Assembly: GCA_963724105.1 (NCBI GenBank)
Contig: CAVRTD010000002.1
Span: 29,650-93,649 of the forward strand
DNA length: 64,000 nucleotides
Direction: 5' to 3'
From: Terriglobia bacterium
Lineage (GTDB): Bacteria; Acidobacteriota; Terriglobia; Terriglobales; Acidobacteriaceae
Part shown: positions 1 through 64,000 of the stretch, in pieces
How the letters are laid out: each line of letters begins with the position of its first letter
How positions within the stretch are numbered: position 1 is the first letter of the stretch
Notes under the pieces: model-generated
The model's input: the letters and a program-made list of their open reading frames with translations, nothing else
What the model was told of the DNA's origin: nothing
Database searches by the model: none
Translations under genes and position numbers: made by a program

Positions 1-497
1 TGCAAAAGAACGCAGCTAATAGCGCCTTGGTTAGGGCAGCTCGCGTGAGTGCCAGCCGGAATCGTGTGCAATGGTTGTGCCCACACCTTGCTGCTATCCA
101 GAGAGCTTTGCCATGTCGCACTGCCGAAGGGCAGCGGTTCGGGCGCGAACTCGTTGGGGCTGGTAACAGGGCTCAGGAAGTGAGTCATGATCTGATCAGA
201 ATGGCCTGGTACGCCGTTAAAGAGAGTGGCCTGTGGCTGGCTGCCATTGACCGTCCAGGAAACGCCTGTGCCTGTTGGAAGGCAGACATAGCGTTGAGTA
301 CCTACAGCGTGACCTATCAGGAATAGAGAGTTGCCTGACGGCGGCGTGATGCTGGCCGGCGTAATCGGCTCCGCGGTGCTTTGCGCTGCTGCTGTCCGTA
401 CGATGCCGAACGCGAACGCAAGAAGCAGGAGCCCAGCCGCCAGCATGAGCCGGATCTTCCCGTCGTCTCCAGGATGTTGATCCAGGTGGTAGCTCAT
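1..497 (-). CDS. secreted hypothetical protein, C-terminus lies outside the window (possibly DUF3455-like)
   Basis: ATG at 497 is preceded by GGAGAAAAATACAA (RBS). My translation is MSYHLDQHPGDDGKIRLMLAAGLLLLAFAFGIVRTAAAQSTAEPITP...GTQRYVCLPTGTGVSWTVNG..., with a signal-peptide-like N-terminus. It stays open to position 1. It is missing from the ORF track because it runs off the edge. The family call is from memory of the GxQxYxC-type motif only. Confidence 0.5.
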   Translation of the reverse strand, partial: MSYHLDQHPGDDGKIRLMLAAGLLLLAFAFGIVRTAAAQSTAEPITPASITPPSGNSLFLIGHAVGTQRYVCLPTGTGVSWTVNGSQPQATLFNGVPGHSDQIMTHFLSPVTSPNEFAPEPLPFGSATWQSSLDSSKVWAQPLHTIPAGTHASCPNQGAISCVLL

Positions 498-585
498 TTG
501 TATTTTTCTCCATTTCAGTGCGAGGTGGAATGTTGCTTTCCACCTCGCGGTTGGGTTTTGTTGGAATGAGAATGAAAGCATCCTG

Positions 586-1167
586 CTATTTGCGGTCTGC
601 GTCTTCGGTTTGTGGAATGCCGGCAGCGAACCAAACGCCACCAACGTTGCGGATCAGCAGCACTGGGGTGTCGCAGTTAGCCGGCGGAGCAGGAGCAAGG
701 AAATCGTCGATCCTGAAATCTCCATTGGCTTCAAGGGCGACGCCAGGCAGAGTCGTGCTATGGGCAGTCGCGGTCGCGGCCGGACCGCAAAAAAGTGTCG
801 CGTGGACGCTCTGGCCGGCGTTGGTTCCAATACCATTGCCGGATGCCAACAGCAAGCCGCGTCCTGCGACCTTAATATGCCCGTCAGCGCCTATCGCGGC
901 CTCGAGGCTTGCGATTCTCCAGGGCGCGCCGGGGGGCACACCCCGCACGACGTTAAGGTTGACTGTTCCATTGGCAGCGACGCCGGTAACAGTAATGACC
1001 CCGATGCCGCCTTTGAATTTCAGCACCGGCGCCGCAAAATTATCAGGGCTGTTTTGTGCGGAGGCGACACCACTGACCGCGAGAGCAAGGATGGTTACCG
1101 CCAACCCACGGAATATGTTGCTCACTGCCTTGCTGTTAGGACGTGTTGCGTTGTAATGATTAATCAC
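586..1167 (-). CDS. secreted hypothetical protein
   Basis: 193-aa ORF with an N-terminal signal peptide (LAVTILALAVSGVASAQN). The Gly/Ala/Val-rich mature part has two Cys. The overlapping plus-strand ORFs (518-1156, 610-1197) look like GC-driven shadows. Confidence 0.55.
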   Translation of the reverse strand: MINHYNATRPNSKAVSNIFRGLAVTILALAVSGVASAQNSPDNFAAPVLKFKGGIGVITVTGVAANGTVNLNVVRGVPPGAPWRIASLEAAIGADGHIKVAGRGLLLASGNGIGTNAGQSVHATLFCGPAATATAHSTTLPGVALEANGDFRIDDFLAPAPPANCDTPVLLIRNVGGVWFAAGIPQTEDADRK

Positions 1168-1216
1168 TTTTTTCTCCTTATTTATTTAGCGTTTTGAAAA
1201 GCCAGCTGTGAACAAG

Positions 1217-1420
1217 TCATCCGATCCAGTCCTCCTCATCGTTCAGCGCGTCGTGCAGCATCTTTTGCAAGAGCTGCGGCAATTCCTCAATCGACTGGAA
1301 GGTTGCCGTGCGCCCTGACGCCACATGCTCAACGCGTCCCGGAAGCTGTTCCGCGCGAGCTGTAGCTGAATCGCGAAACTGGATTACGAAGGCGTTTGTG
1401 TGCTGCCGTCCCTTCATCAC
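1217..1420 (-). CDS. small hypothetical protein (67 aa)
   Basis: ORF only; acidic C-terminus; no recognisable motif. Confidence 0.35.
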   Translation of the reverse strand: MMKGRQHTNAFVIQFRDSATARAEQLPGRVEHVASGRTATFQSIEELPQLLQKMLHDALNDEEDWIG

Positions 1421-1640
1421 GATCCCAAAATAGGCGATTCCAAGCAGGGAGTCATAACGTACCGGTGATCTTCAGGTGGTGTTTTGGTGGTGTGGAGCTG
1501 ACTGGAAAGCCCCCAGGACGAGTAGGGCACGTTTAACAGAACATTCATACGGAAAACAATATTTTGCGACCTGCACTCTTTCTGAGTAATCTAGGTATAA
1601 GTATTAGGCCCATCCGAATTCTTCTAGCTCGTGACAAATT

Positions 1641-4382
1641 GTGAACGACATCGCATTTGGACAGTTTCGGCTCGACCTCGGCAACGAGTGCCTGTGGCAA
1701 GGTGCGCGAGCGATATCTCTGCGTCCAAAAGCTTTTGCGGTCCTGAAAATCCTGCTTGAGCATGCCGGGCAGCTTGTCAACAAACAACAGGTGCTGGATG
1801 CAGTATGGCCGGGCACGTTCGTGGGCGATGCGGTTCTCAAAGACAACATCCGGCAGCTAAGAGAGGCGCTGAATGACGATGCCGGCTCTCCCCGTTACAT
1901 AGAAACAGCGCATCGACGTGGTTATCGTTTCATTGCGAAGATTTCTGAACCTAAAGATAGTGCCCTGAGTCCATCATCCTTTGGACTTGAGCTAAAACCC
2001 AGTGCAGGGATTCCAACGCCTCCGCCTGAACTCTCAATGCGTGTACTCGGCCGCGAAGCCGAGTTGGCTAAAATGCGAGCCTTGATGGAGCGGGTTCGCG
2101 CCGGTAAACGTCAAACTGTCTTTATCACTGGAGAAGCCGGGATCGGCAAGACCACGTTGGTCCAAGCCTTTTTGGATTATGCGGCGCAGATTCCAGGAAC
2201 GCTCATTGTGCGAGGGCAGTGCCTGGAGCATTTTGGATCATCGGAAGCGTATCTTCCGGTATTGGATGGTTTTTCCAGGCTATGTCGCTCGTCCGCCGGA
2301 CCTCAAGTCATTGATGTTGTACGACAACAAGCGCCTTCCTGGCTCGCCCATATGTCACCGATAAACCGGCAAGCGGAAAGAGGGGACCTTCAACCGCAGA
2401 TGGTGGGCACAACCCGCGAGCGGATGTTGCGTGAAATGGCGGAAGCAATTGAGAAGCTTGCGGAAAAATCTCCGGTATTGCTGGTTCTTGAAGATCTGCA
2501 CTGGAGCGACTACTCCTCGCTTGACCTTGTTTCCTATTTAGCCAGACGCCAGGATCCCGCGCACCTCATGGTGATTGGTACGTATCGCCCCGTTGATGTG
2601 ATTCTCGCTGGCCATCCTATCAAGAGTGTAAAGCGCGAACTCCAGGCACATCGCTTATGTCACGAGCTCCCGCTTGAGTACCTCACGGAAGAGGATGTTA
2701 CTCAATATCTTGCAGAACGTTTTCCGGGGCAATATCTTCCTAGCCGGTTGCGACGAACAATCTACCGGCGCACTGAGGGCAACCCCCTTTTCATGGTCAA
2801 CCTGGTTCAATACTTAATCGACCAGAAAGTAATAGCGCAAGAGCACGGAGCATGGAGTTTCTGTGTTGAGTGTTCCGAAGTCGAAAAGGGGATTCCCTCC
2901 ACCATAAAAGAGCTAATCGAAAAGCAAGTGGAGCGGTTGAGCGGGGACGAGCGTGCCGTGCTGGAAGCAGCCTCCTCGACTGGAATGGACTTTTCTACCG
3001 TGGCCGTCGCTGCGGGGCTTGATAAGCCGACCGAATGGGTTGAACGGCAGTGTGAGGAACTGGCTCGCCGCCACCAGTTTCTGTCACCTGCATGGCTTGA
3101 TGAACTGCCTGGCGGCATTGTTACTCCCCGGCACAGATTCAACCACGTGCTCTACCGTGAAGTGCCTTACAGCCTGATTCCCGCCATGCGGCGCGCGCAA
3201 ATACACCAGCGAATCGCCGAGCGTGCGGTGGAGATCTACGGAGAGGGCGCCAGCGAAATTGCAGCCGAGCTGGCCATGCATTTCGAGCAGAGCCGCGACT
3301 GGCCCCGCGCACTGCAATACCTTATCGAGGCGGCAGGAACCGCTGCTCATCGGTCTGCCCACCATGAAGCTGCAGAGCTCGCCAGGAGAGGACTGGAGGC
3401 GTTGAAGTCTTTGCCGCGGGATTCCGAGCGAGCGCGCCAGGAAATCACCTTACGCATGCTCCGGAGCACATCACTTATTGCGATCAGCGGTTTTGCCGCG
3501 GCTGAAATTGACAAAATTCGTACCCTCGCTGAAGAGCTACTCTGGATGAAAGAGCCGTCGCCGCAACTATTCAACATGCTCGTGCTGCTGGTGTTGTTTT
3601 ACAAGTTCAGTGGAAAAATGAGCTCTGCGCAAGAAGCCGCGGAACAATTGTTGCAGATAGCCGAAACACTCGGCGATTCTGCCTTGATCATGGAAGCACA
3701 TCGAGCTATGGGCTCGGCCCTGATCGAGCAGAACCACTGCGCCGAGGCACTCCGTCACTTTGATCGTGCGTCCAGCTTGTACGAGGCCAACCGCAATCAT
3801 CCTTACTCGCTGACCGTCGCTCATGACTGCAAAGTGGTCAGTGAATGCTTCGCGGCAAGAGCGTTGTGGGCGCTGGGCGATTCAGATGGTGCACTGAAAC
3901 GAATGCAAAGTGCATCGGCTTTTGCAGCAGAGCTCTCTCACCCTGCAAGCCGCGTATTTGTAGCTCACTTTGCCGTTCAACTTCATCAGATGCGAGGCGA
4001 AGTGGAGCTTGCCCACGAGCGGTCGAAGGAAGTTGTGAAGCTGGCAGACGAGTATGGACTCGATCTATGGCAAGCGCTTGGCAATATCGATCTGGGATGG
4101 GCGGAGGCGGCTACAGGAAACGCGCAATCAGGCATCGATCAGATGCAACGAGGCATAAAGGCCTACATGGCTGCCGGAGCTAAGTTGTGGTGCCCTTACT
4201 TTCTGGCGCTTCTGGCGGATCAACTGGGCAAAACGGGACGAACAGAAGAAGGCCTTAGTGTCGTCGCAGAGGCCTTGGCGCTTACGCGGGAAACGGGAGA
4301 AACGTACGCTCTTTCCGAGTTACATCGGATCAAAAACCATCTGCTAATCAGCGCAAGCAGTCCCTTATCTTCAGCGTGCTGA
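1641..4382 (+). CDS. large transcriptional regulator: OmpR/PhoB-type winged-helix + AAA/NTPase (Walker A) + TPR-like C-terminal region
   Basis: GTG start. The N-terminus FGQFRLDLGNECLWQGARAISLRPKAFAVLKILLEHAGQLVNKQQVLDAVWP is a typical trans_reg_C winged helix. Walker A is GEAGIGKTTL, Walker B-like is VLLVLEDLHWSD. A long helical repeat tail follows. Confidence 0.85.
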   Translation: MNDIAFGQFRLDLGNECLWQGARAISLRPKAFAVLKILLEHAGQLVNKQQVLDAVWPGTFVGDAVLKDNIRQLREALNDDAGSPRYIETAHRRGYRFIAKISEPKDSALSPSSFGLELKPSAGIPTPPPELSMRVLGREAELAKMRALMERVRAGKRQTVFITGEAGIGKTTLVQAFLDYAAQIPGTLIVRGQCLEHFGSSEAYLPVLDGFSRLCRSSAGPQVIDVVRQQAPSWLAHMSPINRQAERGDLQPQMVGTTRERMLREMAEAIEKLAEKSPVLLVLEDLHWSDYSSLDLVSYLARRQDPAHLMVIGTYRPVDVILAGHPIKSVKRELQAHRLCHELPLEYLTEEDVTQYLAERFPGQYLPSRLRRTIYRRTEGNPLFMVNLVQYLIDQKVIAQEHGAWSFCVECSEVEKGIPSTIKELIEKQVERLSGDERAVLEAASSTGMDFSTVAVAAGLDKPTEWVERQCEELARRHQFLSPAWLDELPGGIVTPRHRFNHVLYREVPYSLIPAMRRAQIHQRIAERAVEIYGEGASEIAAELAMHFEQSRDWPRALQYLIEAAGTAAHRSAHHEAAELARRGLEALKSLPRDSERARQEITLRMLRSTSLIAISGFAAAEIDKIRTLAEELLWMKEPSPQLFNMLVLLVLFYKFSGKMSSAQEAAEQLLQIAETLGDSALIMEAHRAMGSALIEQNHCAEALRHFDRASSLYEANRNHPYSLTVAHDCKVVSECFAARALWALGDSDGALKRMQSASAFAAELSHPASRVFVAHFAVQLHQMRGEVELAHERSKEVVKLADEYGLDLWQALGNIDLGWAEAATGNAQSGIDQMQRGIKAYMAAGAKLWCPYFLALLADQLGKTGRTEEGLSVVAEALALTRETGETYALSELHRIKNHLLISASSPLSSAC

Positions 4383-4513
4383 ACGTGCCTGACTGTAGAC
4401 GATTTTGTGCTGTGAAAACCTCCAGTTTCAGCTTAATCAGTGGGTCGAAAAGTTGGCTAAGAATTTGGTGAGCAAACCTGCTCCAGCATCGGGCAATCAA
4501 TAAGTCTGTTCGC

Positions 4514-4568
4514 TGGCATGTTTTCCCTGTTATCCCGCCTGTTATTTCCTGCTCATTCCCTGTTACGA
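4514..4568. repeat. copy A of a ~55-bp intergenic repeat containing three CCTGTTA units
   Basis: TGGCATGTTTTCCCTGTTATCCCGCCTGTTATTTCCTGCTCATTCCCTGTTACGA. By eye it is about 88 percent identical to 12002-12057. Both copies are in the same orientation and lie about 130 nt downstream of the stop of a plus-strand gene. Confidence 0.6.
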
Positions 4569-4640
4569 ACTCCGGCTGGCGGGTCTGAAACGGCCACTGA
4601 CATCTGGTTAGTCAAGACACTTGCTATCCTTACCACGATA

Positions 4641-7632
4641 TCAGTGGACGCGCGGCTCTATAGCAGGCCAGAGTACCGGCGAAACGAACGGCGTTGTGTG
4701 CGGCACTCGGTTTCCGAAGAGCGGTCTGGGCGACAAACGCAGGTTCCTGTCAGAAGCAGGCCTAAATGCGTTCCCCGCTGGTCGTGATGCCACTCCTTTC
4801 CAGGTTCGCGATGCAGTCCCTGCCACATTTCGTGATGCAAAGTTTACAGGTGTCCTGGCGCCAACCGTGGCAAACGGCAGAGGAAAAGGTTCGGGCAAGG
4901 AGGTTAGATCAAGAATCGCAATCTGACTGGCAAGTGAGCCGACAATACCTACCAGAACGTTATCCTTTCCATCGGCAACAAGGGCGTCATAGATGGGGGA
5001 AAATGAAATTGGCATGGCAATGCGGCTGCGCAAAGTTCCGAGCCGCCCATCAAACACATCCATTCCAGATGTTGACGGTTGGAAGAGCAGCGTGCCGTCC
5101 GGGCTCAGCTTCATGCCAAAGACGTAGGAAATGTTCAGGACCTCACGGTCGTTCAGCGTGGTAAAAGACTCGGCGTTCAGGTCGGCGTCATAATCAAAAA
5201 GAGCGGCGGCAAATTGCGTGTTGTTGCTGGAAAGCGCGAGATCCATCAGATCGATGTCGCAGCAAGGTGGGCCAACCGCCGCAATCTCGACCGTGTCCGT
5301 TGCCGTATCTACTGTGTATACCGAGCCGGCATTGTTAAAGTACACGCGCGCGCCGTCAGCGCTGATGGCCGTGCGCAGCAAAGCATCCGTTCGACCCGAA
5401 ACCGGGAGCGATAATGTTGTAGTCGGTGATCTTCTTCGTTGTGGTGTCCAGCTTGAAAAAGCCATGGAATCCGGTCCCGCCCTGATTGGTTAGGGTGTAG
5501 TAAACCATCCCAGCATTGCTGACGGAAACTCCGGCAGGATTGGCGATAACTCCCTGGACAGGAGGGAAAGAACCCGGAAGAGGAAAAGTGTTCACTGTGG
5601 CCGGCGTGTCGGGATTGAGAAGATAAATTGCATTTGCTGCAGCATCTGCAATGGCCAGCTTGCTGCCATCTGGAGAAAGAGCGATGCCCCACAAACGCTG
5701 GCTGGCAGGGATATCGATCGGCGCAAGGAGCCTGCCTTGCGTTTTGGAAAACACCAGCACCTGGGTAGCGCTGGTGAAGTAATACACATCCCGCAAATGG
5801 TCATAAATACCCTGGGCCAATTCTGTGGGGCCGGTATTAAATATCTGTATTGGGGGTAAATAGGAAAAGGCTGCGTTTGCCGTGGTTGTTCCCGAGCTGT
5901 TGCTGACCGTCACCGCGACGCTCGTACCTGCCGTGCCTGGCGGAATGCTAAAAGCAACGGCTTCCAATTGAAATGGCGGAGACGCTAATCCGTATGCACC
6001 GCTATTAAATCCCAGAATAGTTGCGGGTTGGCCGCCCACCGTGATGGTTAAATCCGCCGGAATAGTAGCGCCAGCCACCGGACCCAACCCGTATCCGTAG
6101 ATGATGCCCGTGCCTCCGCCTTCCGCAGTGGACGCGTTCGGCGTGACCTGAACGATCGTGGGACCATAGCTGAAGCCCTCAGGGAGCATCCATGCGCCTC
6201 CGTCATTCATCAGGACCGCAACATCCACTGGGCCGGGCGTTCCAGCTGGGGTGGTCATGGAGAGCAGATTTCCTTTTTGCGTTATGGAAGGTGATAGCTG
6301 TGCTCCGAAGTAAACCGCATTCACAGAGCCGATCGCCGGATTCGGATTACTCAAGGCCACCTTGGTGCCGCCAGCCACGGGACCCAGGGGAACGTCTAAA
6401 TATCCATTGAGGAATTGGGTTCCAACCGTACCTGCATGCATCGCCGCAACATCAAGAAATCCTACCCCTTCTTCCATTGGACCAGCCAGCAGGCCGTTGC
6501 CAACATCTACCAACGCAGGGCCTGTCGCGGGTCCAGTGAGAAAGCCGCCATTAACTGGCTCCAACACAAGGTTAGGCAACCAGCCGGTCTGCTGATGCGT
6601 GTTGACGTTGTAGGCGTAAACAATGCTCGGGGAAGTAACAAAGACCGTGCTGGAATCGGCACTGAAGGTAATCCAGTGGTCTGATGCAGTTTCTCCGCTC
6701 ACAGGAAATTGAGCCAGCACATTAAGAGTGTTCGCGTCAAATAAAAGCAGACTTCCGCCATTGCCACTGTTGAACTGCGGAATGGCAATATATTTTCCAT
6801 CAGGAGAGACGCTCACTCTTACGGGAAAGTTTGAGACCGTCGCAAAGTTATCAGCTCCGGTTGAAGCATCCACCGAACAGAGGGTGCTATCGCTATCCGC
6901 GCTTCCCAGAATAATCTTCTTGCGATCCGCGCTGCGGGTAAACCCAGCGATGTTCTCCAGCCCCGCACAGACAATGGTCGCTGGCAGTCCCCCGAAACTA
7001 GCGGTGAAAGGAGTCTCATAGATGGTGCTGGAGTTGTCTGCAGGGTTCCATACGATAAAAGCAGCGGAGCCATCCACGTTCGCAATTCCTCCGGCTGACC
7101 CAAGAAGAGCTAACCGGCCATCGCTGAGAACCAGTGCGATGGATCCCTGGAAACCAAAGGCGCCAATTTGTGAGGCCAAGAAACGTCCAGTTACAGTCAT
7201 GGCCACCGGATCAATGGTATAGACATCGCCGATGAGGGTTCCAACATAGATTTTTGTATGATCAGGCGTGTCGTCCATGCCAAACGCACCCGGGATGTCC
7301 AGAGTGGCAATTCTGGTTCGAGTGGTAGGGTCCAGCACCATCACGTGATTGCCGGTTGGATCGCTGACAAAGAGCCGGTTCGTGAGCGGGCTGTAGACAC
7401 TCCATTGCCGGTTAATAAAACCAAAATACTCTGTCACCGCATCTGTGCGCACGTACTTGGTTCGCGAAAGAGCGAAAGGCGCTGCACTTGAACCACCCCC
7501 ACCACCGCCACCGTTTCCAGGGCCACCAACGTTCCCTCCGCCGCCGCACCCCGCCAGTCCGGCTAGAACAACAAGAATACCGAGGAACCGCAGGGTACGC
7601 AGTCCAACATTCGACGATGAGTCCATGGTCAA
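4641..7632 (-). pseudogene. lipoprotein with beta-propeller-type repeats and IPT/TIG-like segment; reading frame broken near 5356-5410 (pseudogene or assembly indel)
   Basis: The 758-aa ORF (5356-7632) starts with a lipobox (LAGLAGCGGGG). It carries repeated S(P)DG..hy motifs and ends ...DYNIIAPGFGSNGCFAAHGHQR*. The -1-shifted ORF (4641-5465) continues with the same repeat type (TDALLRTAISADGARVYFNNAGSVYTVDTATDTV...). The 3' end near 4641 is uncertain because the last ~80 aa look non-protein-like. Confidence 0.55.
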
Positions 7633-7868
7633 GGGAACCAGTTTCCTTTATCAGTGAGAGTATGGGTTTGCAAGTATAAGAGATAGATAGTCCCATTGTC
7701 ACTACCAGTTTTCACGTAGATTTAAGAATTATCTACCCTCAGAGTGGCTATTAGTTCTGTCACAACTAAATACCGATTTTAGAAAGCCATAAGCATAGAA
7801 TTTATGGTTCCTAAGTAGTCTGGCGATATGCTATTTTTATAGAACCCCGATAATAGGATTGTCTAAAG

Positions 7869-10800
7869 GTGAGGTGTGCATTGCGTCGCATTGCGCTGGT
7901 GATCGTGGTTTGTCTGTCGATTGGATTCAAAGGTGGCGCTTTTGCACAAACCTTCAATAGTCCTCCGCTGTTACCTACGGCCTTTGATCCTGTGGCTGTT
8001 GCTACAGGTGACTTCAATCATGACGGCAATCCGGACCTGATTTATGTAGATGGAGCAGGCCAGACTCAGCACACTTTACATGTTCTCTTAGGGCGCGGGA
8101 ATGGCACGTTTTCACACGGACAAGACGTTCTTTTGCCGACAGGGATTTGTATATTCGCCTGCACGATCAATGTGGCCGATGTTTCAGCGGACGGGCTGCC
8201 CGACCTGATTATGGGGGGAAACATTGAGCTTACCGGTGAGGTTGCCGTGCTTGTGGGAAAAGCTGACGGCACTTTTCAAACGCCTATCATTTCCACGCTT
8301 CCGCCCAGCACACAGGGCTTTCCTTCTTTCGGTGGTGTAATTGCCGTCGCAGATTTCAATGGAGACGGCGCTCCTGATTTGGCAATGGGTGATCCTTCCA
8401 ACAGTGCAATCCATATCCTGTCCGGAGATAAGGCTGGTCATTTTACAGAAGCAGCCATCTTGCCCGATGACACCCGGTCCGGTGACCTTCACGCGATTGA
8501 TCTCAATCACGATGGTCATCTTGATCTTGTAGCACTCGGCAGCGCTTCTACTGGTGGGTTCGATGTCTTTTTCGGCAATGGCGATGGCACATTCCAATTT
8601 CGTGTCTTGCACGAACTGGGAGCCGGATTCAAGGGCTTTCTGGTGGATGCCGATGGCGACGGCCAGCCTGACATCCTGGCCCAGTTGAACACAACAGGAA
8701 CAGTCACCCAAATCATTTTTCTAAAGGGAAACCCTGACGGTACTTTTGCTCCGGCTCTTGCCATCGGCCAGCTTCCTGGCCAGCTTTCAGACAATATTGG
8801 GTTAGTTAGTATAGGTGACTTCAGTGGCGACGGTATTCTAGACCTGGAAGTAACCAACAAGACTGGTATTGGAATACTTCTTGGCCGGCCTGGTTTAACC
8901 TTTGGGCCCATGATTACGTCGCTTTCCGGAGGCACTTCGAATCCCTTTATAAACGCACAAGCGCAGGCTGACTTTAATAAGGATGGCCATCTGGATCTGG
9001 CCATGCCTTCCGAGGGCGGAATCGTGTTGCTGATGGGCAAAGGGGACGGTAGTTTCCAGAGCGGAGCCCAGGTTTACGACGTGGGTAGTCCCGTCACAAC
9101 GATTGCTGTCGCGGACTTTAACGGTGACAAACTTCCCGACATTGCTGTGGCCATTTCTGCGGCGATCCCACGTCTTCTGTTCGGCCAGGCGGATGGCACC
9201 TTTGTTCTGGAACCGGATCCTAATGCTACCCATGGCTCGGGCCCCGAGACCCTGGAGGTCGGCGATTTCAACGGAGACGGCAATGCCGATCTTTCTCTTG
9301 GTATCCCTTTCGGGCCCCATACCGTTTCATTCGGTGATGGACATGGAGGTTTCTCGGCGCCGCTGATCGTTCCAACCGGCGCTCCTGATATTGCTGACTT
9401 CAATGGTGACGGGCACAGTGACATGGCCATCATCAATGTTTCCGCCAACTGTTTTCCTGGTTGTCAGTTCACCGTTTCACTCGGCCAAGCCAACAAAACT
9501 TTTGTCACGAAGTCCACTACAATCCTGGGAATTACTGATGCCATTCTCACCGCTATTGGCGATCTCAATGGAGATGGCTTACCCGATGTAGTGCTGACCG
9601 GTGACGGCACTCTCCAGGTGTGGCTGGGCAAAGGCGACGGAACTTTCACGCTAGGCAGCTCGCTTAACATAGCCACCTTCAACGCAGGCAGCTTCGGCGT
9701 CAGTACCACGGCCGCTGCCACGGGCGCTGCCGTGGTGGATCTGGATGGCGACGGCAAGAAAGATCTTGTGTTGATGCCCGTAGTAGACCTTGCAAATCAA
9801 TTCTTTGTTCCGCCGCAGGCCCTGATGGTTTTGTACGGTCAAGGCGATGGCACATTTGAACCACCTGTTCTTGTTCCACTTTCCCACTACTACACCCAGA
9901 TTACGATTGCCGACGTGAACCAGGACCAACGGCCCGATCTGATCTTGAACGATGGCCTTGGAATCGCGGTGATTCTGAATCGGGGAAATCGGACCTTCGA
10001 AGAAGAAAGCCGCTATGTGGCCGGAACTTCCATCGCCGGGCTTACCGCTGTGGATGTGAACGGTGACGGCTTCCCCGACCTGGTTGTAGCAAATCCCGGC
10101 GGCACCACCGTTGCCGTCTTGCTAAACAATCCGACAGGCATTCCGCCTGGTGGCATTCACCCGCTTGCCTCTCTCAGTATCACGCCGGAACCTTCGGATT
10201 TCGCCGCTGCCTTCACTGCTACCGCCAGTGTTTCCGCCCCGAATTTGACCTCGCCTGCGCCGACGGGAAATGTCGACTTCATATTGGACGGAAGCCTTGC
10301 TGCAACTATCCCGCTTTCTTCTGGAACAGCCAGCTTTAGCTTCGCAAGCCCGCTTACGCCTGGGCTGCACCAGGTATTCGCAACCTATAACGGAGACTCC
10401 GTTTATGCGATGGCCTCCGTCAACCGGCCACACACGGTCAATCGGCAAGTCTTTGCCACAACAACCGCTCTAACGGCGACTCCATCAGTTGCTCTGGCCA
10501 GCCAAACCGTTCACTTGGAGGCCAACGTTTCTGCCGCCGGCGGCGCTACAGTGTGCCCCCCGATTATTGGGAATATTTGCTCCTGGGGCGTGGTGACATT
10601 CGTGGAAGGCACACAAACCTTGCACACTCAGTCTGCTGACGAAAACGGAAGAGCAGTCTTTGACACGGCATTGCTCTCCCCAGGCATACACTCGCTGTCA
10701 GCCATCTATCATGGATTTTCCAACGCCGCGCAGATCTTCCCGCAAAGCACTTCGGCCCCTGTCACAGTTACCGTCAACACTTTGCCCACGGCCACCACAG

Positions 10801-11876
10801 CGTCAGTATCGAGTAGCTCCACCACAGCGGGAACGGTTGTCACCATCAGCGCATCGGTTTCTTCCACTTCGGGAACACCGTTCGGCGGCGTAACGTTCTT
10901 TGCCGGCAATGTACCGTTAGGAACCGCGTCACTCCACGCTGATGGCACTGCCAGTTTCAGTACGGCCTCGTTGAGCACCGGAACACACACACTTTCGGCG
11001 AGCTTCAACGCCAATGCCACATTCGCTGGCAGCAGTTCCTCTGTTCCGGTAACACTTGTGGTAAATGCACCTTCTGCCACCGCCATACCAACTTTTGCGG
11101 CGCTCTCCACCAGTGTTCATCCTGAGAACGGAACCATGTCTTTTGTGGTCACCATGGCGGCTAACCATGGTTCACCGCAATCCACTGTGGTCTTTCTTGA
11201 CGGAGGCGTCATCCTGGGAAAGGCCATGACCGATTCGGCAGGCATTGCCACTCTCAACATTCCATTGCCCGGAAACGGCACTCACGATTTCCGCGCCAGT
11301 TTTAGCGGCGACTCCCAATTTGCACCCAGCGTTACTCCTGAGGCCCAGGAACTATGGCCAGACTCCGGACCAAACTTTTCTGTGGCCGTAAACCCTGTAA
11401 TCATCAAATTCAATGGCGAGAGTGCTGAAGGAGAAGTCTCCGTCACGGCCGCGAGCGCACTTCAGGATCCAATTCAACTCACTTGTGTCTCCGGACTTCC
11501 TGCCGGTTACTCCTGCAATTTTGAACCATCATCGTTGTCCCAGGGCGGCCTTTCACGTTTTTCCATTCGTCCTGCCACCATGAGTGGCAACGCCCTGCCG
11601 GATAATTCAGCATCGCAAAAGCGCAGTTTCAATTCGCTGCTGCGTGGCCTTGCTTTCGTCGTGGTCCCTCTGGTCGGCATCTTTGCCCTGCCTCGCCGAC
11701 GCATACCCGCACTCCTGGCTCTGCTGTGCTGCATAGGTTTGGGCGTACTCTGGGGATGTGGCGGCAGAGGGTTGCAGGCGGACAAGGCAGAAGTAGTCAC
11801 GATTCAGGCTATAGCCGGGAACGCCCAATCACGCTCGGTTCACTCGACTCAGTTGATTCTCATGGTTCCAAAATAG
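7869..11876 (+). CDS. giant FG-GAP/VCBS-repeat plus Ig-like-domain surface protein
   Basis: 1335 aa with a signal peptide. There are many (D)FN(G/H)DG.PDL repeats (FG-GAP/VCBS type) in the first ~750 aa. Serial Ig-like modules follow (..TATASVS.., ..ATYNGDS.., ..ASFSGDS..), then a C-terminal hydrophobic anchor with RRR. Confidence 0.85.
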   Translation: MRCALRRIALVIVVCLSIGFKGGAFAQTFNSPPLLPTAFDPVAVATGDFNHDGNPDLIYVDGAGQTQHTLHVLLGRGNGTFSHGQDVLLPTGICIFACTINVADVSADGLPDLIMGGNIELTGEVAVLVGKADGTFQTPIISTLPPSTQGFPSFGGVIAVADFNGDGAPDLAMGDPSNSAIHILSGDKAGHFTEAAILPDDTRSGDLHAIDLNHDGHLDLVALGSASTGGFDVFFGNGDGTFQFRVLHELGAGFKGFLVDADGDGQPDILAQLNTTGTVTQIIFLKGNPDGTFAPALAIGQLPGQLSDNIGLVSIGDFSGDGILDLEVTNKTGIGILLGRPGLTFGPMITSLSGGTSNPFINAQAQADFNKDGHLDLAMPSEGGIVLLMGKGDGSFQSGAQVYDVGSPVTTIAVADFNGDKLPDIAVAISAAIPRLLFGQADGTFVLEPDPNATHGSGPETLEVGDFNGDGNADLSLGIPFGPHTVSFGDGHGGFSAPLIVPTGAPDIADFNGDGHSDMAIINVSANCFPGCQFTVSLGQANKTFVTKSTTILGITDAILTAIGDLNGDGLPDVVLTGDGTLQVWLGKGDGTFTLGSSLNIATFNAGSFGVSTTAAATGAAVVDLDGDGKKDLVLMPVVDLANQFFVPPQALMVLYGQGDGTFEPPVLVPLSHYYTQITIADVNQDQRPDLILNDGLGIAVILNRGNRTFEEESRYVAGTSIAGLTAVDVNGDGFPDLVVANPGGTTVAVLLNNPTGIPPGGIHPLASLSITPEPSDFAAAFTATASVSAPNLTSPAPTGNVDFILDGSLAATIPLSSGTASFSFASPLTPGLHQVFATYNGDSVYAMASVNRPHTVNRQVFATTTALTATPSVALASQTVHLEANVSAAGGATVCPPIIGNICSWGVVTFVEGTQTLHTQSADENGRAVFDTALLSPGIHSLSAIYHGFSNAAQIFPQSTSAPVTVTVNTLPTATTASVSSSSTTAGTVVTISASVSSTSGTPFGGVTFFAGNVPLGTASLHADGTASFSTASLSTGTHTLSASFNANATFAGSSSSVPVTLVVNAPSATAIPTFAALSTSVHPENGTMSFVVTMAANHGSPQSTVVFLDGGVILGKAMTDSAGIATLNIPLPGNGTHDFRASFSGDSQFAPSVTPEAQELWPDSGPNFSVAVNPVIIKFNGESAEGEVSVTAASALQDPIQLTCVSGLPAGYSCNFEPSSLSQGGLSRFSIRPATMSGNALPDNSASQKRSFNSLLRGLAFVVVPLVGIFALPRRRIPALLALLCCIGLGVLWGCGGRGLQADKAEVVTIQAIAGNAQSRSVHSTQLILMVPK

Positions 11877-12001
11877 CAGCCTCGCATTCGGCTCCTTCTG
11901 TGAACGCTGTTGGAATCAGGGCAGATCATAATTCTGGCGAAACGCAGCTAGCAGAGCGAGTGCCGGGCAGCCTGATCCAGTCTCCAGGCTGCACAGTTCC
12001 G

Positions 12002-12057
12002 TGGCATGTTTTCCCGGTTATCTCTCCTGTTACTTCCCTGCTCAGTCCCTGTTACGA
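12002..12057. repeat. copy B of the ~55-bp CCTGTTA-containing intergenic repeat
   Basis: TGGCATGTTTTCCCGGTTATCTCTCCTGTTACTTCCCTGCTCAGTCCCTGTTACGA; see copy A at 4514-4568. Weaker similarity continues ~25 nt further (..AGAAAC..CACT.AC..). Confidence 0.6.
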
Positions 12058-12257
12058 TTTCAGGCCAGAAACCACTTACTCCAGCGTTTATGGGGGATAG
12101 GCACATCAGAACCACTCAACCGCCAAATTCCCCGTTAACCGGAATTTTCGAACAGAGATCAGTTCGCGGGTGACTACATCCACCGCCAGACAGTCTGCAG
12201 CATGACCATGTGACCTGGCGCGGACTTCCGTAACCCAATCAGGGCGGGCCATACAAC

Positions 12258-14576
12258 TCACTGCGGGCCTGCCGGGAGATGCTCGGTCAAATACCGCGTC
12301 AACAAGTGATACAGGTGCACGGTCGTGCCCGGGCCTTCATAGATGCCGTGAGTGCGATCGGGATAGGTCATGAAGTCGAAAGGTTTCCCGAGCGCGATGA
12401 GCTTGTTCACCAGCAGTTCCGTCCCCTGGTAGTGAACATTGTCGTCCCCGGAGCCGTGCACAATCAGCAGATGGCCCTTTAATCCTGCCGCGAAATTGAT
12501 CGCCGAACCCTGCTTGTAGCCGTCGACGTTGTCCTGGGGCAGCCCCATGTAACGCTCCTGGTAGATTGAGTCGTATAGGCGCTGGTCGGGCACCGGCGCC
12601 ACCGCCATGCCGACTTTATAGAGATCGGGCGAACGAAATATCAGGTTGAGAGTGTTGGTGCCGCCGCCGCTCCAGCCCCAGACGGCAACGCGATCCAGAT
12701 CGACGAACGCGTCCATTTTGCCGAGCGAACGAAGAGCCTGTGCTTGCTGCCTGGACGAGAGAACGCCGACATTGCCATAGATGGCCTTGCGCCATGCACG
12801 GCCGCGTGGCGCGGGAGTGCCGGAATTGTCGAAGCTGACCACGAGGTATCCGAGGGAAGCGATGTAGCGGTGGAAGAGCGTGCCGTTGCCGCCCCAGCGG
12901 TCGACCGTAGTTTGCGACGCTGGTTCGCCGTAGATATTCACCAGGACCGGGTATTTCTTCGAAGGATCAAAGTTGGGCGGCTTGATCATCCAGCCGTCCA
13001 CCATTACACCGTCGCCCGCATCCGCCTTGAAGAACTCCGCTGGCGGTGTGAGGAACTGCGCGATCTTTTTCCTGGATTCGGTGCTGTCGCCGCTCATACG
13101 TACGAGCTTGTGATTTGGCAGAGACACAAGTTCGCGCAGCCCAGGATCATTGATGCTGGAGAAATTGTGAAAGGCGTACTTCCCGTCGGGCGAAATGGTG
13201 TAACTATTGGCGCCGACGAAGCCGCCCGGAGTGACGCGCACCGGATCAGCCGAGCCATCGAGGGGTGAGCGATAGAGGTAGCGTTGAGTCGCGTTATCGG
13301 GAGACGCAATGAAATAGAGCACTCCTCCCTTTTCATCGACGCCCTCAATTCCAGCGGTATCCATGGCCCCGCGTGTAACCAGCGTTTCATGGCCGCTGCG
13401 ATCAATGGCCCACACGTGCATCCAGCCATCCTTTTCACTGACGGCGAGGAACTGGCGGCCCTCATGAATCGGCCGCGCTTCCGGCAGCCCCCCAAAGCCG
13501 ATGGTGATGAAGGCATCGTCGTGATCGCGCCACATCTGGTGGACAGCACCCGAGCTGGCGTCGGCCAGGAGATAATTGTCGGTGTTCTGTAGCCGATTGA
13601 GTTGCTGGATCAGAAGCGTATTGGCATCGGCCCACTGCATGCGCGCGATGTAGATCTGGCGCGGATCGCCAGGGACATCCATCCATTTCACGCTTCCCTT
13701 GCCATCGGCATTTACTACGCCGGCGCGTACGGCTGAATTTGTGGTCCCTGCCAGCGGATAAGGAACCTGCATCTCCACCGGATATGGGCCGGGCTGCGGA
13801 TATGGAATGTCCGTGACCACTTCGCGTTCTTTGCCGAGATAGTACATGAGCGCGAAGTCCCCGACCTTGTGCAGGTCAAATTGCCAGAACGCGATTCGCT
13901 TCCCGTCAGGGCTCCAGCGAAAACAGTCGTGCAAGTCCAACTCTTCCTCGTTCACCCAGTCAGAGCCGCCATTGATGATCAGATCGGAGCCGTCGTGGGT
14001 GATGCGTTGGATCTCTCCGCTCGCGAGGTCTTCAACGTATATGTCATTGTTCTTAACGTAAGCTGCCTTGGTCGCCTCGGGATTGAATTTGGCATACATC
14101 AGGCTGGCCTCTGCTGCATCTCCCCCCAGCTTCTTGAGCTTGCCGGTCGTGCGGTCAAACAACCAGTAGTCTCCGCGAGAATTGGTGCGCCATACACGGT
14201 GAGTATTCGAGAAAATCAGGACGCGCTGGTTGTCCTTTGACCAACTCAATCCCGCAATCTGTAGCGCCTCTTTCGCGCCTTCAGGCGTGACCTGCGCGGC
14301 CGTGATCAGGACCTCGCGGTTCTTGCCCGTCGCGGTGTCGTACTTTACCAGGTCACGTCCGTGGCCGCCGGCCGCTGGTTCCATCGCAATATAGGATTGC
14401 CCATCATCGAACCAGCGCGGTGGAGGCGAGGGACGCTCGCTGAATTCACCAGTGAAGATGCGGGTGATCGTGTCCTTTGGCGTTTCCTGCGCCGGTGCAG
14501 GTTGCTGCGCGGACGACACGGCAGACAACACCAGGATTGAAATAAACCCTAAGTAACGAAGGACACGCTGGTTCAT
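12258..14576 (-). CDS. dipeptidyl-peptidase IV-type (S9B) serine peptidase
   Basis: 772 aa with a signal peptide and a DPPIV N-terminal propeller-like region (GDYWLFDRTTGKLKKL). The catalytic nucleophile motif is GWSGGG, with downstream GSGDDNVH and DRTHGI (Asp/His of the triad). Confidence 0.9.
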   Translation of the reverse strand: MNQRVLRYLGFISILVLSAVSSAQQPAPAQETPKDTITRIFTGEFSERPSPPPRWFDDGQSYIAMEPAAGGHGRDLVKYDTATGKNREVLITAAQVTPEGAKEALQIAGLSWSKDNQRVLIFSNTHRVWRTNSRGDYWLFDRTTGKLKKLGGDAAEASLMYAKFNPEATKAAYVKNNDIYVEDLASGEIQRITHDGSDLIINGGSDWVNEEELDLHDCFRWSPDGKRIAFWQFDLHKVGDFALMYYLGKEREVVTDIPYPQPGPYPVEMQVPYPLAGTTNSAVRAGVVNADGKGSVKWMDVPGDPRQIYIARMQWADANTLLIQQLNRLQNTDNYLLADASSGAVHQMWRDHDDAFITIGFGGLPEARPIHEGRQFLAVSEKDGWMHVWAIDRSGHETLVTRGAMDTAGIEGVDEKGGVLYFIASPDNATQRYLYRSPLDGSADPVRVTPGGFVGANSYTISPDGKYAFHNFSSINDPGLRELVSLPNHKLVRMSGDSTESRKKIAQFLTPPAEFFKADAGDGVMVDGWMIKPPNFDPSKKYPVLVNIYGEPASQTTVDRWGGNGTLFHRYIASLGYLVVSFDNSGTPAPRGRAWRKAIYGNVGVLSSRQQAQALRSLGKMDAFVDLDRVAVWGWSGGGTNTLNLIFRSPDLYKVGMAVAPVPDQRLYDSIYQERYMGLPQDNVDGYKQGSAINFAAGLKGHLLIVHGSGDDNVHYQGTELLVNKLIALGKPFDFMTYPDRTHGIYEGPGTTVHLYHLLTRYLTEHLPAGPQ

Positions 14577-14811
14577 GAGATTCTCCTAATGAATTGAAAG
14601 GAGCGATGGTACGGGAGAGGAAGGGAGAATGCAATTTCTTAACCCCCGTCGAGAAACCCCGTCTTCATCCAAAGGTTCAAGACGATGCGGCCCGGGAGAG
14701 TGTCTGACGGCTCCACGTGTCCTCGGCGACAATCCTCATTCAACAAAAGCTCAGGAGGGACAGAACAAGCCGAGTTGGATGCTAGGACGAAATCATAAAT
14801 TTTGAATCTAT

Positions 14812-14831
14812 GGGATTACAGATATAATCTT
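14812..14831. promoter_or_regulatory. palindromic operator GGGATTA-N6-TAATCTT immediately upstream of the TetR-family gene
   Basis: GGGATTACAGATATAATCTT ends 8 nt before the ATG at 14839. A second copy with the same half-sites and spacing is at 15429-15448. Confidence 0.5.
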
Positions 14832-14838
14832 AAGAATC

Positions 14839-15414
14839 ATGCGTTATGGCCCCGATCACAAATCCAAAACCCGTCAGCGTATCGTAAAGAGCGCTTCCAG
14901 ACAATTTCGTGCCCAGGGGTTGGGTGGCCCCGGAGTCGCGCGTATTATGCGTGCCTCGGGCCTCACGGTGGGAGGATTTTATAAGCATTTTCGCACCAGG
15001 GACGACCTCGTTACCGAAGCCGTTGAAGAGAGCCTGCGCGATCTACGAGAACGGCTCCTTGGACCGGCCATGCATCTGCCCCCTGGAGATGCGTGGAAGC
15101 AGATCATTGCCAATTATTTATCCATCGAGCATTGCGAGCATGCTGATGTCGGCTGTCCGCTCGCCGCGCTTGCGCCTGAGATTTCCCGCACGAAACCGTC
15201 TGTCAAAAAGCGGATCGCGGGAATGTTGAAGCAGCACCGCGACGAAATCATGCCCTTTGTTCCTGGAAACAATGCCGCGGAGAAACAGAAAAACTTTATT
15301 GTGACTATGTCCACGATGGCCGGCGCAATTGCTTTTGCGCGTACCATGCAAGAGCCTGGGGACAAGCAGAGAATTCTTAATACAGTGCGAGATCACCTGT
15401 TGACCAGTTTGTAA
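14839..15414 (+). CDS. TetR-family transcriptional regulator
   Basis: The N-terminal HTH KTRQRIVKSASRQFRAQGLGGPGVARIMRASGLTVGGFYKHFRTRDDL is the classical TetR_N signature. Confidence 0.9.
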   Translation: MRYGPDHKSKTRQRIVKSASRQFRAQGLGGPGVARIMRASGLTVGGFYKHFRTRDDLVTEAVEESLRDLRERLLGPAMHLPPGDAWKQIIANYLSIEHCEHADVGCPLAALAPEISRTKPSVKKRIAGMLKQHRDEIMPFVPGNNAAEKQKNFIVTMSTMAGAIAFARTMQEPGDKQRILNTVRDHLLTSL

Positions 15415-15428
15415 TTTTTTTCGCACAT

Positions 15429-15448
15429 GGGATTATGACAATAATCTT
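15429..15448. promoter_or_regulatory. second copy of the GGGATTA-N6-TAATCTT operator, upstream of the membrane-protein gene
   Basis: GGGATTATGACAATAATCTT lies 40 nt upstream of the ATG at 15488. Confidence 0.5.
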
Positions 15449-15487
15449 ATTGCCTAACGCCTTCTAATTTCTAATAAGGAGTCCAAA

Positions 15488-16012
15488 ATGTCACCGCAAA
15501 TTATCTTCCTACTGCATCTTCTTCTGGGTTACGTTGCGTGCATGCTTTTTGTGAGCGTCTACGTACTGCCCAAACTCAAGTCGATGGATCGCATTGAGGC
15601 ACATCGCATCATCGCAACTATTCACAGCTTCCGCTTCTTCGGCCTGGTCTTTATCCTCCCGGGCGTGGTCGGCCCGAATCTCCCAGCAGGCTTCGCGATA
15701 TCCGCCGCTTATGGCGACTTTGCAACTGGAATTTTAGCCATCATCGCCCTTCTCACCGTAAGAATCCGCCCAGCTTTTTGGCTGTTCGTCGTCGCCTTCA
15801 ATCTAGTGGGGACGGTGGACCTTATACTCGCCTATTATCACGCCGTCCGGCTCGGACTTCCTGCGCTGGCGGGGCAACTGGGCGCCGCCTACGTGATCCC
15901 AATAATCTACGTTCCCTTTCTGATGATCACGCACATCGTCGCATTCTATTTACTGATGCGGCCTCATCCTAAAGCGGCTCGGGCCCTTGTCCAGGATGTG
16001 GTCGCATCTTAA
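15488..16012 (+). CDS. integral membrane protein of unknown function (probable TetR target)
   Basis: 174 aa with 4-5 hydrophobic helices. RBS AAGGAG is upstream. The gene is preceded by the operator copy. Confidence 0.6.
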   Translation: MSPQIIFLLHLLLGYVACMLFVSVYVLPKLKSMDRIEAHRIIATIHSFRFFGLVFILPGVVGPNLPAGFAISAAYGDFATGILAIIALLTVRIRPAFWLFVVAFNLVGTVDLILAYYHAVRLGLPALAGQLGAAYVIPIIYVPFLMITHIVAFYLLMRPHPKAARALVQDVVAS

Positions 16013-16047
16013 GATCGGATTCTCTGCATCACGAAGGGAGATTTCGA

Positions 16048-16398
16048 ATGTCAGATCCGGCGGATTTCTTAAAACGTGTTTACGACCTTTTCAACGCTCG
16101 TGATATGGAGACAGTACTCGCAGCCATGCACGAGGATGTCATTTGGGCCAACGGCTTTGAAGGCGGCCATGTCCACGGACGTAGCGGAGTGCGCAGCTAC
16201 TGGACACATCAGTGGGCGACGATCAACCCGCACGTCGAACCGCTCGCGTTTGCCTGCGGCCCCGAAGGAGAGGTGGTTGTGGAAGTCCATCAAGTCGTGC
16301 GTGACCTCAAAGGGAATCTTCTGGCGGACCAGATGGTCGGTCATGTGTTTCGAATTGAAAATGGCTTGATCAAGCGCTTTGATATCCGCGACGTATAG
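16048..16398 (+). CDS. SnoaL/NTF2-like small protein
   Basis: 116 aa. The pattern VYDLFNARDMETVLAAMHEDVIW...G...H.R..V..YW is typical of the SnoaL-like/ketosteroid-isomerase-like fold. Family-level call only. Confidence 0.65.
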   Translation: MSDPADFLKRVYDLFNARDMETVLAAMHEDVIWANGFEGGHVHGRSGVRSYWTHQWATINPHVEPLAFACGPEGEVVVEVHQVVRDLKGNLLADQMVGHVFRIENGLIKRFDIRDV

Positions 16399-16555
16399 TT
16401 CCCCGCTCCGCGCCATGAACGCAGATAAAAACGGCAATTATTAGAAGATACACATTTGACTGCGCCGGTTCGATGGCGGCTTCGCACAGGTATAGAATGT
16501 GAGTCAATTTGAGGCCGGCTCCACATCGCGATACTTGATTGACGGAGGCTGAAAG

Positions 16556-17995
16556 ATGACAGGCAGCAAGCCAAAGCAGATTCTTGCTCGCATACGCTCT
16601 AGAGCCACAAGGGTTTCGGCGCTATCCATTGTAGGATCCGCATTGCTTGGGCTGATGGTTCCGATTTTTGCTGCGGGACAGACAACTCAGCCATCAGCTA
16701 ACTTCGGTAGCATCCCCAGCGGAACGGCAAGCAAAGAAGTTCTGCATCTCACCCTTCGCGATGCTATCACCATGGCGCTACGCTACAACCTTGGCCAGAT
16801 TGAAAGCGGAGAGAATGCACGCATAGCGCGCGGGCAGCGGCTTCGCGCAATGAGCGCGCTTCTACCGCAGATAAGCGCAGGGGCTGCGGAAAACGTGGAG
16901 CAATTCAGCGCATCCACACTGGGCATCAAGATTCCTCAAGTCCCTGCCGTAATAGGGCCGTTTAGCTTCTCGACTGCACAGGCGAACGCCAGTCTAAACC
17001 TCTTCAATTTCGAATCGATACAACGCTTCCTTGCTGCCCGCAACAACGAGCAAGCTGTTCAGCTTACATACAATGACACGCTCGACGTCATCACGCTGAT
17101 CGTGGGCAATGCTTACCTCGAGGTGATTCAGGCGAAATCACGCATTGAGGCGGAACAAGCGCAGGTAAAAAATGCGCAGGCGCTCTATGACCAGGCCGTG
17201 GACCAGCTTCAGTCCGGCACGAGCACGAAAATTGATGAAACCCGCAGCGGCGTGCAACTGCATACAGAGCAGTACAACATGAGCATTGCGGAGAACAACT
17301 TTGCAATCGCGAAGCTAAACCTCTCGCGTGCTATTGGCCTGCCGCTCGGTCAGGCTTTCGACCTTGCCGATCAACTGCCGTACGCGGACATGAATCCACA
17401 GACCGTCGAAGATGCTCTGAACACTGCTTATAAGACTCGCAGCGATTTCCGGGCCGCTCTCAGTGTAGTAAAGTCCGCCCAGCAGCAGCTTTCTGCAACT
17501 CGCGGAGAGCGTTACCCGGTGCTGGCGGCCAACGGTGACTACGGCGTGCAAGGCCCCAATCCTGGCACCCTCCATGGCGCCTTTACTTTTCAAGCAGGAG
17601 TGAGCGTTCCAATTTTCACCAGCGGACGAATCAAGGGCGATATAGCCGAAGCTGAGGCAGCGCTTCGCCAACGCCGGGCGGAAGCTGAGAACCTGCGCGG
17701 GCAGATCGACTATGACGTTCGCACCGCATTTCTGAATCTGCAGGCAGCCCGGCAGCGGGTAACGGTCGCGAAAGAGAATGTGGATCTCGCTAATGAAAAT
17801 CTCTCTCGCTCGCAGGAGCGCTTCGCCGCCGGCGTGACAGACAGTGTGGAAGTCGTGCAGGCTCAGCAGGCATTAGCAAGCGCGAATGATCAATATATTT
17901 CGGGCCTCTACAGCCACAATTTGTCAAAACTACAGCTTGCCCGGGCATTGGGCGTGGCGCGAACCAATTACAACCAGTATCTCGTTGTGCAGTAA
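16556..17995 (+). CDS. TolC-family outer-membrane efflux protein
   Basis: 479 aa with a signal peptide. It has two OEP-type repeats (LTLRDAITMALRYN..., ...LNTAYKTRSDFRAA...). It is first in the operon with the HlyD and MFS genes. Confidence 0.85.
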   Translation: MTGSKPKQILARIRSRATRVSALSIVGSALLGLMVPIFAAGQTTQPSANFGSIPSGTASKEVLHLTLRDAITMALRYNLGQIESGENARIARGQRLRAMSALLPQISAGAAENVEQFSASTLGIKIPQVPAVIGPFSFSTAQANASLNLFNFESIQRFLAARNNEQAVQLTYNDTLDVITLIVGNAYLEVIQAKSRIEAEQAQVKNAQALYDQAVDQLQSGTSTKIDETRSGVQLHTEQYNMSIAENNFAIAKLNLSRAIGLPLGQAFDLADQLPYADMNPQTVEDALNTAYKTRSDFRAALSVVKSAQQQLSATRGERYPVLAANGDYGVQGPNPGTLHGAFTFQAGVSVPIFTSGRIKGDIAEAEAALRQRRAEAENLRGQIDYDVRTAFLNLQAARQRVTVAKENVDLANENLSRSQERFAAGVTDSVEVVQAQQALASANDQYISGLYSHNLSKLQLARALGVARTNYNQYLVVQ

Positions 17996-18015
17996 CCAAT
18001 AAAGGGAGTATTGCA

Positions 18016-19263
18016 ATGGCGACTCAACCTCATCCTGACGTAGAAAAGCCCGAAGACGCGGACGACAAAAGTGGGGTATCAAGGCGCGATACCGTCAGGC
18101 GATCGCGCTTCAAGTTCCGCCGTATTTATCTCATTCCGCTTGCATTGCTGTTGATCATTGGGGCTGTTTTCTTATGGTTTTATTTTGCAAGCTACGAATC
18201 TACAGATGATGGGCAAGTGGATGTGCACCTCTATCCTGTGAGCTCACGCGACTCTGGCTACGTCATTAAAGTAAACGTCAATGACAATCAGTATGTGCAG
18301 CAGGGGACCGTGCTCGTCGAGATCGATCCTAAGGATTATGAGGTTGCCGTTGCAAAAGCACGCGCGGACCTGGCGAATGCGGAAGCGACCGCAAAGTCTC
18401 TTAATATTAATGTTCCCATAGCATCTGTAAATACCTCGAGCCAACTGCGATCGGCAGCATCCGATGTGAGCAATACCACCGCAGGCATTATTACTGCTCA
18501 GAAGCAGCTCGCCGCTGCGCAAGCCCAGGTGGAACAGGCTGAGGCCAATGACGTAAAAGCCCAGGATGACTTGAAACGGTACAAAAGGCTGGTAGACAAG
18601 CAAAACGTTTCTGAGCAGATCTATGACCAGGCAGTGGCCGCAGCGAAGGCCAGCACCGCCAATGTGTCTGCAGCCAGGGCCAATGAAGCGGCAGCGGAGC
18701 AGGCAGTCCAACAGGCGAAAGACCGGCTCGCGCAGGCTGAAGCGAACCATCGGTCTGCGGAAACTGGCCCCCAGCAAGTGGCTTCAACAAACGCCCGCGC
18801 CCTCGCTGCCGTGGCGGATGTCCAGCAGAAGCGCGCCGCTCTGGAACAGGCAGAGCTTAATCTGCTGTACACAAAAATTCTCGCGCCAGTCAACGGTGTG
18901 GTGAACAAGAGCGTCGTGGTCGGGTTGAACGTGCAGCCCGGCCAGCAGTTATTGACCGTCGTTCCGCTGGACGAGGTCTGGATCACTGCCAATTTCAAAG
19001 AAACACAGCTCAGGCATATGAAAGTTGGACAAAAGGCAAAAATCTATGTGGATTCAACAGGCACGACCCTGCGTGGACACGTTGACAGCATTGCCGGCGC
19101 AACGGGTCCTACATTCAGCTTGCTTCCACCGGAGAATGCCACCGGAAACTTCGTGAAAATTGTTCAGCGGGTTCCGGTAAAGATTGTTCTTGAGCCTGGA
19201 GAAAACAGTGACCATCGGCTGCGGCCAGGAATGAACGTTGTGCCCAGAGTAGAACTGCGATGA
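18016..19263 (+). CDS. HlyD/EmrA-type membrane fusion protein
   Basis: 415 aa with an N-terminal TM and the lipoyl-like motif GTVLVEIDPKDYEVAVAKARADLANAEA. A long coiled coil follows, then ..LNLLYTKILAPVNGVV... Confidence 0.9.
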   Translation: MATQPHPDVEKPEDADDKSGVSRRDTVRRSRFKFRRIYLIPLALLLIIGAVFLWFYFASYESTDDGQVDVHLYPVSSRDSGYVIKVNVNDNQYVQQGTVLVEIDPKDYEVAVAKARADLANAEATAKSLNINVPIASVNTSSQLRSAASDVSNTTAGIITAQKQLAAAQAQVEQAEANDVKAQDDLKRYKRLVDKQNVSEQIYDQAVAAAKASTANVSAARANEAAAEQAVQQAKDRLAQAEANHRSAETGPQQVASTNARALAAVADVQQKRAALEQAELNLLYTKILAPVNGVVNKSVVVGLNVQPGQQLLTVVPLDEVWITANFKETQLRHMKVGQKAKIYVDSTGTTLRGHVDSIAGATGPTFSLLPPENATGNFVKIVQRVPVKIVLEPGENSDHRLRPGMNVVPRVELR

Positions 19264-20855
19264 GTTCAGCTGCCCTCACACTTGACCAGGACGTTTGGAA
19301 GCCAAAGTTCAACCCCTGGCTCATTGCTGTTGTTGTCGCGCTGGGGGCGTTCATGGAGGTGCTTGATACCAGCATCGCCAATGTTGCATTGCCGTATATG
19401 GCAGGAAGCCTGGCGGCAAGCAATGATCAAAGCACCTGGGTCCTGACTTCTTATCTCGTCTCTAACGCCATCGTCCTTCCGATCAGCGGCTGGCTCGCGG
19501 TGAGATTTGGACGTAAGCGGTTTTTCATGAGCTGCCTCGCCGTCTTCACGGTGAGCTCGTTGCTATGCGGTGTTGCTCCCAACCTTGGTTTTCTTCTGCT
19601 CTTCCGAGTTCTGCAAGGAGCAGGCGGAGGTGGTCTGCAGCCCATGGCGCAAGCCATCCTGGCGGATACGTTCCCCCCACATCAACGAGGATTGGCATTT
19701 GCCCTTTACGGAATAACTGCTGTCATGGCTCCCACGATCGGCCCCACTCTGGGCGGATGGATCACATTCAACTACTCCTGGCGCTGGATCTTCTATATCA
19801 ATGTTCCCGTCGGCATCATGACATGGCTTCTCGTTCGGCGCTTCGTTGAAGACCCCCCATATTTAGCGCGGCTCAAAAGAGCAGGCATCAAATTGGACTA
19901 TATCGGCATTGCTCTTCTGGCAATCGGGATTGGTGCGTTGCAAATTCTATTGGACAAAGGTCAGGAAGAGGATTGGTTCGGCTCGAACTTCATCACCACT
20001 TTGGTCATTGTGTCAGGCGCGTGCCTGATCTCGCTGGTGATCTGGGAGTGGTTTCACAAAGCGCCCATTATCGATGTTCACTTGTTCAAGTCTTTCAATT
20101 TTGCCAGCGCGAACGTGATGATGTTCATGCTTGGAGTTTTGTTGTTCAGCAGCCTGGTTCTGATGCCACAGTTCCTGCAAACGCTCCTTGGGTACACTTC
20201 AGAGCTTGCTGGCCTGGCTCTTTCGGCCGGAGGGCTCATCTTGCTCTTCGAAATGCCGCTCATAGGACAGCTGTCAAGGAAAATTCACGCGCGCCGGCTG
20301 ATCGCCTTTGGCTGGCTGGCATTGTCTGTGGCCATGTTTTATTCCACGCGTCGAATCGACCTGCAGATGAGTTTCACTGCGGCCACGTGGCTGCGCATAG
20401 CTCAGGTAATCGGATTGGGGTTCTTGTTTGTACCCATCAATCTCGCCGCCTATGTGGGAATTGCGCCAGAGAAGAATAATGCAGTCGCCGGCCTCGTAAA
20501 CTTCATGCGGAACATGGGCAGCAGTGTCGGAACTTCGCTGGTGACCACGGTGATTGCGCGCCGGTCTCAATTCCATCAAGGAAGACTCGCGGAGCAAACC
20601 AGGATTGACAATCCAAATTTTGCCAATACGGTGCAAGGTCTGACGCAGCACTTCGCGAATGGCGGGTTGAGTAGACATGAGGCGTCTGCCACCGCCTTTG
20701 CCAGTATTTATCGGTCCATTCAGGCGCAGGCGGCTAGTCTGGCCTACATCGATACGTTCAAGGTTCTTGGCGTTTGCGCCGCAGTGATGTTCTGCGTGTC
20801 ATTCTTTCTTAAGAAAAATGATCTCGGCGGCGGTGGTGGTACGATTGCGGAATGA
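19260..20855 (+). CDS. DHA2 (EmrB/QacA-type) 14-TMS MFS efflux transporter
   Basis: 531 aa. Motifs LDTSIANVALPYM and GWLAVRFGRKRFF (MFS motif A). The start overlaps the HlyD stop (ATGA). Confidence 0.9.
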   Translation: MSSAALTLDQDVWKPKFNPWLIAVVVALGAFMEVLDTSIANVALPYMAGSLAASNDQSTWVLTSYLVSNAIVLPISGWLAVRFGRKRFFMSCLAVFTVSSLLCGVAPNLGFLLLFRVLQGAGGGGLQPMAQAILADTFPPHQRGLAFALYGITAVMAPTIGPTLGGWITFNYSWRWIFYINVPVGIMTWLLVRRFVEDPPYLARLKRAGIKLDYIGIALLAIGIGALQILLDKGQEEDWFGSNFITTLVIVSGACLISLVIWEWFHKAPIIDVHLFKSFNFASANVMMFMLGVLLFSSLVLMPQFLQTLLGYTSELAGLALSAGGLILLFEMPLIGQLSRKIHARRLIAFGWLALSVAMFYSTRRIDLQMSFTAATWLRIAQVIGLGFLFVPINLAAYVGIAPEKNNAVAGLVNFMRNMGSSVGTSLVTTVIARRSQFHQGRLAEQTRIDNPNFANTVQGLTQHFANGGLSRHEASATAFASIYRSIQAQAASLAYIDTFKVLGVCAAVMFCVSFFLKKNDLGGGGGTIAE

Positions 20856-20894
20856 CCTGCTTATCGCTTAATCCAGAGGCTCAGAAAAGGCAGC

Positions 20895-21530
20895 ATGAGT
20901 ATGATCAAAATCATCACCATTGAACGGGAATACGGATGCGGAGGAGGCGAGATCGCCCAACTGGTGGCGAAGCGCCTTGGCTGGAAGCTTTGGGACCAGG
21001 CGTTGACCGAGGAAATCGCGCGGCTGGCCAAGTGTCCCACGACGATAGTCGAAAATCGAGAGGAACGGACCGATCCTCTCTACTATAGGCTTTTCAAATC
21101 TTTTCTCCGTGGAAGCTATGAGGGCAGCCTCAATGCGCCCAAACTTAACCTTGTAGACAGCGAGACGATTCTCGCTACTACCCGCCGGGTGGTGGAAAAC
21201 GCTGCCACGCATGGAAATGGCGTCATCGTCGGTAGAGGTTCGCAGCAGTTTCTCAAGGACCGGCCAGATATATTGCGCGTCTTCCTGTATGCGCCAAGAG
21301 AAAACAAAATCCGTCGCTTAGTGGCCCGCGGCAAAACCGAGAAGGAAGCGGAAGAACTGATCGATACGGTCGACAACGAGCGCGCCGATTTCATTAAGAA
21401 ATACTTCGACGTGGAATGGCCTGATCGCGCAATCTACCACGCCATGATCAACACCAGCTGCGGAGATGAGGCTACGATGCGCATGATCCTGAACTTTATG
21501 GACGCCTATGCCCCGTGCGCGATTGCATAA
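20895..21530 (+). CDS. cytidylate kinase-like family protein
   Basis: 211 aa. IITIEREYGCGGGEIAQLVAKRLGWKLWD is the characteristic N-terminus of the cytidylate-kinase-like (Cytidylate_kin2) family. Confidence 0.7.
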   Translation: MSMIKIITIEREYGCGGGEIAQLVAKRLGWKLWDQALTEEIARLAKCPTTIVENREERTDPLYYRLFKSFLRGSYEGSLNAPKLNLVDSETILATTRRVVENAATHGNGVIVGRGSQQFLKDRPDILRVFLYAPRENKIRRLVARGKTEKEAEELIDTVDNERADFIKKYFDVEWPDRAIYHAMINTSCGDEATMRMILNFMDAYAPCAIA

Positions 21531-21779
21531 GTTTACTTTTACATCCTCATTCCCTCGCAAAGGATCGTTTCAGACCAAAACAACGTCACAATCGGCGCAT
21601 CTGGCCGTCCACTCAACGTCTTCCGCAGGGATCTCAGATACCGCTTAAGGACCTAAGCCATTCGGAACGCCCGCAGGCAGCTCAGGGCGAACACAATCAT
21701 ATTTTTAGCAAACTCGGCCAACCAGCACTGGTTTTTAACACATCATAGCTTCCGGTCATTGCTTCCGGGAGTGTAGCCC

Positions 21780-23198
21780 ATGAACAGGCGAAGCATATCG
21801 TTTCTTGTGGTGATAGCCAGTATTGGTGTGATGACCTCATGCCAGGGGCTGGGCTCCAACGCCGCCCCTCAACCCTTGCCAACTCCCGCTGGTAGCATTA
21901 CATCGGTAAATCACATCATCATCATGGTGCAGGAAAACCGTTCCTTTGACTCTTATTTTGGCAACATGACGGCCTTCCGCCAGCAAAGTAACCCGCCGAT
22001 TCCGATCAACAGCAGCGACGGGAAGATCAACGATTTAAGCAATGCCGTTGGCTTTGTAAACCACAACGGCGCCGGGAACATGAACATTGCGCCATTTCGC
22101 GCCGGTTCCGTGTGCACCGAGAATTTGAGTCCGGACTGGGAAGAGCATCACTTGCAGATCAACCATGCGAACCCGGCGGCTGCTTCGCCCACGAACGCAC
22201 CCATGGATGGGTTCGCGGCGGTGGCTTTCGATGAGGGTACGGCCTTTGCCACTCACGGTATTTTTCTGGTTGACCAGACCGGACGCAGGGCCATGGGCTT
22301 CTTTGATGAAACACAGCTCAATTACTACTATTTCATGGCTGCGAATTTTGGCATGAGTGACAACTTACATTCCCCGCTGCCGGCCAATACAACTCCCAAT
22401 CGTATGTTTCTACACGGCGCCACGTCACAGGGCTTTGCTCATATACCCTCGCGTCTTCTCACATCCAAGACGATTTGGCAGGAACTTGATGAAAAAGGCA
22501 TCTCCTGGAAGATCTACGTAACCGATTTCAGCAGAAGCTTTAAGACTTACCTATCATTCTTTACCTACATCAATCAGCCCGGAGTGCAAGCGAAGATTGT
22601 GCCGCTCTCAGAATATTTCACCGATCTCCAGGCAGGAACGCTGCCTTCAGTATCAATGATTGAGGCCGGTTATTTCAGCGGGCTAGATGAGCACACCAGC
22701 AACATCAATCCCACCGCGGGCGTCGCAAGCCCCATCAACGTACAAGCAGGCGCGGCCCAGGTGGCTTCAATTCTTACCCCGCTGCTGACCAGCACTTCCT
22801 GGAAAGATACTGTTTTTCTATTTTCTTTTGACGAAGGAGGCGGAGCTTTTGACCATGCTCCACCCGTCCCAGTGCCCAACCCAGACGGCATTCCGCCCCA
22901 GGACTTGATTGCCGGCAAAGACGTTGCGGGCGATTTCACCATGACAGGTGTTCGGGTCCCCAACATGATCGTTTCGCCGTTTTCCAAGAAGAACTTTGTT
23001 TCGCACACGCCAATGGACTATTCCGCGTTCTTGAAATTCATTGAAACACGGTTCGGGCTGTCCGCGCTCAATGCGCGTGACGCCTCTATGCCGGATATGA
23101 CGGAATTTTTTGATTTCACCAATGGCGGGCCGTGGGCTGCGCCTCCAACCCCGCCAGCCCAACGCCGTAATGGCGTTTGCAATTTCGCAGCAGAATAG
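21780..23198 (+). CDS. secreted phosphoesterase-family protein (phospholipase C / acid phosphatase type)
   Basis: 472 aa with a signal/lipobox-like N-terminus. HIIIMVQENRSFDSYFG is the hallmark of the phosphoesterase family (PF04185-type). Confidence 0.8.
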   Translation: MNRRSISFLVVIASIGVMTSCQGLGSNAAPQPLPTPAGSITSVNHIIIMVQENRSFDSYFGNMTAFRQQSNPPIPINSSDGKINDLSNAVGFVNHNGAGNMNIAPFRAGSVCTENLSPDWEEHHLQINHANPAAASPTNAPMDGFAAVAFDEGTAFATHGIFLVDQTGRRAMGFFDETQLNYYYFMAANFGMSDNLHSPLPANTTPNRMFLHGATSQGFAHIPSRLLTSKTIWQELDEKGISWKIYVTDFSRSFKTYLSFFTYINQPGVQAKIVPLSEYFTDLQAGTLPSVSMIEAGYFSGLDEHTSNINPTAGVASPINVQAGAAQVASILTPLLTSTSWKDTVFLFSFDEGGGAFDHAPPVPVPNPDGIPPQDLIAGKDVAGDFTMTGVRVPNMIVSPFSKKNFVSHTPMDYSAFLKFIETRFGLSALNARDASMPDMTEFFDFTNGGPWAAPPTPPAQRRNGVCNFAAE

Positions 23199-23227
23199 CC
23201 CTGAGCCAATGGCTGCATAGCTAGGGC

Positions 23228-24662
23228 TCAGTCTGGGTCCATGACCCCAGTGTCATATTGTGTGATTGGCTTCATGGGCATAGGCGGGTGGTCTTTATCG
23301 CGCCAGAATGTAGTGAAGCACTCCCCTTCTTCACGAGGTTCCCACTTGGTGTTGTCGGCAAATGTGATGCTTGCCGGATAGAAAATCCATCCCTGAATGG
23401 TTTCACTCTTAAACAACCAGTCCTCGCGCTCGAAGGAGACTTCAGCTCCCGCGGCAAGCTCTTTGTCGGAGGCCGCCTGAAATGGAACTGGATAAACATA
23501 GCCGGGAATCGTAAATGCCTCTGAGGCAAGCCGGAACGCCCGGATGGTTTTTGTACCGCTGTTCCTTACGGTCAGGCGGAACTTGCCATTGCGTTTTTGC
23601 CAGAAGTCGCCCTCCAGAAATTCAAGCGGGCAGGGGCGCGGACGGGGACGGATCGTATAGGTCGTCATCATGCCCGCCTCCATGTGATCGGAGACCTGGC
23701 AGTGAAACAGCCATGTACCGGGATTGTCCGCCAGCATATCCACGCTGACCATGCTGGCCGGCAGCAGCTCTATTACATCTGTCCTGGTGCCTTCTCAGAC
23801 GAACCGTTTTACCGTGCCAATGCGGCGTGTGCAGGTCGCGCTCATTGCCCATGGCCATAAGGTGCCAGCGTACGCGCTGGCCATCGCGCATAACCAACCC
23901 TTGCAAGTTGCCGAAAATCAATCCATTGATCGCATGCATCAGCCCGGCTTCCTTCTTGTCCATTTCATCGAAGATCATGAACGCCGCCACGAACTCCTGA
24001 TCAACGTCTTTTGGGGTTGCGTCCGGGTGAGCATGCCCTGCGCGACTAATAATGATGGGACCAAGCAGCCCGCGATTGGTCTCCAGGCCTTCCTCTACAT
24101 GCGGGTGATACCACCACACAACCGAGTCGCCATCCTCCGGGCTGGGACCGCTGTCTTGATCTGCGTGCCACGTGTAGACCCAACTCTTCCCTGGGGGAAC
24201 AATCGCACCCCGGCGCTGCGGAAGGTAGTGCGCGCCCTCACTGTCCTTATCGTAGCGGAGACCATGTGGATGCAGGTTGTGCGGGAGTTTTGACCGGTTC
24301 AGGAAATGGACTTTGATCGTGTCGCCTACCTCAGCCCGGATTACAGGCCCAAGAATACCCAGCCACAAAGGCTGCGGCTTGACGACGTTAAAGTTCTCAT
24401 CCGTGTATTCGATGAAGCGTGTCTTTTCCCAACGGGTATGGCCGGCATAAAGAGGAGGAATCGGTGCACCATCGAGCAGGTCGCGCCCCGTGGGTGCGTA
24501 ATCCCACATCACTTCTTCGGCCGCGATGTAATAGTGCCGCACCTTTGGTGCGACAGGCCGTTTTGCCTGCTTCCCGGTGGCTGCCTTTAAGAGAGCGGGC
24601 ACGGCAAGCAGAAATGACAAAAACGTGCGCCGTGTCAGGTGGTTTTTGCTTTGCATTGGCAT
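23228..24662 (-). pseudogene. ceruloplasmin-like multicopper oxidase with extra C-terminal domain; frame broken near 23780-23810
   Basis: The upstream ORF has HPHGLRYD, WWYHPHV and HTPHWHGKTV, then runs into nonsense. In the other frame the sequence continues GTRTDVIELLPASMVSVDMLADNPGTWLFHCQVSDHMEAGMMTTYTI, the type-1 Cu motif. I re-translated the junction by hand: frame 2 is closed by TGA (23795-23797), directly upstream of its open stretch beginning EGTRTD. Confidence 0.6.
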
Positions 24663-25060
24663 GTCTTCTCAACGTCGTGGCAAGAAATAATTCATGAGGG
24701 TTAGTTTCGAATCCTATCACCTTGTTTCGGTGATTATAACTAGGAGGAGCCTAAATTCGCAGTTACGCTCACGTCTCTTCAGGTTGGGCAAAAGAGGCAC
24801 GTTGCCGCCACTCTCGAACCGACCACCGCATACGGTCTTGCAGATTAGAGAATTCTTCTCTGCGCTTTTTATCGATCAGGCACATGACGCCTTCAGGTAC
24901 TCTGACTTTCTTCGTGCACGGTCAGGTTTCAGGTTGCGCTTTTCGCGCGAATATAAGAACCTTGTGTGTTGATACCGGAGGACTGGCCGTCCTCTGGGGT
25001 CTTGCTCAGCGTGAACGTTGCTTCCGGACGCTGTTCCGCCACTCGGGCGAAAAAGGATCC

Positions 25061-27451
25061 ATGATCCAGCCATCTGAGAATGAGAAAGTCACGCCCCATG
25101 CGATCGGAAAGTACATCGCGCAAATCACGATTGTCTTTGTAGCGTTTTTCATCGCCGGCAAAATCGGCCAGGCCACCACCAACATCAGGAGCGGGAATAT
25201 CGGGCCGGTTTGGCCTGCCTACGGGATCGCGCTTGCCGCGGTTTTGCTATGCGGCTATCGGGTTTGGCTCGGGATCGCCGCCGGCGCATTTCTTATCGCC
25301 TTTTTGAGTCCGGTTCCTCTCATCGCCGCCGTGGGGCAGGCGGCCGGATCAACGCTGGCCGCGTTGACGGGTGCTTACCTCCTTCATCGTATCTCCAGGT
25401 TTCAGCCTTCTTTCTCACGCTTGCGGGATGCGCTGGGGATGATTGTATTCGGTGCGTTTGGCAGCGCCGTGGTGAGTGCCTCCATCGGAGTTTCAGTTTT
25501 ATACGCGACTCACGTGCAAGCCTATTCCGGACTTGGTCATGCCTGGCTGATCTATTGGTTTGGAGACAGCACGGGAGGGTTGTTGATAACCCCTCTCGTA
25601 TTGACGTTCCTCGGCCTGCTGAAGATTCGTCCTTCGGTACGAGCCGCGGAATTTGGCGCGCTTCTATTCCTTCTCACGATGACATCACTGCTCATCTTTT
25701 CCGACCACTCTCTGCTGCCGGTAAAACTCCATGTTATGGCTTTCGCAGTGCTTCCATTCGTGATCTGGGCAGCCATACGCTTTGGCATGAGCGGCGCCGC
25801 GCTCGCAACTTTCATCGTTGCTGCCATCGCAACAGTAGAGACCGGCTACGGCGCCGGGCCTTTTGCGCAGAACACCCCATTCACCAACGCAGTACTGCTG
25901 GATGTTTTCTTTGCGGTGATTTCGGTATCGGGAATGATATTGGCAGCCGTCATCGCGGAACGGGAACAGGCCCAGAGGGAACGCGAGAAAGTTGTTCGTG
26001 AACAGGCTGGCATGGAGGCCCGCCTTCGCCTGGCCGCCATTATGGAATCATCCGACGACGCGATCATCGGAACGGACACGGCCGGAACAATTACGAATTG
26101 GAACAAAGGTGCGGAGCAGCTTTACGGCTATTCCGCGGATGAGGTAATCGGGGCGCTGATTTCCATCCTTATACCACCCGGGCGCGGCGGCGTTTGTGCC
26201 AAGATCATGAACGAGGTGAGGCTGGGAACCTCGGTCAAACACCACCAGACGGTGCGACGGAAAAAAGATGGCACGCTTGTTGAAGTTTCACTCACTGGTT
26301 CGCCAATACTCACCATGGACGGCCAGGTTGTAGGACTATCAGCCATAGAACGCGACATTACGGAAAGCAAGCGCCAGGAGACCATCCTGCGCGACAGTGA
26401 AGAGCGCTTTCGCATGGCAGCGCACGCCGGAAAAATGTTTGCTTATGAGTGGGATGCCGCTACCGACGTAATTGTGCGCTCGGAAGAATCTACCAAGGTT
26501 CTCGGCATCGATGAATCTGTGCCCCTTACCGGTGGGCAAGCGCTGGGCAGGGTCCACCCAGACGACCGGGAAAGACTTCTGGCCGCCATTGCCGCGTTGG
26601 CTCCTGAGAAGCCTCATCTTCAGATCAGTTATCGCATCATGCGTCCGGACGATACCGAGATTTGGGTGGAGAGAAACAGTCTTGCGCATTTTGACGCACA
26701 AGGCAAAGTTCTGCGGATCGTGGGCATGATAGCGGACATCACGGAACGCAAACGGGCAGAAGTGGCCCTCTCCAACGCCAGGCTCAAGTTGGTTGAAGCT
26801 CAGGAACTGGAACGCAGGCGGATTGCCAGAGAGCTTCACGACGACATCGGTCAACGCCTCGCGCTGCTGACCGTTGAACTGGATCTCCTGCGGAAGAATG
26901 CCCCCGATTTGGCGGACGCAGTCCGATCCGGCTTGGGCGAGGTACGAGAGCAGGCCGCCGAGATCGCGGCTGATATCCAGTCTTTGTCGCATGAGTTGCA
27001 CTCTGCAAGAGTGGAGTATCTGGGAATCGCCCCCGCTATGCAGGGTTTCTGCCGTGGATTCGGAGAGAAACAAGGGGTAGAGGTTGATTTCAAGGCACAC
27101 GATTTGCCGGGATCATTGTCGCCGGAAGTTTCCCTTTGCCTCTTCCGCGTCCTGCAGGAATCCCTCCATAACTCGGTCAAACACAGCGGAGCGGAAAGCT
27201 TCAAAGTGCGGCTGTGGGGAACGCCGAATGACATTTACCTCACGGTCAGCGATTCAGGCGCGGGCTTCGACAGTGAAGCCGCCAAAGAGAGTCGCGGCAT
27301 TGGGCTCATCAGCATGGAGGAGCGGTTGCGATTGGTGAACGGAATGTTTTCCATCGAATCGCACCCCAACCGCGGCACCACGATCCACGCGCGCGTGCCC
27401 CTCTCTTCCGGACGCGATTCCACCTCTGATTCAATGTCCGCTACCGGCTAG
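25061..27451 (+). CDS. MASE1 - PAS - PAS - HisKA_3/HATPase sensor histidine kinase
   Basis: The likely start is MIQPSENEK (RBS AAAGGA). The track ORF start at 24884 is probably an upstream extension. There are about 8 TM helices (MASE1-like), then two PAS segments (..IIGTDTAGTITNWNKGAEQLYGY.., ..RMAAHAGKMFAYEWD..). The H-box is ELHDDIGQRLALL. The G-box region is DSGAGF...GIGLISMEERL. Confidence 0.85.
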   Translation: MIQPSENEKVTPHAIGKYIAQITIVFVAFFIAGKIGQATTNIRSGNIGPVWPAYGIALAAVLLCGYRVWLGIAAGAFLIAFLSPVPLIAAVGQAAGSTLAALTGAYLLHRISRFQPSFSRLRDALGMIVFGAFGSAVVSASIGVSVLYATHVQAYSGLGHAWLIYWFGDSTGGLLITPLVLTFLGLLKIRPSVRAAEFGALLFLLTMTSLLIFSDHSLLPVKLHVMAFAVLPFVIWAAIRFGMSGAALATFIVAAIATVETGYGAGPFAQNTPFTNAVLLDVFFAVISVSGMILAAVIAEREQAQREREKVVREQAGMEARLRLAAIMESSDDAIIGTDTAGTITNWNKGAEQLYGYSADEVIGALISILIPPGRGGVCAKIMNEVRLGTSVKHHQTVRRKKDGTLVEVSLTGSPILTMDGQVVGLSAIERDITESKRQETILRDSEERFRMAAHAGKMFAYEWDAATDVIVRSEESTKVLGIDESVPLTGGQALGRVHPDDRERLLAAIAALAPEKPHLQISYRIMRPDDTEIWVERNSLAHFDAQGKVLRIVGMIADITERKRAEVALSNARLKLVEAQELERRRIARELHDDIGQRLALLTVELDLLRKNAPDLADAVRSGLGEVREQAAEIAADIQSLSHELHSARVEYLGIAPAMQGFCRGFGEKQGVEVDFKAHDLPGSLSPEVSLCLFRVLQESLHNSVKHSGAESFKVRLWGTPNDIYLTVSDSGAGFDSEAAKESRGIGLISMEERLRLVNGMFSIESHPNRGTTIHARVPLSSGRDSTSDSMSATG

Positions 27452-27909
27452 ACACCAAAAGCCCCAGGACGAATCTGCCCTTCTACTGCGCTGACAAACT
27501 GCCCGCCTTCACGCACTGCTTCCAAGGCAGGTAGCAACTCGCCTTCCGCGCGTGACTTGATAAGGTAACCCTGTCCGCCCAGGCTTAGTGCGGCTTCAAC
27601 GATTTCGGCCGAGTATTCCTGGGTCAGGAAGATTATTTTGCATTCGGCGTGAAGCGCCAGAATACGGCGCGCCGCGGCGATTCCGTTCAGACCTGGGAGC
27701 CCAATGTCCATTAGGATCACGTCCGGCGCCAGTTCCTTGGCTTTCTGAACTGCATCCAGTCCATCAGAAACTTCCCCAACCACCTGGAAATCCGTTCTCT
27801 TTTGCAGCATCGAACAGATACACTGCAGAAACGGCGCGTAATCCTCCACCACCAGAACCCGAGTCAACAACATACCTCCATCGCCCGCAATATGAGAGGT
27901 CTGAACCAT
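27448..27909 (-). CDS. stand-alone receiver-domain response regulator
   Basis: VLVVEDYAPFL...DVILMDIGLPGLNG...IIFLTQ is a CheY-like REC domain with no output domain. It is convergent with the kinase and overlaps it by 4 nt. The start could be the internal MLLTRV (27873). Confidence 0.8.
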   Translation of the reverse strand: MVQTSHIAGDGGMLLTRVLVVEDYAPFLQCICSMLQKRTDFQVVGEVSDGLDAVQKAKELAPDVILMDIGLPGLNGIAAARRILALHAECKIIFLTQEYSAEIVEAALSLGGQGYLIKSRAEGELLPALEAVREGGQFVSAVEGQIRPGAFGV

Positions 27910-28084
27910 AAACCTGGAGTGATCATAAATGAAGATGGGTTCCTAAAAGCCCCAAAACTTCATGTTTTATCTGCCTTAGGAAATCACCAACGCTCACAGC
28001 TGCTTCCATTTTTTGCCGGCACTCGCGCAGGGCGGCATTCGCATCCTCGTTTGGGCCACCTCATAAAGAAAGTGACACATTCAT

Positions 28085-28099
28085 TGACTTACTAAGTCA
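28085..28099. promoter_or_regulatory. perfect 15-bp palindrome TGACTTA-C-TAAGTCA upstream of the NHLP precursor/export operon
   Basis: Seen directly in the sequence, ~175 nt upstream of the ATG at 28274 in a 364-bp intergenic region. Function is not established. Confidence 0.3.
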
Positions 28100-28273
28100 G
28101 TAATTCAATGGAGTTTTTCAGTTGTTCCCGCCCCGGGCAAGCAGCAATCTATCTATGCAACTGGAACACAGCGGGCCGAAGCAATCTCGGCGCGACGACC
28201 AGTTCTCATTTTCGATTGGCCTCCGCATTGCGGTTCATGCGGGATGAACAAACTCAGAAGGAGATTCGGCAAG

Positions 28274-28555
28274 ATGAGCCATCACGACCCTCAATTTCAA
28301 TCGGCTATTCGCCAGGTACTCCGGCGATCCGCCATAGATCAGGATTTTCGCCAGTTGGCGCTGAAAGATAGCACGGCGGCTTTCGCTAAATTTGGCATCG
28401 TTCCGCCTGCGGACGTCACGGTGGATTTCATTGACAACTTCGGGAAGCCGAGGAAGACCATTGTGCTCCCTGACCCAGTGGCACAGGTAGAGGAACTAAC
28501 AGACGAGGACTTAGAGGAAGTAGCCGGGGGATGTGTCCTGGCAAGCACCATCTAG
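28274..28555 (+). CDS. NHLP/Nif11-type RiPP precursor peptide: 86-aa leader ending VAGG, 7-aa core CVLASTI
   Basis: Start chosen at MSHHDPQF (RBS GAAGGAG 8 nt upstream). The leader reads ...AIDQDFRQLALKDSTAAFAKFGIVPPADVTVDFIDNFGKPRKTIVLPDPVAQVEELTDEDLEEVAGG|CVLASTI. It has the nitrile-hydratase-like leader layout with a classical double-Gly cleavage motif. The NHLM-type export genes follow directly. Confidence 0.8.
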   Translation: MSHHDPQFQSAIRQVLRRSAIDQDFRQLALKDSTAAFAKFGIVPPADVTVDFIDNFGKPRKTIVLPDPVAQVEELTDEDLEEVAGGCVLASTI

Positions 28556-28650
28556 TTCATACGATGAATTCATGAGTCGGAGTGCAGAAGTGCTTCTGCA
28601 AGCTGAGAGCTGCTTCTGCACATTCGAACAAAAAATGGCGCGGGACAGAA

Positions 28651-30330
28651 ATGCGTGAAGCAAATAATACCGGAACTATCGGGGCCAACAGATTCGGCCC
28701 GGCAACATTCATTCCTCGGTTGAAGGGTATCTGCACCATAGCGTTCTTCGCACTGATTCTGGCCCCTCTGGGCATTTCGCCTATGCTCGTAGCGCAGACG
28801 CAGAAGGACGAAACCCGCGTTGCCATGCCGGGCCTGGCCAAACCCGTAACGCTGGCGGATGCTTTGCGGGCCACATTGGAATATCATCCTACCCTTCTCA
28901 TACAGCGCCAGGAAGTTACCGTTGCGCAAGCGCAACGGCAAGTGGCGAGCAGCCAGTTTGACTCAACGTTTGGCAGCAATTTCGGCCAGCAAAGTGTAAC
29001 CACGCCGCTTTCCAGGCTTGAGCAAAGCCAGCTGCCTACCGGGATACAGGGAGCAGAGACCAACCAGAATCTGACTGCCTACGGACTCAATATCACAAAG
29101 CAGTTCCGGGACGGAATCTCCATTAATACATTCACCAACATCAATAGGAATATTGACAATCTGACAAATACGTCCGGTCTAAATACTTCACAGACTGGCG
29201 TCCAGTTGGTTTTTCCCTTGCTACAGGGCAGAGGTAGAAATGTTGTCGCTGCTAAAGAGCGAGCGGCGGCAATGGAGGTAGGTTCACGCCAGCTCGATGT
29301 GCGCAGCTTTGCAGAAGACTTGTTGGCGAAGACGGCCGTTAGCTACTGGAATCTGGTCGCTGCCCATGAAAATTTATCCGTCGCCATGGATTCGGAAGGC
29401 CGCAGCAAGGTGCTGCTCGAAACGGTGAACGCATTAATAGAGGCCGACCAGCGTCCTCGTATCGATATGTATGAGGTTAAGGCAACGCTGGCATCACGCA
29501 TCGCTGACCGCATAGCAGCGCAACAGGCGCTGGGACAGGCACGGAAGCAATTGGCGCTGGATATGGGCTTGCCCTCCACTGAGATTCTGACCGTTGGCGA
29601 TCCAGAGGATGATTTCCCCACGGTTAGTAGCGCCATCAAGTCTATTGATGGAGAAGTACTCCAGCAATATATAGACATTGCCCTTCAGAATCGTCCTGAT
29701 GCTATTGCTGCTAAGGAGCGCATCACCCAGGCCAAAGTGCTTTTGTACTCGGCGCAACGCCTCACCAAACCCCAGATCAACTTCCAATTCAGCAGTGGCT
29801 ATACGCAGCTGGCGGAAGGCGGAGCATTCAGTAACTTCCTTGGCTCCTGGTTCTCCACGCTGCACCGCCCTGATATGCAGACAGGCCTGGTCTTCCAGTT
29901 CTCGCGAGGCAACAATCTCGCCCAGGGCCAGAAATTGGAGGCGCAGGCCAAAAGCAGAGAAGCTGAGCTGCAGCTCTCACAACTGCATCGGATAATCACC
30001 GGCAGCGTGGCCATTGCCGCCGAGAGCGTGCAGGATTCCGTTCTTCGGCTGCAGAATCTCCGCGAAGCAGTGGCCGCGTTCGTTAGCACCGTGGAGGGAC
30101 TGCGGGAAAAATACAGGCTCGGTGAAGCTTCGCTCACGGAATTAACGACTGTTGAAGATCGCTTGAATGCCGTGCGTTCAAGCTACGTTCAAGCTGAATT
30201 GGACTATGCGGTTGCTCTTGCCAATCTTCGGCTCGCTACCGGCACATTGCTGCGGAGTACCGATCCACTCGGTGCTGATGCAAGCGTTTTTTCAACATTG
30301 CCTGACGCAGGCCTGGAGACAAAACGCTAA
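28651..30330 (+). CDS. TolC-like outer-membrane factor of the peptide export system
   Basis: The OEP-type repeats begin LADALRATLEYHPTLL. The signal-like segment is ICTIAFFALILAPLGISPMLVAQ. Start set at MREANN (28651); the track start at 28582 is possible. Confidence 0.8.
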   Translation: MREANNTGTIGANRFGPATFIPRLKGICTIAFFALILAPLGISPMLVAQTQKDETRVAMPGLAKPVTLADALRATLEYHPTLLIQRQEVTVAQAQRQVASSQFDSTFGSNFGQQSVTTPLSRLEQSQLPTGIQGAETNQNLTAYGLNITKQFRDGISINTFTNINRNIDNLTNTSGLNTSQTGVQLVFPLLQGRGRNVVAAKERAAAMEVGSRQLDVRSFAEDLLAKTAVSYWNLVAAHENLSVAMDSEGRSKVLLETVNALIEADQRPRIDMYEVKATLASRIADRIAAQQALGQARKQLALDMGLPSTEILTVGDPEDDFPTVSSAIKSIDGEVLQQYIDIALQNRPDAIAAKERITQAKVLLYSAQRLTKPQINFQFSSGYTQLAEGGAFSNFLGSWFSTLHRPDMQTGLVFQFSRGNNLAQGQKLEAQAKSREAELQLSQLHRIITGSVAIAAESVQDSVLRLQNLREAVAAFVSTVEGLREKYRLGEASLTELTTVEDRLNAVRSSYVQAELDYAVALANLRLATGTLLRSTDPLGADASVFSTLPDAGLETKR

Positions 30331-30343
30331 TGGAGGTAGAAGC

Positions 30344-31591
30344 ATGAATATTTTTCGAAAAGTCTCTCTTGACAGGCTTTCATCGCCTGAGCAACTCGAT
30401 GAGCTAATGCACGTGACTAGCCTGCACGGCTGGCTGGCGCTTATGGCGCTGTTATTGCTCGTGATATCTGGAGTGATATGGGGGTTCGAAGGCAGCATTC
30501 CCACCACGGTTTCCGGCGAGGGCGCCATCGTTCGCCAGGGTGGAATCATGAATGTCGTAACTCGAGGGTCAGGACTTCTACTTGAACTCAATGTGCACGT
30601 CGGCGACAGGGTAGCCGCCAATCAGGTCGTGGCTCGCGTTGGACAGCCCGCCATGGTTGAGAAGCTCCAACTCACACGCCAAATGCTGGATAGAGCCAGG
30701 CTTGAGCGCGGAGAATCTCTCGCGCTCCATTCCAATCAGGCGCGTTTGCGGGTGGAAGCCGTGGACCGCCAGCGCCAGAACGATGAACGCCAGATCAAAG
30801 ACCTGCAAGAGCAGGCAAAACTAGCAGCTGAACAAGTCAAGATCACCGATGAATTGTTGACCCGGGGACTGGTCACGCGACAACAAACCATTACAGCGCG
30901 ACAGAACCTCAAGACCATCGAGGGGCAGATTGCGGCCCAGCAGGCAGATATCAAGCAACTGGAGGCGCAACGGTCTGAATTTGCCTCCAAGCCGGGAGAA
31001 ACCGATACGGAAGTACGGAGCCGCATTACCGAACTTGAACACAATCTCATTGAGATGGAAAAAGATCTGGAGCTCAATAGCAGTGTTGTGAGCCCTTACG
31101 CCGGTGAAGTGATCGAACTCAAAGCTTATCCTGGAAGCACGGTTGCGGCGGAAACGCCGGTGCTGAGTATCCAGCCGGAAAATGACAACCTGGAAGTACT
31201 GGCTTACGTGCCGTCATTGCGCGCCAAAGAAATCCGGACACAAATGGAGGCGCAGGTTTCTCCTTCAATTTTCAATCGCGAGGAATACGGTTTCATTCGC
31301 GGGCAGATTGTTCATGCGGCTGATTTTCCATCCACCAAAGCCGCGTTGATGCGGAACTTTGAAAATGAGGCTTTAGTTAGTTCTCTGACTGCCGGTGGAC
31401 CCGTAACTGAAATTACCGTGCGCATGACTCGCGATCCGAAAGCTCCCAGCGGGTTTCGCTGGTCTTCCTCGCAGGGACCGCCGCTACGCCTTTCTGGCGG
31501 GACCTTGTGCACCCTTCAGGTTGTAACGATGAGGCAAAGGCCCATCGCCTTGCTGTTGCCTTTTCTCAAATCCAAGCTGGGAGTTGACTAA
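30344..31591 (+). CDS. HlyD-family secretion protein (NHLM bacteriocin-system type)
   Basis: Start MNIFRKVSLDRLSSPEQLDELM with RBS GGAGG. This N-terminal motif, one TM, a coiled coil and the C-terminal beta-barrel are typical of bacteriocin-export HlyD proteins. Confidence 0.85.
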   Translation: MNIFRKVSLDRLSSPEQLDELMHVTSLHGWLALMALLLLVISGVIWGFEGSIPTTVSGEGAIVRQGGIMNVVTRGSGLLLELNVHVGDRVAANQVVARVGQPAMVEKLQLTRQMLDRARLERGESLALHSNQARLRVEAVDRQRQNDERQIKDLQEQAKLAAEQVKITDELLTRGLVTRQQTITARQNLKTIEGQIAAQQADIKQLEAQRSEFASKPGETDTEVRSRITELEHNLIEMEKDLELNSSVVSPYAGEVIELKAYPGSTVAAETPVLSIQPENDNLEVLAYVPSLRAKEIRTQMEAQVSPSIFNREEYGFIRGQIVHAADFPSTKAALMRNFENEALVSSLTAGGPVTEITVRMTRDPKAPSGFRWSSSQGPPLRLSGGTLCTLQVVTMRQRPIALLLPFLKSKLGVD

Positions 31592-33910
31592 GTGCCTGCC
31601 TTATTCAACGAGTCTTTCTCCGTGCGCAACATCCTTCAGTCGGGGAAAGTGCGGCTGCAGGCATTCAGGCACAAGGTTATTCCGCGTCAATCGGCGAACT
31701 TGCCGGAACCTGAGCCGGGGCAGGCTCCGGCCTCTACTTTCGCAAATACAGCCTTTAAGACCAGCCGCAAGAAAACTCCTACTGTCTTGCAAATGGAGGC
31801 GGTGGAATGCGGAGCCGCGGCGCTCGCCATCATTCTTGGATACTTCGGCCGCTTTGTCCCACTGGAGGAATTGAGAATTAGCTGTGGTGTTTCCCGCGAC
31901 GGCAGCAAGGCTAGCAATGTGGTAAAAGCAGCGCGCACCTATGGACTCGCCGCAAAGGGTTACAAAAAAGAACCGCAGGAATTGCGTGATGTTCCCCTGC
32001 CTGCAATCATCTTCTGGAATTTCAATCATTTTCTTGTACTCGAAGGGTTTGGCAAAAAGAAAATCTACCTGAATGATCCGGGATGCGGCCCCCGAACCGT
32101 GAGCTACCAGGAATTTGACGAAGCATTCACCGGAGTAGTTCTGGCCTTTGAAAAGACGCCTGCGTTCGAGCCTGAGGGACGCAAAGCAAATATCTTCAAA
32201 TTCCTGAAGAGCCGCCTTCCGGGTAGCCGTCTCGCTCTCGCCTATATCATTGTGAGCACTCTGGCGCTGGCCGTGCCCAATTTAGTCATTCCAATTTTTT
32301 CCAAGATATACGTCGATAACTTGCTGATTGGTGAGATGAAGAGCTGGCTGGCGCCGCTCGTCACAATCATGGTACTGGTGGCCCTGCTGAAGGGAACACT
32401 TACGTATTTGCAGCAAAAAGCGCTGCTCCGTCTGGAGATGAAATTATCGCTTGGCGCTTCGGGAAAGTTCTTCTGGCACGTGCTTCGTCTGCCCATGGAT
32501 TTTTTTTCCCAGCGGATGAGCGGCGAAATTTCCCAGCGCGTGGACATCAATGACCAGGTGGCCATTTTGCTTTCCGGTGACGTGGCCACCAACATGGTGA
32601 ACATTTTGCTGATCGGCTTTTATGCTGCACTGATGTTGCGCTATGACGCGGGCCTCACTTTCATCGGCATTGCCATCTCGCTGTTGAATTTAGCTGCTCT
32701 TCGTTACGTCTCTCGCAAAAGAGTGGATAGCAATCGCAAACTGCTGATGGACCAGGGCAGGATGATGGGAACCGCCATGATGGGACTACAGAGCATTGAC
32801 ACCCTCAAAGCAACCGGTGGCGAAGCACACTTTTTTGCCCGCTGGGCCGGGTACCAGGCAAAGGTGGTCAATGGACAGCAGGAGTTAGGTGTCTCATCAG
32901 TATGGCTCTCCGCCGTCCCTCCCTTTTTGACCGCGCTCAATTTCACCGCCGTTCTGGCCATTGGATCCGTTCGAGTGATGAACGGAGTTCTGACTGCTGG
33001 CATGCTGATCGCTTTCCAGAGCTTGATGGGTAGTTTTATTGATCCGGTGAACAAGCTGGTCGATCTTGGCAGCAAACTGCAGGATGCGCACGGCAGCATG
33101 CTGAGACTTGATGACGTTGCTAACTATCAGGCAGATCCGCAGGTCCCGGCGACAGTGAACGCATCCCCGGAGCCGGAAGAAGTTCAGCGCCTGGCCGGAT
33201 ACCTTGAGCTGCGCGGAATAACCTTCGGATACAGCCGGCTTGATCCTCCACTGCTCAAGAACTTTGACATCAGCATTAAGCCCGGTCAAAGAGTGGCCCT
33301 GGTTGGCGGCTCTGGAAGCGGAAAGTCCACAATCGCCAAGATCGCTGCCGGCCTGTATATCCCGTGGGAAGGGGAAATCCTGTTTGACGGTAGAGCGCGC
33401 AACACGCTTCCCAGAACTGTGCTGGCCAATTCCATTGCTGTTGTTGATCAGGACATCTTCTTATTTGAAGGGACACTGCGAGACAACCTCTCCATGTGGG
33501 ATAACACGATCGAAGAGGAATCATTGGTTACCGCGGCCAAAGATGCCTGCATCCATGATGAGATTACCCGTCGTCCTGAGGGATATGACTCCATTGCGAT
33601 GGAAGGGGGAAAGAATTTCTCAGGTGGGCAGCGGCAAAGATTGGAGATTGCCCGGGCGCTGGCTTCTGATCCCAGGATCCTGATTCTGGACGAGGCCACC
33701 AGTGTTTTAGATTCAGAAACTGAAAAAATTATCGATGATCATTTGCGCCGGCGCGGCTGCACTTGCCTGATCGTTGCTCATCGCCTCAGCACTATCCGTG
33801 ATTGCGATGAAATCATCGTTCTCCAACGTGGGCAAGTTGTCCAGCGGGGCACCCACGACGAACTGGTTAAGGCCGGCGGGGCCTATTCCGAACTGATTAA
33901 GGCGGCTTGA
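31592..33910 (+). CDS. C39-peptidase-domain ABC transporter (double-glycine leader cleavage/export)
   Basis: The C39 motif is [21 protein letters not shown] (catalytic Cys), followed by ..NHFLVLEG... A 6-TM domain follows. Walker A is GGSGSGKST, the signature is FSGGQRQR and Walker B is [12 protein letters not shown] start right after the HlyD stop. Confidence 0.9.
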
Positions 33911-33912
33911 TT

Positions 33913-36819
33913 ATGGCGAGCGTATCTACCCACACAACAAACGGAAATGGGCGACCGCAGCATGCAGTCCGGGACCGGCACTTCCCTATCCATGACAGTC
34001 GAAAAATCTGGATCGTAACCCGCGGCAAAATTGATGTATTTCTTCAAATCGTCGATGAAGACCACCGGGCAGGTGCCCGGTTCCATGTGATGCGCGCGGA
34101 AGAAGGGCAGGCAATTCTTGGTATCGACCTGAGTGAGAGGCCATACGTCAACTTGATCGCGTGCCCGCATCCCAACTCAGAGTTCTCATGCCGGGCCTTG
34201 GGAGATGTTTTCAATCCGCATCAGGTTGAGAACAATGCACAAGCTTTGGGCCTGCTGGAACAATGGATTGCCAGTCTCTACATAGCGGCGGAAGAAGAGA
34301 TGGTTCCCCGGAACTCGGTGGTCCTGCATCCCGGTGAAACACTTCCCATCACTGACCAGGTCGCGATTGTGCCCGGCGAGCAGCTCGTCTGGGGCAGGCA
34401 TTTAAAAGGTGAATCGCAGTTCCTCGGTCACGATATTGTGGTTGGAGATGGAGAACCCTTCCCCATTTCCAAACAAGGCAGAGGCTGGCTACTGGCGGCC
34501 AAAAACAGCATTCTGGAAGGCCTGGACTTCGCTACGGTGATGCAGGAAGATCCAGGATGGCGCTGGCTGCGAAAATTCCACTCCGCTGCCTTGACCTGTC
34601 TCCTCGTCAACCGCGAACGCCGTGATTCCACGAAGCGACAAGGAATCATAAAACAACAGCAGTCAGACGCCGCATTGATACACAGAAGCCTTCTGGGCCT
34701 GGCCTCTCCTCTGAATAAAGAGGTTGCAGAACGTGCGGGAAATGCCGGCGCCGCGAGCGATCCTTTGCTGCTGGCGTGCCAGAAAATTGGATCTGAGATT
34801 GGAGTAGATTTTCAGAGCGCATCGGGCGACTCACAGGATGGCGATCAGGCGCACGCGGTTGAGATCATTGCCAAGGCAGCCAGTGTTCGTCATCGCCGAG
34901 TGCTCCTGCGCTCCAACTGGTGGCACCAGGAAAATGGCCCTCTGCTGGGGTTTGTACGCGCAACAAGCCGCCCTGTGGCCTTGCTGCCTCGGCGCGGAGG
35001 GTATCAAGCTTACGATCCGGTTGCAGGCACTTCTACACGAATCAAAGATGCATCATGGCTGGAGCCGTTTGGGTACAGCTTTTATCGCCCTTTCCCGCTC
35101 AAAAAATTAGGCAGCCGTGATCTGCTTCTCTTTGCATTCCGAAGCGTGAAAACCGACTTCATGATGATTGTCCTCATGGGAATTGCAGGGGGCCTCGCCA
35201 GCCTTGTCGTGCCGGTTGTAACCGGACTTATCTTTGATTCCGTAATTCCCGGCGCAGACCGTGGGGAGCTGTTTCATCTGACCGGATTTCTGCTGGTAGC
35301 AGCTTTGGCAACGGCACTGTTCTCCCTGGTGCGCAGTTTCGCCGTAATTCGCATGGAAGGCCGCATTGATTCGGTAGCCCAGCCGGCCATGTGGGACCGC
35401 GTGCTCCGTCTCCCAGTTCCCTTCTTTCGCAATTACAGTGCCGGCGATCTTGCCGTAAGAAGTCTGGCGGTCAATCAGATTCGACAGGTCCTTACCAACT
35501 CGACTCTGTCGTCGATTCTTTCCGGCATCTTCTCGGTATTCAGCTTTGCTTTGCTCTTCTATTACAGCTGGAAACTTGCATTATTTGCGACTGCTCTGGT
35601 TGGAGTAGGAGTGGCCGTGTCTATGGTCTGCGCTTATTTGCAACTCCGTTCCCTGCGCCAGATGACACGCATGCGCGGAAAGCTCACCTCAATGGTGCTG
35701 CAATTCATCAATGGCGTAGCCAAGTTCCGGATCTCAGGATCTGAAAAGAGAGCTTTTGCAGCGTGGTCTACGGTGTTCGCAAATCAGAAACGGCTCTATT
35801 TAAACGGACGACGCGCCAGCAATGCCCTGGCAGTATTTCAGTCGGCGTTTCCCATTCTCGCCTTCGCCGTGATTTTCGTGGTAACTTCCGGGAAGGTTGG
35901 CCAATCGACGGATTCTACTCTCTCTACGGGAGCGTTCCTGGCTTTCCTGGTGGCCTTCACGCAACTCCTGAGTTCCACCATGCAGTTGAGTTCGTCTGTG
36001 AGCTCGATTCTGAACGTGGTACCGCTCTACGAGCGAGCGCTGCCAATCCTTCAAACATTGCCAGAGGTGGATGAAAACCAGACCAGCCCGGGTGAGTTAA
36101 AAGGCGGTATTGAGGTAACAAACGTCAGCTTCCGCTATACACCGGACGGACCGCCAACCCTGCACGATGTTTCCTTCAGCATAAAGCCTGGTGAATTCGT
36201 AGCATTTACCGGACCTTCCGGTAGCGGGAAATCCACTTTAGTGCGGCTCCTGCTCGGATTTGAGACGCCGGAATCAGGAACTATTTCCTACGATGGCCAG
36301 GATGTAACCGGTGTTGATATTCAGGCTGTACGCCAGCAAATTGGAGTGGTAATGCAAAGCGGCAGGCTAACCTCCGGCAGCATTCTGGAAAATATCATCG
36401 GCTCGTCACATCTCACTGTGGACCATGCGTGGGCGGCCGCGCGTCTTGCGGGCCTGGATCGCGATATACAAGCCATGCCGATGGGAATGCACACAATGGT
36501 CAGCGACGGAGGTGGCGGTTTTTCCGGAGGCCAGCGCCAGCGTTTGATGATTGCTCGCGCTGTCGCCAGAAAACCTAGAATTCTCTTTTTCGATGAAGCC
36601 ACCAGCGCTCTCGACAATCAGACCCAGGCTATCGTCAGCAATAGTCTGGAAACACTGCAGGCCACTCGTGTAGTCATCGCACACCGTTTAAGCACCATTA
36701 TGAACGCAGACCGGATTTTTGTTTTTGACCGCGGCGGTATCGTGCAATCCGGGAAATACCACGAACTGGCGGAGCAGCCAGGCCTGTTTCGCGATTTAGT
36801 TCGGAGGCAGGTGGCTTAA
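33913..36819 (+). CDS. second ABC transporter ATP-binding/permease protein with ~400-aa N-terminal extension (NHLM ABC2-like)
   Basis: Walker A GPSGSGKST, signature FSGGQRQR, Walker B ILFFDEATS. The N-terminal extension contains a beta-roll-like segment (KIWIVTRGKIDVFLQIVDEDHRAGARFHVMRAEEGQAILGI). A later segment resembles a non-catalytic C39-like domain. Domain calls for the extension are inference. Confidence 0.85.
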   Translation: MASVSTHTTNGNGRPQHAVRDRHFPIHDSRKIWIVTRGKIDVFLQIVDEDHRAGARFHVMRAEEGQAILGIDLSERPYVNLIACPHPNSEFSCRALGDVFNPHQVENNAQALGLLEQWIASLYIAAEEEMVPRNSVVLHPGETLPITDQVAIVPGEQLVWGRHLKGESQFLGHDIVVGDGEPFPISKQGRGWLLAAKNSILEGLDFATVMQEDPGWRWLRKFHSAALTCLLVNRERRDSTKRQGIIKQQQSDAALIHRSLLGLASPLNKEVAERAGNAGAASDPLLLACQKIGSEIGVDFQSASGDSQDGDQAHAVEIIAKAASVRHRRVLLRSNWWHQENGPLLGFVRATSRPVALLPRRGGYQAYDPVAGTSTRIKDASWLEPFGYSFYRPFPLKKLGSRDLLLFAFRSVKTDFMMIVLMGIAGGLASLVVPVVTGLIFDSVIPGADRGELFHLTGFLLVAALATALFSLVRSFAVIRMEGRIDSVAQPAMWDRVLRLPVPFFRNYSAGDLAVRSLAVNQIRQVLTNSTLSSILSGIFSVFSFALLFYYSWKLALFATALVGVGVAVSMVCAYLQLRSLRQMTRMRGKLTSMVLQFINGVAKFRISGSEKRAFAAWSTVFANQKRLYLNGRRASNALAVFQSAFPILAFAVIFVVTSGKVGQSTDSTLSTGAFLAFLVAFTQLLSSTMQLSSSVSSILNVVPLYERALPILQTLPEVDENQTSPGELKGGIEVTNVSFRYTPDGPPTLHDVSFSIKPGEFVAFTGPSGSGKSTLVRLLLGFETPESGTISYDGQDVTGVDIQAVRQQIGVVMQSGRLTSGSILENIIGSSHLTVDHAWAAARLAGLDRDIQAMPMGMHTMVSDGGGGFSGGQRQRLMIARAVARKPRILFFDEATSALDNQTQAIVSNSLETLQATRVVIAHRLSTIMNADRIFVFDRGGIVQSGKYHELAEQPGLFRDLVRRQVA

Positions 36820-37991
36820 TGGATAACCTACTGAAGTTTCGCGCCGAAGTACTAAACTCTTGCGGAGCCAGCAGTTCAGAAACCCAGGAACTCCTTGCCT
36901 ATAGTGATAACCGCTTTGACCACGCAGGGCTGGCGGAGATCGTGTTTCCTCTTGCTGATGAACCTTTTGTGAAATCCTGGAAAGCCTATGGAGAAGAGGT
37001 TACAGCAGCGGGCACTTTCTCAATCCTTGCGAAATACCTCGTCCAGTTACGGTTTCCCATCAGGACAGGCATGAGTCAGGATCCTGATTATCTTGCGGCT
37101 ACCACCAGAGGCACAGGCTTTGCAACGGATGGGCCCCTGGGTCTTCCACTGATCGCACCAGAGAAATGCCACGTTGTCCTGCACCCGACTCCGGCCGGCC
37201 ACATACCATTGTTGATTGCTGAAGAGCGCATGGACTTCGTATTGCTGGTACAGGCACTTGCCAGGCGCAACGAACCGACTCCTATTCCGGCTTCCATGGG
37301 CGCCTGCATGGTCAGCGGCTACAACAACTGGGATCGAGTCTTCCAGGTTGTCCAGAAAGATGGAGCGGCACGATCCCTGAATCCTTCCGATTATCAGGAT
37401 CGTTTTATCATTCTTAGCAAAGGCTACTATAGCGGGGTGGAGCCTGCCGCTATGTCTCTCCAGGAACGCGAGTGGCGTGAACTATCCTTGATCATTCGGC
37501 GAGAACATGAGTCAACGCACTACTTTACGCGGCGGGTATTCTCCTCCATGCGTAATAATTTGCTCGACGAAATCCTCGCTGATTATTGTGGGGTTGTTAC
37601 AGCTACAGGCCGCTTCCTTCCAGACTGGATGCTCCGCTTCTTTGGCCTGGAACATTTTCCGCACTATCGTTCAGGCGCAAGGCTGGAGAACTATAAGGGT
37701 AAACCGGCGCTTTCCGCTGGCGCTTTTTTGGTTTTGCAAAAGCTCGTCAAGCAGGCGATTGACAACCTGGGCGCCATGAATGCCCCGATAGCAAAGAGTG
37801 ACTGGCAAAGCTCTCCATTCCCGCTGCTTGGGTTGCTGGCCTTGTCCAGGTTCACGCTGGAGGAGCTGGCTTCCGGCGACGCGCCCGATCTAATACAGGC
37901 TGAACTCTTGCGCCTGGAAACTGCCGGCATCGGCTCGCGTCGATCCATCAACTACGATCCACACACAACATCATTAGGCCAGGCTGGGTGA
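36819..37991 (+). CDS. unknown protein with HExxH motif, translationally coupled to the ABC2 gene
   Basis: 390 aa. The ATG shares a base with the upstream TAA (TAATG). The sequence REHESTHYFTRRVFSSMRNNLLDEILADY contains HESTH plus a downstream Glu, compatible with a gluzincin-like site. There is no signal peptide or TM. Confidence 0.5.
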   Translation: MDNLLKFRAEVLNSCGASSSETQELLAYSDNRFDHAGLAEIVFPLADEPFVKSWKAYGEEVTAAGTFSILAKYLVQLRFPIRTGMSQDPDYLAATTRGTGFATDGPLGLPLIAPEKCHVVLHPTPAGHIPLLIAEERMDFVLLVQALARRNEPTPIPASMGACMVSGYNNWDRVFQVVQKDGAARSLNPSDYQDRFIILSKGYYSGVEPAAMSLQEREWRELSLIIRREHESTHYFTRRVFSSMRNNLLDEILADYCGVVTATGRFLPDWMLRFFGLEHFPHYRSGARLENYKGKPALSAGAFLVLQKLVKQAIDNLGAMNAPIAKSDWQSSPFPLLGLLALSRFTLEELASGDAPDLIQAELLRLETAGIGSRRSINYDPHTTSLGQAG

Positions 37992-38010
37992 CACACGAAA
38001 GGACAATGTT

Positions 38011-38550
38011 ATGAGAAAAATTTTTTACATCATGGGTATTTTGGAAGACAGTGATATGGATTGGCTTGCCGCACATGGAACGGCGAAGTTTTTGGAGCCG
38101 GGCACTGTGCTGGTGCGTGAAGGTGAGCCCATCGACTCCGTTTACATTCTGCTTGATGGCCATCTATCTGTCATTAGCCAGCGTCTGGACCGGGAAATCG
38201 CGTCTCTTTCTTGCGGAGAAATGCTCGGGGAGATCTCATTTGTCGATTCCCGTCCCCCCTCGGCATCAGTGGTAGCTGGTCGGGAATCCTATGTGCTGGC
38301 TTTGTCACGCGATGTTTTGACTACTAAGTTAGGAGATGATTCAGGTTTTGCAGCCCGCTTTTATCGCGCGGTAGCTACGCTGCTGGCAGATCGCCTGCGC
38401 ACGACTGTGGGCCAATTGGGTTATGACATGCAAAAGCAGACAGCAGACAGTGATTATCTGGACGATGACTGGATGGAAAACATCTCATTCGCAGCGGCCC
38501 GGTTTGATCAGTTGCTCAAGAAATTCGGTTTAGGCCAGCCAGCGGCATAG
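38011..38550 (+). CDS. cyclic-nucleotide-binding domain protein without DNA-binding domain
   Basis: LEPGTVLVREGEPIDSVYILLDGHLSVI...GEMLGEISFVDSRPPSASVVA is a canonical cNMP-binding (CAP_ED) motif. At 179 aa it has no HTH tail. Confidence 0.85.
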   Translation: MRKIFYIMGILEDSDMDWLAAHGTAKFLEPGTVLVREGEPIDSVYILLDGHLSVISQRLDREIASLSCGEMLGEISFVDSRPPSASVVAGRESYVLALSRDVLTTKLGDDSGFAARFYRAVATLLADRLRTTVGQLGYDMQKQTADSDYLDDDWMENISFAAARFDQLLKKFGLGQPAA

Positions 38551-38569
38551 CACACGCGAGCGCGGTGTG
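38551..38569 (+). terminator. GC-rich hairpin directly after the last plus-strand gene (weak terminator candidate, no U-tract)
   Basis: CACACGCG-AG-CGCGGTGTG starts 1 nt after the TAG at 38548-38550, in the 92-bp convergent gap. Confidence 0.3.
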
Positions 38570-38642
38570 ACATCCAAATGGCACTGGAGAATTCGCTGAG
38601 ATTCTGAGGGTGGACTCGATGTGGAATAAATGCGGGGAGCAA

Positions 38643-39872
38643 CTAGCCGAGGATGGCAGGCAGCGCGCTGGCAGGTCTGTCTGGTAAATCGAAACCTGTT
38701 GAAATAGGCATGGAAGGACCTAAGTAGCGCAACGTAAGCACGGTTATATCGTCAGACTGAGGGGCGCCAGCTGAGAACTCACGAATAGACTTCAGAAGTC
38801 CTGCGACCACTTCTTCCAACGGCAAGGTACTCGTTTCCTCTAAAAGAGTCTGCAGGCGCTCACCTGAAAATTCATTCTCTTCCGTGTCAAAAGCTTCCGT
38901 GACGCCATCTGTATAAAGAAAGAGACCCTCGCCCGGTTTTAAGCAGAGCTTTTCTGTAGGGTATGTTGCACCCTCCAAAACTCCTAGGACCGGCCCTCCA
39001 TCGCCGCTGGTAAGTTGGGCATGGCCGGCGAAGAAGCGATAGGGCATACTGTGACCGCCTACGCTGAATTCCAGCTCTCCGGAAACGGTGTTCAGAACTC
39101 CATAGAACATCGTGACGAACATTGCGGGCACATTTTCTCTGCACAACAGCTCATTTACGATGCTCAGGCAATCACCCGGGGAAGAAGATCGACCTGCCGT
39201 GGCGCGCATCAGGGCCCGGGTCGCAGTCATGAACAGGCCTGCCGGGACGCCTTTGCCGGCAACGTCGCCAATCACAAAGCCAATTCTTTCCGCATCGATT
39301 GGAAAGTAGTCATAGAAGTCGCCACCGACCATGCGGGCTGTGATCATCTCCGCGCAAAGCTCCAGGCCGGATCCTTTCATTCCTGGTTGCGAAATCTGTG
39401 GCAGCATTGCGTGCTGAATTCGAGATGCCAGATCAAGCTCACACTCCACCGCCATCAGCTGCTTGTGTGTTCTCGCGGCCTCTTTGATCCGCTGCAGTTC
39501 CCGCACGGTTTTTTGAAGGGTAGATTCGACATCAGTGAAATCAATGGGCTTGGTCAAAAAATCAAAAGCACCGCGGTTCATCGCGGCGCGGATATTCTTG
39601 AGATCGCCATAGGCGGAAACCACAATTGTCTTGAGGGAGCGCGGCATTTCAGTCAAATGCGATAGCAGCGTCAAGCCATCCATCTCCGGCATATTCAGGT
39701 CGCTGAGAACAATTTCAATAGAAGGGTCTTCCCGCAGGGCTTCTACGGCGTTGCGCCCGTTGCTGGCAAAGCGGAACTCAAACTCTTTGCTTTCAATCTG
39801 CCGCCGAAACTTTCTCCTGACAAGAACTTCCAGGTCAGTTTCATCGTCCACAACAAGTATTCGAACTGGCAT
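38643..39872 (-). CDS. response regulator with PP2C/SpoIIE-type phosphatase output
   Basis: Start [11 protein letters not shown] (RBS AGGAG; the ATG lies 1 nt after the upstream TGA). REC motifs are present (..[12 protein letters not shown]..). The PP2C part reads GGDFYDYF...[17 protein letters not shown]...DGVTEA...DDITVL. Confidence 0.85.
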
Positions 39873-39873
39873 C

Positions 39874-41430
39874 TCAACTCCTGGGTAGGCGTATAACAAA
39901 CTCGGCGAATTCACCATCGGTGGAGTTCAACAACAATTGTCCCCGGTGGCCGCGGGTCACAATGTCATGGCTGATGGAGAGCCCCAACCCCGTTCCCGAT
40001 CCTGCAGGCTTGGTAGTAAAGAACGGCTCAAAAATCTTTTCCCGAATGGATTGCGGTATCCCATTGCCGTTGTCGCGCAATACGATTTCCACTGACTTTT
40101 CCAGGTTTCGCGTGCTCACCCGAATCCTGGGAGTGAACTGGGCGCAACTTTTCTTCTTTTCCAGAACAGCCTGATAGGCATTCATTGCCAGGTTCAGGAC
40201 AACCCGGCCAAGGTCCGTGGGACGGCAGAGCAGTTTGCTGAGCGTGACATCGTAGTCAGTCTCAAGCACGACCTCGCTATTCGACCCGCCGCCTGTCGCG
40301 GTGGCGCGGGCAAAGTTAAGGTAGCGCGCAATCACCTCGTTGATATCGGCAAGCTCCGCTTCACCAGCGCCTGAGTTGCAGTGCAGCAACATGCCATTCA
40401 CAATCTCGTTTGCCCGTGCGCCGTGTTCTCTTATCTTTTGCAAGTCCTCGGTTAAATCGGCGAGATGCTCTCGAATCGCTGGCGCCGAGGGACCCAGCTC
40501 TCGATCTATTTCCTGGACGGTATCTGCCGCCGTGATTGCGAAATTGATGACAAAATTAAGAGGATTTTTGATCTCATGAGCTACCCCTGCAGTAACTTCT
40601 CCCAGTGATGCCAGGTGTTGCTGAACCAGGATCTGGCGGCGGTACCTCTGTTTATCCAGCGCCGAGGAGATACGCGCCCGCAGCAACACGGATTCAAAAG
40701 GCTTCTGGAAGTAATCTTCTGCGCCCATGGAAATGCACCTCACTACGCTTTCCATGTCGTTGAGCGCAGAAATTACAATAATGGGCAGGTCTGGCTTTGC
40801 GGATTTCAGGTGTTTCAATACCTCATATCCGTTAATGCCGGGCATAAGTATATCCAGCAGGACCAGGTCGTATGCATTTTTACTGGCAAGATCAATGGCC
40901 TCAGCTCCATCGGCTGCCACGGAAACGCGGTACTTAAGCCGCTGAAGCATGCGCGCCAGCACATCACGATTCGCCGAGTCATCATCGACCACCAGCAAAT
41001 GACCGAGTGAATCAGACATCTCCGCCTTGGCGGCTGCAGGGCTCGCCACCACGGGGCCATTCAGGGAGCCTGTTTGCACAAATCTCGTAAGTTTTCCGGT
41101 GGCTTGCAGCAGTCGTTGCACATCGGCGAATTGAGGGGAAGATTTGTCCAGCGGTCGCGAAATCAAAGACTCGTAGATTTTCTCCAGTCGTGGCTTGAGA
41201 TTCTCACGCAAGTCCGAGACCCGCTGCTCTGTCGCATCTTTCTCAGAAGATGGAAGCGACAGCTCTATCTGGTTCAGAATATCTTTGCCCAAGACAGCAA
41301 TCTGCTCGAAATAGATCACGTCATCGCTCGCGCCGGCTTCCAGTGCATCTTCAATCAGCAACTGGCTGTAACCGAGAAGATGGTTCACCGGCGTGCGGAG
41401 ATCGTGTCGTAGTAGCTGCGTTTGTAACAT
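39874..41430 (-). CDS. hybrid histidine kinase: N-terminal extra H-box segment - REC - HisKA - HATPase
   Basis: The N-terminus [19 protein letters not shown] looks like a DHp H-box. REC is [14 protein letters not shown]...[13 protein letters not shown]. The second H-box is [12 protein letters not shown]. The ATPase part is DNGNGI...GTGLGLSI. Confidence 0.85.
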
Positions 41431-41497
41431 TGTCCTGTCGGGATTAAAAACTTATTGGAATCAAGAGCAAGAAAAAGACCGGCGCTTGGGAGACCGG

Positions 41498-41875
41498 CTA
41501 GACCTGGCTCTTGGCGGCAAGAAGCCTGTCCATCTTTTCCAACAGTCGAGGTAGTTCGATTGGCTTGGTATCGTAATCGTCGCAACCGGACTGCAACGCA
41601 CGTTGCCGGTCGCTTTCCATAGCGTGCGCCGTAAGCGCGATAATGGGAATGGAGTTTACCAGCGGATTCCCTTTAATCGCAGACGCTGCCTCCCATCCGC
41701 TCATCTTAGGCAGGCTCATATCCATCAGAATGAGGTCGGGTTTGGCAGTCTGCGCCATGGCGACTCCTTCCACGCCGTCGATGGCTATTTGAACCTCAAA
41801 GCCTTTGCGCAGCAGGCGCCGCGATAACATGTCGCGATTCATCTCGTCATCTTCAACAATCAGTATGTTGGGCAT
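41498..41875 (-). CDS. CheY-like single-domain response regulator
   Basis: MPNILIVEDDEMNRDML...LILMDMSLPKMSGWE...IIALTAHAM; 125 aa. Confidence 0.9.
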   Translation of the reverse strand: MPNILIVEDDEMNRDMLSRRLLRKGFEVQIAIDGVEGVAMAQTAKPDLILMDMSLPKMSGWEAASAIKGNPLVNSIPIIALTAHAMESDRQRALQSGCDDYDTKPIELPRLLEKMDRLLAAKSQV

Positions 41876-41901
41876 TGGGATTCCTCACAGTCTTTGTTTC
41901 A

Positions 41902-44900
41902 TTAAATTACAGGCACTGCAGCTGGGATATCGGCAGGCCTGTTCATCGAACGTGCCAGCACAGCGATCAGTTCCTTCCGGGAGACGGGCTTGAGCAGATA
42001 GTCGTTCGCTCCCATGGAGAAAGCAAAGTTTTTGTCGTCAACAATGGACATCATGATGACAGGAATGGATGAGAGAGCAGGATCGTTTTTCAGTTCGCGC
42101 AGAAGCGACCAGCCATCCATGCCAGGCATGATTACGTCCAGCGTAACGGCGGACGGTTTAAGCTCGCGGGCTTTCCGCAGCCCTTCCTCGCCAGTGTACG
42201 CCGACTCCAGGCGAAGTCCCGCGCGGGAAAGATAACGACTGATCAGGTCATGCATGACCGGATCATCGTCCACCACGAGCACAGTTTGTTCGTAATTTTC
42301 AAATGTTACGTCTGGTTCCATTTCCGCCAACTCCTTTTTGTATTGAGATACCGCAGCCGGCAACTTCACGTGGAAAGCACTTCCCTCGCCCGGCCGGCTA
42401 TTCACGACGATGTCACCACCCATCATTTGGCAGAACTGCCGGCTAATGGCCAATCCAAGACCGGTCCCGCCGTACTTCCGGGTAACAGAAGAATCAGCCT
42501 GCTGAAAGGGTACAAATAACTTGCTTAGCTGTTCCGGCGTCATGCCAATGCCGGTATCACGGACGGTAAAGCACACCCAATCTCGCCCATCCACGCTGTA
42601 TTTGTTTGCGCCGATGGTAAGGACCCCATTGAAAGTGAATTTGGCCGCGTTGCTGGCCAGATTCAGCAGCACCTGCCGCACCTTGGTGACATCCGCCTCC
42701 ACGCTTCCAATCCCTGCGGGAATCTCCATCTGCACGGCGTTCCCGTTCTTGCCGATAAGAGGAGCGGCCACGGCGAGCACTTCTCTTAAAAGGGTTTCCA
42801 CCGAAAAAACCTCAAGGTACAGCTCCATCCGCCCTGATTCGATTTTTGCAATGTCAAGAATGGAATTGATCAGGCTTAGCAAATGCTTCCCCGCATGATG
42901 GATCTTTTCCAGGTCAGAAACGAACGCCGTTGCATCCGTTTCTTCCGCTTCCTCTTTCAACATCTCGCTGTATCCGATGATGGCATTCAGCGGTGTACGC
43001 AATTCATGGCTCATGCGCGCTATGAATTCACTCTTGGCCCGATTCGCCTGTTCCGCCGCGGTTTTTTCGGCGCTCTTCCTTTCGCGTTCCTGTATCTCAG
43101 CTGAGAGCTGTGAAAGTAAGCGCGTATTTCCGATCGCCAGGCTACTTTCATTGGCAACCGCCTGCAGCAAACGCAGGTCTGACGATGTGTATGGATGGTC
43201 GAATCGTTTTGGCCCCAGGCTGATGATCCCAATGAGATTGGCGGCGCTCATCAGCGGCAGCAGCAATTGCGCATGCAAAGTCTTGAGGGCTTCCTGTTCT
43301 TCCATTGGCAGCGTATGCACGGTTGAACCAGGATCGTCAAAATAAATGAGCATCGGTCCGCCATTTTCCGAGAGCAGCTCAAACACTTTGCTTTGCTCCT
43401 CCAGGTGCAGCATCGTCGCGGATGCGTGGCCTGTCCAGTGCTCCAGACAGTAGCGATTTTGTTTTTCCAGAAGCACCGCCACATAGGAAATACCCAGAGC
43501 AGACGTAAGATGAGCACTCACCGCATCCAGCAATGCCTTTGTCTCGCGAAAAGTCCCTGCCGTATCCAGAAACGTAGCCAGGGTCTGCTCCGATCCATAG
43601 TCTTCTGGAAAAAAGCGGCGATCCATCCATGAATTGGCCTTTTGCAGGACCGGTGACTGCAACACAATGAGCAGGACCATCCCGCCGATTAAGCTCTGCA
43701 ACTGCACAGCCTTTGAGAAATAGAGAAGAGATGCCAGCAAGAGACAGACCGTGGCGATTTTAAGTGTCGAGATGCTCCGCTGATCAAGGGCATATTTAAG
43801 GCTTTGGCGAACCAGCCCGCGGACTTCCGGCGAGCGATGAACCACAATGACATAGGCCAGCGTGCAGGGAAAAAGCACCAGCGAACATAACGCGGTGGCC
43901 GCAAATGACCAGGGAACTGCCTGAAATGCAGATTTGCCGCGAACCAAAGCGATGACAATCCACAAACACGCAGGCCCAAGACTGGCCAGTGTGCCGAGCC
44001 ATATCAGCTTAAGCCTGCGATACTCATCGCTCCCGCGTGGGACCTGCAGCAGTTTCAGCAGCAGGGTAATGAAACAAACGGCAATTGCTGTGGCGGTTAG
44101 ATACTGAATGCTGTGCTGAAGTTCAGGATAACCAAGCCTTACCGTCCGCATTCTTGCGAAATTGGTTTCCTCCGCCGCAACCGCAATTGCGTCTGCTGCC
44201 ACGTTGACGGCGATGGGAACAATCAATATCCACTTAAGCCAGGGAATCCGTCTATTCCATCCAGCAGGACGAGGGAAATAAATTCCAAACAGCAATAGCC
44301 AGATGCCGAATGATTCCGGCACTACGCTTTCATAGATGAATGCCGGAACACGCAATCCGGTTTCCCATCCTGGCTGCACGGCAAGCAGAGAGAAACTTAA
44401 CAAGAGTGCGAGCAACAGCCACGCAAGAGGATCATACGAGCGCTCAAATGTCACCCAGAATCCCAGGAACAAGCAGAACGCGGGCAGCACGATCTGCGTA
44501 ACAATCAGAATTGTAAGAGTGTCTGACTTGGGCGGCGCCGGGCGCTTGGGTTGCAGAGTAATTTCAAAATGTGAGAGCGTCCTGTCTGCGTGTTGTACTT
44601 GCACTTTCAGGTGATCGCCGGGATTCAAGTGCTCCACGGAGCCATGCAGGATTGAATCGCTATAGAAGCGCTTTCCATCGATTTCTGTCAGCGTGTCGCC
44701 GGGGCGCAAACCGGCGCTCTTGCTTTCCGGCAGAGCGTAAGTAATCGTCTGCTTTTGGTCATAGATGAATGGCTCGCGAGCGCGCGAAGTAGCATAACGA
44801 ATCTCATTTACGATGTGCAGCACATAGAACCACTGGAAGCCGGCTGTTACAACCAGCATCAGGGCCAAAAGACAGTAACGCACTATACGTGCGTGTGATT

Positions 44901-44958
44901 TCAAAAACATCAAACGACGGTCCATGAGATCCATTGAATCGGAATCAAGCGTGTTCAC
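41902..44958 (-). CDS. large hybrid sensor kinase: PDZ-like - multi-TM - GAF-like - HisKA - HATPase - REC
   Basis: The PDZ-like segment is [41 protein letters not shown]. About 10 hydrophobic helices follow. The H-box is [19 protein letters not shown]. The ATPase part is DTGIGM...[11 protein letters not shown] is [13 protein letters not shown]...[13 protein letters not shown]. Confidence 0.85.
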
Positions 44959-46700
44959 GGTCGTTCCTGCCTTGTATCCAACTCAGCAAGTTGCGACGGG
45001 CTTGTTGCAAAAGAACTTCCATCGGCGTTCAACCGCGGAGGAAATGCGCGCAGCTCTCTCTGGAAATAGCGGCTGTACCGCTCGCGGAATGGTGCAGGGC
45101 GGTCTGAAGCTTTTTCTTCCAGCAGCGACGGCAAAACATCGTCAACAAAATACATTTCGGCCTGGCGGTTCCCTTTTATTCCGACCAACCCGCGCGGCGT
45201 GCAGGAAAAAAAATCCTTCAACCGCTGAAAAGCACGCTCTGAGACATTAATCTTGTTGGCCGCGCCTGACATCACCATGCGCGATGCGAAATTAACAGCA
45301 TCACCCCACACATCAAAAGCAAATTTGCTTGTTCCAACCACGCCCGCGATTACAGAACCTGTGTGAATGCCAATTCTCATGGACCAGCCGGGATGGGGCC
45401 GGCTCTGCTGAGCGGCCATCACATACTGCAGCATTTCTATCGAAGCCAGCAGCGCGTCAACCGGGTGAGATGGCGTGCGCTCGGGGAGACCAGACAGAAA
45501 AATGTAGCTGTCGCCCACCGTTTTCAGCTTCTCCAGGCCGTAACGATCAACGATGGTGTCGAAAGCCGTGAAATATTCGTTTAACAGTGTAACCAGTTCA
45601 TCGGCCGTAAGTTTTTCCGTGGACGACGTGAAACTCACAAAGTCGGTGAAAATGATGGTGACATCCTCGAAATAGGTTGGCGAGACCGAACCGCGAAGCT
45701 GGAGTTCCTCGCACACCTTCCTGGGAAGAATACTCAAGAGCAGCTTCTCGGTGGTTTGTCTCTCGGCCTCAAGTTGAAGCAGGGCAGCTTTTAGCTGCTC
45801 AGTTTGTTCTCTTTCGAGATCACGTGACTGTTTACGGTCCAGCAGAGCGCGCACACGAGTGCGAAGAAGTGTGGCGTTAAAAGGCTTCAGAACGTAATCG
45901 TCCGCTCCTGTTTCGATGCAGGCGACAACTTTCTCGGTGTCGTCGACACCTGAAATCATGATAATGGGTATGTCTTTTGCAGGCTGGCCAGACTTTGCTG
46001 CCCGAAGAACTTCGAACCCGCTGGCTCCCGGCATCACCAGATCAAGAAGGACCAGATCGATGCGCCTCTTGTCGATCATTTGCAGAACTTCATGGCCATT
46101 CACCGCGAATATTACATCGTACTTGTCGCGGCGAAGTATGCGCGCGAGCAAATCGCGGTTTGCCTCGTCGTCATCAGCAACCAGTACAACCTGTTTTTCA
46201 CCTGCAATGGAAAGCCGCGCGTCGTCAGGAGTAAGTAAACCCGGCACAAGCCGCGGAGCTTCCGCCACTGGAGCGATGATCTGCTCAAACAACTTCAAAA
46301 ACTGGTGGACGGTGAATTCAAGTTCCAGAAGATCTTCGATCATGCCGGGATCCGCGTGGCCGCGCACCATAACTTGAATTTGCCTGATTCTTTCCTGAGT
46401 CTCTTTAGCGCGCAACAAAAGCCTCTGCCCTTGTGAGGGATCGCCGTCAACTCGCTGTCCGGAGCGGCCGGGTGCGGTCATCTGAAGGTCTTGCAGCAAT
46501 GACACTGCCTCCGCCTTTAGCTGGTCTAAAGGTCCGGCCAGCCCAGCCTCGCCTGCCGCTTGTCCAATTTCCATCTTCAGCAACTCACAACTGGTGACTA
46601 TATGGTTGACGCAGTCTCGAAGTTTAAGTTGGGCATCACCAGATAAGGCTGTCGATTCAGCCGGCAAGCCTGATTTCGAAGATGTGGAGGTGAAGTTCAT
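44955..46700 (-). CDS. response regulator with class III adenylate/guanylate cyclase output
   Basis: REC is [15 protein letters not shown]...[14 protein letters not shown]. The cyclase part is [16 protein letters not shown]...KTVGDSYIF...[16 protein letters not shown]...[13 protein letters not shown]. The stop overlaps the next gene start by 4 nt, and the ATG lies 2 nt after the lanC stop. Confidence 0.85.
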
Positions 46701-46702
46701 TT

Positions 46703-47992
46703 TTACTCCCAGGAAAGTACAGAAGGTAGTAATTCCGGTTTCGCCGCCCTAAGGAGTTGATAACCGATGCCCGCGAGGCCCTTGTGAAATGTAAGAGGGG
46801 TATTGTCATTGCTGCGACCGAATCCGTAGCGCCCCCTGGTGATGGCGCGGCGCGCAACGGAGTTTGCCAACAGGACGGCCTGTTGCTTATGGCGCTCGAT
46901 TCCAAGTTTGCGCGCAGCCTCAAGAAAAAATTCGACACGTCCCAAAGTCCCACAGCACGGAAAATCGATATGGCTCAGCGTGCCAGACTTAGCTGCTGCT
47001 CGAAGGCATCGGTCAATATCCGCGCTGACCTCCGCCTGATCGAGACAAGAGCTATTGAGCCTGCCAAGGCCAATTCCTGGAGCGCCATTGCACCAGCTAT
47101 TCCAGCATTGATAGCCGCCCTGCTCCCGGGGCAGCAGTAGATGCGGCCAATTCCCTTCATCCTCACAGTAAAGGCTGTTCTCATAAGCCAGGGCTTCCGC
47201 TGCAGCATCCCGAAAGCTTGACTCTCCCGTAATCTCAAAGAGCCGGCAGAGAGCTTGAATTATTCCCGCAGCGCCATGCGCGTATCCGGTTTGGCACTTG
47301 CCTGGTGAAGTTTCCCATGCCCTCAGACCAGACGAGGTAGTAATGCGGGCGCGGAGCAGATGTTTACCCCATAGGGCTGCCTGTTCGATCATCCACGGTT
47401 CGGGAGCAAGACTATGAAGTGATGCACAAACTAATGCGCAGCCAGCGGATCCTCCCATCAGATCGACTCCACGCGCATTAACGATTCTCTGGTGAGGAAA
47501 ACGGCGTGCAATTCGGATTGCGGCTGAAAGCAACTCCTCATCGCCCATAAACGTGGCGATTCGCGCAAGGGAGTAGATGATCGAAAATGATCCCGTTCCG
47601 GCGCCTACGCCATCCCGCGCAAGCCAATCATCAACCTGTGTCGACGAAAGAGTGCGCAGCGGCTGCACTACGGCGCAAACCAGTGACCGGTACTCAGTTT
47701 TTTCAGAGATGTGGTCTAAAGCGGCAAGAAACAAACAAATTCCGTATGTTCCACCATACAAGTCGTGGCCAGAGAACTCTCGTCCACCGGACCAAGGATC
47801 ATGTTGCAGACGCCCTGTCCACGGAGCTATTCCACCCTCCGCAAAACTGGGCGATTGGGACACGATCGCACCAATGGCTGCGGCTTCATCAAGCAGCAAG
47901 CAATGAGCCCGACTAGCTTCTTCCTGATGGACTTCTGACGCGAACTCATTACTGTCGCGTTTATGAGTAGGCAACTCGATGATAGTTTTCAT
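46703..47992 (-). CDS. lanC: LanC-type lanthionine cyclase with Cys-Cys-Gly zinc motif
   Basis: Start at MKTIIELP (47992); the track ORF is extended upstream. Motifs are GYAHGAAGI, NSWCNGAPGIGL and FPCCGTLGRVEF, the last at the position of the usual CHG. Repeated GxxG helices are also present (GGTYGICLFL, GLAGIGYQLL). Confidence 0.85.
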   Translation of the reverse strand: MKTIIELPTHKRDSNEFASEVHQEEASRAHCLLLDEAAAIGAIVSQSPSFAEGGIAPWTGRLQHDPWSGGREFSGHDLYGGTYGICLFLAALDHISEKTEYRSLVCAVVQPLRTLSSTQVDDWLARDGVGAGTGSFSIIYSLARIATFMGDEELLSAAIRIARRFPHQRIVNARGVDLMGGSAGCALVCASLHSLAPEPWMIEQAALWGKHLLRARITTSSGLRAWETSPGKCQTGYAHGAAGIIQALCRLFEITGESSFRDAAAEALAYENSLYCEDEGNWPHLLLPREQGGYQCWNSWCNGAPGIGLGRLNSSCLDQAEVSADIDRCLRAAAKSGTLSHIDFPCCGTLGRVEFFLEAARKLGIERHKQQAVLLANSVARRAITRGRYGFGRSNDNTPLTFHKGLAGIGYQLLRAAKPELLPSVLSWE

Positions 47993-48020
47993 AAGGACAG
48001 ATCCGCAAAAAAATCTGCGA

Positions 48021-49382
48021 TCACATCCGAGATTCAGTTTGGCCAGGTTTCCAGAAAGACACTTTCGGCCTCCACCTGGCGTCGGAGCCCGATGGTAGGC
48101 TCTTTGATTCGAAAATGTCACTTCCGCTTCGAAGGAGAATCGATGCAAGCCTTGTAGTCTCCTGAGAGATGGCTGGATCGATTGGCGCACCATCCGTCAA
48201 GTCAGACCAAAACGCACTTTTTTTGCGTAGATCTACATTCAACACAAAAAGGTATGCGGCCGAAGCCAAAACAAGGTGGTGATGGAACCCTTTCCATGAC
48301 CGTCCCTGGTAGCAGCCCAGATCCAGATCACGTTCAAGACAGCCCTGGTACTGCTCCTGATACGAACGATGCCGGCTCAACCGGAGGCACATGGTTTCAG
48401 TTGGCCGTTTGTGGAAACGCGCGAGGTAACAACGATAAGGTTGTGCCTGCCCGTCGGGCCAATCGACAACAAACCAGAGTCTTTGGAGGCTGCTACTTAT
48501 CCCATGTAGACCGGAATCCAGGAAGACCTCGCGAATTGCAAGCCGCGTTTGCCGTGAAGTACCTTCACGCGTAGCCCAGGAGCAGCGCGACCATTCTGCG
48601 GCCCCGATTTTTTGCATGATTTTTTCCAGCGTGTATGGATGCGGCTGCAGGCTCGAATTCCATTCAGGCGTGTTGGACTGAAAATCCCAGGCAATATTCG
48701 TTTTTGGATCCACTTCCAGAAAGAATTCCATTCCAGCGTGCAATAAGGCTGAACGAAAATCGGCGTCGTTGCCGTAAGCAGCATCGCCTACCAGCGGCTT
48801 GGGATGGAGCCCGTCACCGGTCACTTCCCGCAATAGTGCTAGCACAAGGGATGACCGTGAGGGAAAACATGCATCCTTGGGGACCCCGGACCGCGACAGT
48901 CTCGATGACTCGGCAGCCCAGTCTGGCGGGAGATACAGCCGTGCAGCAAGCGGCGCCGCGAACGATCCATCACTGGCCAGTATCTCCACGCTGATCTGGC
49001 AACGGGACTTCTTGCCATCCGCGCCACATCGCTGGTTTGATACGCCGACAGATTCATTCCCCTGCTTTGTCCATGCTCTCTCATTCACCACCCAGCGATC
49101 GACCGGTTCAATAGTGGGAATGATTGCTCTACGTATGCGCGTCCAAACCTGTTGATCGTCCCATGGGCTGTTTGCAATCGTCTGATGCAGGCTCTGGGAG
49201 TCTACTTGCAGCCGCTCGGCAAGAGGACGAATGAATTTTCTTCTTCCGGGCAGCAGCAGGCCTTCAATGTATCTGGCGGTGGCGACCCGCCGCTCCTGCC
49301 TGCCGATGCTTTCCAGCAGCGTGGAGAGATAGCGAGTCAGGTAGGGAATATTTTCTTTATATGTTGCCAGTTCCCACTTCAT
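48021..49382 (-). mobile_element. IS701-family-like DDE transposase gene, apparently degenerate, no terminal inverted repeats found
   Basis: Start MKWELATYKEN with RBS GGAGG. The sequence WVVNERAWTKQGNESVGVSNQRCGADGKKSRCQISV...ARLYLPPDWA...VGDAAYGNDADFR...GCYQGRSWKGFHHHLVLASAAYLF follows the IS701 DDE_5 layout. The first catalytic position reads N-E-R where I expect D-D-T (motif recalled from memory). Confidence 0.65.
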
Positions 49383-49452
49383 AAATTCACGACCTCCCCT
49401 TCCGACCCACATCATGGTTCCCGAATTTCCGCGGTCTGGGCGAACATAGCGT

Positions 49453-50535
49453 CTAAGCAGACGCCTTCCACAAGATCGGCGACCGCATTGCGAACTCTAA
49501 AACCTCATCCATCGACTGATCCTGAATGGGAACGGGAAGCGCCGAATGGCGCAGCCACAGGAGACGCCATGTTCCGGGATACCATTGGCGCAACCTCTCG
49601 ACCCCGCGCCACAACAGTCGCGAGAGGTACACCTCTTCAGGGTTGTTCAATCCAATCCGATTGGCAGTCATGTGAATGTGGCTTGACGTAATGGGCCAGT
49701 GGGCTTGCCGGGAAAGACCGCTGATCTCAGCAGCCAGGCCCCGGCTAATATTCACCAGGCTGGACGGCTCACAATTTTTGCTGGCACACACGGACTCAAG
49801 CTCTGCGATTACTAATTCTGTAATCTGCTTTTCCTGCCGCGAAAACACAAGATCAGCCTCCCGAATACAAGGCTCCAGCGAATCACCCCATGCCTCTGAG
49901 GCATACGCGGCGAGCCGGACAAAATCTTCTTCGTCACCCGCCAGTCCCCAGGCAAGTTGGAGGGCCAGACGCATCATCGCGGAGTTAATCCAGTCACGAC
50001 GGGAATTGCCGCGTTCATCCAGCATTTTCAGGATAGCCAGACTGGAGATGCAAAAAAGATCAATCGAGGCGCCGATATGGTCTGCGCCTCCATAGCGATT
50101 GATTTCAAACACAGGGGTAAACTGCCGCCATGAATTGTCCGCGTAGACACGACTAACGTCCGCTCGTGCTGCCGGATCAGTGGTTGCAATCGCCCGGTTC
50201 GTAGCCAGGATCTGGTCCTGAGCAACCGGCGCTTTAGAAGGATACTTGTCAAAAAAACCGGCAGCGCGCTTTTGTAGAACTTCCTCCGCGCGTCCACTGG
50301 TATTTTCATCTTTCAATCGCCAGCGCAAACGGAGATGAGGGCCTCCAAGCGAGTACCGGACAAAATAAAACCGGTCGATCACTCCCAGGCTAGCCAGTTC
50401 GAGCATGAGCGGCCACGCCAGTTCCCGCAACATTCTGTCGCGATCGGCATGATAGAACACGTGGTATGCGCGCCAGCGCAGCAATGAATCTGGGCACGTG
50501 CCACCATTAGATTGACCTATAAGTTGCGTTGCCAT
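49453..50535 (-). CDS. stand-alone LanB C-terminal (SpaB_C / thiopeptide-type) elimination-domain protein
   Basis: LLRWRAYHVFYHADRDRMLRELAWPLM...IDRFYFVRYSLGGPHLRLRWRL and the C-terminal SSHIHMTANRIGLNNPEEVYLSRLLW match the Lant_dehydr_C / TIGR03891-type pattern (W..Y...; FF.RY..GPHLRLR; H.h.NR). Confidence 0.8.
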   Translation of the reverse strand: MATQLIGQSNGGTCPDSLLRWRAYHVFYHADRDRMLRELAWPLMLELASLGVIDRFYFVRYSLGGPHLRLRWRLKDENTSGRAEEVLQKRAAGFFDKYPSKAPVAQDQILATNRAIATTDPAARADVSRVYADNSWRQFTPVFEINRYGGADHIGASIDLFCISSLAILKMLDERGNSRRDWINSAMMRLALQLAWGLAGDEEDFVRLAAYASEAWGDSLEPCIREADLVFSRQEKQITELVIAELESVCASKNCEPSSLVNISRGLAAEISGLSRQAHWPITSSHIHMTANRIGLNNPEEVYLSRLLWRGVERLRQWYPGTWRLLWLRHSALPVPIQDQSMDEVLEFAMRSPILWKASA

Positions 50536-51395
50536 GCGTAGAGAATAATTGGGATTTCTTGTAATACGATTTGCCCCAATTGCAGCAGAGTGAAGTGGTT
50601 GATCGAGCGCAGGAGACCGAACCCCTGAGCGAGAGAAGACTTTGATTGCGAGACGATCAGGAGAACCAGTCCGTCCACGTCCACCGAGAGGTCAGTTTCT
50701 TCATTCCATATTTCGGAAAAGAATTTCTGATTTGCCCGCGAGACGGCTTTTTGCAGCCATTCGCTTGACATCTCTGGCCGTTCCTTGATGCTTTGCTCCA
50801 GCCCGAACAGAAGACTTCCAGCATGGAAGCGCCAGTAGTCCGCGGGCGGAATTTTTTGCCTTTTCAATGATCGATCAACCGCTGCCAGCCAGCGAACCGC
50901 TGCTCGTGAGACGTTGCCGCCAGCTTGCTCCAAGGCCCAGAAACATACCTGGTCGATGCGCTCCCAGAGTTCATCTGCCGCAGCAACGCCGGCATTGAGC
51001 AGAAAGGGATAGCCATTGTGTTCATGCTCAAAAATCTGAAAGGAGTTGTTCAGGGCTGAACCTGGCTCTCGATCAGCCAGATTCATCGTCCTGCCCCTGC
51101 ACCCGCCGTGCCGTTCAGACACTTCCTGAGCGCTAAGTTGTGCGTGGCTTGGATAACGGGTAATAAATTTCTGAATATTGTCCTGGAGATAGGTCTTAAC
51201 GCAGTCTCCTCCGGCGGTTGTGGTGGTGAAGATGCCGAAGACGTGCGGGCTCCGCGCGTCATACGGGCAAAACCAGAGCCGCTGCAGCAATCCCTGCCGA
51301 CGGACATCGTGCGCCCACGCGTTGAGTCCGTGTTGCAGGAGGCGCTGCTGGTCCTCCATTCCCCAATAATAGATATTAAATCCGATATTCGTCAT
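50517..51395 (-). CDS. divergent SpaB_C-like paralogue (start uncertain)
   Basis: NIGFNIYYWGMEDQQRLLQHGLNAWAH...LQRLWFCPYDARSPHVFGIF and the C-terminal LLRSINHFTLLQLGQIVLQEIPIILYAW are collinear with the SpaB_C pattern. The canonical GPHLRLR and H..NR residues are replaced. Candidate starts are at 51395, 51419 or 51359. Confidence 0.5.
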   Translation of the reverse strand: MTNIGFNIYYWGMEDQQRLLQHGLNAWAHDVRRQGLLQRLWFCPYDARSPHVFGIFTTTTAGGDCVKTYLQDNIQKFITRYPSHAQLSAQEVSERHGGCRGRTMNLADREPGSALNNSFQIFEHEHNGYPFLLNAGVAAADELWERIDQVCFWALEQAGGNVSRAAVRWLAAVDRSLKRQKIPPADYWRFHAGSLLFGLEQSIKERPEMSSEWLQKAVSRANQKFFSEIWNEETDLSVDVDGLVLLIVSQSKSSLAQGFGLLRSINHFTLLQLGQIVLQEIPIILYAWQRNL

Positions 51396-52077
51396 AGATG
51401 CCGGGGCCGCTCGACTCATAATCGATCGCAATAGTCTCAAAACGAAAGAAGCTGCGGATAACACGATCGTAGAAAGGCATTCTTCGCTCTTCTTCCATGA
51501 CCATGCATAACTCTTCAAAGAAGGCAACGTTGGGCTGGCGAATCGAAAGAAAAAGACTACGGAGCGTCGAATAAAAAACGGCTGGACCGTGGGGCGTCTC
51601 GCAAAGAGGGGTGCGGTCCGTAAGCATCGCCTGCACGCGGCTGATGTGGCTATGCATTTCTTCCCATTTGCGCTGATTGCGCGCCACGCGAGCCTGGTTA
51701 ATACACAGGTCGGGACACTGCAGGGCGAATGGAATCAGGAATTCATATTCCTCTGCGGCCATGGCGACGGCCCTGTGTGCCCATTTCATCGACTCGCTTG
51801 CGCTCGCGAAATCTCCTGCTCGGTAGTGGTATAGGCCAAGAGTCTTGTAGTAAGACTGGTCAAGCACAACTCGAACCGAATTGGGTATGTCGACAGCTTC
51901 CAGAGCGCCACCGGCTTTCTGCAGAATGTTTCCGGCTTCCTTTATTTTGTGCGAACGAAGAAGCGGCATCGCGCTGTTGATCAGGCGCAAGATGTGGCAG
52001 TGACGTTTATATTCCCCAACCCATGCGAGCCCGGCATCACCGGTGCGCTCGATAAATTCAATCAGGATATCTGCCAT
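51376..52077 (-). CDS. unknown helical-repeat protein, paralogue 2 of a tandem pair
   Basis: 233 aa. It shares blocks with 52138-52809: YHYRAGDFASASESMKWAHRAV vs YFYSVGNFQQARESMNQAHDAV; QARVARNQRKWEEM vs QARIARNQRRWPEM; FYDRVIRSFFRFETIAIDYES vs LFDQFVRRMLRFQEIGIEYQS. No TM or signal peptide. Confidence 0.6.
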   Translation of the reverse strand: MADILIEFIERTGDAGLAWVGEYKRHCHILRLINSAMPLLRSHKIKEAGNILQKAGGALEAVDIPNSVRVVLDQSYYKTLGLYHYRAGDFASASESMKWAHRAVAMAAEEYEFLIPFALQCPDLCINQARVARNQRKWEEMHSHISRVQAMLTDRTPLCETPHGPAVFYSTLRSLFLSIRQPNVAFFEELCMVMEEERRMPFYDRVIRSFFRFETIAIDYESSGPGIYDEYRI

Positions 52078-52137
52078 CTCTTTAGCTCAACTGTTGCTCA
52101 AGAATTGACTGGTTTCTGCCTTGGTGGAATTTCACTA

Positions 52138-52809
52138 TCAAGATTGATATTCGATGCCAATTTCCTGGAATCGCAGCATGCGCCGGACAAATTGGTCGAA
52201 GAGGCGGCTTCGTTCTTCCTGGTCTACTATTTTGGCGGCTACACTGGATTCTTCAGTCGTCATGTCGCCGATCTGCGCAAAAAAACTACGAAACGCGGAA
52301 AAATATATTTTTTGACCATTGATTTTTTCGCACAAAGGAACATGGTCCAGCATCATTCCCTGTGCCTGCGCGACGAACGTATTCATTTCAGGCCAGCGGC
52401 GCTGGTTGCGCGCGATTCGCGCCTGATGAAGACAGAATTCCTGACAGTGCACCGCCAGCATGATCAACCAGTCCGCACTGCTGATGGCTCTTTTCACGGC
52501 GTCATGCGCCTGGTTCATTGATTCGCGGGCCTGCTGAAAGTTGCCCACGGAATAGAAGTAATAGCCGGCAACGCCGTGGTGCCAACGGTAGAGCACTGCG
52601 CTCACAGAATCTTGTTCGCCTCTCATCGCGGACAGATGATGCGCAAATTCCCGCAGCACTCTTCCCCCTTCTTCAATCTCGCCCTTGCGCATCAGAGCCA
52701 GCGCGCGATCGCTGAGTGCAACGGCAGGCAAGTGCCGGCGATAGGCGGCAGCCCAATCCTGGCCAGCGCTGCCAGTACGCTCGGCAAAATGAAGCCAATC
52801 ACATGCCAC
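52138..52809 (-). CDS. unknown helical-repeat protein, paralogue 1 of a tandem pair
   Basis: 223 aa; see the paralogue at 51376-52077. It is the first gene after the precursor-gene terminator. Confidence 0.6.
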   Translation of the reverse strand: MACDWLHFAERTGSAGQDWAAAYRRHLPAVALSDRALALMRKGEIEEGGRVLREFAHHLSAMRGEQDSVSAVLYRWHHGVAGYYFYSVGNFQQARESMNQAHDAVKRAISSADWLIMLAVHCQEFCLHQARIARNQRRWPEMNTFVAQAQGMMLDHVPLCEKINGQKIYFSAFRSFFAQIGDMTTEESSVAAKIVDQEERSRLFDQFVRRMLRFQEIGIEYQS

Positions 52810-52886
52810 GATTCAATTCCTCAATTCCCGCTGGATTCACGGTAGTCACTTTTTGACATCAACAGGTCCATTGGATAGATAAAAGC

Positions 52887-52920
52887 CTCTGGGACAGACA
52901 TCAAACCGCCTGTCCCAGAG
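52887..52920 (-). terminator. intrinsic terminator/attenuator hairpin after precursor gene A1
   Basis: CTCTGGGACAG (52887-52897) pairs perfectly with CTGTCCCAGAG (52910-52920), giving an 11-bp stem and a 12-nt loop. On the minus-strand RNA the hairpin begins 35 nt after the TGA and is followed by GCUUUUAUCUAU. Confidence 0.55.
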
Positions 52921-52954
52921 AAAACAAACAACTTGCAGCCTGGCGAACGAGATA

Positions 52955-53110
52955 TCAGCCAGAGCAGACGTTAGCGGAGCAGGATGCGATCGGGCAAGGT
53001 TCAAGAACGCCGCCGGAAACATCTTCCAGCGCCTGATCGGACAGTGGTTCAATCTCAACATCTTGTTTTTTTTCTGGAATTGCATTTGGATTGGTAGCTT
53101 TGTCAGACAT
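52955..53110 (-). CDS. lanA: lanthipeptide-type precursor A1 (51 aa), not in the ORF track
   Basis: Hand translation: MSDKATNPNAIPEKKQDVEIEPLSDQALEDVSGG|VLEPCPIASCSANVCSG*. RBS AAAGGAAAAAAC precedes the ATG. The leader is double-Gly type and the core has 3 Cys and 3 Ser. The 79-aa track ORF 52846-53085 is the wrong frame. Confidence 0.8.
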   Translation of the reverse strand: MSDKATNPNAIPEKKQDVEIEPLSDQALEDVSGGVLEPCPIASCSANVCSG

Positions 53111-53171
53111 GTTTTTTCCTTTCTATTGGATTTACTGTTGGTGGAGTCAATTTTTGCTTTGCGACAGGGCT

Positions 53172-53238
53172 CTCTTCTGAAGCCGGTTTAACTGGTACCA
53201 ACCGGTTCTTTGGGCCAGTCGAGTTGATCTCAGAAGAG
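53172..53238 (-). other. nested RNA stem-loop structure in the spacer between precursor genes A2 and A1
   Basis: The outer 9-bp stem is CTCTTCTGA (53172-80) / TCAGAAGAG (53230-38). The inner 6-bp stem is CCGGTT (53183-88) / AACCGG (53200-05). No U-tract follows on the minus strand. Confidence 0.4.
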
Positions 53239-53295
53239 CATGGCCCGTGTGAACCTCGGTGCAACCCAGCTATAGCCTGGATTGAAGCGATCCGG

Positions 53296-53451
53296 CTACG
53301 CTAGGTCGCCAGAGCAAACATTTGCGGAACATGAAGCGATGGGGCAGCCACCGGAAGCATCTTCGAGCGACTGGTCGGAAAGTGGTTCGATCTGAACGTC
53401 ATCCTGTTTCTTTTCGGGGACTACATTTGGTTTATTGGGAGTGTTAGCCAT
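53296..53451 (-). CDS. lanA: lanthipeptide-type precursor A2 (51 aa), not in the ORF track
   Basis: Hand translation: MANTPNKPNVVPEKKQDDVQIEPLSDQSLEDASGG|CPIASCSANVCSGDLA*. RBS AAAGGAACAACCATC precedes the ATG. It shares the CPIASCSANVCSG core block with A1. Confidence 0.8.
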   Translation of the reverse strand: MANTPNKPNVVPEKKQDDVQIEPLSDQSLEDASGGCPIASCSANVCSGDLA

Positions 53452-53642
53452 GATGGTTGTTCCTTTCGGTTTGTGTTTTTTGAATTCGGCCTTGCGGCCG
53501 TTGCTGCCGTTAGACGCCCACCACAGGTAAACGCCTAATCTCTTAAAAATTCTGGAAACTCAATGGAGAGGCCTGCCTTTAGCGTCACAAAAGTGAACGA
53601 CATGATTGGGCTCTGGTTCTTATAGCGTTCAACCCGGGCACT

Positions 53643-56399
53643 CTACCTTGTTGCGGCTTGCTCATCGCGTTGACGTAACCGAGATGACTCCCGGCTGGAA
53701 AACACATCGAGCGAAAACATGGCGCGCTCATCCACAGGCGATTGCAATGCAACCGCATCAACCAGCAATTCAACCGCCCACCTTTGCCCTTTGGAATCTC
53801 TGGGCATCATCTCCGGTTCGGGCAATGTTTCCACCAGCACAAGGGACCCTTCGGCTGCGAGCGCGATGGAGTGCAGGATCGAGATGAACAATGGTGAGCT
53901 CAGGTCCAGATATTGCGGCTTGTGGTATTTTCCCCGCGGGAAAGAATTAAGCTTCTCAGCCACAAACAAACGGGTTGGAATCTCGAACTTCCGGAGGAAA
54001 CGATGCAGCCGCTCAAACGCCTCTGGGCTCCCAGGGTCTTCCAGAATGCGCCGCAGATCTAGAGCTGGAACACTCCAACTCTTGCGCATAAGCACTACAT
54101 TTCCGATGCGCGTCCGCTCGCGGACGGTGATGCCATCGACCTCTCGCTGTAAGCGTTCGGGATAGAGGGGAATCGTATCTGTTGGTCCGAACGCACACAA
54201 AAACTTCACCAGAGTTGGCAGGTAAGTGGAGCCAGCAAGGCCGATATAAGACGCCAGGTAGCGCTGTCCACTGCGATCCTGCAGCCTGGGCCATCCATCT
54301 TCACCCACTGTAACAAACAGCTCTGCCAAAGAAAGGCGCCGTTCGGGCGCTATATCCATATGGGTTGCCGGCAGCACCAGGACTTTTGGGGTTTGTGGCG
54401 CATGCACGTTGAGCGTGTCACCACTCACGCAATGAATGTCCAATATCTGCAAGCATTCGTCGTTATCCAAAATTACCGCTCGCCGCGCTAACCCGTCAGC
54501 ATACTGATGGCGGAGCGGAGCCGGCATCAACGGAGTGTAACGGCTGGACATCCGGCCCGTTCCTTCTTTCAACCGGTTGAGCACCCACAGAGAACCATCC
54601 GCTGTAGCCGGTTGGAGAAAAAGGCAGCCGCCTCCCTGGTACTTCTTGAATGCGTCAGGTATCTCGTCCAGGAGAAGGTTAAAACGGCTTATCGAGATTG
54701 TGCGGCCCTGCGCATCATCCATCCAACAATTGCGCAAAGATTCGCGGGCAGCAGTGCGTACCGATAGCAAATGATCCAGCACATCCAGACCCAGCGGATT
54801 CCAGGTTGAATGCTGCTCCTCAGTGGACCTGATCGCGGACTCATGAGAAACGTATTCCTGGAACAAATCCCGCACAGCGTCAAACGCACTGAGAAGATCC
54901 AGCCTGCAGTGCTTCCCTTTACTTTTTTCGAGAACAGAGCCAACGCTGAATAGAAGATCAAGGCGGCGGTCAAACAAGCGTGAGTATCGTAAAAGTGGCT
55001 CTGCGCTCCGTTGGGCCTGTTCCATGGCCGTCCTTCCAACACTCACGACTGGAAGACCCTTATCGGATTTGGGAGAACACCAAACATCCTGATAAATATC
55101 GTGCCCGGGAATATGCGACGCCGTTTTCGTATTGGTCGGGAGTTGAGCAATACGAGTGGCGCTGAACACCATTTCGTCCATCGTTTGCTGCATGCGCAAG
55201 AGCGTTTGTCCCGGTTCATTTGCGGAAAAAAGATTTCCTTCCAGAAGCACTAACCGCTCCAGAAGTTCAATGAAGTTTTGCAGCGCCGGGTCATGCGGCA
55301 ACAGCTGGAGCTTTTGCAGGACCATTTTCTCAAGGTGCCCTTCATCGGCGCTCCAGGGCAACGCCAGATACAGAAACCCCAAATCAATCAGACTGTCTAT
55401 TTCTTCTTTGATCGACTCGGAATGCGCATCCATTTCATCTTCGATCAGCTTAAGTAGCTCAACATAATTGAGCGGACCGCTAGCCAGAAGTGATTGCAGG
55501 CGCTGGACGAGAGGCCCCTGAAGCCTGGCGCGAACAAGTGACTCGCGGTAGTAACGGATCTCCTTGGTATCTTCGTCCACTCGATACTGCCCGGGACGGC
55601 GGTGAAGAGTCCGTCCGTCCTCGAGTTTCGAAACTGAATCGTTAATCGCTACCGAAAGCGTGCGCCGCCACGGTTCATAAAGACATAACGCATCGGTACA
55701 CCGGTCAAGAATGTGTCTACGTACGCGCACTAGAGAATGCTGATCCCATTCACCAGGCAACAATCTCAAAGGCTCCGAGCCGCCTTCCACGCGACACAAC
55801 CCGACCGGAGTGAAAGTCGAGAATGGAGACAGTTTGAGAGAAGCCCGGCTGGCGTAACGCAATACTGTCGCGGCCAGGCGTTTTTCCCGGCGACCATAAT
55901 CTTCCGGCGCTTTCACTTTCAAACGGCCGGACTCGCTGGCCACTGTATTGCTTGCCACTGCCAGCCCGCAGCGGAACATGGGATTATCAATCAGCCCAGC
56001 GACACAGTGATACTGCCTTGTTGTTTCATCTCCGTGGGCTTTTACAAACTCTTGCTTTTGATGAGCGAGGTTCTCTTCCAGCTCAATCACTTGTTCCGCC
56101 AGCGCCGGAGCGGCTTGTTTTATGAGCATCCAAACCAGCTTCGTGCGATAGCGGGTTAGTGGACGTCCATTAAAGCAATCACGCTTGACTTCCAGGAGAG
56201 CGTGTCGTTTCTCGGTCGGAGCATTATGAATAGCCGCGTGAAGCTGTTCAACAAGTTCATTACGAGCGTTGGATAAATTAGCTTCGAGCTTTGCTATCGC
56301 ATTCAGAATATCGCCCAACCGGCTGGAAAAATCCTCCATTGTGCTGGCGGGGAGTCCGCTCAATCGGGCTATAAGTAGGGCTGAATTGCTCGTCGTCAC
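53643..56399 (-). CDS. lanB: LanB-type dehydratase, N-terminal (glutamylation) part only, no fused elimination domain
   Basis: 918 aa. MTTSNSALLIARLSGLPAST..., KRDCFNGRPL and LKLSPFSTFTPVGLCRV follow the Lant_dehydr_N pattern. The protein ends without a SpaB_C-like region. Confidence 0.85.
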   Translation of the reverse strand: MTTSNSALLIARLSGLPASTMEDFSSRLGDILNAIAKLEANLSNARNELVEQLHAAIHNAPTEKRHALLEVKRDCFNGRPLTRYRTKLVWMLIKQAAPALAEQVIELEENLAHQKQEFVKAHGDETTRQYHCVAGLIDNPMFRCGLAVASNTVASESGRLKVKAPEDYGRREKRLAATVLRYASRASLKLSPFSTFTPVGLCRVEGGSEPLRLLPGEWDQHSLVRVRRHILDRCTDALCLYEPWRRTLSVAINDSVSKLEDGRTLHRRPGQYRVDEDTKEIRYYRESLVRARLQGPLVQRLQSLLASGPLNYVELLKLIEDEMDAHSESIKEEIDSLIDLGFLYLALPWSADEGHLEKMVLQKLQLLPHDPALQNFIELLERLVLLEGNLFSANEPGQTLLRMQQTMDEMVFSATRIAQLPTNTKTASHIPGHDIYQDVWCSPKSDKGLPVVSVGRTAMEQAQRSAEPLLRYSRLFDRRLDLLFSVGSVLEKSKGKHCRLDLLSAFDAVRDLFQEYVSHESAIRSTEEQHSTWNPLGLDVLDHLLSVRTAARESLRNCWMDDAQGRTISISRFNLLLDEIPDAFKKYQGGGCLFLQPATADGSLWVLNRLKEGTGRMSSRYTPLMPAPLRHQYADGLARRAVILDNDECLQILDIHCVSGDTLNVHAPQTPKVLVLPATHMDIAPERRLSLAELFVTVGEDGWPRLQDRSGQRYLASYIGLAGSTYLPTLVKFLCAFGPTDTIPLYPERLQREVDGITVRERTRIGNVVLMRKSWSVPALDLRRILEDPGSPEAFERLHRFLRKFEIPTRLFVAEKLNSFPRGKYHKPQYLDLSSPLFISILHSIALAAEGSLVLVETLPEPEMMPRDSKGQRWAVELLVDAVALQSPVDERAMFSLDVFSSRESSRLRQRDEQAATR

Positions 56400-56615
56400 A
56401 GAACTGCTCCAGAAACTGCGTTATTGAGCTTTACCTTCAGGGCTGTGTCGAGAACTTCCACATGATGCCGGCAGCTCACGAAATCTCGCAAAGTGGAAGC
56501 GGACGTGCGCGGCCGGCACAAATGCAGTCGATTCAAACAGGCAAAATTGGATGGAGAAATCGTTTCAGGAATTGGTTAAATCTCGCGCCAGGCAATGGCG
56601 GTGATCAAGCGCAGC

Positions 56616-56765
56616 TCACCCTAAGTCTGGAGGCCCACACAAGGGTGAACCAGTTTCAGTACCGCCTGAAACTTCCTCAAGAGCGGCGTCGGAAAGGGGT
56701 TCGATTTCAGCGTCTTTCCGGCTCTGAATTGACTTGCCAGGCTGTTTTTTTTCCTCGTTTGGCAT
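56616..56765 (-). CDS. lanA: third precursor A3 (49 aa) with the same leader box, different core
   Basis: MPNEEKKQPGKSIQSRKDAEIEPLSDAALEEVSGG|TETGSPLCGPPDLG*. Start at the internal ATG 56765 of track ORF 56616-56810, with RBS GAAGGGA upstream. Confidence 0.7.
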   Translation of the reverse strand: MPNEEKKQPGKSIQSRKDAEIEPLSDAALEEVSGGTETGSPLCGPPDLG

Positions 56766-56831
56766 TTTTTTATCCCTTCGTAATAGATTTATGGGGCCTT
56801 GTGGTCGCAAATGAAACGCTCGTTGATGGAC

Positions 56832-57854
56832 TTACACCCGCGCAAGCTCCTGCGCAGGCACAAGACTATGATCTTCTACCGCTTTAATCAGAAGATGGTG
56901 CACATAGGCCTCATGCAGAGGTGTTACCCCAAATTGATTCGCCATTCCGTGCAACATCTTGAACAGAGGCGGAAAGTTCACGTTCGTAGTGAACGGATCA
57001 ATCTGATGTTCGCCGGAGCCGGCAAAAGATTGCGTATAAGCTGACAATGCCGCAAAGGTCCGCAACCACGGCTCTACTTCCTGGGCGCCGCTGTTGCGCG
57101 CCCACTCTTCATCACTGAGCTGCGCCAGCTTTGTTCTGGCAGTGCTGGAACCGGCTTGGGCATCAAAATGTGCACGAATCTCCAACTCTTTGCTGGATTC
57201 GGAAATGAAAAACCGCAAAAGCCAATCGCGATGAAAGGCAAGATATTCTGTCGCGCTGGTTCGATCACCAAGGCCAGAAGCACCCAGAGCCGAGATCAGG
57301 CTTTTTGCCAACAGAGATTGCTTGCTGCCATCCGAAAGCTCGCCCTGCTCATCTACGGCGGTGAGGAACACGCCAGTTGTTGCCGCAAGGCAACGACAGG
57401 CAAGGGCGACAAAATTTTCGTCTTCGAGCCAGGGTGACGCAGGAAGCGACACGTAGCTGCGTCCATAGGTTGTGGCGAGAAAGTTACGATCGGCGAAATC
57501 AGAATCTACTTTGTCTTCAGCGTCAATGGGTGGGGCCTTGGGATTACTTACACGAGGATCAGCCGCCAGGTAAGTGCGCGCTTTCTCGATCCACTTTTCT
57601 ACGTGGCTGTGCAGCAAAGGCCTCAGTGAATCCACCACAGCCCGCTCACCGTGAAGCCGAATCTTGAGGTGCTCCCCACCACGCGCGTAACGCATAATCC
57701 AAAGCCAACAATCCCCATCTGGCCGGACGCCCTGCATGTCACGCCAGAACGGCACAATCCCTTGCTGCAACAGGTTGTCCACCAGGCCGCTGGCATAAAT
57801 ATTTGCGGTTAAGATTGGATCTGCCGAATTGAGTGAATTAAGCATGTCCTTCAC
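56832..57854 (-). CDS. third SpaB_C-like (LanB C-terminal-type) paralogue
   Basis: ILTANIYASGLVDNLLQQGIVPFW...CWLWIMRYARGGEHLKIRLHG and the C-terminal LFKMLHGMANQFGVTPLHEAYVHHLL are collinear with the SpaB_C pattern. Confidence 0.65.
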   Translation of the reverse strand: MKDMLNSLNSADPILTANIYASGLVDNLLQQGIVPFWRDMQGVRPDGDCWLWIMRYARGGEHLKIRLHGERAVVDSLRPLLHSHVEKWIEKARTYLAADPRVSNPKAPPIDAEDKVDSDFADRNFLATTYGRSYVSLPASPWLEDENFVALACRCLAATTGVFLTAVDEQGELSDGSKQSLLAKSLISALGASGLGDRTSATEYLAFHRDWLLRFFISESSKELEIRAHFDAQAGSSTARTKLAQLSDEEWARNSGAQEVEPWLRTFAALSAYTQSFAGSGEHQIDPFTTNVNFPPLFKMLHGMANQFGVTPLHEAYVHHLLIKAVEDHSLVPAQELARV

Positions 57855-57932
57855 TTCCTATGGATGGTGGAACTGCTCTACTCTGAACGCCCCGCGGATC
57901 AAACCAGCGACTTGTTACGAGCAAAGCGGAAA

Positions 57933-58472
57933 TCAGGCCACGGAAACGTTTTGAAAATGTTGCTCAGGCGCGGGCAAGGGAACGTACCCACCGAGATCGA
58001 CAACGACGGAACTGCGAACGACTTCAATCGATAGAACCAGCCGATGCTGATTACGGTGACTCTCAACAACGCCTTCAATCCCATCAAAAGGGCCACCAGT
58101 AATCCGCACTCTGGAACCAATCTCTGCATACTCGCACGGTTGCATCTGGTATCCAGACTTGACAGCTGATTGAATTGCGCTGATTTCGTGGTCAGGGATG
58201 ATAGCTGGAGATTTAGCAGTACCGAGAATACGTATGACGCCTGGGGTCAACAGGATGGGACCGCTACCCATAGCCTTGATGCGACAAAATACATATCCGG
58301 CAAATAATGGAAGCTGTATTTCCTTCCATCGATCAGACCAGCGCCTGCGTACAACATAAGAAGGAGCAAATGTCTCGTAATTCTTTTCCGACAGGAGTCG
58401 CGCAGCAGTGAATTCATGCTGGTACCGTACGTAGATCGCACACCATGCGCTGTCATACTGGCTGAGGTCCAT
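57933..58472 (-). CDS. specialised NusG paralogue (RfaH/LoaP/UpxY-like antiterminator), first gene of the operon
   Basis: Start MDLSQYDSAW with a strong RBS GAAGGAG. The NGN-like N-terminus is WCAIYVRYQHEFTAARLLSEKNYETFAP. The KOW motif is IGSRVRITGGPFDGIEGVVES. Confidence 0.8.
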   Translation of the reverse strand: MDLSQYDSAWCAIYVRYQHEFTAARLLSEKNYETFAPSYVVRRRWSDRWKEIQLPLFAGYVFCRIKAMGSGPILLTPGVIRILGTAKSPAIIPDHEISAIQSAVKSGYQMQPCEYAEIGSRVRITGGPFDGIEGVVESHRNQHRLVLSIEVVRSSVVVDLGGYVPLPAPEQHFQNVSVA

Positions 58473-58921
58473 ACCGTCTCCTTCGGTCAACGTGAGTTTG
58501 CCGATACAGATGAATCGCACACTCTTCACCTCAAGCGGATGGAAAACAGCAGGACGTAATCTTTGTATAGAGGTGTGAGGGAGCCACCGGTTGCGGCAAG
58601 GCAGGCTGCCGCCATTTTGAGTCCCAACTTCTTACTCATTCACTAACCCTTACCGGGCCAGTCACAGTGAGAATTAGCAATGCCATTGCCAAAGCATGCG
58701 TTCTATGAAGAACCGTGCTTTCCATTGTGCATTTTGATTCACAATGATTATGTTTGTGATGGTGATTCCCACTTTGAAATTATGGATCCGCTGCTCGTTC
58801 CGCTTTTAGTTGGAGTTCAACGACTATCATTTCCATTCTGGTTGACGATTGCTGCGGTGCCGGACAGGAACAACCGTAAAGGTGGCAAATTTAATTTTGT
58901 CCGACTTATCCTCAGCCAGGC

Positions 58922-58957
58922 ACGACTAAGGTGTCCGCCAGCGGAAAAATATGTCCA
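58922..58957. promoter_or_regulatory. tandem palindromes TGTCC-N6-GGA(A/C)A spaced 20 bp apart, in the long region upstream of the NusG-led operon
   Basis: TGTCCGCCAGCGGAAA (58922-58937) and TGTCCAGCGGTGGACA (58942-58957). The 3' part GTCCAGCGGTGGACACCTTT is repeated exactly at 63739-63758. Confidence 0.4.
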
Positions 58958-59068
58958 GCGGTGGACACCTTTCGGCGGCAATCGTGAGAGAAAGACCTTT
59001 GAATGGAAGCCGCCCGGGGTAAGATCGCATTAGAAGCTGCCGGTGGAGCGCGGTCCCGTGTAAAAGAA

Positions 59069-60331
59069 CTATTGGATGGGGGTTGACGGCGTGAATTTTG
59101 GAACCATAATCACGATGTCATATCCAAAAATAAGCCGCTCCAGCTCTTCATCAACTGGGCCAAGCGCTTTAAATCTCCGGCGAAGGCCGCGAAGATCGTA
59201 GAGAGTCCAGCCTTCCGGCAATCGATGGTCCACCAGCGGCTTAATGAAAGAAACCGCAGAACTTGTATCCTGTACCAGATCAAAATTCTCCAGTTGCGGT
59301 GGCTGGCCGGGCGCACCAAAACTGATCTCTGCTCCCTTCACTCCAATGATGTTGATATGAAGAGAGGTGGAATGATGGCCTTCTGCCAATTCAGCCACAA
59401 AATTGCCCAGATCGTCGTTATGTAGAGGATTAATCCCCTTATAAAGGTGGGCGGAGCCAAACTTGAGCAAGACTTTGGCGGGTTTTCCCTCAGCCCGCGT
59501 CTGGTCATCATAATAACGGGCGAACAACGCCTTCATCATTAGCGCCCGCTGAAGGTTGGAATCATAAGCTTCACCCTGCAGATATTTGTGGTAGATATCG
59601 CGGCTTTCGATGAAGGCATTCAGAATGGCTTGCGAAGCCGGATTCCCTTCCCGAGCCACCGAGTTCTTAAGTTCCAGAATCTCGCTGTCCGGCACAGACA
59701 GCATAAAAATATCGTTCACTTTCCCCGAAGCCACGGTCCGCGCATAGGCTTGATCATTTTCGCGGAACATCTGGCGTATTTTGGCAGCCGCCGCCTTGCC
59801 GGGATGAGAATTCAAGAGGCTCTGTAGCAAAAACCTGGACTCTCCGTAAAACTCCTGATCAAGCCCCCATATATGGAATTTTTCATTTTCCGCAGTATGG
59901 CTGCAATGGGCCAACAGATCTGTTTCCTCCTGAAGACGATAGAATGGGAGGGCGTCTGGAAATTCTTTCTGAAACTCAGCAACCTGGTGGCGTGAATCCG
60001 TGGAGCGGGCCCACTTCTCTAATTGGCCGGCCATCATTGGGCCGGTTTCAATTGCCATGGAATGAAACCCTTGCGGAACGGCAAGGTCACATATTGCAGA
60101 AGAGAACTCGGGGGTTTCCGCATTGCCGTGTTGTTCACCGATGAGCACAAACTGGGCGGAGGCAATGGCCTTGCGCAGAACCTCAGCTCCTGCGCCAGAT
60201 AAATGCCCATCCTTCAGGTTGAGATCATAGCGGTTCTCAAGAAGTTGTTTTCCGAGTTGTTCCTGCGCCAACATACATCCAAGGCCGGCAATTCCTAGAA
60301 ATACCACAGCCGCCAGTTTGGTGATCACCAA
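59069..60331 (-). CDS. secreted Tiki/ChaN/erythromycin-esterase-superfamily-like protein
   Basis: 420 aa with a signal peptide (AAVVFLGIAGLGCMLAQ). FVLIGEQHGNAETPEFSSAICDLAVPQGFHSMAIETG resembles the GE.H(G)..E...Gf...E N-terminal signature of that superfamily (recalled from memory). The gene follows lanKC by 80 nt. Confidence 0.45.
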   Translation of the reverse strand: MVITKLAAVVFLGIAGLGCMLAQEQLGKQLLENRYDLNLKDGHLSGAGAEVLRKAIASAQFVLIGEQHGNAETPEFSSAICDLAVPQGFHSMAIETGPMMAGQLEKWARSTDSRHQVAEFQKEFPDALPFYRLQEETDLLAHCSHTAENEKFHIWGLDQEFYGESRFLLQSLLNSHPGKAAAAKIRQMFRENDQAYARTVASGKVNDIFMLSVPDSEILELKNSVAREGNPASQAILNAFIESRDIYHKYLQGEAYDSNLQRALMMKALFARYYDDQTRAEGKPAKVLLKFGSAHLYKGINPLHNDDLGNFVAELAEGHHSTSLHINIIGVKGAEISFGAPGQPPQLENFDLVQDTSSAVSFIKPLVDHRLPEGWTLYDLRGLRRRFKALGPVDEELERLIFGYDIVIMVPKFTPSTPIQ

Positions 60332-60411
60332 TATCGTCCTCAGTTCGCAAGATAGCCAGTTCAGCGGGGATAACGGCCACCCTGGTCATCTCGAAAGGCA
60401 CGAAGCCCAGA

Positions 60412-63111
60412 TCAGGATCCGACGTGCATTGCAACCAGCGCCTGTTCTTCTTCCGAGAATAAAGTACCATCTCTTGCAAACAAGGAGTCAAGCATAAAAT
60501 CGTTTTGCTGATTTCCAAGCAGGCGGTTAAGAAATAGAGCAATGCCTGCGCTTCCTGTACCGAAATCACATGACAGCCTGAATAGTGAATTTCCGGGAAA
60601 TGCGATTCCCTTCCGTTCCACACGGAAATTCATTATTCCCTCTGCAAGTCTGGCAGCACTTTCCCGATACCGGGAGTGTGCGGTCAGGTCGTGCATGTCG
60701 AGAAGAAACTCGCCGATGCCTGCCAGGCCAGTGAATCGTCCTGCAAAAACCGCGTATTTCCGGTCGGTATCCAGATAGATCTTATCCAAAACCTGTTCAT
60801 AGCAGGATTCACCGAGCAGTCGGTAGTAGCGCGCCGTTGCAATCCCGATTCCAGCACTCCCGTGCTGCCAGTATGGATAGACCGGCGACGTTGATCCGGT
60901 TGACATGGGCCACGTAAGTCCCGCATCTTTATTTTGCAATCCGAAACTCAGATCAAAGTCCAAAGCACGCCGCCCAACATAAAGAAAGCGCTCATTCTTT
61001 GTTGCGAGATAGAGGTAGAGCAGGAACAGAGCAATGCCGGAAGATCCGCGGGCAAGGCCGAGAGGCGCACCTTCGCGTTCACCCCAGTAGCAGCCGCGTC
61101 CGTCTTCTTTACACTGCTCGACAAGGTGATTCCCGGCTTGCACGGCGTGCGCAAGGTAAACTCTGTCGTTCGTAGCCATCCAGAAACGCAGGTCTGCCAT
61201 CCCCCACCCGGAAACGCCATGGAAGAGATCGCAAGCATCAAAAGCCAGGGGATGTGTATGGACCTGGCGCATTGCAGTCTCTGCTTCTGCCTGCAACCCC
61301 ATTTCAAGCAGACTCCATGCAATTCCAGCGAGCCCGATATACAGACCTGGAGCATATGTCCCATGCGTCAAACGCTTGTTGCTGATCCACTGCAGAACAC
61401 GGGAGGGCACGCCTCCTGTGATTTTGTGCCATGCATAAGCCACACCACATGCCCCAAAAGCGAGGCTGAGCGGGTTGGTAGCAAAGAGCCTGGCATCGGC
61501 CGGAAACAGCCTATCTTCGCGTTCATACGTTACCGTACTCTTCCAGTGGTCGACGATGCGCTCCAACACGCAAGGGTAGTTCTCCCGCCTGAGTTCATGC
61601 ACGGGCTCCACTTCGACGCTGGAATCTTCATCCATCAGGCAACCGAGACGGGCGGGTGTTGTAGGCTGACCTGGATCATGATTCATCAATCCAATAATCA
61701 TGCTTGTGATTGATCTGGGCAGTCGAGAATCCTTGCGTATCGATTCCATCAGCTCACGAATCGCTTCTCTTTTAAGTTGAATGAGGCCATTCCAGGGAAA
61801 AAGGTAGGCAAACAGGACCGCTCCAAGCGAATAGTAATCACTTTCAATGTCGGCAGGCATACCCTGGAGTCGATTCGGCGAGACGAATCCAGGAGTAAAA
61901 AGATTGGTGGGACGATCAATCTCTTTCTGGTAAGCACCTTCGAAGTCGATAAGCTTCAGGGAAGTGCCGCCGGCCAATACCATCACATTATTCGCGGAGA
62001 GATCCGCGAAGACGATGCCACGGCTATGCAATACTTCGATCATCCGGATGAGATTCAGAGAGATTTCAACAAAGGTCCGCTGCCATTCGACATAGTCTGT
62101 CTGCAAAGGCCTGGTGCGGAGCAAAATATTGTGCGCCGCGGAGTAACGGCCCAGTACCATTCCGTCAATGTATTCTTCAACTAGGAACCAATGCTCCCAA
62201 TCCTGGAAGAGATCCACGGGTTGCGGGGCTATTCCTGTATCGGCGATGACTGTGAGCAGGCGGTGTTCCTTCTTGAGCAGTTCCACCGCATCGTAACCGT
62301 CAAACGATTCATTCACGAACGGCCGGGCTTCCTTGATCACGACGGGCTGCCGGGTGAGATGGTCAAACGCCTTATACACGCCTCCGGCATTGGAAAAATC
62401 AATTACACTTTCGATCGTATAACGCCCTTGCTTAAGAGTTGGGCTGGCTTCGTTGTTGTCCGCTGGCTCGTCTGGAGCCAGTGGACCACATACCCAGTCC
62501 GGCGTAATGGGATACGGAAGCCTCTGATCGGGGACTGAACTCCCGTCAGGGGTGATAAGAACGGGAACACTCTCGCCTTTTACATTCAGCTTCTCACGGA
62601 GGCGCATTCCACCGTATCGATAGAAAACAACGCCACTATCTTTATAACGGCGATCTGAGAGAATGTAGGGCCCCTGGAATCCCTTAAGTTCTTGACGCAG
62701 GGATTCAATCAGTTCCAGAAAGCAATGGTCATTTTGAGGGTAGATGGTAATGAATTTGGAAGATCCCCCTCGAGGGAAGTTTTTGCCGTTCACAAGCTGC
62801 AATACCCGCAGATCCAGGGAAAATTTAAACGTGGTGTCCTGACGCTGGAGGAGCAGTGCGCTCACGCGATCCAGCACTTCACGCGCATTTGCCAGCGAGC
62901 TGGAAACATGTATCTTCCAACCCTGGTATGGACAGAGATTTTGTTGTGAGGAGCAAACAAACCAGAGCTGTTGCCGGCGAATCTCCCATCCCCCTGACAA
63001 CCGAGACGAGACTAGGTCATAAAAATCCTTAGTGCGCGGCACATAGTAGTCAAATGTTTCGTCATAATCGCTTTGCACCAGGCTATAAAGCCCATATGCT
63101 CTGGTTCGCAT
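60412..63111 (-). CDS. lanKC: class III lanthipeptide synthetase (lyase - kinase - Zn-ligand-less cyclase)
   Basis: The lyase motifs are QGWKIHVSS and SKFITIYP. The kinase motifs are GGVYKAF..VVIKEA, FADLSANNVMV and KLIDFEGAY. The C-terminal LanC-like repeats (GSSGIALFL, YWQHGSAGIGIA, CDFGTGSAGIALFL) lack the WC and CH zinc ligands. The probable start is MRTRAYG (63111, RBS GAAGGGA); the track gives a TTG at 63132. Confidence 0.85.
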   Translation of the reverse strand: MRTRAYGLYSLVQSDYDETFDYYVPRTKDFYDLVSSRLSGGWEIRRQQLWFVCSSQQNLCPYQGWKIHVSSSLANAREVLDRVSALLLQRQDTTFKFSLDLRVLQLVNGKNFPRGGSSKFITIYPQNDHCFLELIESLRQELKGFQGPYILSDRRYKDSGVVFYRYGGMRLREKLNVKGESVPVLITPDGSSVPDQRLPYPITPDWVCGPLAPDEPADNNEASPTLKQGRYTIESVIDFSNAGGVYKAFDHLTRQPVVIKEARPFVNESFDGYDAVELLKKEHRLLTVIADTGIAPQPVDLFQDWEHWFLVEEYIDGMVLGRYSAAHNILLRTRPLQTDYVEWQRTFVEISLNLIRMIEVLHSRGIVFADLSANNVMVLAGGTSLKLIDFEGAYQKEIDRPTNLFTPGFVSPNRLQGMPADIESDYYSLGAVLFAYLFPWNGLIQLKREAIRELMESIRKDSRLPRSITSMIIGLMNHDPGQPTTPARLGCLMDEDSSVEVEPVHELRRENYPCVLERIVDHWKSTVTYEREDRLFPADARLFATNPLSLAFGACGVAYAWHKITGGVPSRVLQWISNKRLTHGTYAPGLYIGLAGIAWSLLEMGLQAEAETAMRQVHTHPLAFDACDLFHGVSGWGMADLRFWMATNDRVYLAHAVQAGNHLVEQCKEDGRGCYWGEREGAPLGLARGSSGIALFLLYLYLATKNERFLYVGRRALDFDLSFGLQNKDAGLTWPMSTGSTSPVYPYWQHGSAGIGIATARYYRLLGESCYEQVLDKIYLDTDRKYAVFAGRFTGLAGIGEFLLDMHDLTAHSRYRESAARLAEGIMNFRVERKGIAFPGNSLFRLSCDFGTGSAGIALFLNRLLGNQQNDFMLDSLFARDGTLFSEEEQALVAMHVGS

Positions 63112-63226
63112 ACATAATCCCTTCGTGCTCAATACTTGTAGCGAATCCTAAATACAATTTTGCGGCCGGCGATCTGGCGCCGAATATTCAACCTTGCTCC
63201 TGTTTTTCATTTCCAATTCCTGCAAA

Positions 63227-63263
63227 CCGTTCCGAACGATTGCCAGCAAGAGGTTCAGAACGG
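63227..63263 (-). terminator. imperfect hairpin after the class III precursor gene (attenuator candidate)
   Basis: CCGTTC-c-GAAC ... GTTC-a-GAACGG gives 10 paired bases with one mismatch pair and a 15-nt loop. On the minus-strand RNA it starts 15 nt after the TAA and is followed by UUUGCAGG. Confidence 0.4.
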
Positions 63264-63277
63264 TCGCTAGAATCGAT

Positions 63278-63418
63278 TTACTCATGATGAAGTGGACTGG
63301 CCTCTTCTGCTTGTACCGTAGGACAAATGCCGCTCGCTGTACTCATCAACATCTCTTCTCCAGCTATAACGTCCGGGGCCCATGTGGTCAACTTTTGCAG
63401 CGCAAGGATGTTACCCAT
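63278..63418 (-). CDS. class III lanthipeptide precursor (46 aa), not in the ORF track
   Basis: Hand translation: MGNILALQKLTTWAPDVIAGEEMLMSTASGICPTVQAEEASPLHHE*. A strong RBS AGGAGAAAAATCT precedes the ATG. ILALQKL matches the class III leader ILxLQ box. STASGIC is a Ser-x-x-Ser-x-x-Cys unit. Confidence 0.75.
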   Translation of the reverse strand: MGNILALQKLTTWAPDVIAGEEMLMSTASGICPTVQAEEASPLHHE

Positions 63419-63716
63419 AGATTTTTCTCCTGATTTGAGATGCGTGAAAATGCTTTGCAGCCTACTTTTTCTGCTATGGCCAGGAGATATGCAAGAAAAT
63501 AGCCATTCTTATCGATGCAGGCATGGAGGTAGCTCAAACTACAACCGGAAATAATCATCACCCGCTGGTTACGATGCTTCAGAACCGCTCTTATCGCGCG
63601 GCAGCAGTTGGATAAAACTCGCTTCGTTCAAGCTGTTCCGTTTCGGAAAATTGCCGCAAATTTTACGAAAAGAAAAATTACCGCGAGCGTTTATTGCAGG
63701 AGGAAAGCGTTACCTC

Positions 63717-63753
63717 TGTCCGCAGGTGGACAACCAGCGTCCAGCGGTGGACA
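63717..63753. promoter_or_regulatory. tandem palindromes TGTCC-N6-GGACA / CGTCC-N6-GGACA spaced 21 bp apart, upstream of the class III precursor operon
   Basis: TGTCCGCAGGTGGACA (63717-63732) and CGTCCAGCGGTGGACA (63738-63753), about 300 nt upstream of the ATG at 63418. The layout matches 58922-58957. Confidence 0.4.
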
Positions 63754-64000
63754 CCTTTTGCCGGGCGATTTACGGTTTTTCCAGTGGACGAACAGCATTA
63801 TTCCACGGCATATTAGAGCCCGTGCACTTAAGCGAACTTCGGATCGGATGGCCTAATTGTTTTGCTGGGATAAATTGTTCAAGACTTCACAGAGTTTCAT
63901 ATCGGTAAATTTCATAAGTTACGTGGTTCTGAATTGGCCAGACAAGTGCATCATTCATGGTTTTCTGCATTCATGCATTGCGGGGCAGCCGAGCCAGTAC

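Follow-up and report, generated by a model that had tools for sequence, protein, structure and literature searches.

Lanthipeptide classes are defined by which dehydratase joins which cyclase, and a LanC-like gene from a peptide pathway of a soil acidobacterium raises the question of which class its product was derived from. Within the window, i.e., the whole stretch of 64,000 nucleotides that was analysed, the open reading frame at 46703-47992 on the minus strand gives a stop-free translation of 429 aa (P0001), in which a Cys-Cys-Gly (CCG) motif takes the place of the Cys-His-Gly (CHG) zinc motif. A sequence-only reading had described this protein as a stand-alone LanC that is linked to ProcM-like class II enzymes by its zinc site and may be promiscuous. 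Here, we trace the motif, the lineage, and the genomic partners of the cyclase.

A three-cysteine motif in a LanC-type fold

The protein belongs to the LanC-like superfamily by its full-domain match to Pfam LANC_like (PF05147; E 7.5e-51, residues 75-426 on profile positions 4-349 of 350) as well as by its fold, which AF2 models as a confident (alpha/alpha)-barrel (pLDDT 86.4, pTM 0.88). Foldseek matched this model best to LicM2, followed by GCR2, CuvL, LanCL2, MadC, LanCL1, and NisC, all with a probability of 1.00. The GxxHG histidine of the superfamily is present as H239 in GYAHGAAG (47264-47287, minus strand), and we take this residue to be the known active-site acid of LanC-type enzymes. 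The WCxG cysteine, C301, lies in SWCNG (47084-47098, minus strand) and is, by motif position and alignment, the putative first zinc ligand. Both H239 and the pair W300-C301 are invariant in alignments A1 and A4. The third motif, DFPCCGTLG, spans 46940-46966 on the same strand, with C346 encoded at 46955-46957, C347 at 46952-46954, and G348 at 46949-46951 (CCG codons, 46949-46957). All three motifs quoted by the sequence-only reading are thus present.

That reading had also placed the cysteine pair at the usual ligand position, and alignments to proteins of solved structure bear this out. In a pairwise HMMER alignment to LicM2 (PDB 6st5), C-C-G of the cyclase falls on C-H-G of LicM2, and in a 24-sequence profile the same column holds CHG of four solved LanC-type structures: LicM2, Arabidopsis GCR2 (3t33), CylM (5dzt), and LanCL2 (6wq1). 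Remoter stand-alone homologues in alignment A1 likewise carry LCHG in this column. A histidine elsewhere could have served as the third ligand, but none near the CCG motif is invariant, the only invariant histidine being H239. The Cys-Cys-His ligand set of class I LanCs is therefore absent, as Cys347 occupies the histidine position, and the predicted metal site consists of Cys301, Cys346, and Cys347, which would bind zinc.

Across 10 stand-alone orthologues with 48-59% identity, H239, W300, C301, C346, C347, and G348 are invariant. Their dN ranges from 0.35 to 0.49, with a dN/dS of at most about 0.16, which is an upper bound because dS is saturated; judged by these rates, the orthologues are under purifying selection. 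Moreover, the motif is part of a wider pattern, since the cyclase carries the complete CCG-type signature D-x-x-C-C-G-x-x-G-R. The signature Asp was found in 168 of 172 CCG sequences and the Arg in 146 of 172. Among the 61 CHG sequences, Asn takes the place of the Arg in 52 and the Asp occurs in a single one. The 150 best representatives include 116 full-length LanMs, of which 113 have CCG. As far as such alignments can tell, the CCG motif is neither a chance feature nor a sequencing slip. The stand-alone clade departs from most CCG LanMs, including those of the ProcM clade, in the residue after the first putative zinc cysteine, which is Asn or Ser (Asn302 here) instead of His. This position has been proposed to activate the dehydro residue (PMC9934072), and the substitution could mean a lower or altered activity.

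Descent from a LanM without its dehydratase domain

Profile searches place the cyclase with class II enzymes. LanM is its best NCBIfam model (TIGR03897, positions 540-932, 275 bits, compared to 173 bits for the generic LANC_like profile), and the family profile scores LicM2 at 195 bits versus 57.7 bits for NisC. In a search of 1.84 billion representatives, the top seven matches, the representative of its own cluster aside, are LanMs or LanM fragments, which align at their C-terminal ends with 41-46% identity; this set includes four full-length proteins of 1074-1086 aa. The alignment to residues 682-1077 of an acidobacterial (Angelobacter) LanM, at 41% identity, requires only 4 gaps. A close homologue was absent from a family-wide search of 300 relatives' genomes, including 3 of the same genus.

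The phylogeny that the sequence-only reading had called for gives the same picture. The 10 stand-alone orthologues group together with an SH-aLRT of 99, and their clade is nested inside the CCG LanM cyclase domains by branches with values of 95-100. Constraining the LanMs to a single clade was 42 lnL units worse (AU p = 0.027, for a group defined after the tree had been seen). The link to ProcM-like enzymes is thus real and, resting on profile, identity, and tree, stronger than had been supposed.

The dehydratase half of such a LanM is missing. The cyclase lacks a fused N-terminal DUF4135 domain, with only 28 nt separating its start codon from the upstream gene, and searches of its genome (97.2% complete) with TIGR03897 or PF13575 (DUF4135) found no remnant of a LanM N-terminus, while PF13575 was readily found in the genomes of two related loci used as positive controls (L009 and L010, E 1e-105 and 1e-111). 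From its sequence relationships, the cyclase is the C-terminal domain of a ProcM-clade (CCG) LanM without its dehydratase half. The label 'stand-alone LanC' therefore holds for gene structure but not for lineage, since the protein is a LanM that lacks the dehydratase domain and not a class I LanC. Public sources label such stand-alone genes 'LanM' or 'lantibiotic modifying enzyme', and these labels are corrected here.

It follows that the three cysteines are present because the protein is the cyclase half of a ProcM-type enzyme, and that CCG is inherited and not an adaptation gained by a LanC. The opposite history, in which a class I LanC of the NisC/SpaC lineage converged on a three-cysteine site, would fit a separate polypeptide of typical LanC length that is encoded with a LanB. 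Yet the best-matching models and structures are of the LanM type, the protein nests among CCG LanM cyclase domains and is collinear with LanM residues 682-1077, and the corresponding position in sister clusters is taken by a full LanM, which makes such convergence highly improbable.

Conserved neighbours and the LanB partners

The gene directly upstream (48021-49415, minus strand), which ends at the 28-nt gap before the cyclase start codon, encodes a protein that homology and conserved synteny identify as an IS701/DDE_5-like, catalytically dead transposase relative. The gene downstream (44955-46700, minus strand) encodes a response regulator fused to an adenylate/guanylate cyclase, begins 2 nt after the stop of the lanthionine cyclase, and is followed by a histidine kinase gene. 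This order is shared by the window and clusters L004, L007, L008, L097, and L100, all with a stand-alone cyclase, and recurs in L009, L088, L089, and L090 with a full LanM in place of the cyclase. The DDE_5-like gene thus marks the ancestral LanM junction. Three stand-alone cyclases (L098, L099, and L101) lie beside a SpaB_C gene and have neither the dead transposase nor the signalling genes next to them.

We considered that the DDE_5-like gene might be an inserted IS element and dropped this idea because synteny showed the gene to be conserved; furthermore, it is present in a single copy in the genome, and no terminal inverted repeats were found to flank it. By the same token, the proximity of a transposase-like gene could suggest a recent wreck, i.e., a LanM cut by an insertion sequence that left a decaying 3' fragment. 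However, six clusters, with protein identities of only 50-81%, share this junction, the first catalytic Asp of the transposase-like protein has been lost in 23 of 23 cluster-linked members, one subclade retains the stand-alone cyclase without this gene, and the cyclase keeps its catalytic residues under purifying selection. We therefore give this scenario practically no credence.

In most clusters, signalling genes and the dead transposase are the other neighbours that stay constant, and a non-biosynthetic role is therefore conceivable. The protein could be kept mainly as a sensor, adaptor, or thiol-transfer enzyme of the downstream cAMP/phosphorelay module, a role known from LanC-like and LanM-like proteins of some other organisms; a Clostridium LanM-like protein reportedly acts in quorum sensing. 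The tight spacing to the response-regulator gene is consistent with this, as is the retention of the block of DDE_5-like gene, LanM or LanC, response-regulator cyclase, and kinase even in clusters without LanB (L089, L009, and L090). Against it, all catalytic residues are invariant, the cyclase of L098, L099, and L101 stands apart from signalling genes yet is still beside SpaB_C, and the LanB pathway of the window, with its Cys-rich cores, has no other candidate zinc cyclase. A primarily signalling function therefore appears improbable to us.

The LanB pathway is encoded on the minus strand of the window as separate proteins. An elimination-domain protein of the canonical LanB type (Lant_dehydr_C, 49453-50535) was assigned by profile match and context, and a divergent SpaB_C-like paralogue (50517-51527) and a third SpaB_C-like protein (56832-57854) by profile match. 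The glutamylation-type N-terminal LanB dehydratase (53643-56399, 918 aa) is the only LanB in the genome, just as the cyclase is the only zinc-type LanC-like domain. A 420-aa neighbour had no match in Pfam, NCBIfam, or PDB sequences. A SpaB_C elimination gene lies upstream of the stand-alone cyclase in 8 of 8 recovered contexts, either directly or across the dead-transposase gene, and a metagenome scan with the alignment of the stand-alone clade returned two loci, both fitting the pattern. An independent clade of CCG stand-alone cyclases (P0024/P0032) also adjoins a LanB-N-like gene and a SpaB_C gene. The CCG cyclase has thus been freed from its dehydratase and paired with LanB at least twice independently.

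Overall, the gene product is probably an active, zinc-dependent lanthionine cyclase with the metal site Cys301/Cys346/Cys347, which is a ProcM-clade LanM domain devoid of DUF4135 and encoded beside a split LanB. A further, more speculative thought, which we regard as possible but doubtful, is that the cyclase and the dead IS701-like protein form a dedicated two-protein module from the LanM ancestor that plugs a bidirectional ProcM-type cyclase into a LanB pathway, in which the dead transposase would serve for docking or as a scaffold, or would be the DNA-binding regulator that the operon otherwise lacks.

Substrates, predicted pathway, and relation to known systems

The presence of an NHLP precursor and divergent cores in the island, as described by the sequence-only reading, was confirmed. 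The NHLP-type precursor (28244-28555, plus strand) has a leader ending in VEELTDEDLEEVAGG and the 7-residue core CVLASTI, and is likely the ancestral type of LanM substrate; the NHLP precursors of L010, a related LanM locus, carry LELTEAELQEVAGG. Three short-leader precursors on the minus strand share the common leader end: A1 (52955-53110; leader ending in EIEPLSDQALEDVSGG, core VLEPCPIASCSANVCSG), A2 (53296-53451; leader ending in QIEPLSDQSLEDASGG, core CPIASCSANVCSGDLA), and A3 (56616-56765; leader ending in EIEPLSDAALEEVSGG, core TETGSPLCGPPDLG). An ABC exporter with a C39 peptidase domain (31592-33910, plus strand) is expected to cleave all four leaders behind their GG. When the whole genome was scanned in six frames for the leader-end motif, only these four peptides were found, all in this island, and hence no dispersed set.

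These counts bear on the proposal that the cyclase fully resembles ProcM, as a highly promiscuous enzyme with many diverse substrates. The CCG motif with its complete D..CCG..GR signature, the three unrelated core types with one common leader end (CPIASCSANVCSG, TETGSPLCGPPDLG, and CVLASTI), and the 4-6 precursors of related clusters are in line with it. However, ProcM has dispersed substrate sets, while only four local candidates exist here, and L088, a cluster with a LanB as well as a full LanM, has six precursors whose cores are nearly identical. Moreover, the motif came down from the LanM ancestor, and the CCG enzyme NpuM has a single substrate (PMC13060382), so CCG alone does not predict promiscuity. 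Broad promiscuity is thus an unlikely description of this enzyme. By analogy, the CCG lineage would more safely predict tolerance of a Cys N-terminal to the dehydro residue: several cores have Cys N-terminal to Ser/Thr, and in CVLASTI it precedes all Ser/Thr. Such Cys-first cores fit reports that enzymes of the ProcM clade form rings in both directions, with the substrate in control of the direction.

In the pathway that we propose, the 918-aa LanB-N protein would glutamylate Ser/Thr of the GG-leader precursors and a SpaB_C protein would eliminate glutamate to yield Dha/Dhb; with no DUF4135 domain, either fused to the cyclase or encoded at another site of the genome, the split LanB must provide the dehydration. 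The stand-alone cyclase would then activate core cysteines as zinc thiolates, which undergo Michael addition, and H239 would protonate the resulting enolate, before the leader is removed by the C39 exporter. Since the cyclase belongs to the ProcM clade, in which three Cys serve as ligands and rings are formed either way round (PMC13060382), closure in both directions is expected, including rings with Cys N-terminal to the dehydro residue, which CVLASTI and CPIASCSANVCSG would require if all cysteines are used. It should be noted that the comparison with the ProcM zinc site draws on secondary statements in PMC13060382 and PMC10027976.

With ProcM, SyncM, and NpuM (ProcM-clade, 'class IIa' or D-CCC LanMs), the cyclase shares the three-cysteine signature, its place in the tree, and, through related acidobacterial LanMs and the NHLP precursor of this island, NHLP leaders ending in E.L.EVAGG; unlike them, it has no DUF4135 partner. 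With class I LanCs (NisC, SpaC, and MadC), it shares the barrel, the GxxHG and WCxG motifs, and a separate polypeptide of about 430 aa encoded with a LanB dehydratase, but its predicted third ligand is Cys, its sequence and tree affinity is to LanM cyclase domains, and it is predicted to form Cys-first rings, as opposed to class I LanCs, which reportedly join a dehydro residue to a Cys on its C-terminal side. Split-LanB pathways of class I (such as pinensin; thiopeptide TbtB/TbtC-type) likewise have glutamylation and elimination on separate proteins, with extra SpaB_C paralogues in the cluster, but their known examples use a CHG-type LanC or none, unlike the LanM-derived CCG cyclase of this island. 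A further precedent is the 'B-CCC' combination of a computational survey (R Soc Open Sci 2024, PMC11251773), a LanB-type dehydratase clustered with a three-cysteine cyclase and thus the same pairing as here. It was one of four previously undescribed combinations, with only 2 predicted peptides counted; the three phyla named for the new combinations did not include Acidobacteria, the origin of the cyclase was not traced, and no member has been characterised.

The island is thus predicted to encode a rare natural hybrid of two lanthipeptide classes, in which a LanM-derived CCG cyclase, from the most substrate-tolerant class II lineage and now separate, is paired with an unrelated class I (LanB) dehydratase. 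If active, it would be a naturally stand-alone ProcM-type cyclase and a tool for thioether-peptide engineering alongside LanB enzymes, and it would allow testing whether the three-cysteine site, rather than LanM architecture, confers bidirectional ring closure. Should the module with the dead transposase prove true, it would combine a naturally occurring hybrid route between lanthipeptide classes I and II with the first case of an exapted transposase that serves at the core of a peptide-modification cluster. For the family, the approximately 650-residue N-terminal DUF4135 domain would have been lost in one acidobacterial lineage after, or while, the cluster held a split LanB, which would provide a dated case in which functional redundancy led to domain loss, from LanM only, through LanM plus LanB, to LanB with a cyclase remnant.

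Zinc-ligand motif and ancestry of the cyclase

The cyclase gene (46703-47992, minus strand) comprises 429 codons without an internal stop, and all motifs quoted in the sequence-only reading are present: GYAHGAAG (47264-47287, -), SWCNG (47084-47098, -), and DFPCCGTLG (46940-46966, -). A longer alternative frame extends to 48193, running into the upstream gene, and the start Met at 47992 is backed by homologue lengths of 407-446 aa. Pfam LANC_like covers residues 75-426 (E 7.5e-51), and the AlphaFold2 model is confident (pLDDT 86.4, pTM 0.88), with the LicM2 cyclase domain as its top structural match and other LanC-type barrels next.

The sequence-only reading had placed a Cys-Cys-Gly (CCG) motif where Cys-His-Gly (CHG) is usual, and four lines of evidence agree in assigning the second Cys of the pair to the zinc-ligand position. 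C346-C347-G348 falls on the C-H-G of LicM2 (6st5) in the HMMER alignment, and a 24-sequence profile assigns the same column to the CHG of LicM2, GCR2 (3t33), CylM (5dzt), and LanCL2 (6wq1). A separate protein alignment has LCHG in the motif column of remoter stand-alone relatives (P0041, P0050, P0060, P0066, P0070, and P0086) and CCG in all relatives closer than these. Furthermore, the sole invariant His of the cyclase is H239 of GYAHG, the known active-site acid. Therefore, the pair does not lie off the ligand position, and no displaced His that could serve as third ligand was found among the invariant residues. The motif is also part of a wider signature, counted in related and thus not independent sequences: an Asp three residues before the motif in 168 of 172 sampled CCG sequences (only 1/61 CHG sequences), and six residues after the first Cys an Arg in 146/172, the position being Asn in 52/61 CHG sequences. 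The window cyclase reads D-F-P-C-C-G-T-L-G-R.

The description as a stand-alone LanC holds insofar as the cyclase is a separate gene, but membership of the class I LanC lineage is contradicted by profile, structure scores, best matches, and phylogeny alike. Positions 540-932 of the NCBIfam LanM model TIGR03897 match residues 24-419 with 275 bits, far above the generic Pfam domain, and the family profile scores LicM2 at 195 bits vs 57.7 for NisC. Among 1.84 billion representatives, the seven best matches after that of its own cluster are LanMs or LanM fragments (41-46% identity), all pairing through their C-terminal ends and four of them full length (1074-1086 aa); 113 of the 116 full-length LanMs among the 150 best representatives carry CCG. 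By BLASTP, residues 33-428 align with residues 682-1077 of a Candidatus Angelobacter MAG LanM (L009) at 41% identity with four gap positions.

A maximum-likelihood tree was built from 61 cyclase domains, with CHG sequences as the root. In it, the cyclase (P0001) and its orthologues form one clade (P0001-P0010, SH-aLRT 99), nested several starred branches deep within the CCG LanM cyclase domains, in line with the suggested link of the motif to ProcM. A topology that forces all LanM domains into a single clade is worse by 42 log-likelihood units (AU p = 0.027, for a group chosen after inspection of the tree). By these comparisons, the gene encodes a cyclase domain of the ProcM clade that exists as a separate enzyme within a split-LanB pathway.

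Gene neighbourhood and loss of the dehydratase half

The gap from the stop of the upstream gene to the cyclase start is only 28 nt, and searches with the TIGR03897 and PF13575/DUF4135 profiles found no N-terminal LanM part in the 97.2%-complete genome; as a positive control, the L009 and L010 genomes gave PF13575 matches with E 1e-105 and 1e-111. On the minus strand, the window has the order SpaB_C (49453-50535), DDE_5 'transposase', cyclase, response-regulator/nucleotide cyclase, and hybrid kinase, which is kept in five related loci (L004, L007, L008, L097, L100) with proteins 50-81% identical. In L009, L088, L089, and L090, a full-length LanM (1062-1085 aa; that of L090 ends at the contig edge) takes the place of the stand-alone cyclase behind the DDE_5-like gene, and in the first three of these the same signalling genes come after the LanM. 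L088 holds both the LanB set and a full LanM; no LanB was found within the retrieved stretch of L089 or seen in the available flanks of L009 and L090. The simplest series would run from LanM only through LanM with LanB to LanB with a cyclase remnant, with the dehydratase domain lost only once, at the base of the P0001-P0010 clade. The L088 LanM (11408-14596) has a cyclase domain whose branch in the tree is very long (1.02) and whose motifs are WCQG and GFAHGSFG. In this cluster, the only one seen with both systems, there are hints that constraint on the LanM relaxed or changed once LanB was present.

The P0009/P0010 subclade (L098, L099, L101) has neither the DDE_5-like nor the signalling genes; SpaB_C and cyclase are followed by a homologue of the 420-aa exported protein of the window (59069-60331, -; homologues at L098 2162-3436 and L101 4130-4312). 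All eight recovered contexts of the stand-alone cyclase have SpaB_C upstream, so its constant partner is the LanB machinery. The 420-aa protein has no matches in Pfam, NCBIfam, or PDB; since its homologue directly follows the cyclase where signalling genes are missing, it probably belongs to the peptide pathway, where it may act in processing or immunity.

A fresh insertion of the IS701/DDE_5 gene (48021-49415, -) is ruled out by its conserved position, single copy in the genome, and lost catalytic residues. No inverted repeats were found flanking it, and in 10 related clusters a DDE_5-like gene occupies the corresponding place ahead of either LanC or a full LanM, with proteins 60-78% identical (conservation above that of the cyclase) and dN/dS at most about 0.11. 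D-D-E-K is intact in all nine true IS701-type transposases compared (about 425 aa, several from contigs of ~1.4-1.7 kb, some representing dozens to hundreds of sequences). None of the 23 cluster-linked members retains the first catalytic Asp (N/H/S/A/Q in 'VVNERAW'), and each has Glu or Asp instead of the Lys; 12 of them have lost the catalytic Glu, and a tail of ~30 extra residues is present. In the model (pLDDT 83.7), the Tn5-transposase-like fold is complete, with its N-terminal helical domain still present (Foldseek vs Tn5 E 1.7e-11). The protein is thus an exapted, catalytically dead transposase tied to the LanM/LanC lineage, and could be a DNA-binding regulator or a protein partner.

Functional constraint and recurrence

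Ten orthologues (48-59% identity) are all full length and keep H239, W300, C301, C346, C347, and G348. Pairwise dN is 0.35-0.49 and dS is saturated, so dN/dS can be given only as an upper bound of about 0.16. The genome encodes one LanB and only two LanC-like domains, the cyclase and a class III LanKC (60412-63132), so that no other candidate zinc cyclase is available for peptides dehydrated by LanB. The residue that follows the first zinc Cys (LanCL1 His277, NisC Tyr285, CylM Lys876) has been proposed to activate the dehydro residue (PMC9934072). It is His (WCHG) in most CCG LanMs and Asn/Ser in both LanB-linked stand-alone clades (WCNG in the window, 47084-47098), possibly an adaptation to work without the LanM dehydratase half.

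The 61-domain tree implies at least four origins of stand-alone CCG cyclases from LanMs. Group P0015-P0021 represents a split LanM, in which a 654-aa DUF4135 ORF stops one base before a 409-aa CCG cyclase ORF (L092 8035-11230, adjoining two NHLP precursors and a radical SAM gene); the arrangement is kept in five homologues of 408-409 aa. The P0024/P0032 group is a second, independent LanB + CCG-cyclase pairing: its adjoining LanB-N-like gene (907 aa) is 33% identical to LanB-N of the window (53643-56399, -), and P0024 (L093 10001-15327) adjoins a 54-codon precursor-like gene and a SpaB_C gene. A 2024 survey described the 'B-CCC' combination as previously undescribed, with two predicted peptides (PMC11251773), and we found no characterised member.

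No close homologue of the cyclase was found in three same-genus genomes, and among 300 genomes of the family just two hold a distant one (32-38% identity), so the island (28244-63132) is accessory and was probably acquired horizontally. Among public genomes, the closest match comes from L008, a MAG under the label Acidobacteriaceae (61% identity).

Candidate substrates and ring direction

A six-frame genome scan with the leader-end motif [LIVMP][ST][DE]xx[LM][EDQ]x[VAI][STAN]GG returned four peptides, all within the island. These include the previously noted NHLP-type precursor (28244-28555, +), with the 7-residue core CVLASTI, and three short ones: A1 (52955-53110, -) and A2 (53296-53451, -), whose cores contain CPIASCSANVCSG, and A3 (56616-56765, -), with the core TETGSPLCGPPDLG. 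In its final 15 residues (VEELTDEDLEEVAGG, similar to IEPLSDQSLEDASGG of the short leaders), the NHLP leader shares a motif with the three short leaders (IEPLSDxxLExxSGG); the latter may have arisen from the end of the NHLP leader, with the same enzymes and exporter recognising both. LanM relatives in L010 adjoin NHLP precursors ending LELTEAELQEVAGG, and therefore one recognition motif may serve all four candidates.

This predicted four-peptide set is modest and not a ProcM-like dispersed library, and the ProcM-like promiscuity proposed for the cyclase is unproven. The CCG enzyme NpuM has only one substrate (PMC13060382), so such enzymes need not be promiscuous. Class I LanCs usually require Cys C-terminal to the dehydro residue, and ProcM-clade enzymes close rings in both directions (PMC13060382). 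CVLASTI allows only a Cys-N-terminal ring, and CPIASCSANVCSG as well as WCSIIACSGQ of L088 must form one or more rings of this kind for all Cys to be used. Therefore, the useful prediction from CCG ancestry would be ring closure in both directions, not a large number of substrates.

Follow-up and report, generated by a model that had tools for sequence, protein, structure and literature searches.

A split-LanB peptide cluster of an acidobacterium encodes one canonical and two divergent elimination-fold proteins

Gene content and organization of the cluster

The window, a stretch of 64,000 nucleotides from a Terriglobia bacterium, carries one normal and two diverged genes for proteins of the LanB elimination fold within a cluster of the peptide-antibiotic type (Table 1), and the host of the cluster is a soil acidobacterium. 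The features of a class I lanthipeptide cluster are all found in the window, namely LanB function, LanC, and precursors in which a leader is joined to Ser, Thr and Cys residues, and the locus is best explained as a RiPP cluster of class I type with a split LanB, from an acidobacterial lineage. The three genes (C1, C2 and C3) to which an earlier note on this DNA had drawn attention are present as open reading frames, all on the minus strand, and contain the motifs quoted there: FVRYSLGGPHLRLRW and HIHMTANR in C1, WFCPYDARSPHVFGIF and INHFTLLQ in C2, and IMRYARGGEHLKIRLHG and MLHGMANQ in C3.

Table 1. Features of the cluster and its surroundings, with positions in the 64,000-nt window
Feature	Position	Strand	Length	Details
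Export and regulation set: OEP, HlyD, C39-peptidase ABC transporter, second ABC transporter, DUF7005, cNMP-binding protein	28582..38550	+		C39-peptidase ABC transporter at 31592-33910
LanC cyclase	46703..48193	-		PF05147 172.6 bits; probable true start near 47992
DDE_5 transposase-like gene between C1 and LanC	48021..49415	-		PF13546 144.3 bits
C1, stand-alone LanB elimination-domain protein (read as a canonical, anti-type glutamate lyase)	49453..50535	-	360 aa
C2, diverged SpaB_C-fold protein without the glutamate-binding Arg pair or ExxRYGG	50517..51395	-	292 aa
T2, TPR-like helical protein, paralogue of T1	51376..52077	-	233 aa
T1, TPR-like helical protein	52138..52809	-	223 aa
Precursor A2	52955..53110	-	51 aa	leader ...EIEPLSDQALEDVSGG, core VLEPCPIASCSANVCSG
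Precursor A1	53296..53451	-	51 aa	core CPIASCSANVCSGDLA
LanBN, split-LanB glutamyl-transferase subunit without elimination domain	53643..56399	-	918 aa	PF04738 81.9 bits
Precursor A0	56616..56810	-		leader ...EIEPLSDAALEEVSGG, core TETGSPLCGPPDLG; probable start at internal Met, 56765
C3, divergent SpaB_C-fold protein adjoining the transferase gene	56832..57854	-	340 aa	GTG start; K64/R66/H302 kept
UpxY/LoaP-like NusG paralogue, operon head	57933..58529	-		NF033644 109.6 bits (cut-off 100)

The mechanically called C2 frame spans 50517-51527 and begins with TTG; the ATG at 51395 agrees with the N-termini of homologues and with independent gene calls of 292 aa. The true start of C3 may lie three codons downstream of the GTG, because a database protein with 99% identity to it has 337 aa. 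The end of C2 and the beginning of C1 share exactly 19 nt (ATGGCAACGCAACTTATAG), and the T2 gene overlaps the start of C2 by 20 nt. The 19-nt overlap had been reported before as a sign of co-translation; the overlap is real, and what it indicates is translational coupling within an operon rather than co-translation as such. The same 19-nt overlap is called in a 66%-identical locus (L001) and on the contig of an 87%-identical homologue (P0001), the corresponding overlap in locus L006 is 34 nt, and gene overlaps in related loci range from 4 to 34 nt.

The LanBN gene of the same operon encodes a glutamyl-transferase partner, whose best solved relatives are TbtB (6ec7, E 3e-24) and a protein of goadsporin biosynthesis (9jhq). 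The T proteins reach no Pfam family at cut-off; weak TPR_2 matches are found in four of eight members, and their profile has a further weak match to RapJ (4gyo, E 0.009), a peptide-binding protein with TPRs. Invariant residues of T1 include C122, R131, Q136, W139 and the triplet P158-L-C160. A zinc site in T (CxxxC ... PLC) was considered but is not supported, as only two Cys and no His are invariant.

The window holds two precursor types. The leaders end in GG, and at least one residue, always including a Cys, precedes the first Ser. The motif CSxxxCS, with Ser at i and i+5, occurs in almost all main precursors of the related loci. Main precursor cores contain Ser and no Thr; A0 has Thr. Precursors homologous to A2 are found in loci L001 and L005-L007. 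L001 also has an A0-like peptide, encoded between C3 and LanBN as in the window, and that of L005 is encoded downstream of a radical-SAM gene. The C39 domain of the exporter fits the double-glycine leaders, and the export and regulation set also flanks L005 and L007. The NusG paralogue is conserved in L001, as is the position of the DDE_5 gene, which has the lowest dN in the cluster and in whose flanks no inverted repeats were found. LanC was found in only five distinct architectures (the window, L001, L006, L009/L024 and L028); the sequenced flanks of most related loci have no LanC gene, so that LanC may not be needed by the whole family. Among the scanned open reading frames of the operon region and the export set, no azole-forming enzymes were seen.

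Elimination fold and catalytic residues

Homology among the three long open reading frames is far beyond chance. In hhalign comparisons with the C1 family, C2 is matched at 96.8% probability (E 3e-10, 254 columns) and C3 at 97.7% (E 1.8e-12, 288 columns); C2 and C3 are matched to each other at 74.8%, and both hhalign and HMM cross-scores place C2 closer to C1 than to C3. The C1 family profile matches MadB, TbtD, NisB, PbtD and MibB. Against PDB sequences, single-sequence phmmer with C1, C2 or C3 gave nothing useful, the C2 family profile had no match, and TbtD was the sole match of the C3 profile (E 0.14), so the fold evidence comes from hhalign and from AF2 models searched with Foldseek. The C2 model (pLDDT 84.6) has TbtD as its top match (E 1e-7), and the C3 model (pLDDT 92.8) matches TbtD, PbtD, MadB, MibB and NisB. 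The significant PDB matches of the two models are to these five proteins and TsrL, and to no others; TbtD and PbtD come first, with TM scores of 0.6-0.68 and E values of 1e-7 to 1e-8. Collectively, these comparisons show C1, C2 and C3 to be full-length proteins of the elimination fold, and the suspicion that the two divergent proteins might bear no resemblance to lyase-fold proteins can be set aside.

The C1 protein clears the cut-offs of both profiles, with 113.6 bits for PF14028 (Lant_dehydr_C; cut-off 24.4) and 81.3 bits for TIGR03891 (cut-off 48.45). Profile alignment to NisB (4wd9/6m7y) equates C1 R69, R71, E144, R147 and H288 with NisB R784, R786, E823, R826 and H961, the roles of which have been described (PMC9486935, PMC9011353), and all five anti-lyase positions are invariant across the C1 family (42 homologues). 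On this alignment, C1 is read here as a canonical glutamate lyase.

The C3 protein scores 44.5 bits on PF14028, above the cut-off and over its full length (17-325), and 21.4 bits on TIGR03891, below the cut-off. At the five NisB positions, hhalign columns place K64, R66, S133, S136 and H302, so that three of the five are kept. K64, R66 and H302 are invariant, the E823 and R826 positions are taken by the two serines, and the canonical anti-lyase set is incomplete. A nearly invariant R132 lies near S133 and S136, and the C3 family has 22 invariant residues among 32 homologues. Because the gamma-carboxylate clamp (K64/R66) and the His base (H302) are retained, C3 is probably an active, divergent glutamate lyase.

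The C2 protein scores 16.9-17.3 bits on PF14028, below the cut-off and over the N-terminal 47 residues only, and 13.2 bits on TIGR03891, again under the cut-off; PF14028 is reached at E<=0.01 by 59 of 74 members of the C2 family. Its residues at the five NisB positions are F53, I55, N127, G136 and H267 (hhalign columns). Only H267 of the canonical anti-lyase constellation is kept, ExxRYGG is absent, and across 132 family members the clamp positions are mostly hydrophobic, with the His alone of the five conserved (94%). The conserved residues of C2 are D46, R48, H51, H96, C99, D108, W188, R263 and H267; family-wide conservation is 100% for H51, 99% for R48, 98% for D108, 97% for H96 and 94% for both H267 and R263. 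C99 is conserved at 86% and is otherwise Thr, Ala or Val, and Y45 is Phe in most of the family. H51, H96, C99 and H267 were considered as a candidate zinc site, and R48, R263 and H267 could make a relocated carboxylate-binding lyase site.

The C2 family comprises at least 184 representative clusters at 50% identity with E<=1e-3, 157 with E<=1e-10 and 133 with E<=1e-30. Relative to L001, which is the only reference, dN is 0.247 for C2, 0.268 for C1, 0.263 for C3 and 0.283 for LanBN; synonymous sites are saturated at this distance (pS about 0.7), so that dN comparisons alone are meaningful, and by this measure C2 evolves no faster than its neighbours. Judged from its sequence conservation, C2 is a functional gene and a member of a separate conserved family.

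The earlier note had described a graded loss of elimination-type residues, and profile alignment bears this out with five of five positions kept in C1, three in C3 and one in C2. Its counter-possibility, that all three proteins would prove catalytically intact once properly aligned, does not hold for C2 and C3, which lack the full residue set. Residue loss alone nevertheless proves neither inactivity of C2 nor a different function of C3, since characterised syn-lyases can do without the equivalents of R826 and E823 (PMC9486935). The signature of the syn-lyases is a Lys in place of the Tyr of 'RY', no His base, and both clamp Arg (PMC9011353, PMC9486935). Neither divergent protein has this signature: C3 has Y56 and H302, and C2 has Y45 and lacks both Arg.

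Conservation of the three paralogues in related loci

About 30 related loci were found, and their named members all belong to Acidobacteriota; the named hosts of C2 loci include Thermoanaerobaculia, Ca. Angelobacter and unclassified Acidobacteriota. The gene order is near-constant in the 30 loci: C3, TbtB-like glutamyl-transferase, precursors, TPR-like protein(s), C2, C1. A C1 gene is present in 20 of the 21 loci with at least 1.2 kb of sequence downstream of C2, and a C3 gene in 15 of the 16 that extend 7 kb or more upstream. L019 and L022, the smallest of the complete loci, consist of precursor-C3-LanBN-T-C2-C1 alone. Sub- or neo-functionalisation, as had been suggested for the three genes, is strongly supported by this joint retention of separate ancient orthologous groups, and with all three genes retained in about 30 related clusters, both odd copies are working genes and not decaying duplicates.

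C3 had been listed simply as a third copy. It is indeed a third homologue, but one that keeps the clamp and the His and that invariably lies directly upstream of the glutamyl-transferase gene, with LanBN directly downstream of it in every locus covering both genes. Some loci depart from the common architecture: L004 has no C1 within 10 kb and carries two C2 copies, the second without H267, which implies that C1 is not absolutely required, and L008 and L021 lack T. Links to the exporter are seen in L006, where Pfam domains reveal a C1::C39-ABC fusion, and in L013, where C2 and C1 are separated by a C39 gene. The TPR-like proteins, which the earlier note had not mentioned, mostly precede C2, with T upstream in 18 of 22 loci.

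Proposed division of labour

The reading preferred here, to which a probability of roughly 0.55 is assigned, is that one TbtB/GodF-like LanBN is served by three anciently separated, non-redundant elimination-fold paralogues. LanBN would attach glutamate to the serines of the CSxxxCS cores. C3, the gene of which is tightly linked to that of LanBN, would be a working but divergent glutamate lyase, a pairing of transferase and lyase read from gene adjacency alone. C1 would act as a canonical lyase in a late module tied to the double-glycine C39 exporter, a connection suggested by the fusion in L006 and by the C39 gene adjoining C1 in L013. C2 would be unable to bind and eliminate glutamate in the canonical manner; together with T, it would either hold the peptide and present it to C1 or, by analogy with the reuse of the fold by pyridine synthases, perform a non-elimination step on the dehydrated CSxxxCS. 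Redundancy by precursor type is argued against by the loci with a single precursor type (L007, L008, L010, L019 and L022), which keep all three paralogues.

The arrangement resembles the known split LanBs of thiopeptide, goadsporin, pyritide, pinensin and SapT pathways (TbtB/TbtC, GodF/GodG, MroB/MroC, SptBa/SptBb) in having a separate transferase and a stand-alone PF14028 lyase (C1, and probably C3), and in having Ser/Cys-rich precursors behind a leader. It differs from them in having three PF14028-fold proteins per transferase rather than one, in the position of C3 upstream of the transferase and its lack of ExxRYGG, and in a conserved set that includes one to three TPR-like proteins while LanC is optional. 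A physical link between dehydration and export, suggested here by the L006 fusion and by L013, recalls the NisB-NisC-NisT membrane complex; in the nisin system (PMC8546558), NisB and NisT are described as joined via NisC, whereas here the link is a gene fusion or adjacency that concerns a lyase-fold subunit only.

A more far-reaching version of these assignments, which is offered tentatively, holds that C2 with T, and possibly C3, are new enzymes on the LanB elimination fold that carry out a non-elimination step on the dehydrated C-S-x-x-x-C-S. Candidate steps would be the LanC-independent, regio-controlled formation of thioethers (a nested bicycle) or another Dha-based cross-link.

Alternative explanations

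The strongest competitor is the view that C2 is a dead pseudoenzyme with a purely structural role, either in a heterodimer with C1 or as a bridge to T and the precursor leader. The loss of the Arg clamp and ExxRYGG is what such a protein might display, as are the translational coupling of C2 between T and C1, the weak match of the T profile to RapJ, and a second C2 copy in L004 that lacks even H267. However, polar or ionisable residues, including H267, H96 and D108, are 93-100% kept in roughly 130 divergent members; a protein that is only a scaffold would seldom be so well conserved, although binding sites may be, and the pseudoenzyme view is possible but doubtful.

It is unlikely that the three proteins are redundant glutamate lyases, or lyases specialised by precursor, by Ser/Thr position or by alkene stereochemistry. 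There is precedent in class I clusters with two lyases, such as the anti/syn pair CoiB and CoiSA(ED) and olv-type clusters, where several elimination-fold proteins each have their own active-site constellation and the extra copy is functional and alters the product (PMC9011353, PMC9486935, PMC9890492). The two precursor types of the window, the Thr of A0, and the presence of clamp and His in both C1 and C3 would also fit. Yet the single-precursor-type loci retain all three, and E/Z stereochemistry is irrelevant for main cores that contain Ser only, so stereochemical control gives no reason for extra copies here. The syn-lyases of the two-lyase clusters lose the His and keep both Arg with a diagnostic Lys, in contrast to C3, which keeps the His and the 'RY' Tyr, and to C2, in which both Arg and every canonical glutamate contact are missing. 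The known two-lyase examples come, moreover, from actinobacteria, and in them the extra lyase accompanies a full-length LanB.

Somewhat less probable still is that C2 or C3 is a [4+2] cyclase like TbtD or MroD, converting the dehydroalanines of CSxxxCS into a pyridine or piperidine macrocycle in a pyritide-like pathway. The pyridine synthases TbtD, PbtD, MroD and TclM share the fold and set a precedent for its reuse in non-elimination chemistry after loss of the Arg clamp; TbtD and PbtD are the first structural matches of the C2 and C3 models and, in the C1 profile alignment, lack the R786 equivalent, as C2 does. The S-x4-S spacing conserved in CSxxxCS, which supplies two Dha-forming Ser at a cyclisable distance, is that of Ser1 and Ser6 in MroA1, the precursor of pyritide A1, in which these residues yield a 14-membered ring (PMC9247985), and most related loci lack LanC. 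Against this, on NF045556 (TbtD_PbtD_pyrid) C2 scores 20.1 bits and C3 19.6, at least 15-fold under the cut-off of 325, and the canonical C1 scores higher (53.3 bits). The TbtD-first Foldseek ranking is identical for C2 and C3, does not discriminate between functions, and hence is no evidence of TbtD-type activity. Leader release by a pyridine synthase goes with a first Ser at core position 1 and no leader peptidase, an arrangement not found here; the GG leaders and the conserved C39 peptidase exporter, even fused to C1 in one locus, point to leader removal by proteolysis and not by aromatising ejection. In addition, a free Cys stands before each Ser and would be expected to add to Dha, and the azole-forming enzymes of such pathways were not among the scanned open reading frames.

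That C2 is a decaying duplicate of C1, a pseudogene in the making, is effectively refuted: although C2 adjoins C1, falls under the Pfam cut-off and is nearer to C1 than to C3, its frame is intact, its family spans 184 clusters at 50% identity, its dN equals that of neighbouring enzymes where synonymous sites are saturated, its AF2 fold is confident, and it is retained across related loci.

Implications for LanB enzymes and genome mining

Two activities are known for the LanB elimination fold: glutamate elimination, in anti and syn variants, and [4+2] pyridine formation. In the loci described here, one transferase has been conserved together with three differently equipped copies of the fold and a TPR-like partner, a natural arrangement on which the repurposing of the fold can be tested directly. 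The shared putative target is a strictly conserved short motif, CSxxxCS; many of the loci lack the canonical cyclase, and a physical link to the exporter is suggested. C3 would represent a new lyase constellation, and C2 is a clamp-less member of the fold with a new set of conserved polar residues. The searchable literature yielded no description of this split-LanB system, and searches for class I lanthipeptides of Acidobacteriota gave nothing relevant; the system is a new form of split-LanB RiPP machinery. Through it, an uncharacterised class of peptides may become accessible from a phylum that is difficult to culture; if the divergent proteins do prove to be new non-elimination enzymes, the clusters of these acidobacteria would constitute a RiPP subclass not recognised before. 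Genome mining will often call C2 genes 'hypothetical' and misjudge the cluster in which they lie, since the C2 of the window, like a considerable minority of its family, does not reach the PF14028 cut-off or is not matched at all.

Operon layout and precursors

The three lyase-fold genes described in the earlier note (C1, C2 and C3, each with a LanB elimination, or SpaB_C/Lant_dehydr_C, fold) sit within a long minus-strand operon that runs from a NusG paralogue to LanC. All three genes, the six motifs quoted from them and the 19-nt overlap of C2 with C1 were recovered in the window sequence. A mechanical reading extends C2 back to a TTG at 51527, and the start adopted here, the ATG at 51395, agrees with the N-termini of homologues and with independent 292-aa gene calls on the source contig.

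Features of the cluster and its flanks (window coordinates)
Feature	Position	Strand	Remarks
LanKC-type lanthipeptide synthetase, class III/IV, 906 aa	60412-63132	-	RamC_N, protein kinase and LanC-like domains
420-aa ORF	59069-60331	-	between LanKC gene and NusG paralogue; hydrophobic, lipoprotein-like N-terminus; no Pfam or NCBIfam match
UpxY/LoaP-like NusG paralogue	57933-58529	-	operon head; NF033644, 109.6 bits
C3	56832-57854	-	
Precursor A0, small	56616-56810	-	between C3 and LanBN; core TETGSPLCGPPDLG
LanBN, Lant_dehydr_N protein, 918 aa	53643-56399	-	PF04738 match
Precursor A1, 51 aa	53296-53451	-	leader ...EIEPLSDxxLExxSGG; core CPIASCSANVCSG
Precursor A2, 51 aa	52955-53110	-	leader ...EIEPLSDxxLExxSGG; core CPIASCSANVCSG
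T1, 223 aa	52138-52809	-	paralogue of T2; no Pfam family
T2, 233 aa	51376-52077	-	paralogue of T1; no Pfam family
C2	50517-51395	-	
C1	49453-50535	-	
DDE_5 transposase-like gene	48021-49415	-	between C1 and LanC
LanC	46703-48193	-	
Response regulator-nucleotide cyclase	44955-46700		
OEP/HlyD/C39-ABC/ABC/DUF7005/cNMP-binding set	28582-38550	+	
cNMP-binding protein	38011-38550		
DUF7005	36819-37991		

Almost every main precursor in the window and its related loci joins an (E)IEPLSDxxLExxxGG leader to a C-S-x-x-x-C-S core; N is often the next residue. The core motif is CSANVCS in the window, and examples elsewhere are CSVNICS, CSLSACS, CSCRNCS, CSCDSCS, CSIWCCS, CSGSGCS, CSWRRCS, CSTKDCS and CSLWSCS. 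Besides the window, precursors of this type occur in L001, L004-L010, L013, L016, L017, L019, L022, L029 and L034, and those of L028 and L036 deviate from it, having Thr or more residues in the spacer. Because this motif, with Ser at i and i+5 and a Cys before each, recurs so widely, the conserved machinery would appear to act on one short motif. A0 is a third precursor type, with Thr and one Cys; similar peptides are found in L001 (at the same position) and L005 (downstream of the radical-SAM gene), and none in most other loci.

The T1 and T2 proteins are 36% identical and belong to a family without a Pfam model, in which C122, R131, Q136, W139 and P-L-C160 are invariant. The family is weakly TPR-like (weak TPR_2 hits in four of eight members; RapJ at E 0.009).

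A shared fold with diverged active sites

Scores fall from C1 to C3 to C2 against both PF14028 (113.6, 44.5 and 16.9 bits; cut-off 24.4) and TIGR03891 (81.3, 21.4 and 13.2 bits; cut-off 48.45). That the divergent C2 and C3 nevertheless share the LanB elimination fold is agreed on by profile-profile comparison, AlphaFold2 and Foldseek. In hhalign the C2 family matches the C1 family with 96.8% probability (E 3e-10, 254 columns), C3 matches C1 with 97.7% (E 1.8e-12, 288 columns), and C2 matches C3 with 74.8%. The AlphaFold2 models have pLDDT 84.6 and pTM 0.85 for C2 (10 sequences) and 92.8 and 0.91 for C3 (32 sequences), and their only significant Foldseek matches in the PDB are TbtD, PbtD, MadB, MibB, NisB and TsrL (best E 1e-7 for C2 and 2e-8 for C3; TM 0.6-0.68 to stand-alone proteins). 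Because C2 and C3 rank these structures identically, stand-alone proteins first, the ranking of the models shows fold and not TbtD-type function.

In NisB, the gamma-carboxylate of the glutamyl ester is bound by two Arg and a His acts as base; R826 is also called critical, and E823 is common to all class I lyases (PMC9486935, PMC9011353). When the C1 family profile was aligned to NisB (4wd9/6m7y), R784/R786 (PHIRLR, the clamp), E823/R826 (EVERYGG) and H961 (IHVHNNR) corresponded to C1 R69/R71, E144/R147 and H288, all invariant across 42 C1 homologues. Positions in C2 and C3 were read from the hhalign columns. In C3, K64/R66 and H302 are retained and invariant in 32 homologues; E823 is replaced by S133 and R826 by S136, and a nearly invariant R132 adjoins these serines. 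In C2 the clamp residues are F53/I55, N127 stands for E823 and G136 for R826, and H267 remains; across 132 members of the C2 family, hydrophobic residues predominate at the clamp (Phe in 82 of 132, Leu in 75 of 132) and H267 is 94% conserved. The graded loss of elimination residues that had been proposed is thus borne out by profile alignment, with five of five kept in C1, three in C3 and one in C2. The R786 equivalent is also gone from TbtD (R/Y) and PbtD (E/W).

A word-indexed search returned just nine C2 relatives; with an exhaustive HMM search the number rose to 184 representative clusters at E<=1e-3, 133 of them at E<=1e-30, nearly all full-length at about 300 aa. Since 59 of 74 sampled members match PF14028 at E<=0.01, C2 is a peripheral branch of that family, often under the cut-off. 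Its conserved polar set comprises H51 (100%), R48 (99%), D108 (98%), H96 and W188 (both 97%), H267 and R263 (both 94%), D46 (93%) and C99 (86%), and C3 has 22 invariant residues, many of them ionisable (D111, D114, H208, R209, R214, D286, K299, H302, E315, H320). Against the 66%-identical locus L001, where synonymous sites are saturated in all genes and the comparison rests on dN, values are 0.247 for C2, 0.268 for C1, 0.263 for C3 and 0.283 for LanBN. By these measures none of the three is decaying, and functional divergence of the paralogues is supported. Decay of C2 as a duplicate was excluded by its 184-cluster family and a dN no higher than that of its neighbours.

Related loci

Thirty further loci were collected by protein look-ups, one genome-representative scan and one metagenome scan, and annotated with HMMs from the four families and BLAST; named source organisms are Thermoanaerobaculia (2), Acidobacteriota (1) and Candidatus Angelobacter. 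The prevailing order is C3-LanBN-precursor(s)-T(1-3 copies)-C2-C1, and L019 and L022 contain solely precursor-C3-LanBN-T-C2-C1. Of the 21 loci whose sequence continues for 1.2 kb or more downstream past C2, 20 have C1; L004, the one without it, carries C2 in duplicate. Of the 16 loci with 7 kb or more of upstream sequence, 15 have C3. T occurs in 18 of 22 loci, with one to three copies preceding C2 in most; no copy was found in L008/L021, where the order is C3-C2-LanBN-C1. The T-C2-C1 block is tightly packed: the window shows overlaps of 20 nt and 19 nt, and elsewhere the genes are at most 2 nt apart or overlap by up to 34 nt; C3, consistently upstream of LanBN, overlaps it by 4 nt in L004-L006. 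LanC was found only in the window, L001, L006, L009/L024 and L028, and other accessories vary, including a B12-radical SAM enzyme (L005), glycosyltransferases (L007) and a JmjC protein (L008).

In L006 (15840-19199) a C1-type domain is fused N-terminally to a C39-peptidase ABC exporter (1119 aa, Pfam), and in L013 (8698-11017) C2 and C1 are separated by a C39 peptidase gene; these arrangements point to a link of the predicted canonical lyase with leader cleavage and export. A stand-alone C1-type protein in L014 (10001-11104; 396 bits, C1 family HMM) lies near a class II LanM synthetase, in a fragmented-looking neighbourhood with no Lant_dehydr_N gene found within 10 kb.

Proposed roles and alternatives

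By its sequence LanBN is a split-LanB glutamyl-transferase without an elimination domain (best solved relatives TbtB, at E 3e-24, and a protein of goadsporin biosynthesis), and C1 has every feature of an anti-type glutamate lyase. In the reading preferred here, LanBN would glutamylate the serines of the core. C3 lies next to LanBN and is the sole Pfam-detectable lyase-fold protein in L004; it probably functions as a lyase whose active site is altered, the clamp and His retained and the E/R pair replaced. C1 would be a canonical lyase of a late module tied to the double-glycine exporter. C2 presumably could not hold glutamate canonically and, with TPR-like T, may either present the peptide to C1 or perform a further, non-elimination step. 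We put the probability that the three proteins have non-redundant roles and that C2 is something other than a canonical lyase at about 0.55; within that picture, adaptor and new catalyst are roughly evenly matched for C2. The earlier interpretation as sub- or neo-functionalisation stands in part: the graded loss and the functional divergence are supported, and the particular roles it names are candidates.

A pyritide-like [4+2] role for the lyase-fold paralogues is attractive, given that the cores share their S-x4-S spacing with Ser1/Ser6 of MroA1, a pyritide precursor (PMC9247985), that LanC is optional and that TbtD and PbtD are top structural matches; however, NF045556 scores 20 bits against a cut-off of 325, GG leaders and the conserved C39 exporter make ejection of the leader less likely, and Dha would be captured by the Cys beside it. 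That C1-C3 are redundant or substrate-specialised lyases is contradicted by single-precursor loci that still keep all three and by the lack of a syn-lyase signature in C2 and C3.

The elimination fold can be repurposed, as in pyridine synthases. Walker et al. (PMC7268733) drew attention to additional proteins of this fold in class I clusters, and such proteins were later shown in actinobacteria to be syn-lyases (PMC9011353, PMC9486935, PMC9890492). Unlike those clusters, the loci described here have a conserved trio beside one transferase, and they differ from known systems in the third type of active-site constellation of the transferase-linked C3, the clamp-less C2 as a family of its own, the TPR-like T partner in most loci, the nearly fixed CSxxxCS substrate motif, an optional LanC and an acidobacterial distribution. 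No description of this system was found in the literature covered, open-access papers and preprints, a scope within which absence is no proof of novelty.

The DDE_5 gene and flanking genes

The DDE_5 gene starts 37 nt past C1 and overlaps the LanC ORF; a search for terminal inverted repeats around it found none. It is missing from related loci other than L001, where it holds the same position (11985-13373). No gene of the cluster is better conserved (aa identity 0.78-0.81; dN 0.153 against 0.25-0.36 for biosynthetic genes, with synonymous sites as saturated as those of its neighbours). This pattern fits a gene that is old, inherited together with the cluster and under constraint, perhaps domesticated, better than it fits a recent IS insertion.

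The LanKC-type synthetase gene adjoins the cluster and is missing from the syntenic L001. At the position equivalent to the 420-aa ORF, L001 has a called 419-aa gene (751-2010; matched by position alone). The NusG paralogue, also kept in L001, suggests that the long biosynthetic transcript is made under processive antitermination. Cyclic-nucleotide signalling genes, namely the response regulator-nucleotide cyclase and the cNMP-binding protein, recur with DUF7005 and hybrid histidine kinases beside related clusters (window 36819-46700; L001, L005, L007), a hint of a regulatory module that is conserved.

Follow-up and report, generated by a model that had tools for sequence, protein, structure and literature searches.

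A predicted operon-specific NusG paralogue and a conserved ops-like leader element in an acidobacterial lanthipeptide operon

The window analysed here, a stretch of 64,000 nucleotides from a soil bacterium of the Terriglobia, carries on its minus strand a class I lanthipeptide operon of at least 12 kb, the first gene of which encodes a specialised paralogue of NusG. The reading favoured, with moderate confidence and from sequence comparison, is that this protein acts as an ops-recruited, operon-specific anti-termination or anti-polarity factor of the lanthipeptide operon and that a hairpin following the last precursor gene acts as a leaky terminator. The arrangement seems to be the first case of a peptide-antibiotic operon that brings its own 'keep transcribing' device.

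The NusG paralogue and its operon

The paralogue gene (57933..58472, minus strand) is predicted from Pfam, NCBIfam and AlphaFold2 to encode a protein of 179 amino acids with an NGN domain and a KOW-like C-terminal domain, belonging to an acidobacterial UpxY-like family. The start was placed at the ATG at 58472, which has the ribosome binding site GGAG and is common to the homologues of 179 amino acids. Pfam PF02357 (NusG/NGN) matched residues 28-119 of the 198-amino acid ORF with an E value of 1.7e-15. The Pfam KOW model gave no match in this ORF in the Pfam scan; the NCBIfam UpxY, RfaH, LoaP and NusG models all align to residues 10-158 of the paralogue, a span that would cover a KOW-like C-terminal part. 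An hhalign alignment to an RfaH sequence entered by hand reached residue 157. The NGN domain was modelled confidently by AlphaFold2 (pLDDT about 90) and the C-terminal domain as beta strands with low confidence (pLDDT 40-55).

The sequence-only reading had placed the protein in the RfaH/LoaP/UpxY group and apart from housekeeping NusG, and both assignments held. A score of 110.1 bits on the UpxY model (NCBIfam NF033644) passes the cutoff of 100, while the scores on the NusG (TIGR00922, 36.3 bits against 135.7), RfaH (TIGR01955, 62.2 bits against 144.5) and LoaP (NF033641, 59.4 bits against 125) models fall far below theirs. Neither secE nor rplK was found among the neighbours of the gene, which are lanthipeptide genes, and several related genomes hold more than one paralogue, with two each in QHVI01 (L004, L024), CAWDER01 (L067, L070) and DATNMX01 (L015, L065). 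By model scores and gene neighbourhood, the protein is a specialised NusG paralogue distinct from housekeeping NusG.

Every gene from 58472 down to at least 46703 lies on the minus strand. The paralogue is followed by a Lant_dehydr_C-like protein of 340 amino acids (56832..57854; Pfam PF14028, E value 2.9e-11), which occupies the same second position in L001, L003, L164 and L084. Translation then gives a small precursor-like peptide, A3 (56616..56765), with the GG-type leader EIEPLSDAALEEVSGG and the core TETGSPLCGPPDLG; a homologue of 53 amino acids is found at the matching place in L001 and L164. A protein of 918 amino acids with a LanB N-terminal (glutamylation) domain (53643..56399; Pfam PF04738, E value 4e-23) precedes the translated precursors A2 (53296..53451, core CPIASCSANVCSGDLA) and A1 (52955..53110, core VLEPCPIASCSANVCSG). 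Four untranslated gaps of 145-216 nt lie around the precursor genes. The distal block of co-directional genes (46703..52809) encodes two TPR-like proteins (52809..52138 and 52077..51376), two further Lant_dehydr_C-like proteins (51527..50517 and 50535..49453), a DDE_5 transposase (49415..48021) and LanC, the start of which is uncertain (48193..46703); the order of this block is the same in L003, L164 and L165. The transposase gene interrupts the array before LanC.

The recurring gene order is NusG paralogue, Lant_dehydr_C, small peptide, Lant_dehydr_N, precursors, two TPR, two Lant_dehydr_C, DDE_5 and LanC, and the contigs that share it do so at 63-74% identity. The link between paralogue and lanthipeptide cluster is kept in the independent metagenome lineages L001, L002 and L003/L164. 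Judged by this synteny, the association of the paralogue with the lanthipeptide cluster is conserved.

Hairpins around the precursor genes

Leaky terminators follow lantibiotic structural genes, as between nisA and nisB and after ltnA2 of lacticin 3147. The window has a comparable GC-rich hairpin with a U-run directly after its last precursor and before modification genes (52877..52921, minus strand; stem-loop 52921..52886, tail CUUUUAUCU). It differs from the lantibiotic examples in its unusually long stem (14-15 bp), in the conservation of sequence across lineages in the lower half of that stem and in sharing its operon with a dedicated elongation factor. Two of its pairs are G-U and it closes on a loop of 6 nt, the short U-run lies in a tail reading C-UUUU-AUCU, and folding yields -25.1 kcal/mol (z = -7.6 relative to shuffles). 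This hairpin had been described from sequence as an 11-bp GC-rich structure with a short U-run; it is real and of that composition, but the stem length required correction. It was the best terminator-like site in 46-64 kb, a region in which terminator-like sites as a class were not enriched (27 against 20.1 ± 4.6 expected). The structure is kept in five lineages, where homologous stems measure 12-15 bp, 92.9% of cells are paired and 6 pairs are changed on both sides, a level of covariation reached by 0 of 500 shuffles. On this comparative evidence the hairpin is selected for structure.

Other structures accompany the precursor genes. The nested stem reported between A2 and A1 (53172..53238, minus strand) was borne out by folding (-23.3 kcal/mol, z = -3.5); it is long, has no U-run and has a homologue with 2 compensatory pairs in L168. 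A double hairpin in the A2 leader (53487..53538, minus strand; TTAGGCGT...GCGTCTAA, then GGCCGCAAGGCC) was seen by eye in the intergenic sequences of the window, of L164, twice in L168, and of L169 and L171, with changes on both arms. A stem-loop after the class III precursor of the neighbouring cluster (63227..63263, minus strand) had been called similar to the A1 hairpin. Folding confirmed it as well (z = -3.6 within 91 nt of context), but it lacks a U-run and does not resemble the A1 hairpin in sequence. Hairpins also stand at the post-precursor position of other class III loci, though with different sequences.

Factors of the RfaH type have been described as weak or inefficient against intrinsic terminators (PMC7819879), and stems of at least 14 bp rendered terminators resistant to the conAn processive antitermination system of Bacillus, the own resistant terminator of which has a 15-bp stem and a 7-nt loop (PMC10325885). 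The A1 hairpin could therefore act independently of the paralogue or end its transcription unit. An explanation that we regard as unlikely, though worth weighing, is that the paralogue is a genuine ops-recruited elongation factor but the hairpin forms the antitermination-resistant end of a unit comprising the paralogue, the LanB parts and the precursors. A separate, unrecognised promoter would then serve the TPR-like, Lant_dehydr_C and LanC genes, and the ratio of precursor to enzyme transcripts, which the sequence-only reading suggested that the paralogue could set, would not be tuned by the factor via the hairpin. The stem of 14-15 bp, the 6-nt loop, the U-run and the stem lengths of the homologues would all suit such an end, as would the two published properties above, although the stem-length rule was established for another antitermination system, that of Bacillus. 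The gap from the hairpin to the next start codon measures just 77 nt and yielded no promoter-like site. The U-tracts are also weak or broken in three of the five lineages (AUUAUUAC, AAUUUUCG and UUAUUCCC), the hairpin of L171 is followed by another precursor gene and then, after 52 nt, by the TPR gene, and LanC, which is needed for ring formation, lies downstream of the hairpin.

Still less probable is that the hairpins, as elements of RNA processing or stability or as palindromes bound by protein, protect abundant precursor mRNAs and do not terminate transcription, the paralogue countering only Rho-dependent polarity in the long untranslated gaps. The A2-A1 and class III stems, being without a U-run, are consistent with this, and the conserved double hairpin before precursor genes is what would be seen for stabilised, processed transcripts. 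Moreover, the lower stem of the A1 hairpin (CTGGGACA/TGTCCCAG) keeps the same sequence in four of the five lineages, and L169 shows a single compensated change of G:C to A:U; this suggests a constraint on sequence as well as pairing. However, a U-run does follow the A1 hairpin in the window, its counterpart in L168 has the canonical CUUUUUUG, and the upper stem covaries in the manner of an RNA helix. Read as a leaky terminator, as favoured here, the hairpin after the last CSANVCSG-type precursor would be a partial intrinsic terminator and/or a 3' stabiliser, and would give an excess of precursor mRNA over enzyme mRNA.

The ops-like element and the sigma-54-type promoter

The sequence-only reading had proposed that the 540-bp region upstream of the paralogue might carry an ops-like recruitment site, to be sought as a conserved non-template motif across homologous clusters. 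Such a candidate site was found: the extended element TGGGACTCAAAATGGCGGCAGCCTG (58602..58626, minus strand) is invariant in the window, L001, L002, L003 and L084. It lies on the non-template strand, 130-154 nt ahead of the ATG, and would occupy about +40 to +64 of the predicted transcript. Its core, GGCGGCAGCCTG (58613..58602), differs from the E. coli ops GGCGGTAGnnTG solely at base 6 (T6C), so that 9 of 10 specified positions match, and the elements of L057 and L064 match rfaQ-type ops at 12 of 12 positions. Alignment of four diverged leaders showed AATGGCGGCAGCCTG to be invariant. Family-wide, GGCGGNAG stands 25-140 nt ahead of the start codon in 50 of 84 and 67 of 77 loci (background 0.14 per 730 nt), and the element is found specifically upstream of NusG-paralogue genes, among them those of most of some 160 acidobacterial relatives. 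A position-weight-matrix scan yielded only one ops-like site in the 64-kb window, with a score of 15 bits against a family median of 35; compared with the family consensus, an additional base separates TGGGACTC from GGCGG in this site. A stem, GCGGCA...TGCCGC, overlaps the window site (58612..58593) and is missing from L001 and L003.

Among 95 unique sites, positions 2, 3, 4, 7 and 8 of the element were invariant, positions 5-6 were variable and position 11 was T in 85%. In the RfaH:ops complex, base-specific reading is limited to G5 and T6 and the stem is formed by C3:G8 (PMC5995543); the invariant and variable positions of the family element mirror the stem, loop and pause roles. The element satisfies the G-10/Y-1/G+1 pause consensus. 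TGGGACT lies at -23..-17 relative to the predicted pause, and Bacteroides UpxY touches upstream duplex DNA at about -17 to -24 (PMC11685472).

Upstream of the element lies a sigma-54-type promoter, TGGCAATGGCATTGCT, of the form GG-N10-GC (58676..58691, minus strand), the sole exact match to TGGCA-N6-TTGCW in 64 kb, from which transcription is predicted to start near 58665. Four homologous clusters share TTTGGCA....C.TTGC without change. In roughly a quarter of family loci the motif precedes the ops-like site, so that the site falls within the transcribed leader, and where the promoter is present the element follows it at a constant spacing of about 35 nt. Conserved block 1 of the leader alignment corresponds to tandem palindromes GTCC-N6-GGAC, 20 bp apart (58931..58971, minus strand). 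The window contains exactly two copies of the 19-mer AAGGTGTCCACCGCTGGAC (expected 0.02), the second copy of the tandem palindromes lying upstream of the class III operon (63717..63757, minus strand). There, a sigma-54-type promoter, TGGCTATTTTCTTGCA (63490..63505, minus strand), was read from the sequence before the class III precursor gene (63418..63278), and equivalent GG-N10-GC sites precede class III precursors in L002, L004, L006 and L009. Paired palindromes are present upstream of sigma-54-type promoters in L001-L004, L006 and L009 (background 0.023 per kb), at distances of 220-480 bp in nine instances. The tandem palindromes are a probable upstream activating sequence for a sigma-54 enhancer-binding protein. 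A Pfam scan found no Sigma54_activat gene among the 30 window ORFs that it covered; one adjoins the class III cluster in L166.

It is improbable that the conserved 24-nt element is instead a promoter, for example of the ECF type with a -35 of TGGGAC, or an operator bound by some other regulator, and that it resembles the E. coli ops through convergence or chance. The window protein is without the residues of the RfaH T6 pocket, the element is always close upstream of the gene and a recognisable sigma-54 site stands upstream in only about a quarter of loci, all of which would agree with a promoter or operator. Set against these are the 9 of 10 positions shared with GGCGGTAGnnTG and the complete rfaQ-type matches, the parallel between the position pattern and the stem, loop and pause roles of RfaH:ops (PMC5995543), the restriction of the element to NusG-paralogue leaders, its fixed spacing downstream of the sigma-54 promoter and the covariation of its loop bases with the residue aligned to H20 of RfaH, described below.

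Relatives of the paralogue and the proposed mechanism

Searches of GTDB genomes returned 339 relatives of the paralogue, nearly all from Acidobacteriota. The gene first downstream was Bac_transf in 20 of 63, Poly_export in 13, Glycos_transf_4 in 5 and Wzz in 4. Most acidobacterial relatives head polysaccharide operons, and polysaccharide or NRPS genes are usually what they precede; close relatives head NRPS genes at L005, L009 and L020. The notion that the window gene is a housekeeping or decaying NusG copy, without a role and beside the cluster by chance, has the shared NGN fold alone in its favour and was rejected as contradicted by the score of 36 bits against 135.7 on the NusG model, by gene order and leader conserved at 63-74% identity and by relatives that occur several times per genome and invariably head long operons.

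The loop bases of the element vary with the protein. At sites with a GT loop, the residue aligned to RfaH H20 is His in 58 of 87 and Arg70 is present in 86 of 87; at sites with a GC or AC loop, His at this residue was found in 0 and Arg70 in 2 of 15, a covariation that is confounded by the common ancestry of the family members. Sites with C6 cluster among the closest relatives of the window protein: 8 of the 12 belong to the 24 top-ranked of 162 (hypergeometric 2.5e-5). R16, L26, E29 and P77 of the window protein align to K10, H20, R23 and R73 of the RfaH sequence entered by hand, which have roles in ops contact (PMC5995543). As three of these four side chains are lacking, base read-out by the window protein, if any, would differ from that of RfaH.

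A wider reading, offered tentatively and held with more doubt than belief, is that the Acidobacteria possess a large family of operon-specific NusG paralogues, all loading at an ancient ops hairpin of the RfaH type, with a two-base loop code matched by a His26/Arg70 switch in the NGN domain telling operons apart. As part of this joint reading, GT might denote polysaccharide operons and GC or AC lanthipeptide and NRPS operons. If true, the window would show for the first time a processive antitermination factor belonging to a ribosomal-peptide (RiPP) cluster, and ops would be much older and more widespread than RfaH.

In the mechanism proposed for the window, transcription of the class I operon would start at the sigma-54-type promoter (58691..58676), activated from the tandem palindromes about 250 bp upstream, which the adjacent class III operon also has. 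Some 60 nt into the leader, RNA polymerase would meet TGGGACTC-N4-GGCGGCAGCCTG and pause at the U of ...CCUG, and the non-template strand would fold into a small ops hairpin with the stem C3:G8 and the loop G4-A7. We infer that the paralogue loads via its NGN domain, reading two loop bases, G-C here in place of G-T, and probably the upstream duplex TGGGACT as well. Once loaded, it would remain on the polymerase, exclude housekeeping NusG and suppress pausing and premature termination, carrying transcription over the operon of at least 12 kb despite the four untranslated gaps. The distal TPR-like, extra Lant_dehydr_C and LanC genes would thereby be expressed.

The system resembles Bacteroides UpxY in several respects. 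The paralogue is first in the operon that it presumably controls, passes the family cutoff and has several paralogues per genome, most acidobacterial relatives head polysaccharide operons, and the element stands in the leader directly before the gene and combines, as shown for UpxY, a non-template hairpin with an upstream duplex portion at about -17 to -24 (PMC11685472). It departs from UpxY in its second gene, which is Lant_dehydr_C (Pfam) and not of the UpxZ type, in its target, a lanthipeptide cluster and not a capsular or exopolysaccharide operon, and in its phylum, Acidobacteriota. In its core the element has the proteobacterial ops sequence and not those of Bacteroides opsX, and a sigma-54-type promoter is present where no invertible promoter was seen. 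The 12-nt non-template leader element, identical at 9 of 10 specified positions, recalls E. coli RfaH and ops, and relatives of the GT type retain His at the position equivalent to H20. In contrast to RfaH, which comes from a monocistronic gene and works in trans on several operons, the gene lies inside its target operon; base 6 of the element is C, the upstream half TGGGACT is an extra conserved part, and an alpha-helical C-terminal domain is not predicted (AlphaFold2, low confidence).

A dedicated NusG paralogue beside a long secondary-metabolite operon is shared with LoaP of Bacillus and TaA of Myxococcus. LoaP reads through intrinsic terminators inside its own operon, requires a leader RNA hairpin and antagonises NusA (PMC12691694), whereas the conserved leader element here is ops-like DNA. 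The known targets of LoaP and TaA are polyketides and not ribosomal peptides. A second, independent lanthipeptide case was found at L157, where a relative of the paralogue heads a class II LanM operon.

The NusG paralogue and its genomic setting

All genes relevant to the cluster are located on the minus strand of the window. A class III lanthipeptide precursor (63418..63278) is followed by a LanKC synthetase (63132..60412; NCBIfam lanthi_synth_III, 753 bits) and a 420-aa protein without a family match (60331..59069). A gap of 596 bp separates the latter gene from that of the 179-aa NusG paralogue (58472..57933), behind which lie the genes for a Lant_dehydr_C-like protein (57854..56832), a small GG-leader peptide designated A3 (56765..56616), a LanB N-terminal protein (56399..53643) and the precursors A2 (53451..53296) and A1 (53110..52955). 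After A1 come, in order, two paralogous TPR-like proteins, two Lant_dehydr_C-like proteins, a DDE_5 transposase and LanC (to 46703), with a response-regulator cyclase and then a hybrid histidine kinase downstream. A peptidase-C39 ABC exporter, a type that suits GG leaders, is encoded on the plus strand (31592..33910).

The sequence-only reading had described the first gene of the class I operon as an NGN-type NusG paralogue of the RfaH/LoaP/UpxY kind, distinct from housekeeping NusG, and this description held on both counts. The NGN domain was clear in Pfam, and family placement was determined from scores against curated NCBIfam models. Matches to the UpxY, RfaH, LoaP and NusG models extended over the whole length of the protein; the sole cutoff passed was that of UpxY (110.1 bits against 100), the remaining scores being 62 bits for RfaH (cutoff 144.5), 59 for LoaP (125) and 36 for NusG (135.7). 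An AlphaFold2 model built from a 32-sequence alignment gave a confident NGN domain and a beta-stranded C-terminal domain of low confidence. The positions of RfaH H20, R23 and R73 are occupied by L26, E29 and P77. Since these contact residues are replaced, the paralogue is not an RfaH orthologue and its recruitment site, with C at base 6 (C6), would be read differently.

Relatives were collected in a locus search with 10 query sequences. The family comprises 339 members in species-representative genomes, nearly all from Acidobacteriota (Ca. Angelobacter, Terriglobia and Bryobacterales). Their identity to the window protein is at most 52%, and two paralogues occur together in several of the genomes. 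The first downstream gene is usually one of polysaccharide synthesis or export (Bac_transf at 20, Poly_export at 13, Glycos_transf_4 at 5 and Wzz at 4 of 63 loci). A giant NRPS can take this place in Ca. Angelobacter relatives (loci L005, L009 and L020), and a class III LanKC gene immediately precedes several paralogues of this group (L004, L006 and L009).

Closer homologues, at 63-74% identity, stand within the same gene order on the metagenome contigs L001, L002, L003/L084 and L164/L165, and L002 also has a class III LanKC and a homologue of the 420-aa protein upstream, as in the window. L084, the only close relative added by the metagenome scan, is from the same population as L003 and stops before the post-precursor hairpin. 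A 99% identical paralogue was found in a strain's 590-kb ENA contig. A separate relative in L157 heads a class II LanM gene (DUF4135 + LANC_like). The association of the paralogue with lanthipeptide clusters is conserved. Together, the conserved synteny and the operon-heading neighbourhoods of relatives identify a family of operon-heading elongation factors, as opposed to housekeeping NusG, of which one branch has been recruited to lanthipeptide clusters. As a side observation, the L157 LanM synthetase (7047..11089) directly follows this independent paralogue, and a loop-variant ops-like site, TGCGACAGCTTT, lies approximately 170 nt upstream of the paralogue start.

Polysaccharide, conjugation, toxin and polyketide operons are known to have NusG paralogues of their own; the literature searched offered no link between a NusG paralogue and a lanthipeptide or other RiPP cluster. 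By curated model score the paralogue belongs to UpxY, yet it has neither an UpxZ partner nor a polysaccharide target. It resembles LoaP and TaA in its target, although it scores below the LoaP cutoff, and RfaH in its recruitment signal, although it falls below the RfaH cutoff and does not have the RfaH contact residues. Judged by the recruitment signal, it would work like RfaH.

Promoter-like sites and an ops-like element upstream of the paralogue

A recruitment site had been predicted from the sequence within the region upstream of the paralogue (58473-59068), and alignment of this region with L001, L002 and L003 bore this out: three conserved blocks stand amid diverged sequence, of which the third, conserved in all four clusters, is ops-like.

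Block 1 (58971..58931, minus strand) consists of two GTCC-N6-GGAC palindromes with a distance of 20 bp between them. An exact copy of the first 19 bases of the block lies ahead of the class III precursor (63757..63739); by chance, 0.02 such copies would be expected. In L001-L004, L006 and L009, promoter-like sites have a palindrome pair of this kind 220-480 bp upstream, the background density being 0.023 per kb. With invariant stems and variable loops, the palindromes look more like a binding site for a protein than like an RNA helix. Block 2 (58691..58676, minus strand), TGGCAATGGCATTGCT, is spaced exactly as a sigma-54 promoter (GG-N10-GC) and was the sole match in 64 kb to a search pattern with an N6 spacer. 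Ahead of the class III precursor stands TGGCTATTTTCTTGCA (63505..63490, minus strand), and equivalent sites occur before class III precursors in L002, L004, L006 and L009. The class III operon therefore shares with the class I operon both the tandem palindromes (63757..63717) and their position approximately 250 bp upstream of a sigma-54-type promoter, which suggests that both operons are sigma-54-dependent and respond to one enhancer-binding activator. Pfam scans of 30 window ORFs revealed no sigma-54 activator gene.

Block 3 (58626..58602, minus strand), TGGGACTCAAAATGGCGGCAGCCTG, differs in its core from the Escherichia coli ops consensus, GGCGGTAGnnTG, at base 6 only. It is on the non-template strand, approximately 60 nt past the predicted start and with 130 nt between it and the ATG. 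At 50 of 84 loci and, among a further 77 from metagenomes, at 67, GGCGGNAG was present 25-140 nt before the paralogue start codon, against a background of 0.14 per 730 nt. The usual form of the element is TGGGACTC-aaA-(G/T)-GGCGGTAGC-t-TG, and in L057 and L064 it is identical to the rfaQ-type GGCGGTAGCGTG of E. coli. A position-weight matrix derived from the family sites matched the window once, at block 3, with a score lowered by a single additional spacer base; no second ops-like site, for example in the class III leader, was found in the window. About one locus in four has a sigma-54-type site approximately 35 nt upstream of the element, which therefore falls in the transcribed leader and is not itself a promoter. 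An Rfam scan of 46-64 kb (by E-value) returned nothing relevant, JUMPstart (RF01707) included. Literature searches yielded nothing relevant on GGCGGTAG and no description of ops in Acidobacteria.

In the RfaH:ops complex, C3:G8 forms the stem of a non-template hairpin with G4-A7 as its loop, U11 marks the pause, and only G5 and T6 are read base-specifically (PMC5995543). Among 95 unique acidobacterial sites, positions 2, 3, 4, 7 and 8 are invariant, position 5 is G, A or C, position 6 is T, C or G, position 10 is free and T occupies position 11 in 85%, a pattern that follows the logic of RfaH:ops. With respect to the predicted pause, the upstream half of the element, TGGGACT, lies at -23..-17, a region in which UpxY of Bacteroides makes contact with the upstream DNA duplex; a basic beta hairpin has been proposed to hold the DNA in place (PMC11685472). 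In the AlphaFold2 model, the turn of the equivalent beta hairpin is formed by RRWSDRxKE, the segment most strongly conserved among the acidobacterial paralogues.

Site and protein variants were compared over 105 non-identical pairs. Sites with loop GT (n = 87) were paired with His at the residue aligned to RfaH H20 in 58 cases and with Arg at position 70 in 86; for loop GC or AC (n = 15) the counts were 0 and 2. L004, L087 and L157 have GGCGACAG and related loop variants. C6 sites were concentrated near the window protein, 8 of the 12 belonging to the 24 relatives (of 162) that rank closest to it (hypergeometric 2.5e-5). Such covariation would be the outcome expected of direct read-out of the two loop bases, and is confounded by shared ancestry. 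That an ops loop code is common to a large acidobacterial paralogue family is a broader and less certain implication.

In the window only, a 6-bp RNA stem, GCGGCA...TGCCGC (58612..58593, minus strand), overlaps the ops-like core; L001 and L003 do not have it, which makes a conserved pause hairpin improbable.

Hairpins and a proposed antitermination circuit

The hairpin with a U-run reported after A1 was recovered, with a stem of 14-15 bp and not the 11 bp first given. It has a folding energy of -25.1 kcal/mol (z = -7.6), is followed by C-UUUU-AUCU and is the top terminator-like site in 18 kb. Additional clusters for comparison were gathered through homologues of the TPR-like protein 3' of the hairpin, and a hairpin after a CSANVCSG-type precursor was present in five lineages (the window, L003/L164, L168, L169/L170 and L171). 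Across these, 92.9% of cells were paired and 6 of 14 pairs had changed on both sides, for example GGGAC/GTCCC to GGAAC/GTTCC; none of 500 shuffles matched the observed value and every slid control collapsed. The 3' tails are U-rich and uneven, from CUUUUUUG (L168) to UUAUUCCC (L171).

The nested structure between A2 and A1 is likewise a real stem, without a U-run, and its homologue in L168 has 2 compensatory pairs. As to the hairpin after the class III precursor, said to be similar, the stem is real but the U-run is absent. Class III precursors of other loci also have downstream hairpins of differing sequence, those of L166 and L167 being followed by the U-rich tails TTTTTCAT and AAACTTTTCTTATTCTT (read by eye).

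Under the proposed mechanism, initiation would be sigma-54-dependent and RNA polymerase would pause at the ops-like site, where the paralogue would load through the non-template hairpin and the upstream duplex. The modified elongation complex could then cross four untranslated gaps (145-216 nt) and reach LanC, approximately 12 kb further on. As a leaky terminator or 3' stabiliser, the post-precursor hairpin would leave precursor mRNA in excess, an arrangement known from the nisin and lacticin 3147 operons. The paralogue may raise read-through of this hairpin. In Bacillus, LoaP antagonises NusA and so raises read-through of intrinsic terminators (PMC12691694); RfaH has little effect on such terminators (PMC7819879), and the conAn antitermination system is resisted by stems of at least 14 bp (PMC10325885).

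If the circuit works as proposed, heterologous expression of clusters of this type would need the paralogue together with its ops variant and probably sigma-54 with an activator, which bears directly on the mining of Acidobacteria, a group that is difficult to grow and has many biosynthetic clusters. The ops sequence of E. coli is now placed in a distant phylum, attached to NCBIfam UpxY-family proteins, and the natural series of site and protein variants offers a testbed for NusG-paralogue specificity.

The invariant lower stem of the A1 hairpin, CTGGGACAG/CTGTCCCAG (52921..52886), includes the TGGGAC of the ops-upstream half (58626..58620) and also the palindrome half-sites GGACA/TGTCC (58966..58953) in the opposite arrangement. 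These overlaps may be due to chance; a second site for the palindrome-binding regulator was considered on account of the shared GGACA/TGTCC and rejected, the half-sites being oppositely arranged. A further hairpin pair, TTAGGCRT...AYGCCTAA and then GGCCG...GGCC (53538..53487, minus strand), stands before the first precursor gene after LanB. It is kept in all lineages (L164 8816..9017, L168 267..862, L169 2892..3000 and L171 2475..2596) with changes on both arms, and may be a 5' stabiliser, a processing site or an operator.

Other features of the cluster

Peptide A3, a third precursor-like peptide, has the same GG-type leader as the other precursors and an unrelated, Cys-poor core, TETGSPLCGPPDLG; it is kept between the Lant_dehydr_C and Lant_dehydr_N genes in L001 (4386..4547) and L164 (5770..5931). 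LanB is split and accompanied by three separate Lant_dehydr_C-like proteins (57854..56832, 51527..50517 and 50535..49453, minus strand), two of which match the family weakly, an odd enzyme set for a class I cluster.

The TPR-like proteins (52809..52138 and 52077..51376, minus strand) are paralogous, of approximately 225 aa each and without a family assignment; P0077 is a 93% identical TPR protein. Distant homologues occur in class III LanKC clusters beside ABC transporters and without a NusG paralogue (L166 10001..10699; L167 10001..10663), and these proteins look like an uncharacterised lanthipeptide accessory family.

The DDE_5 transposase gene (49415..48021, minus strand) lies between the last Lant_dehydr_C gene and LanC, co-oriented with them, and has the same position and orientation in L003 (17199..18376) and L164 (13430..14818). 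The transposase is 82% identical between clusters, compared with 62-68% for their other genes, and the gene may be an old insertion that has been retained or homogenised within the operon. After LanC, a response-regulator adenylate/guanylate cyclase and a PDZ/GAF hybrid histidine kinase (46700..41902, minus strand) are encoded with overlapping stop and start codons. The pair is kept with the cluster in L164 (16192..20669), a conservation that hints at nucleotide second-messenger signalling linked to lanthipeptide production.
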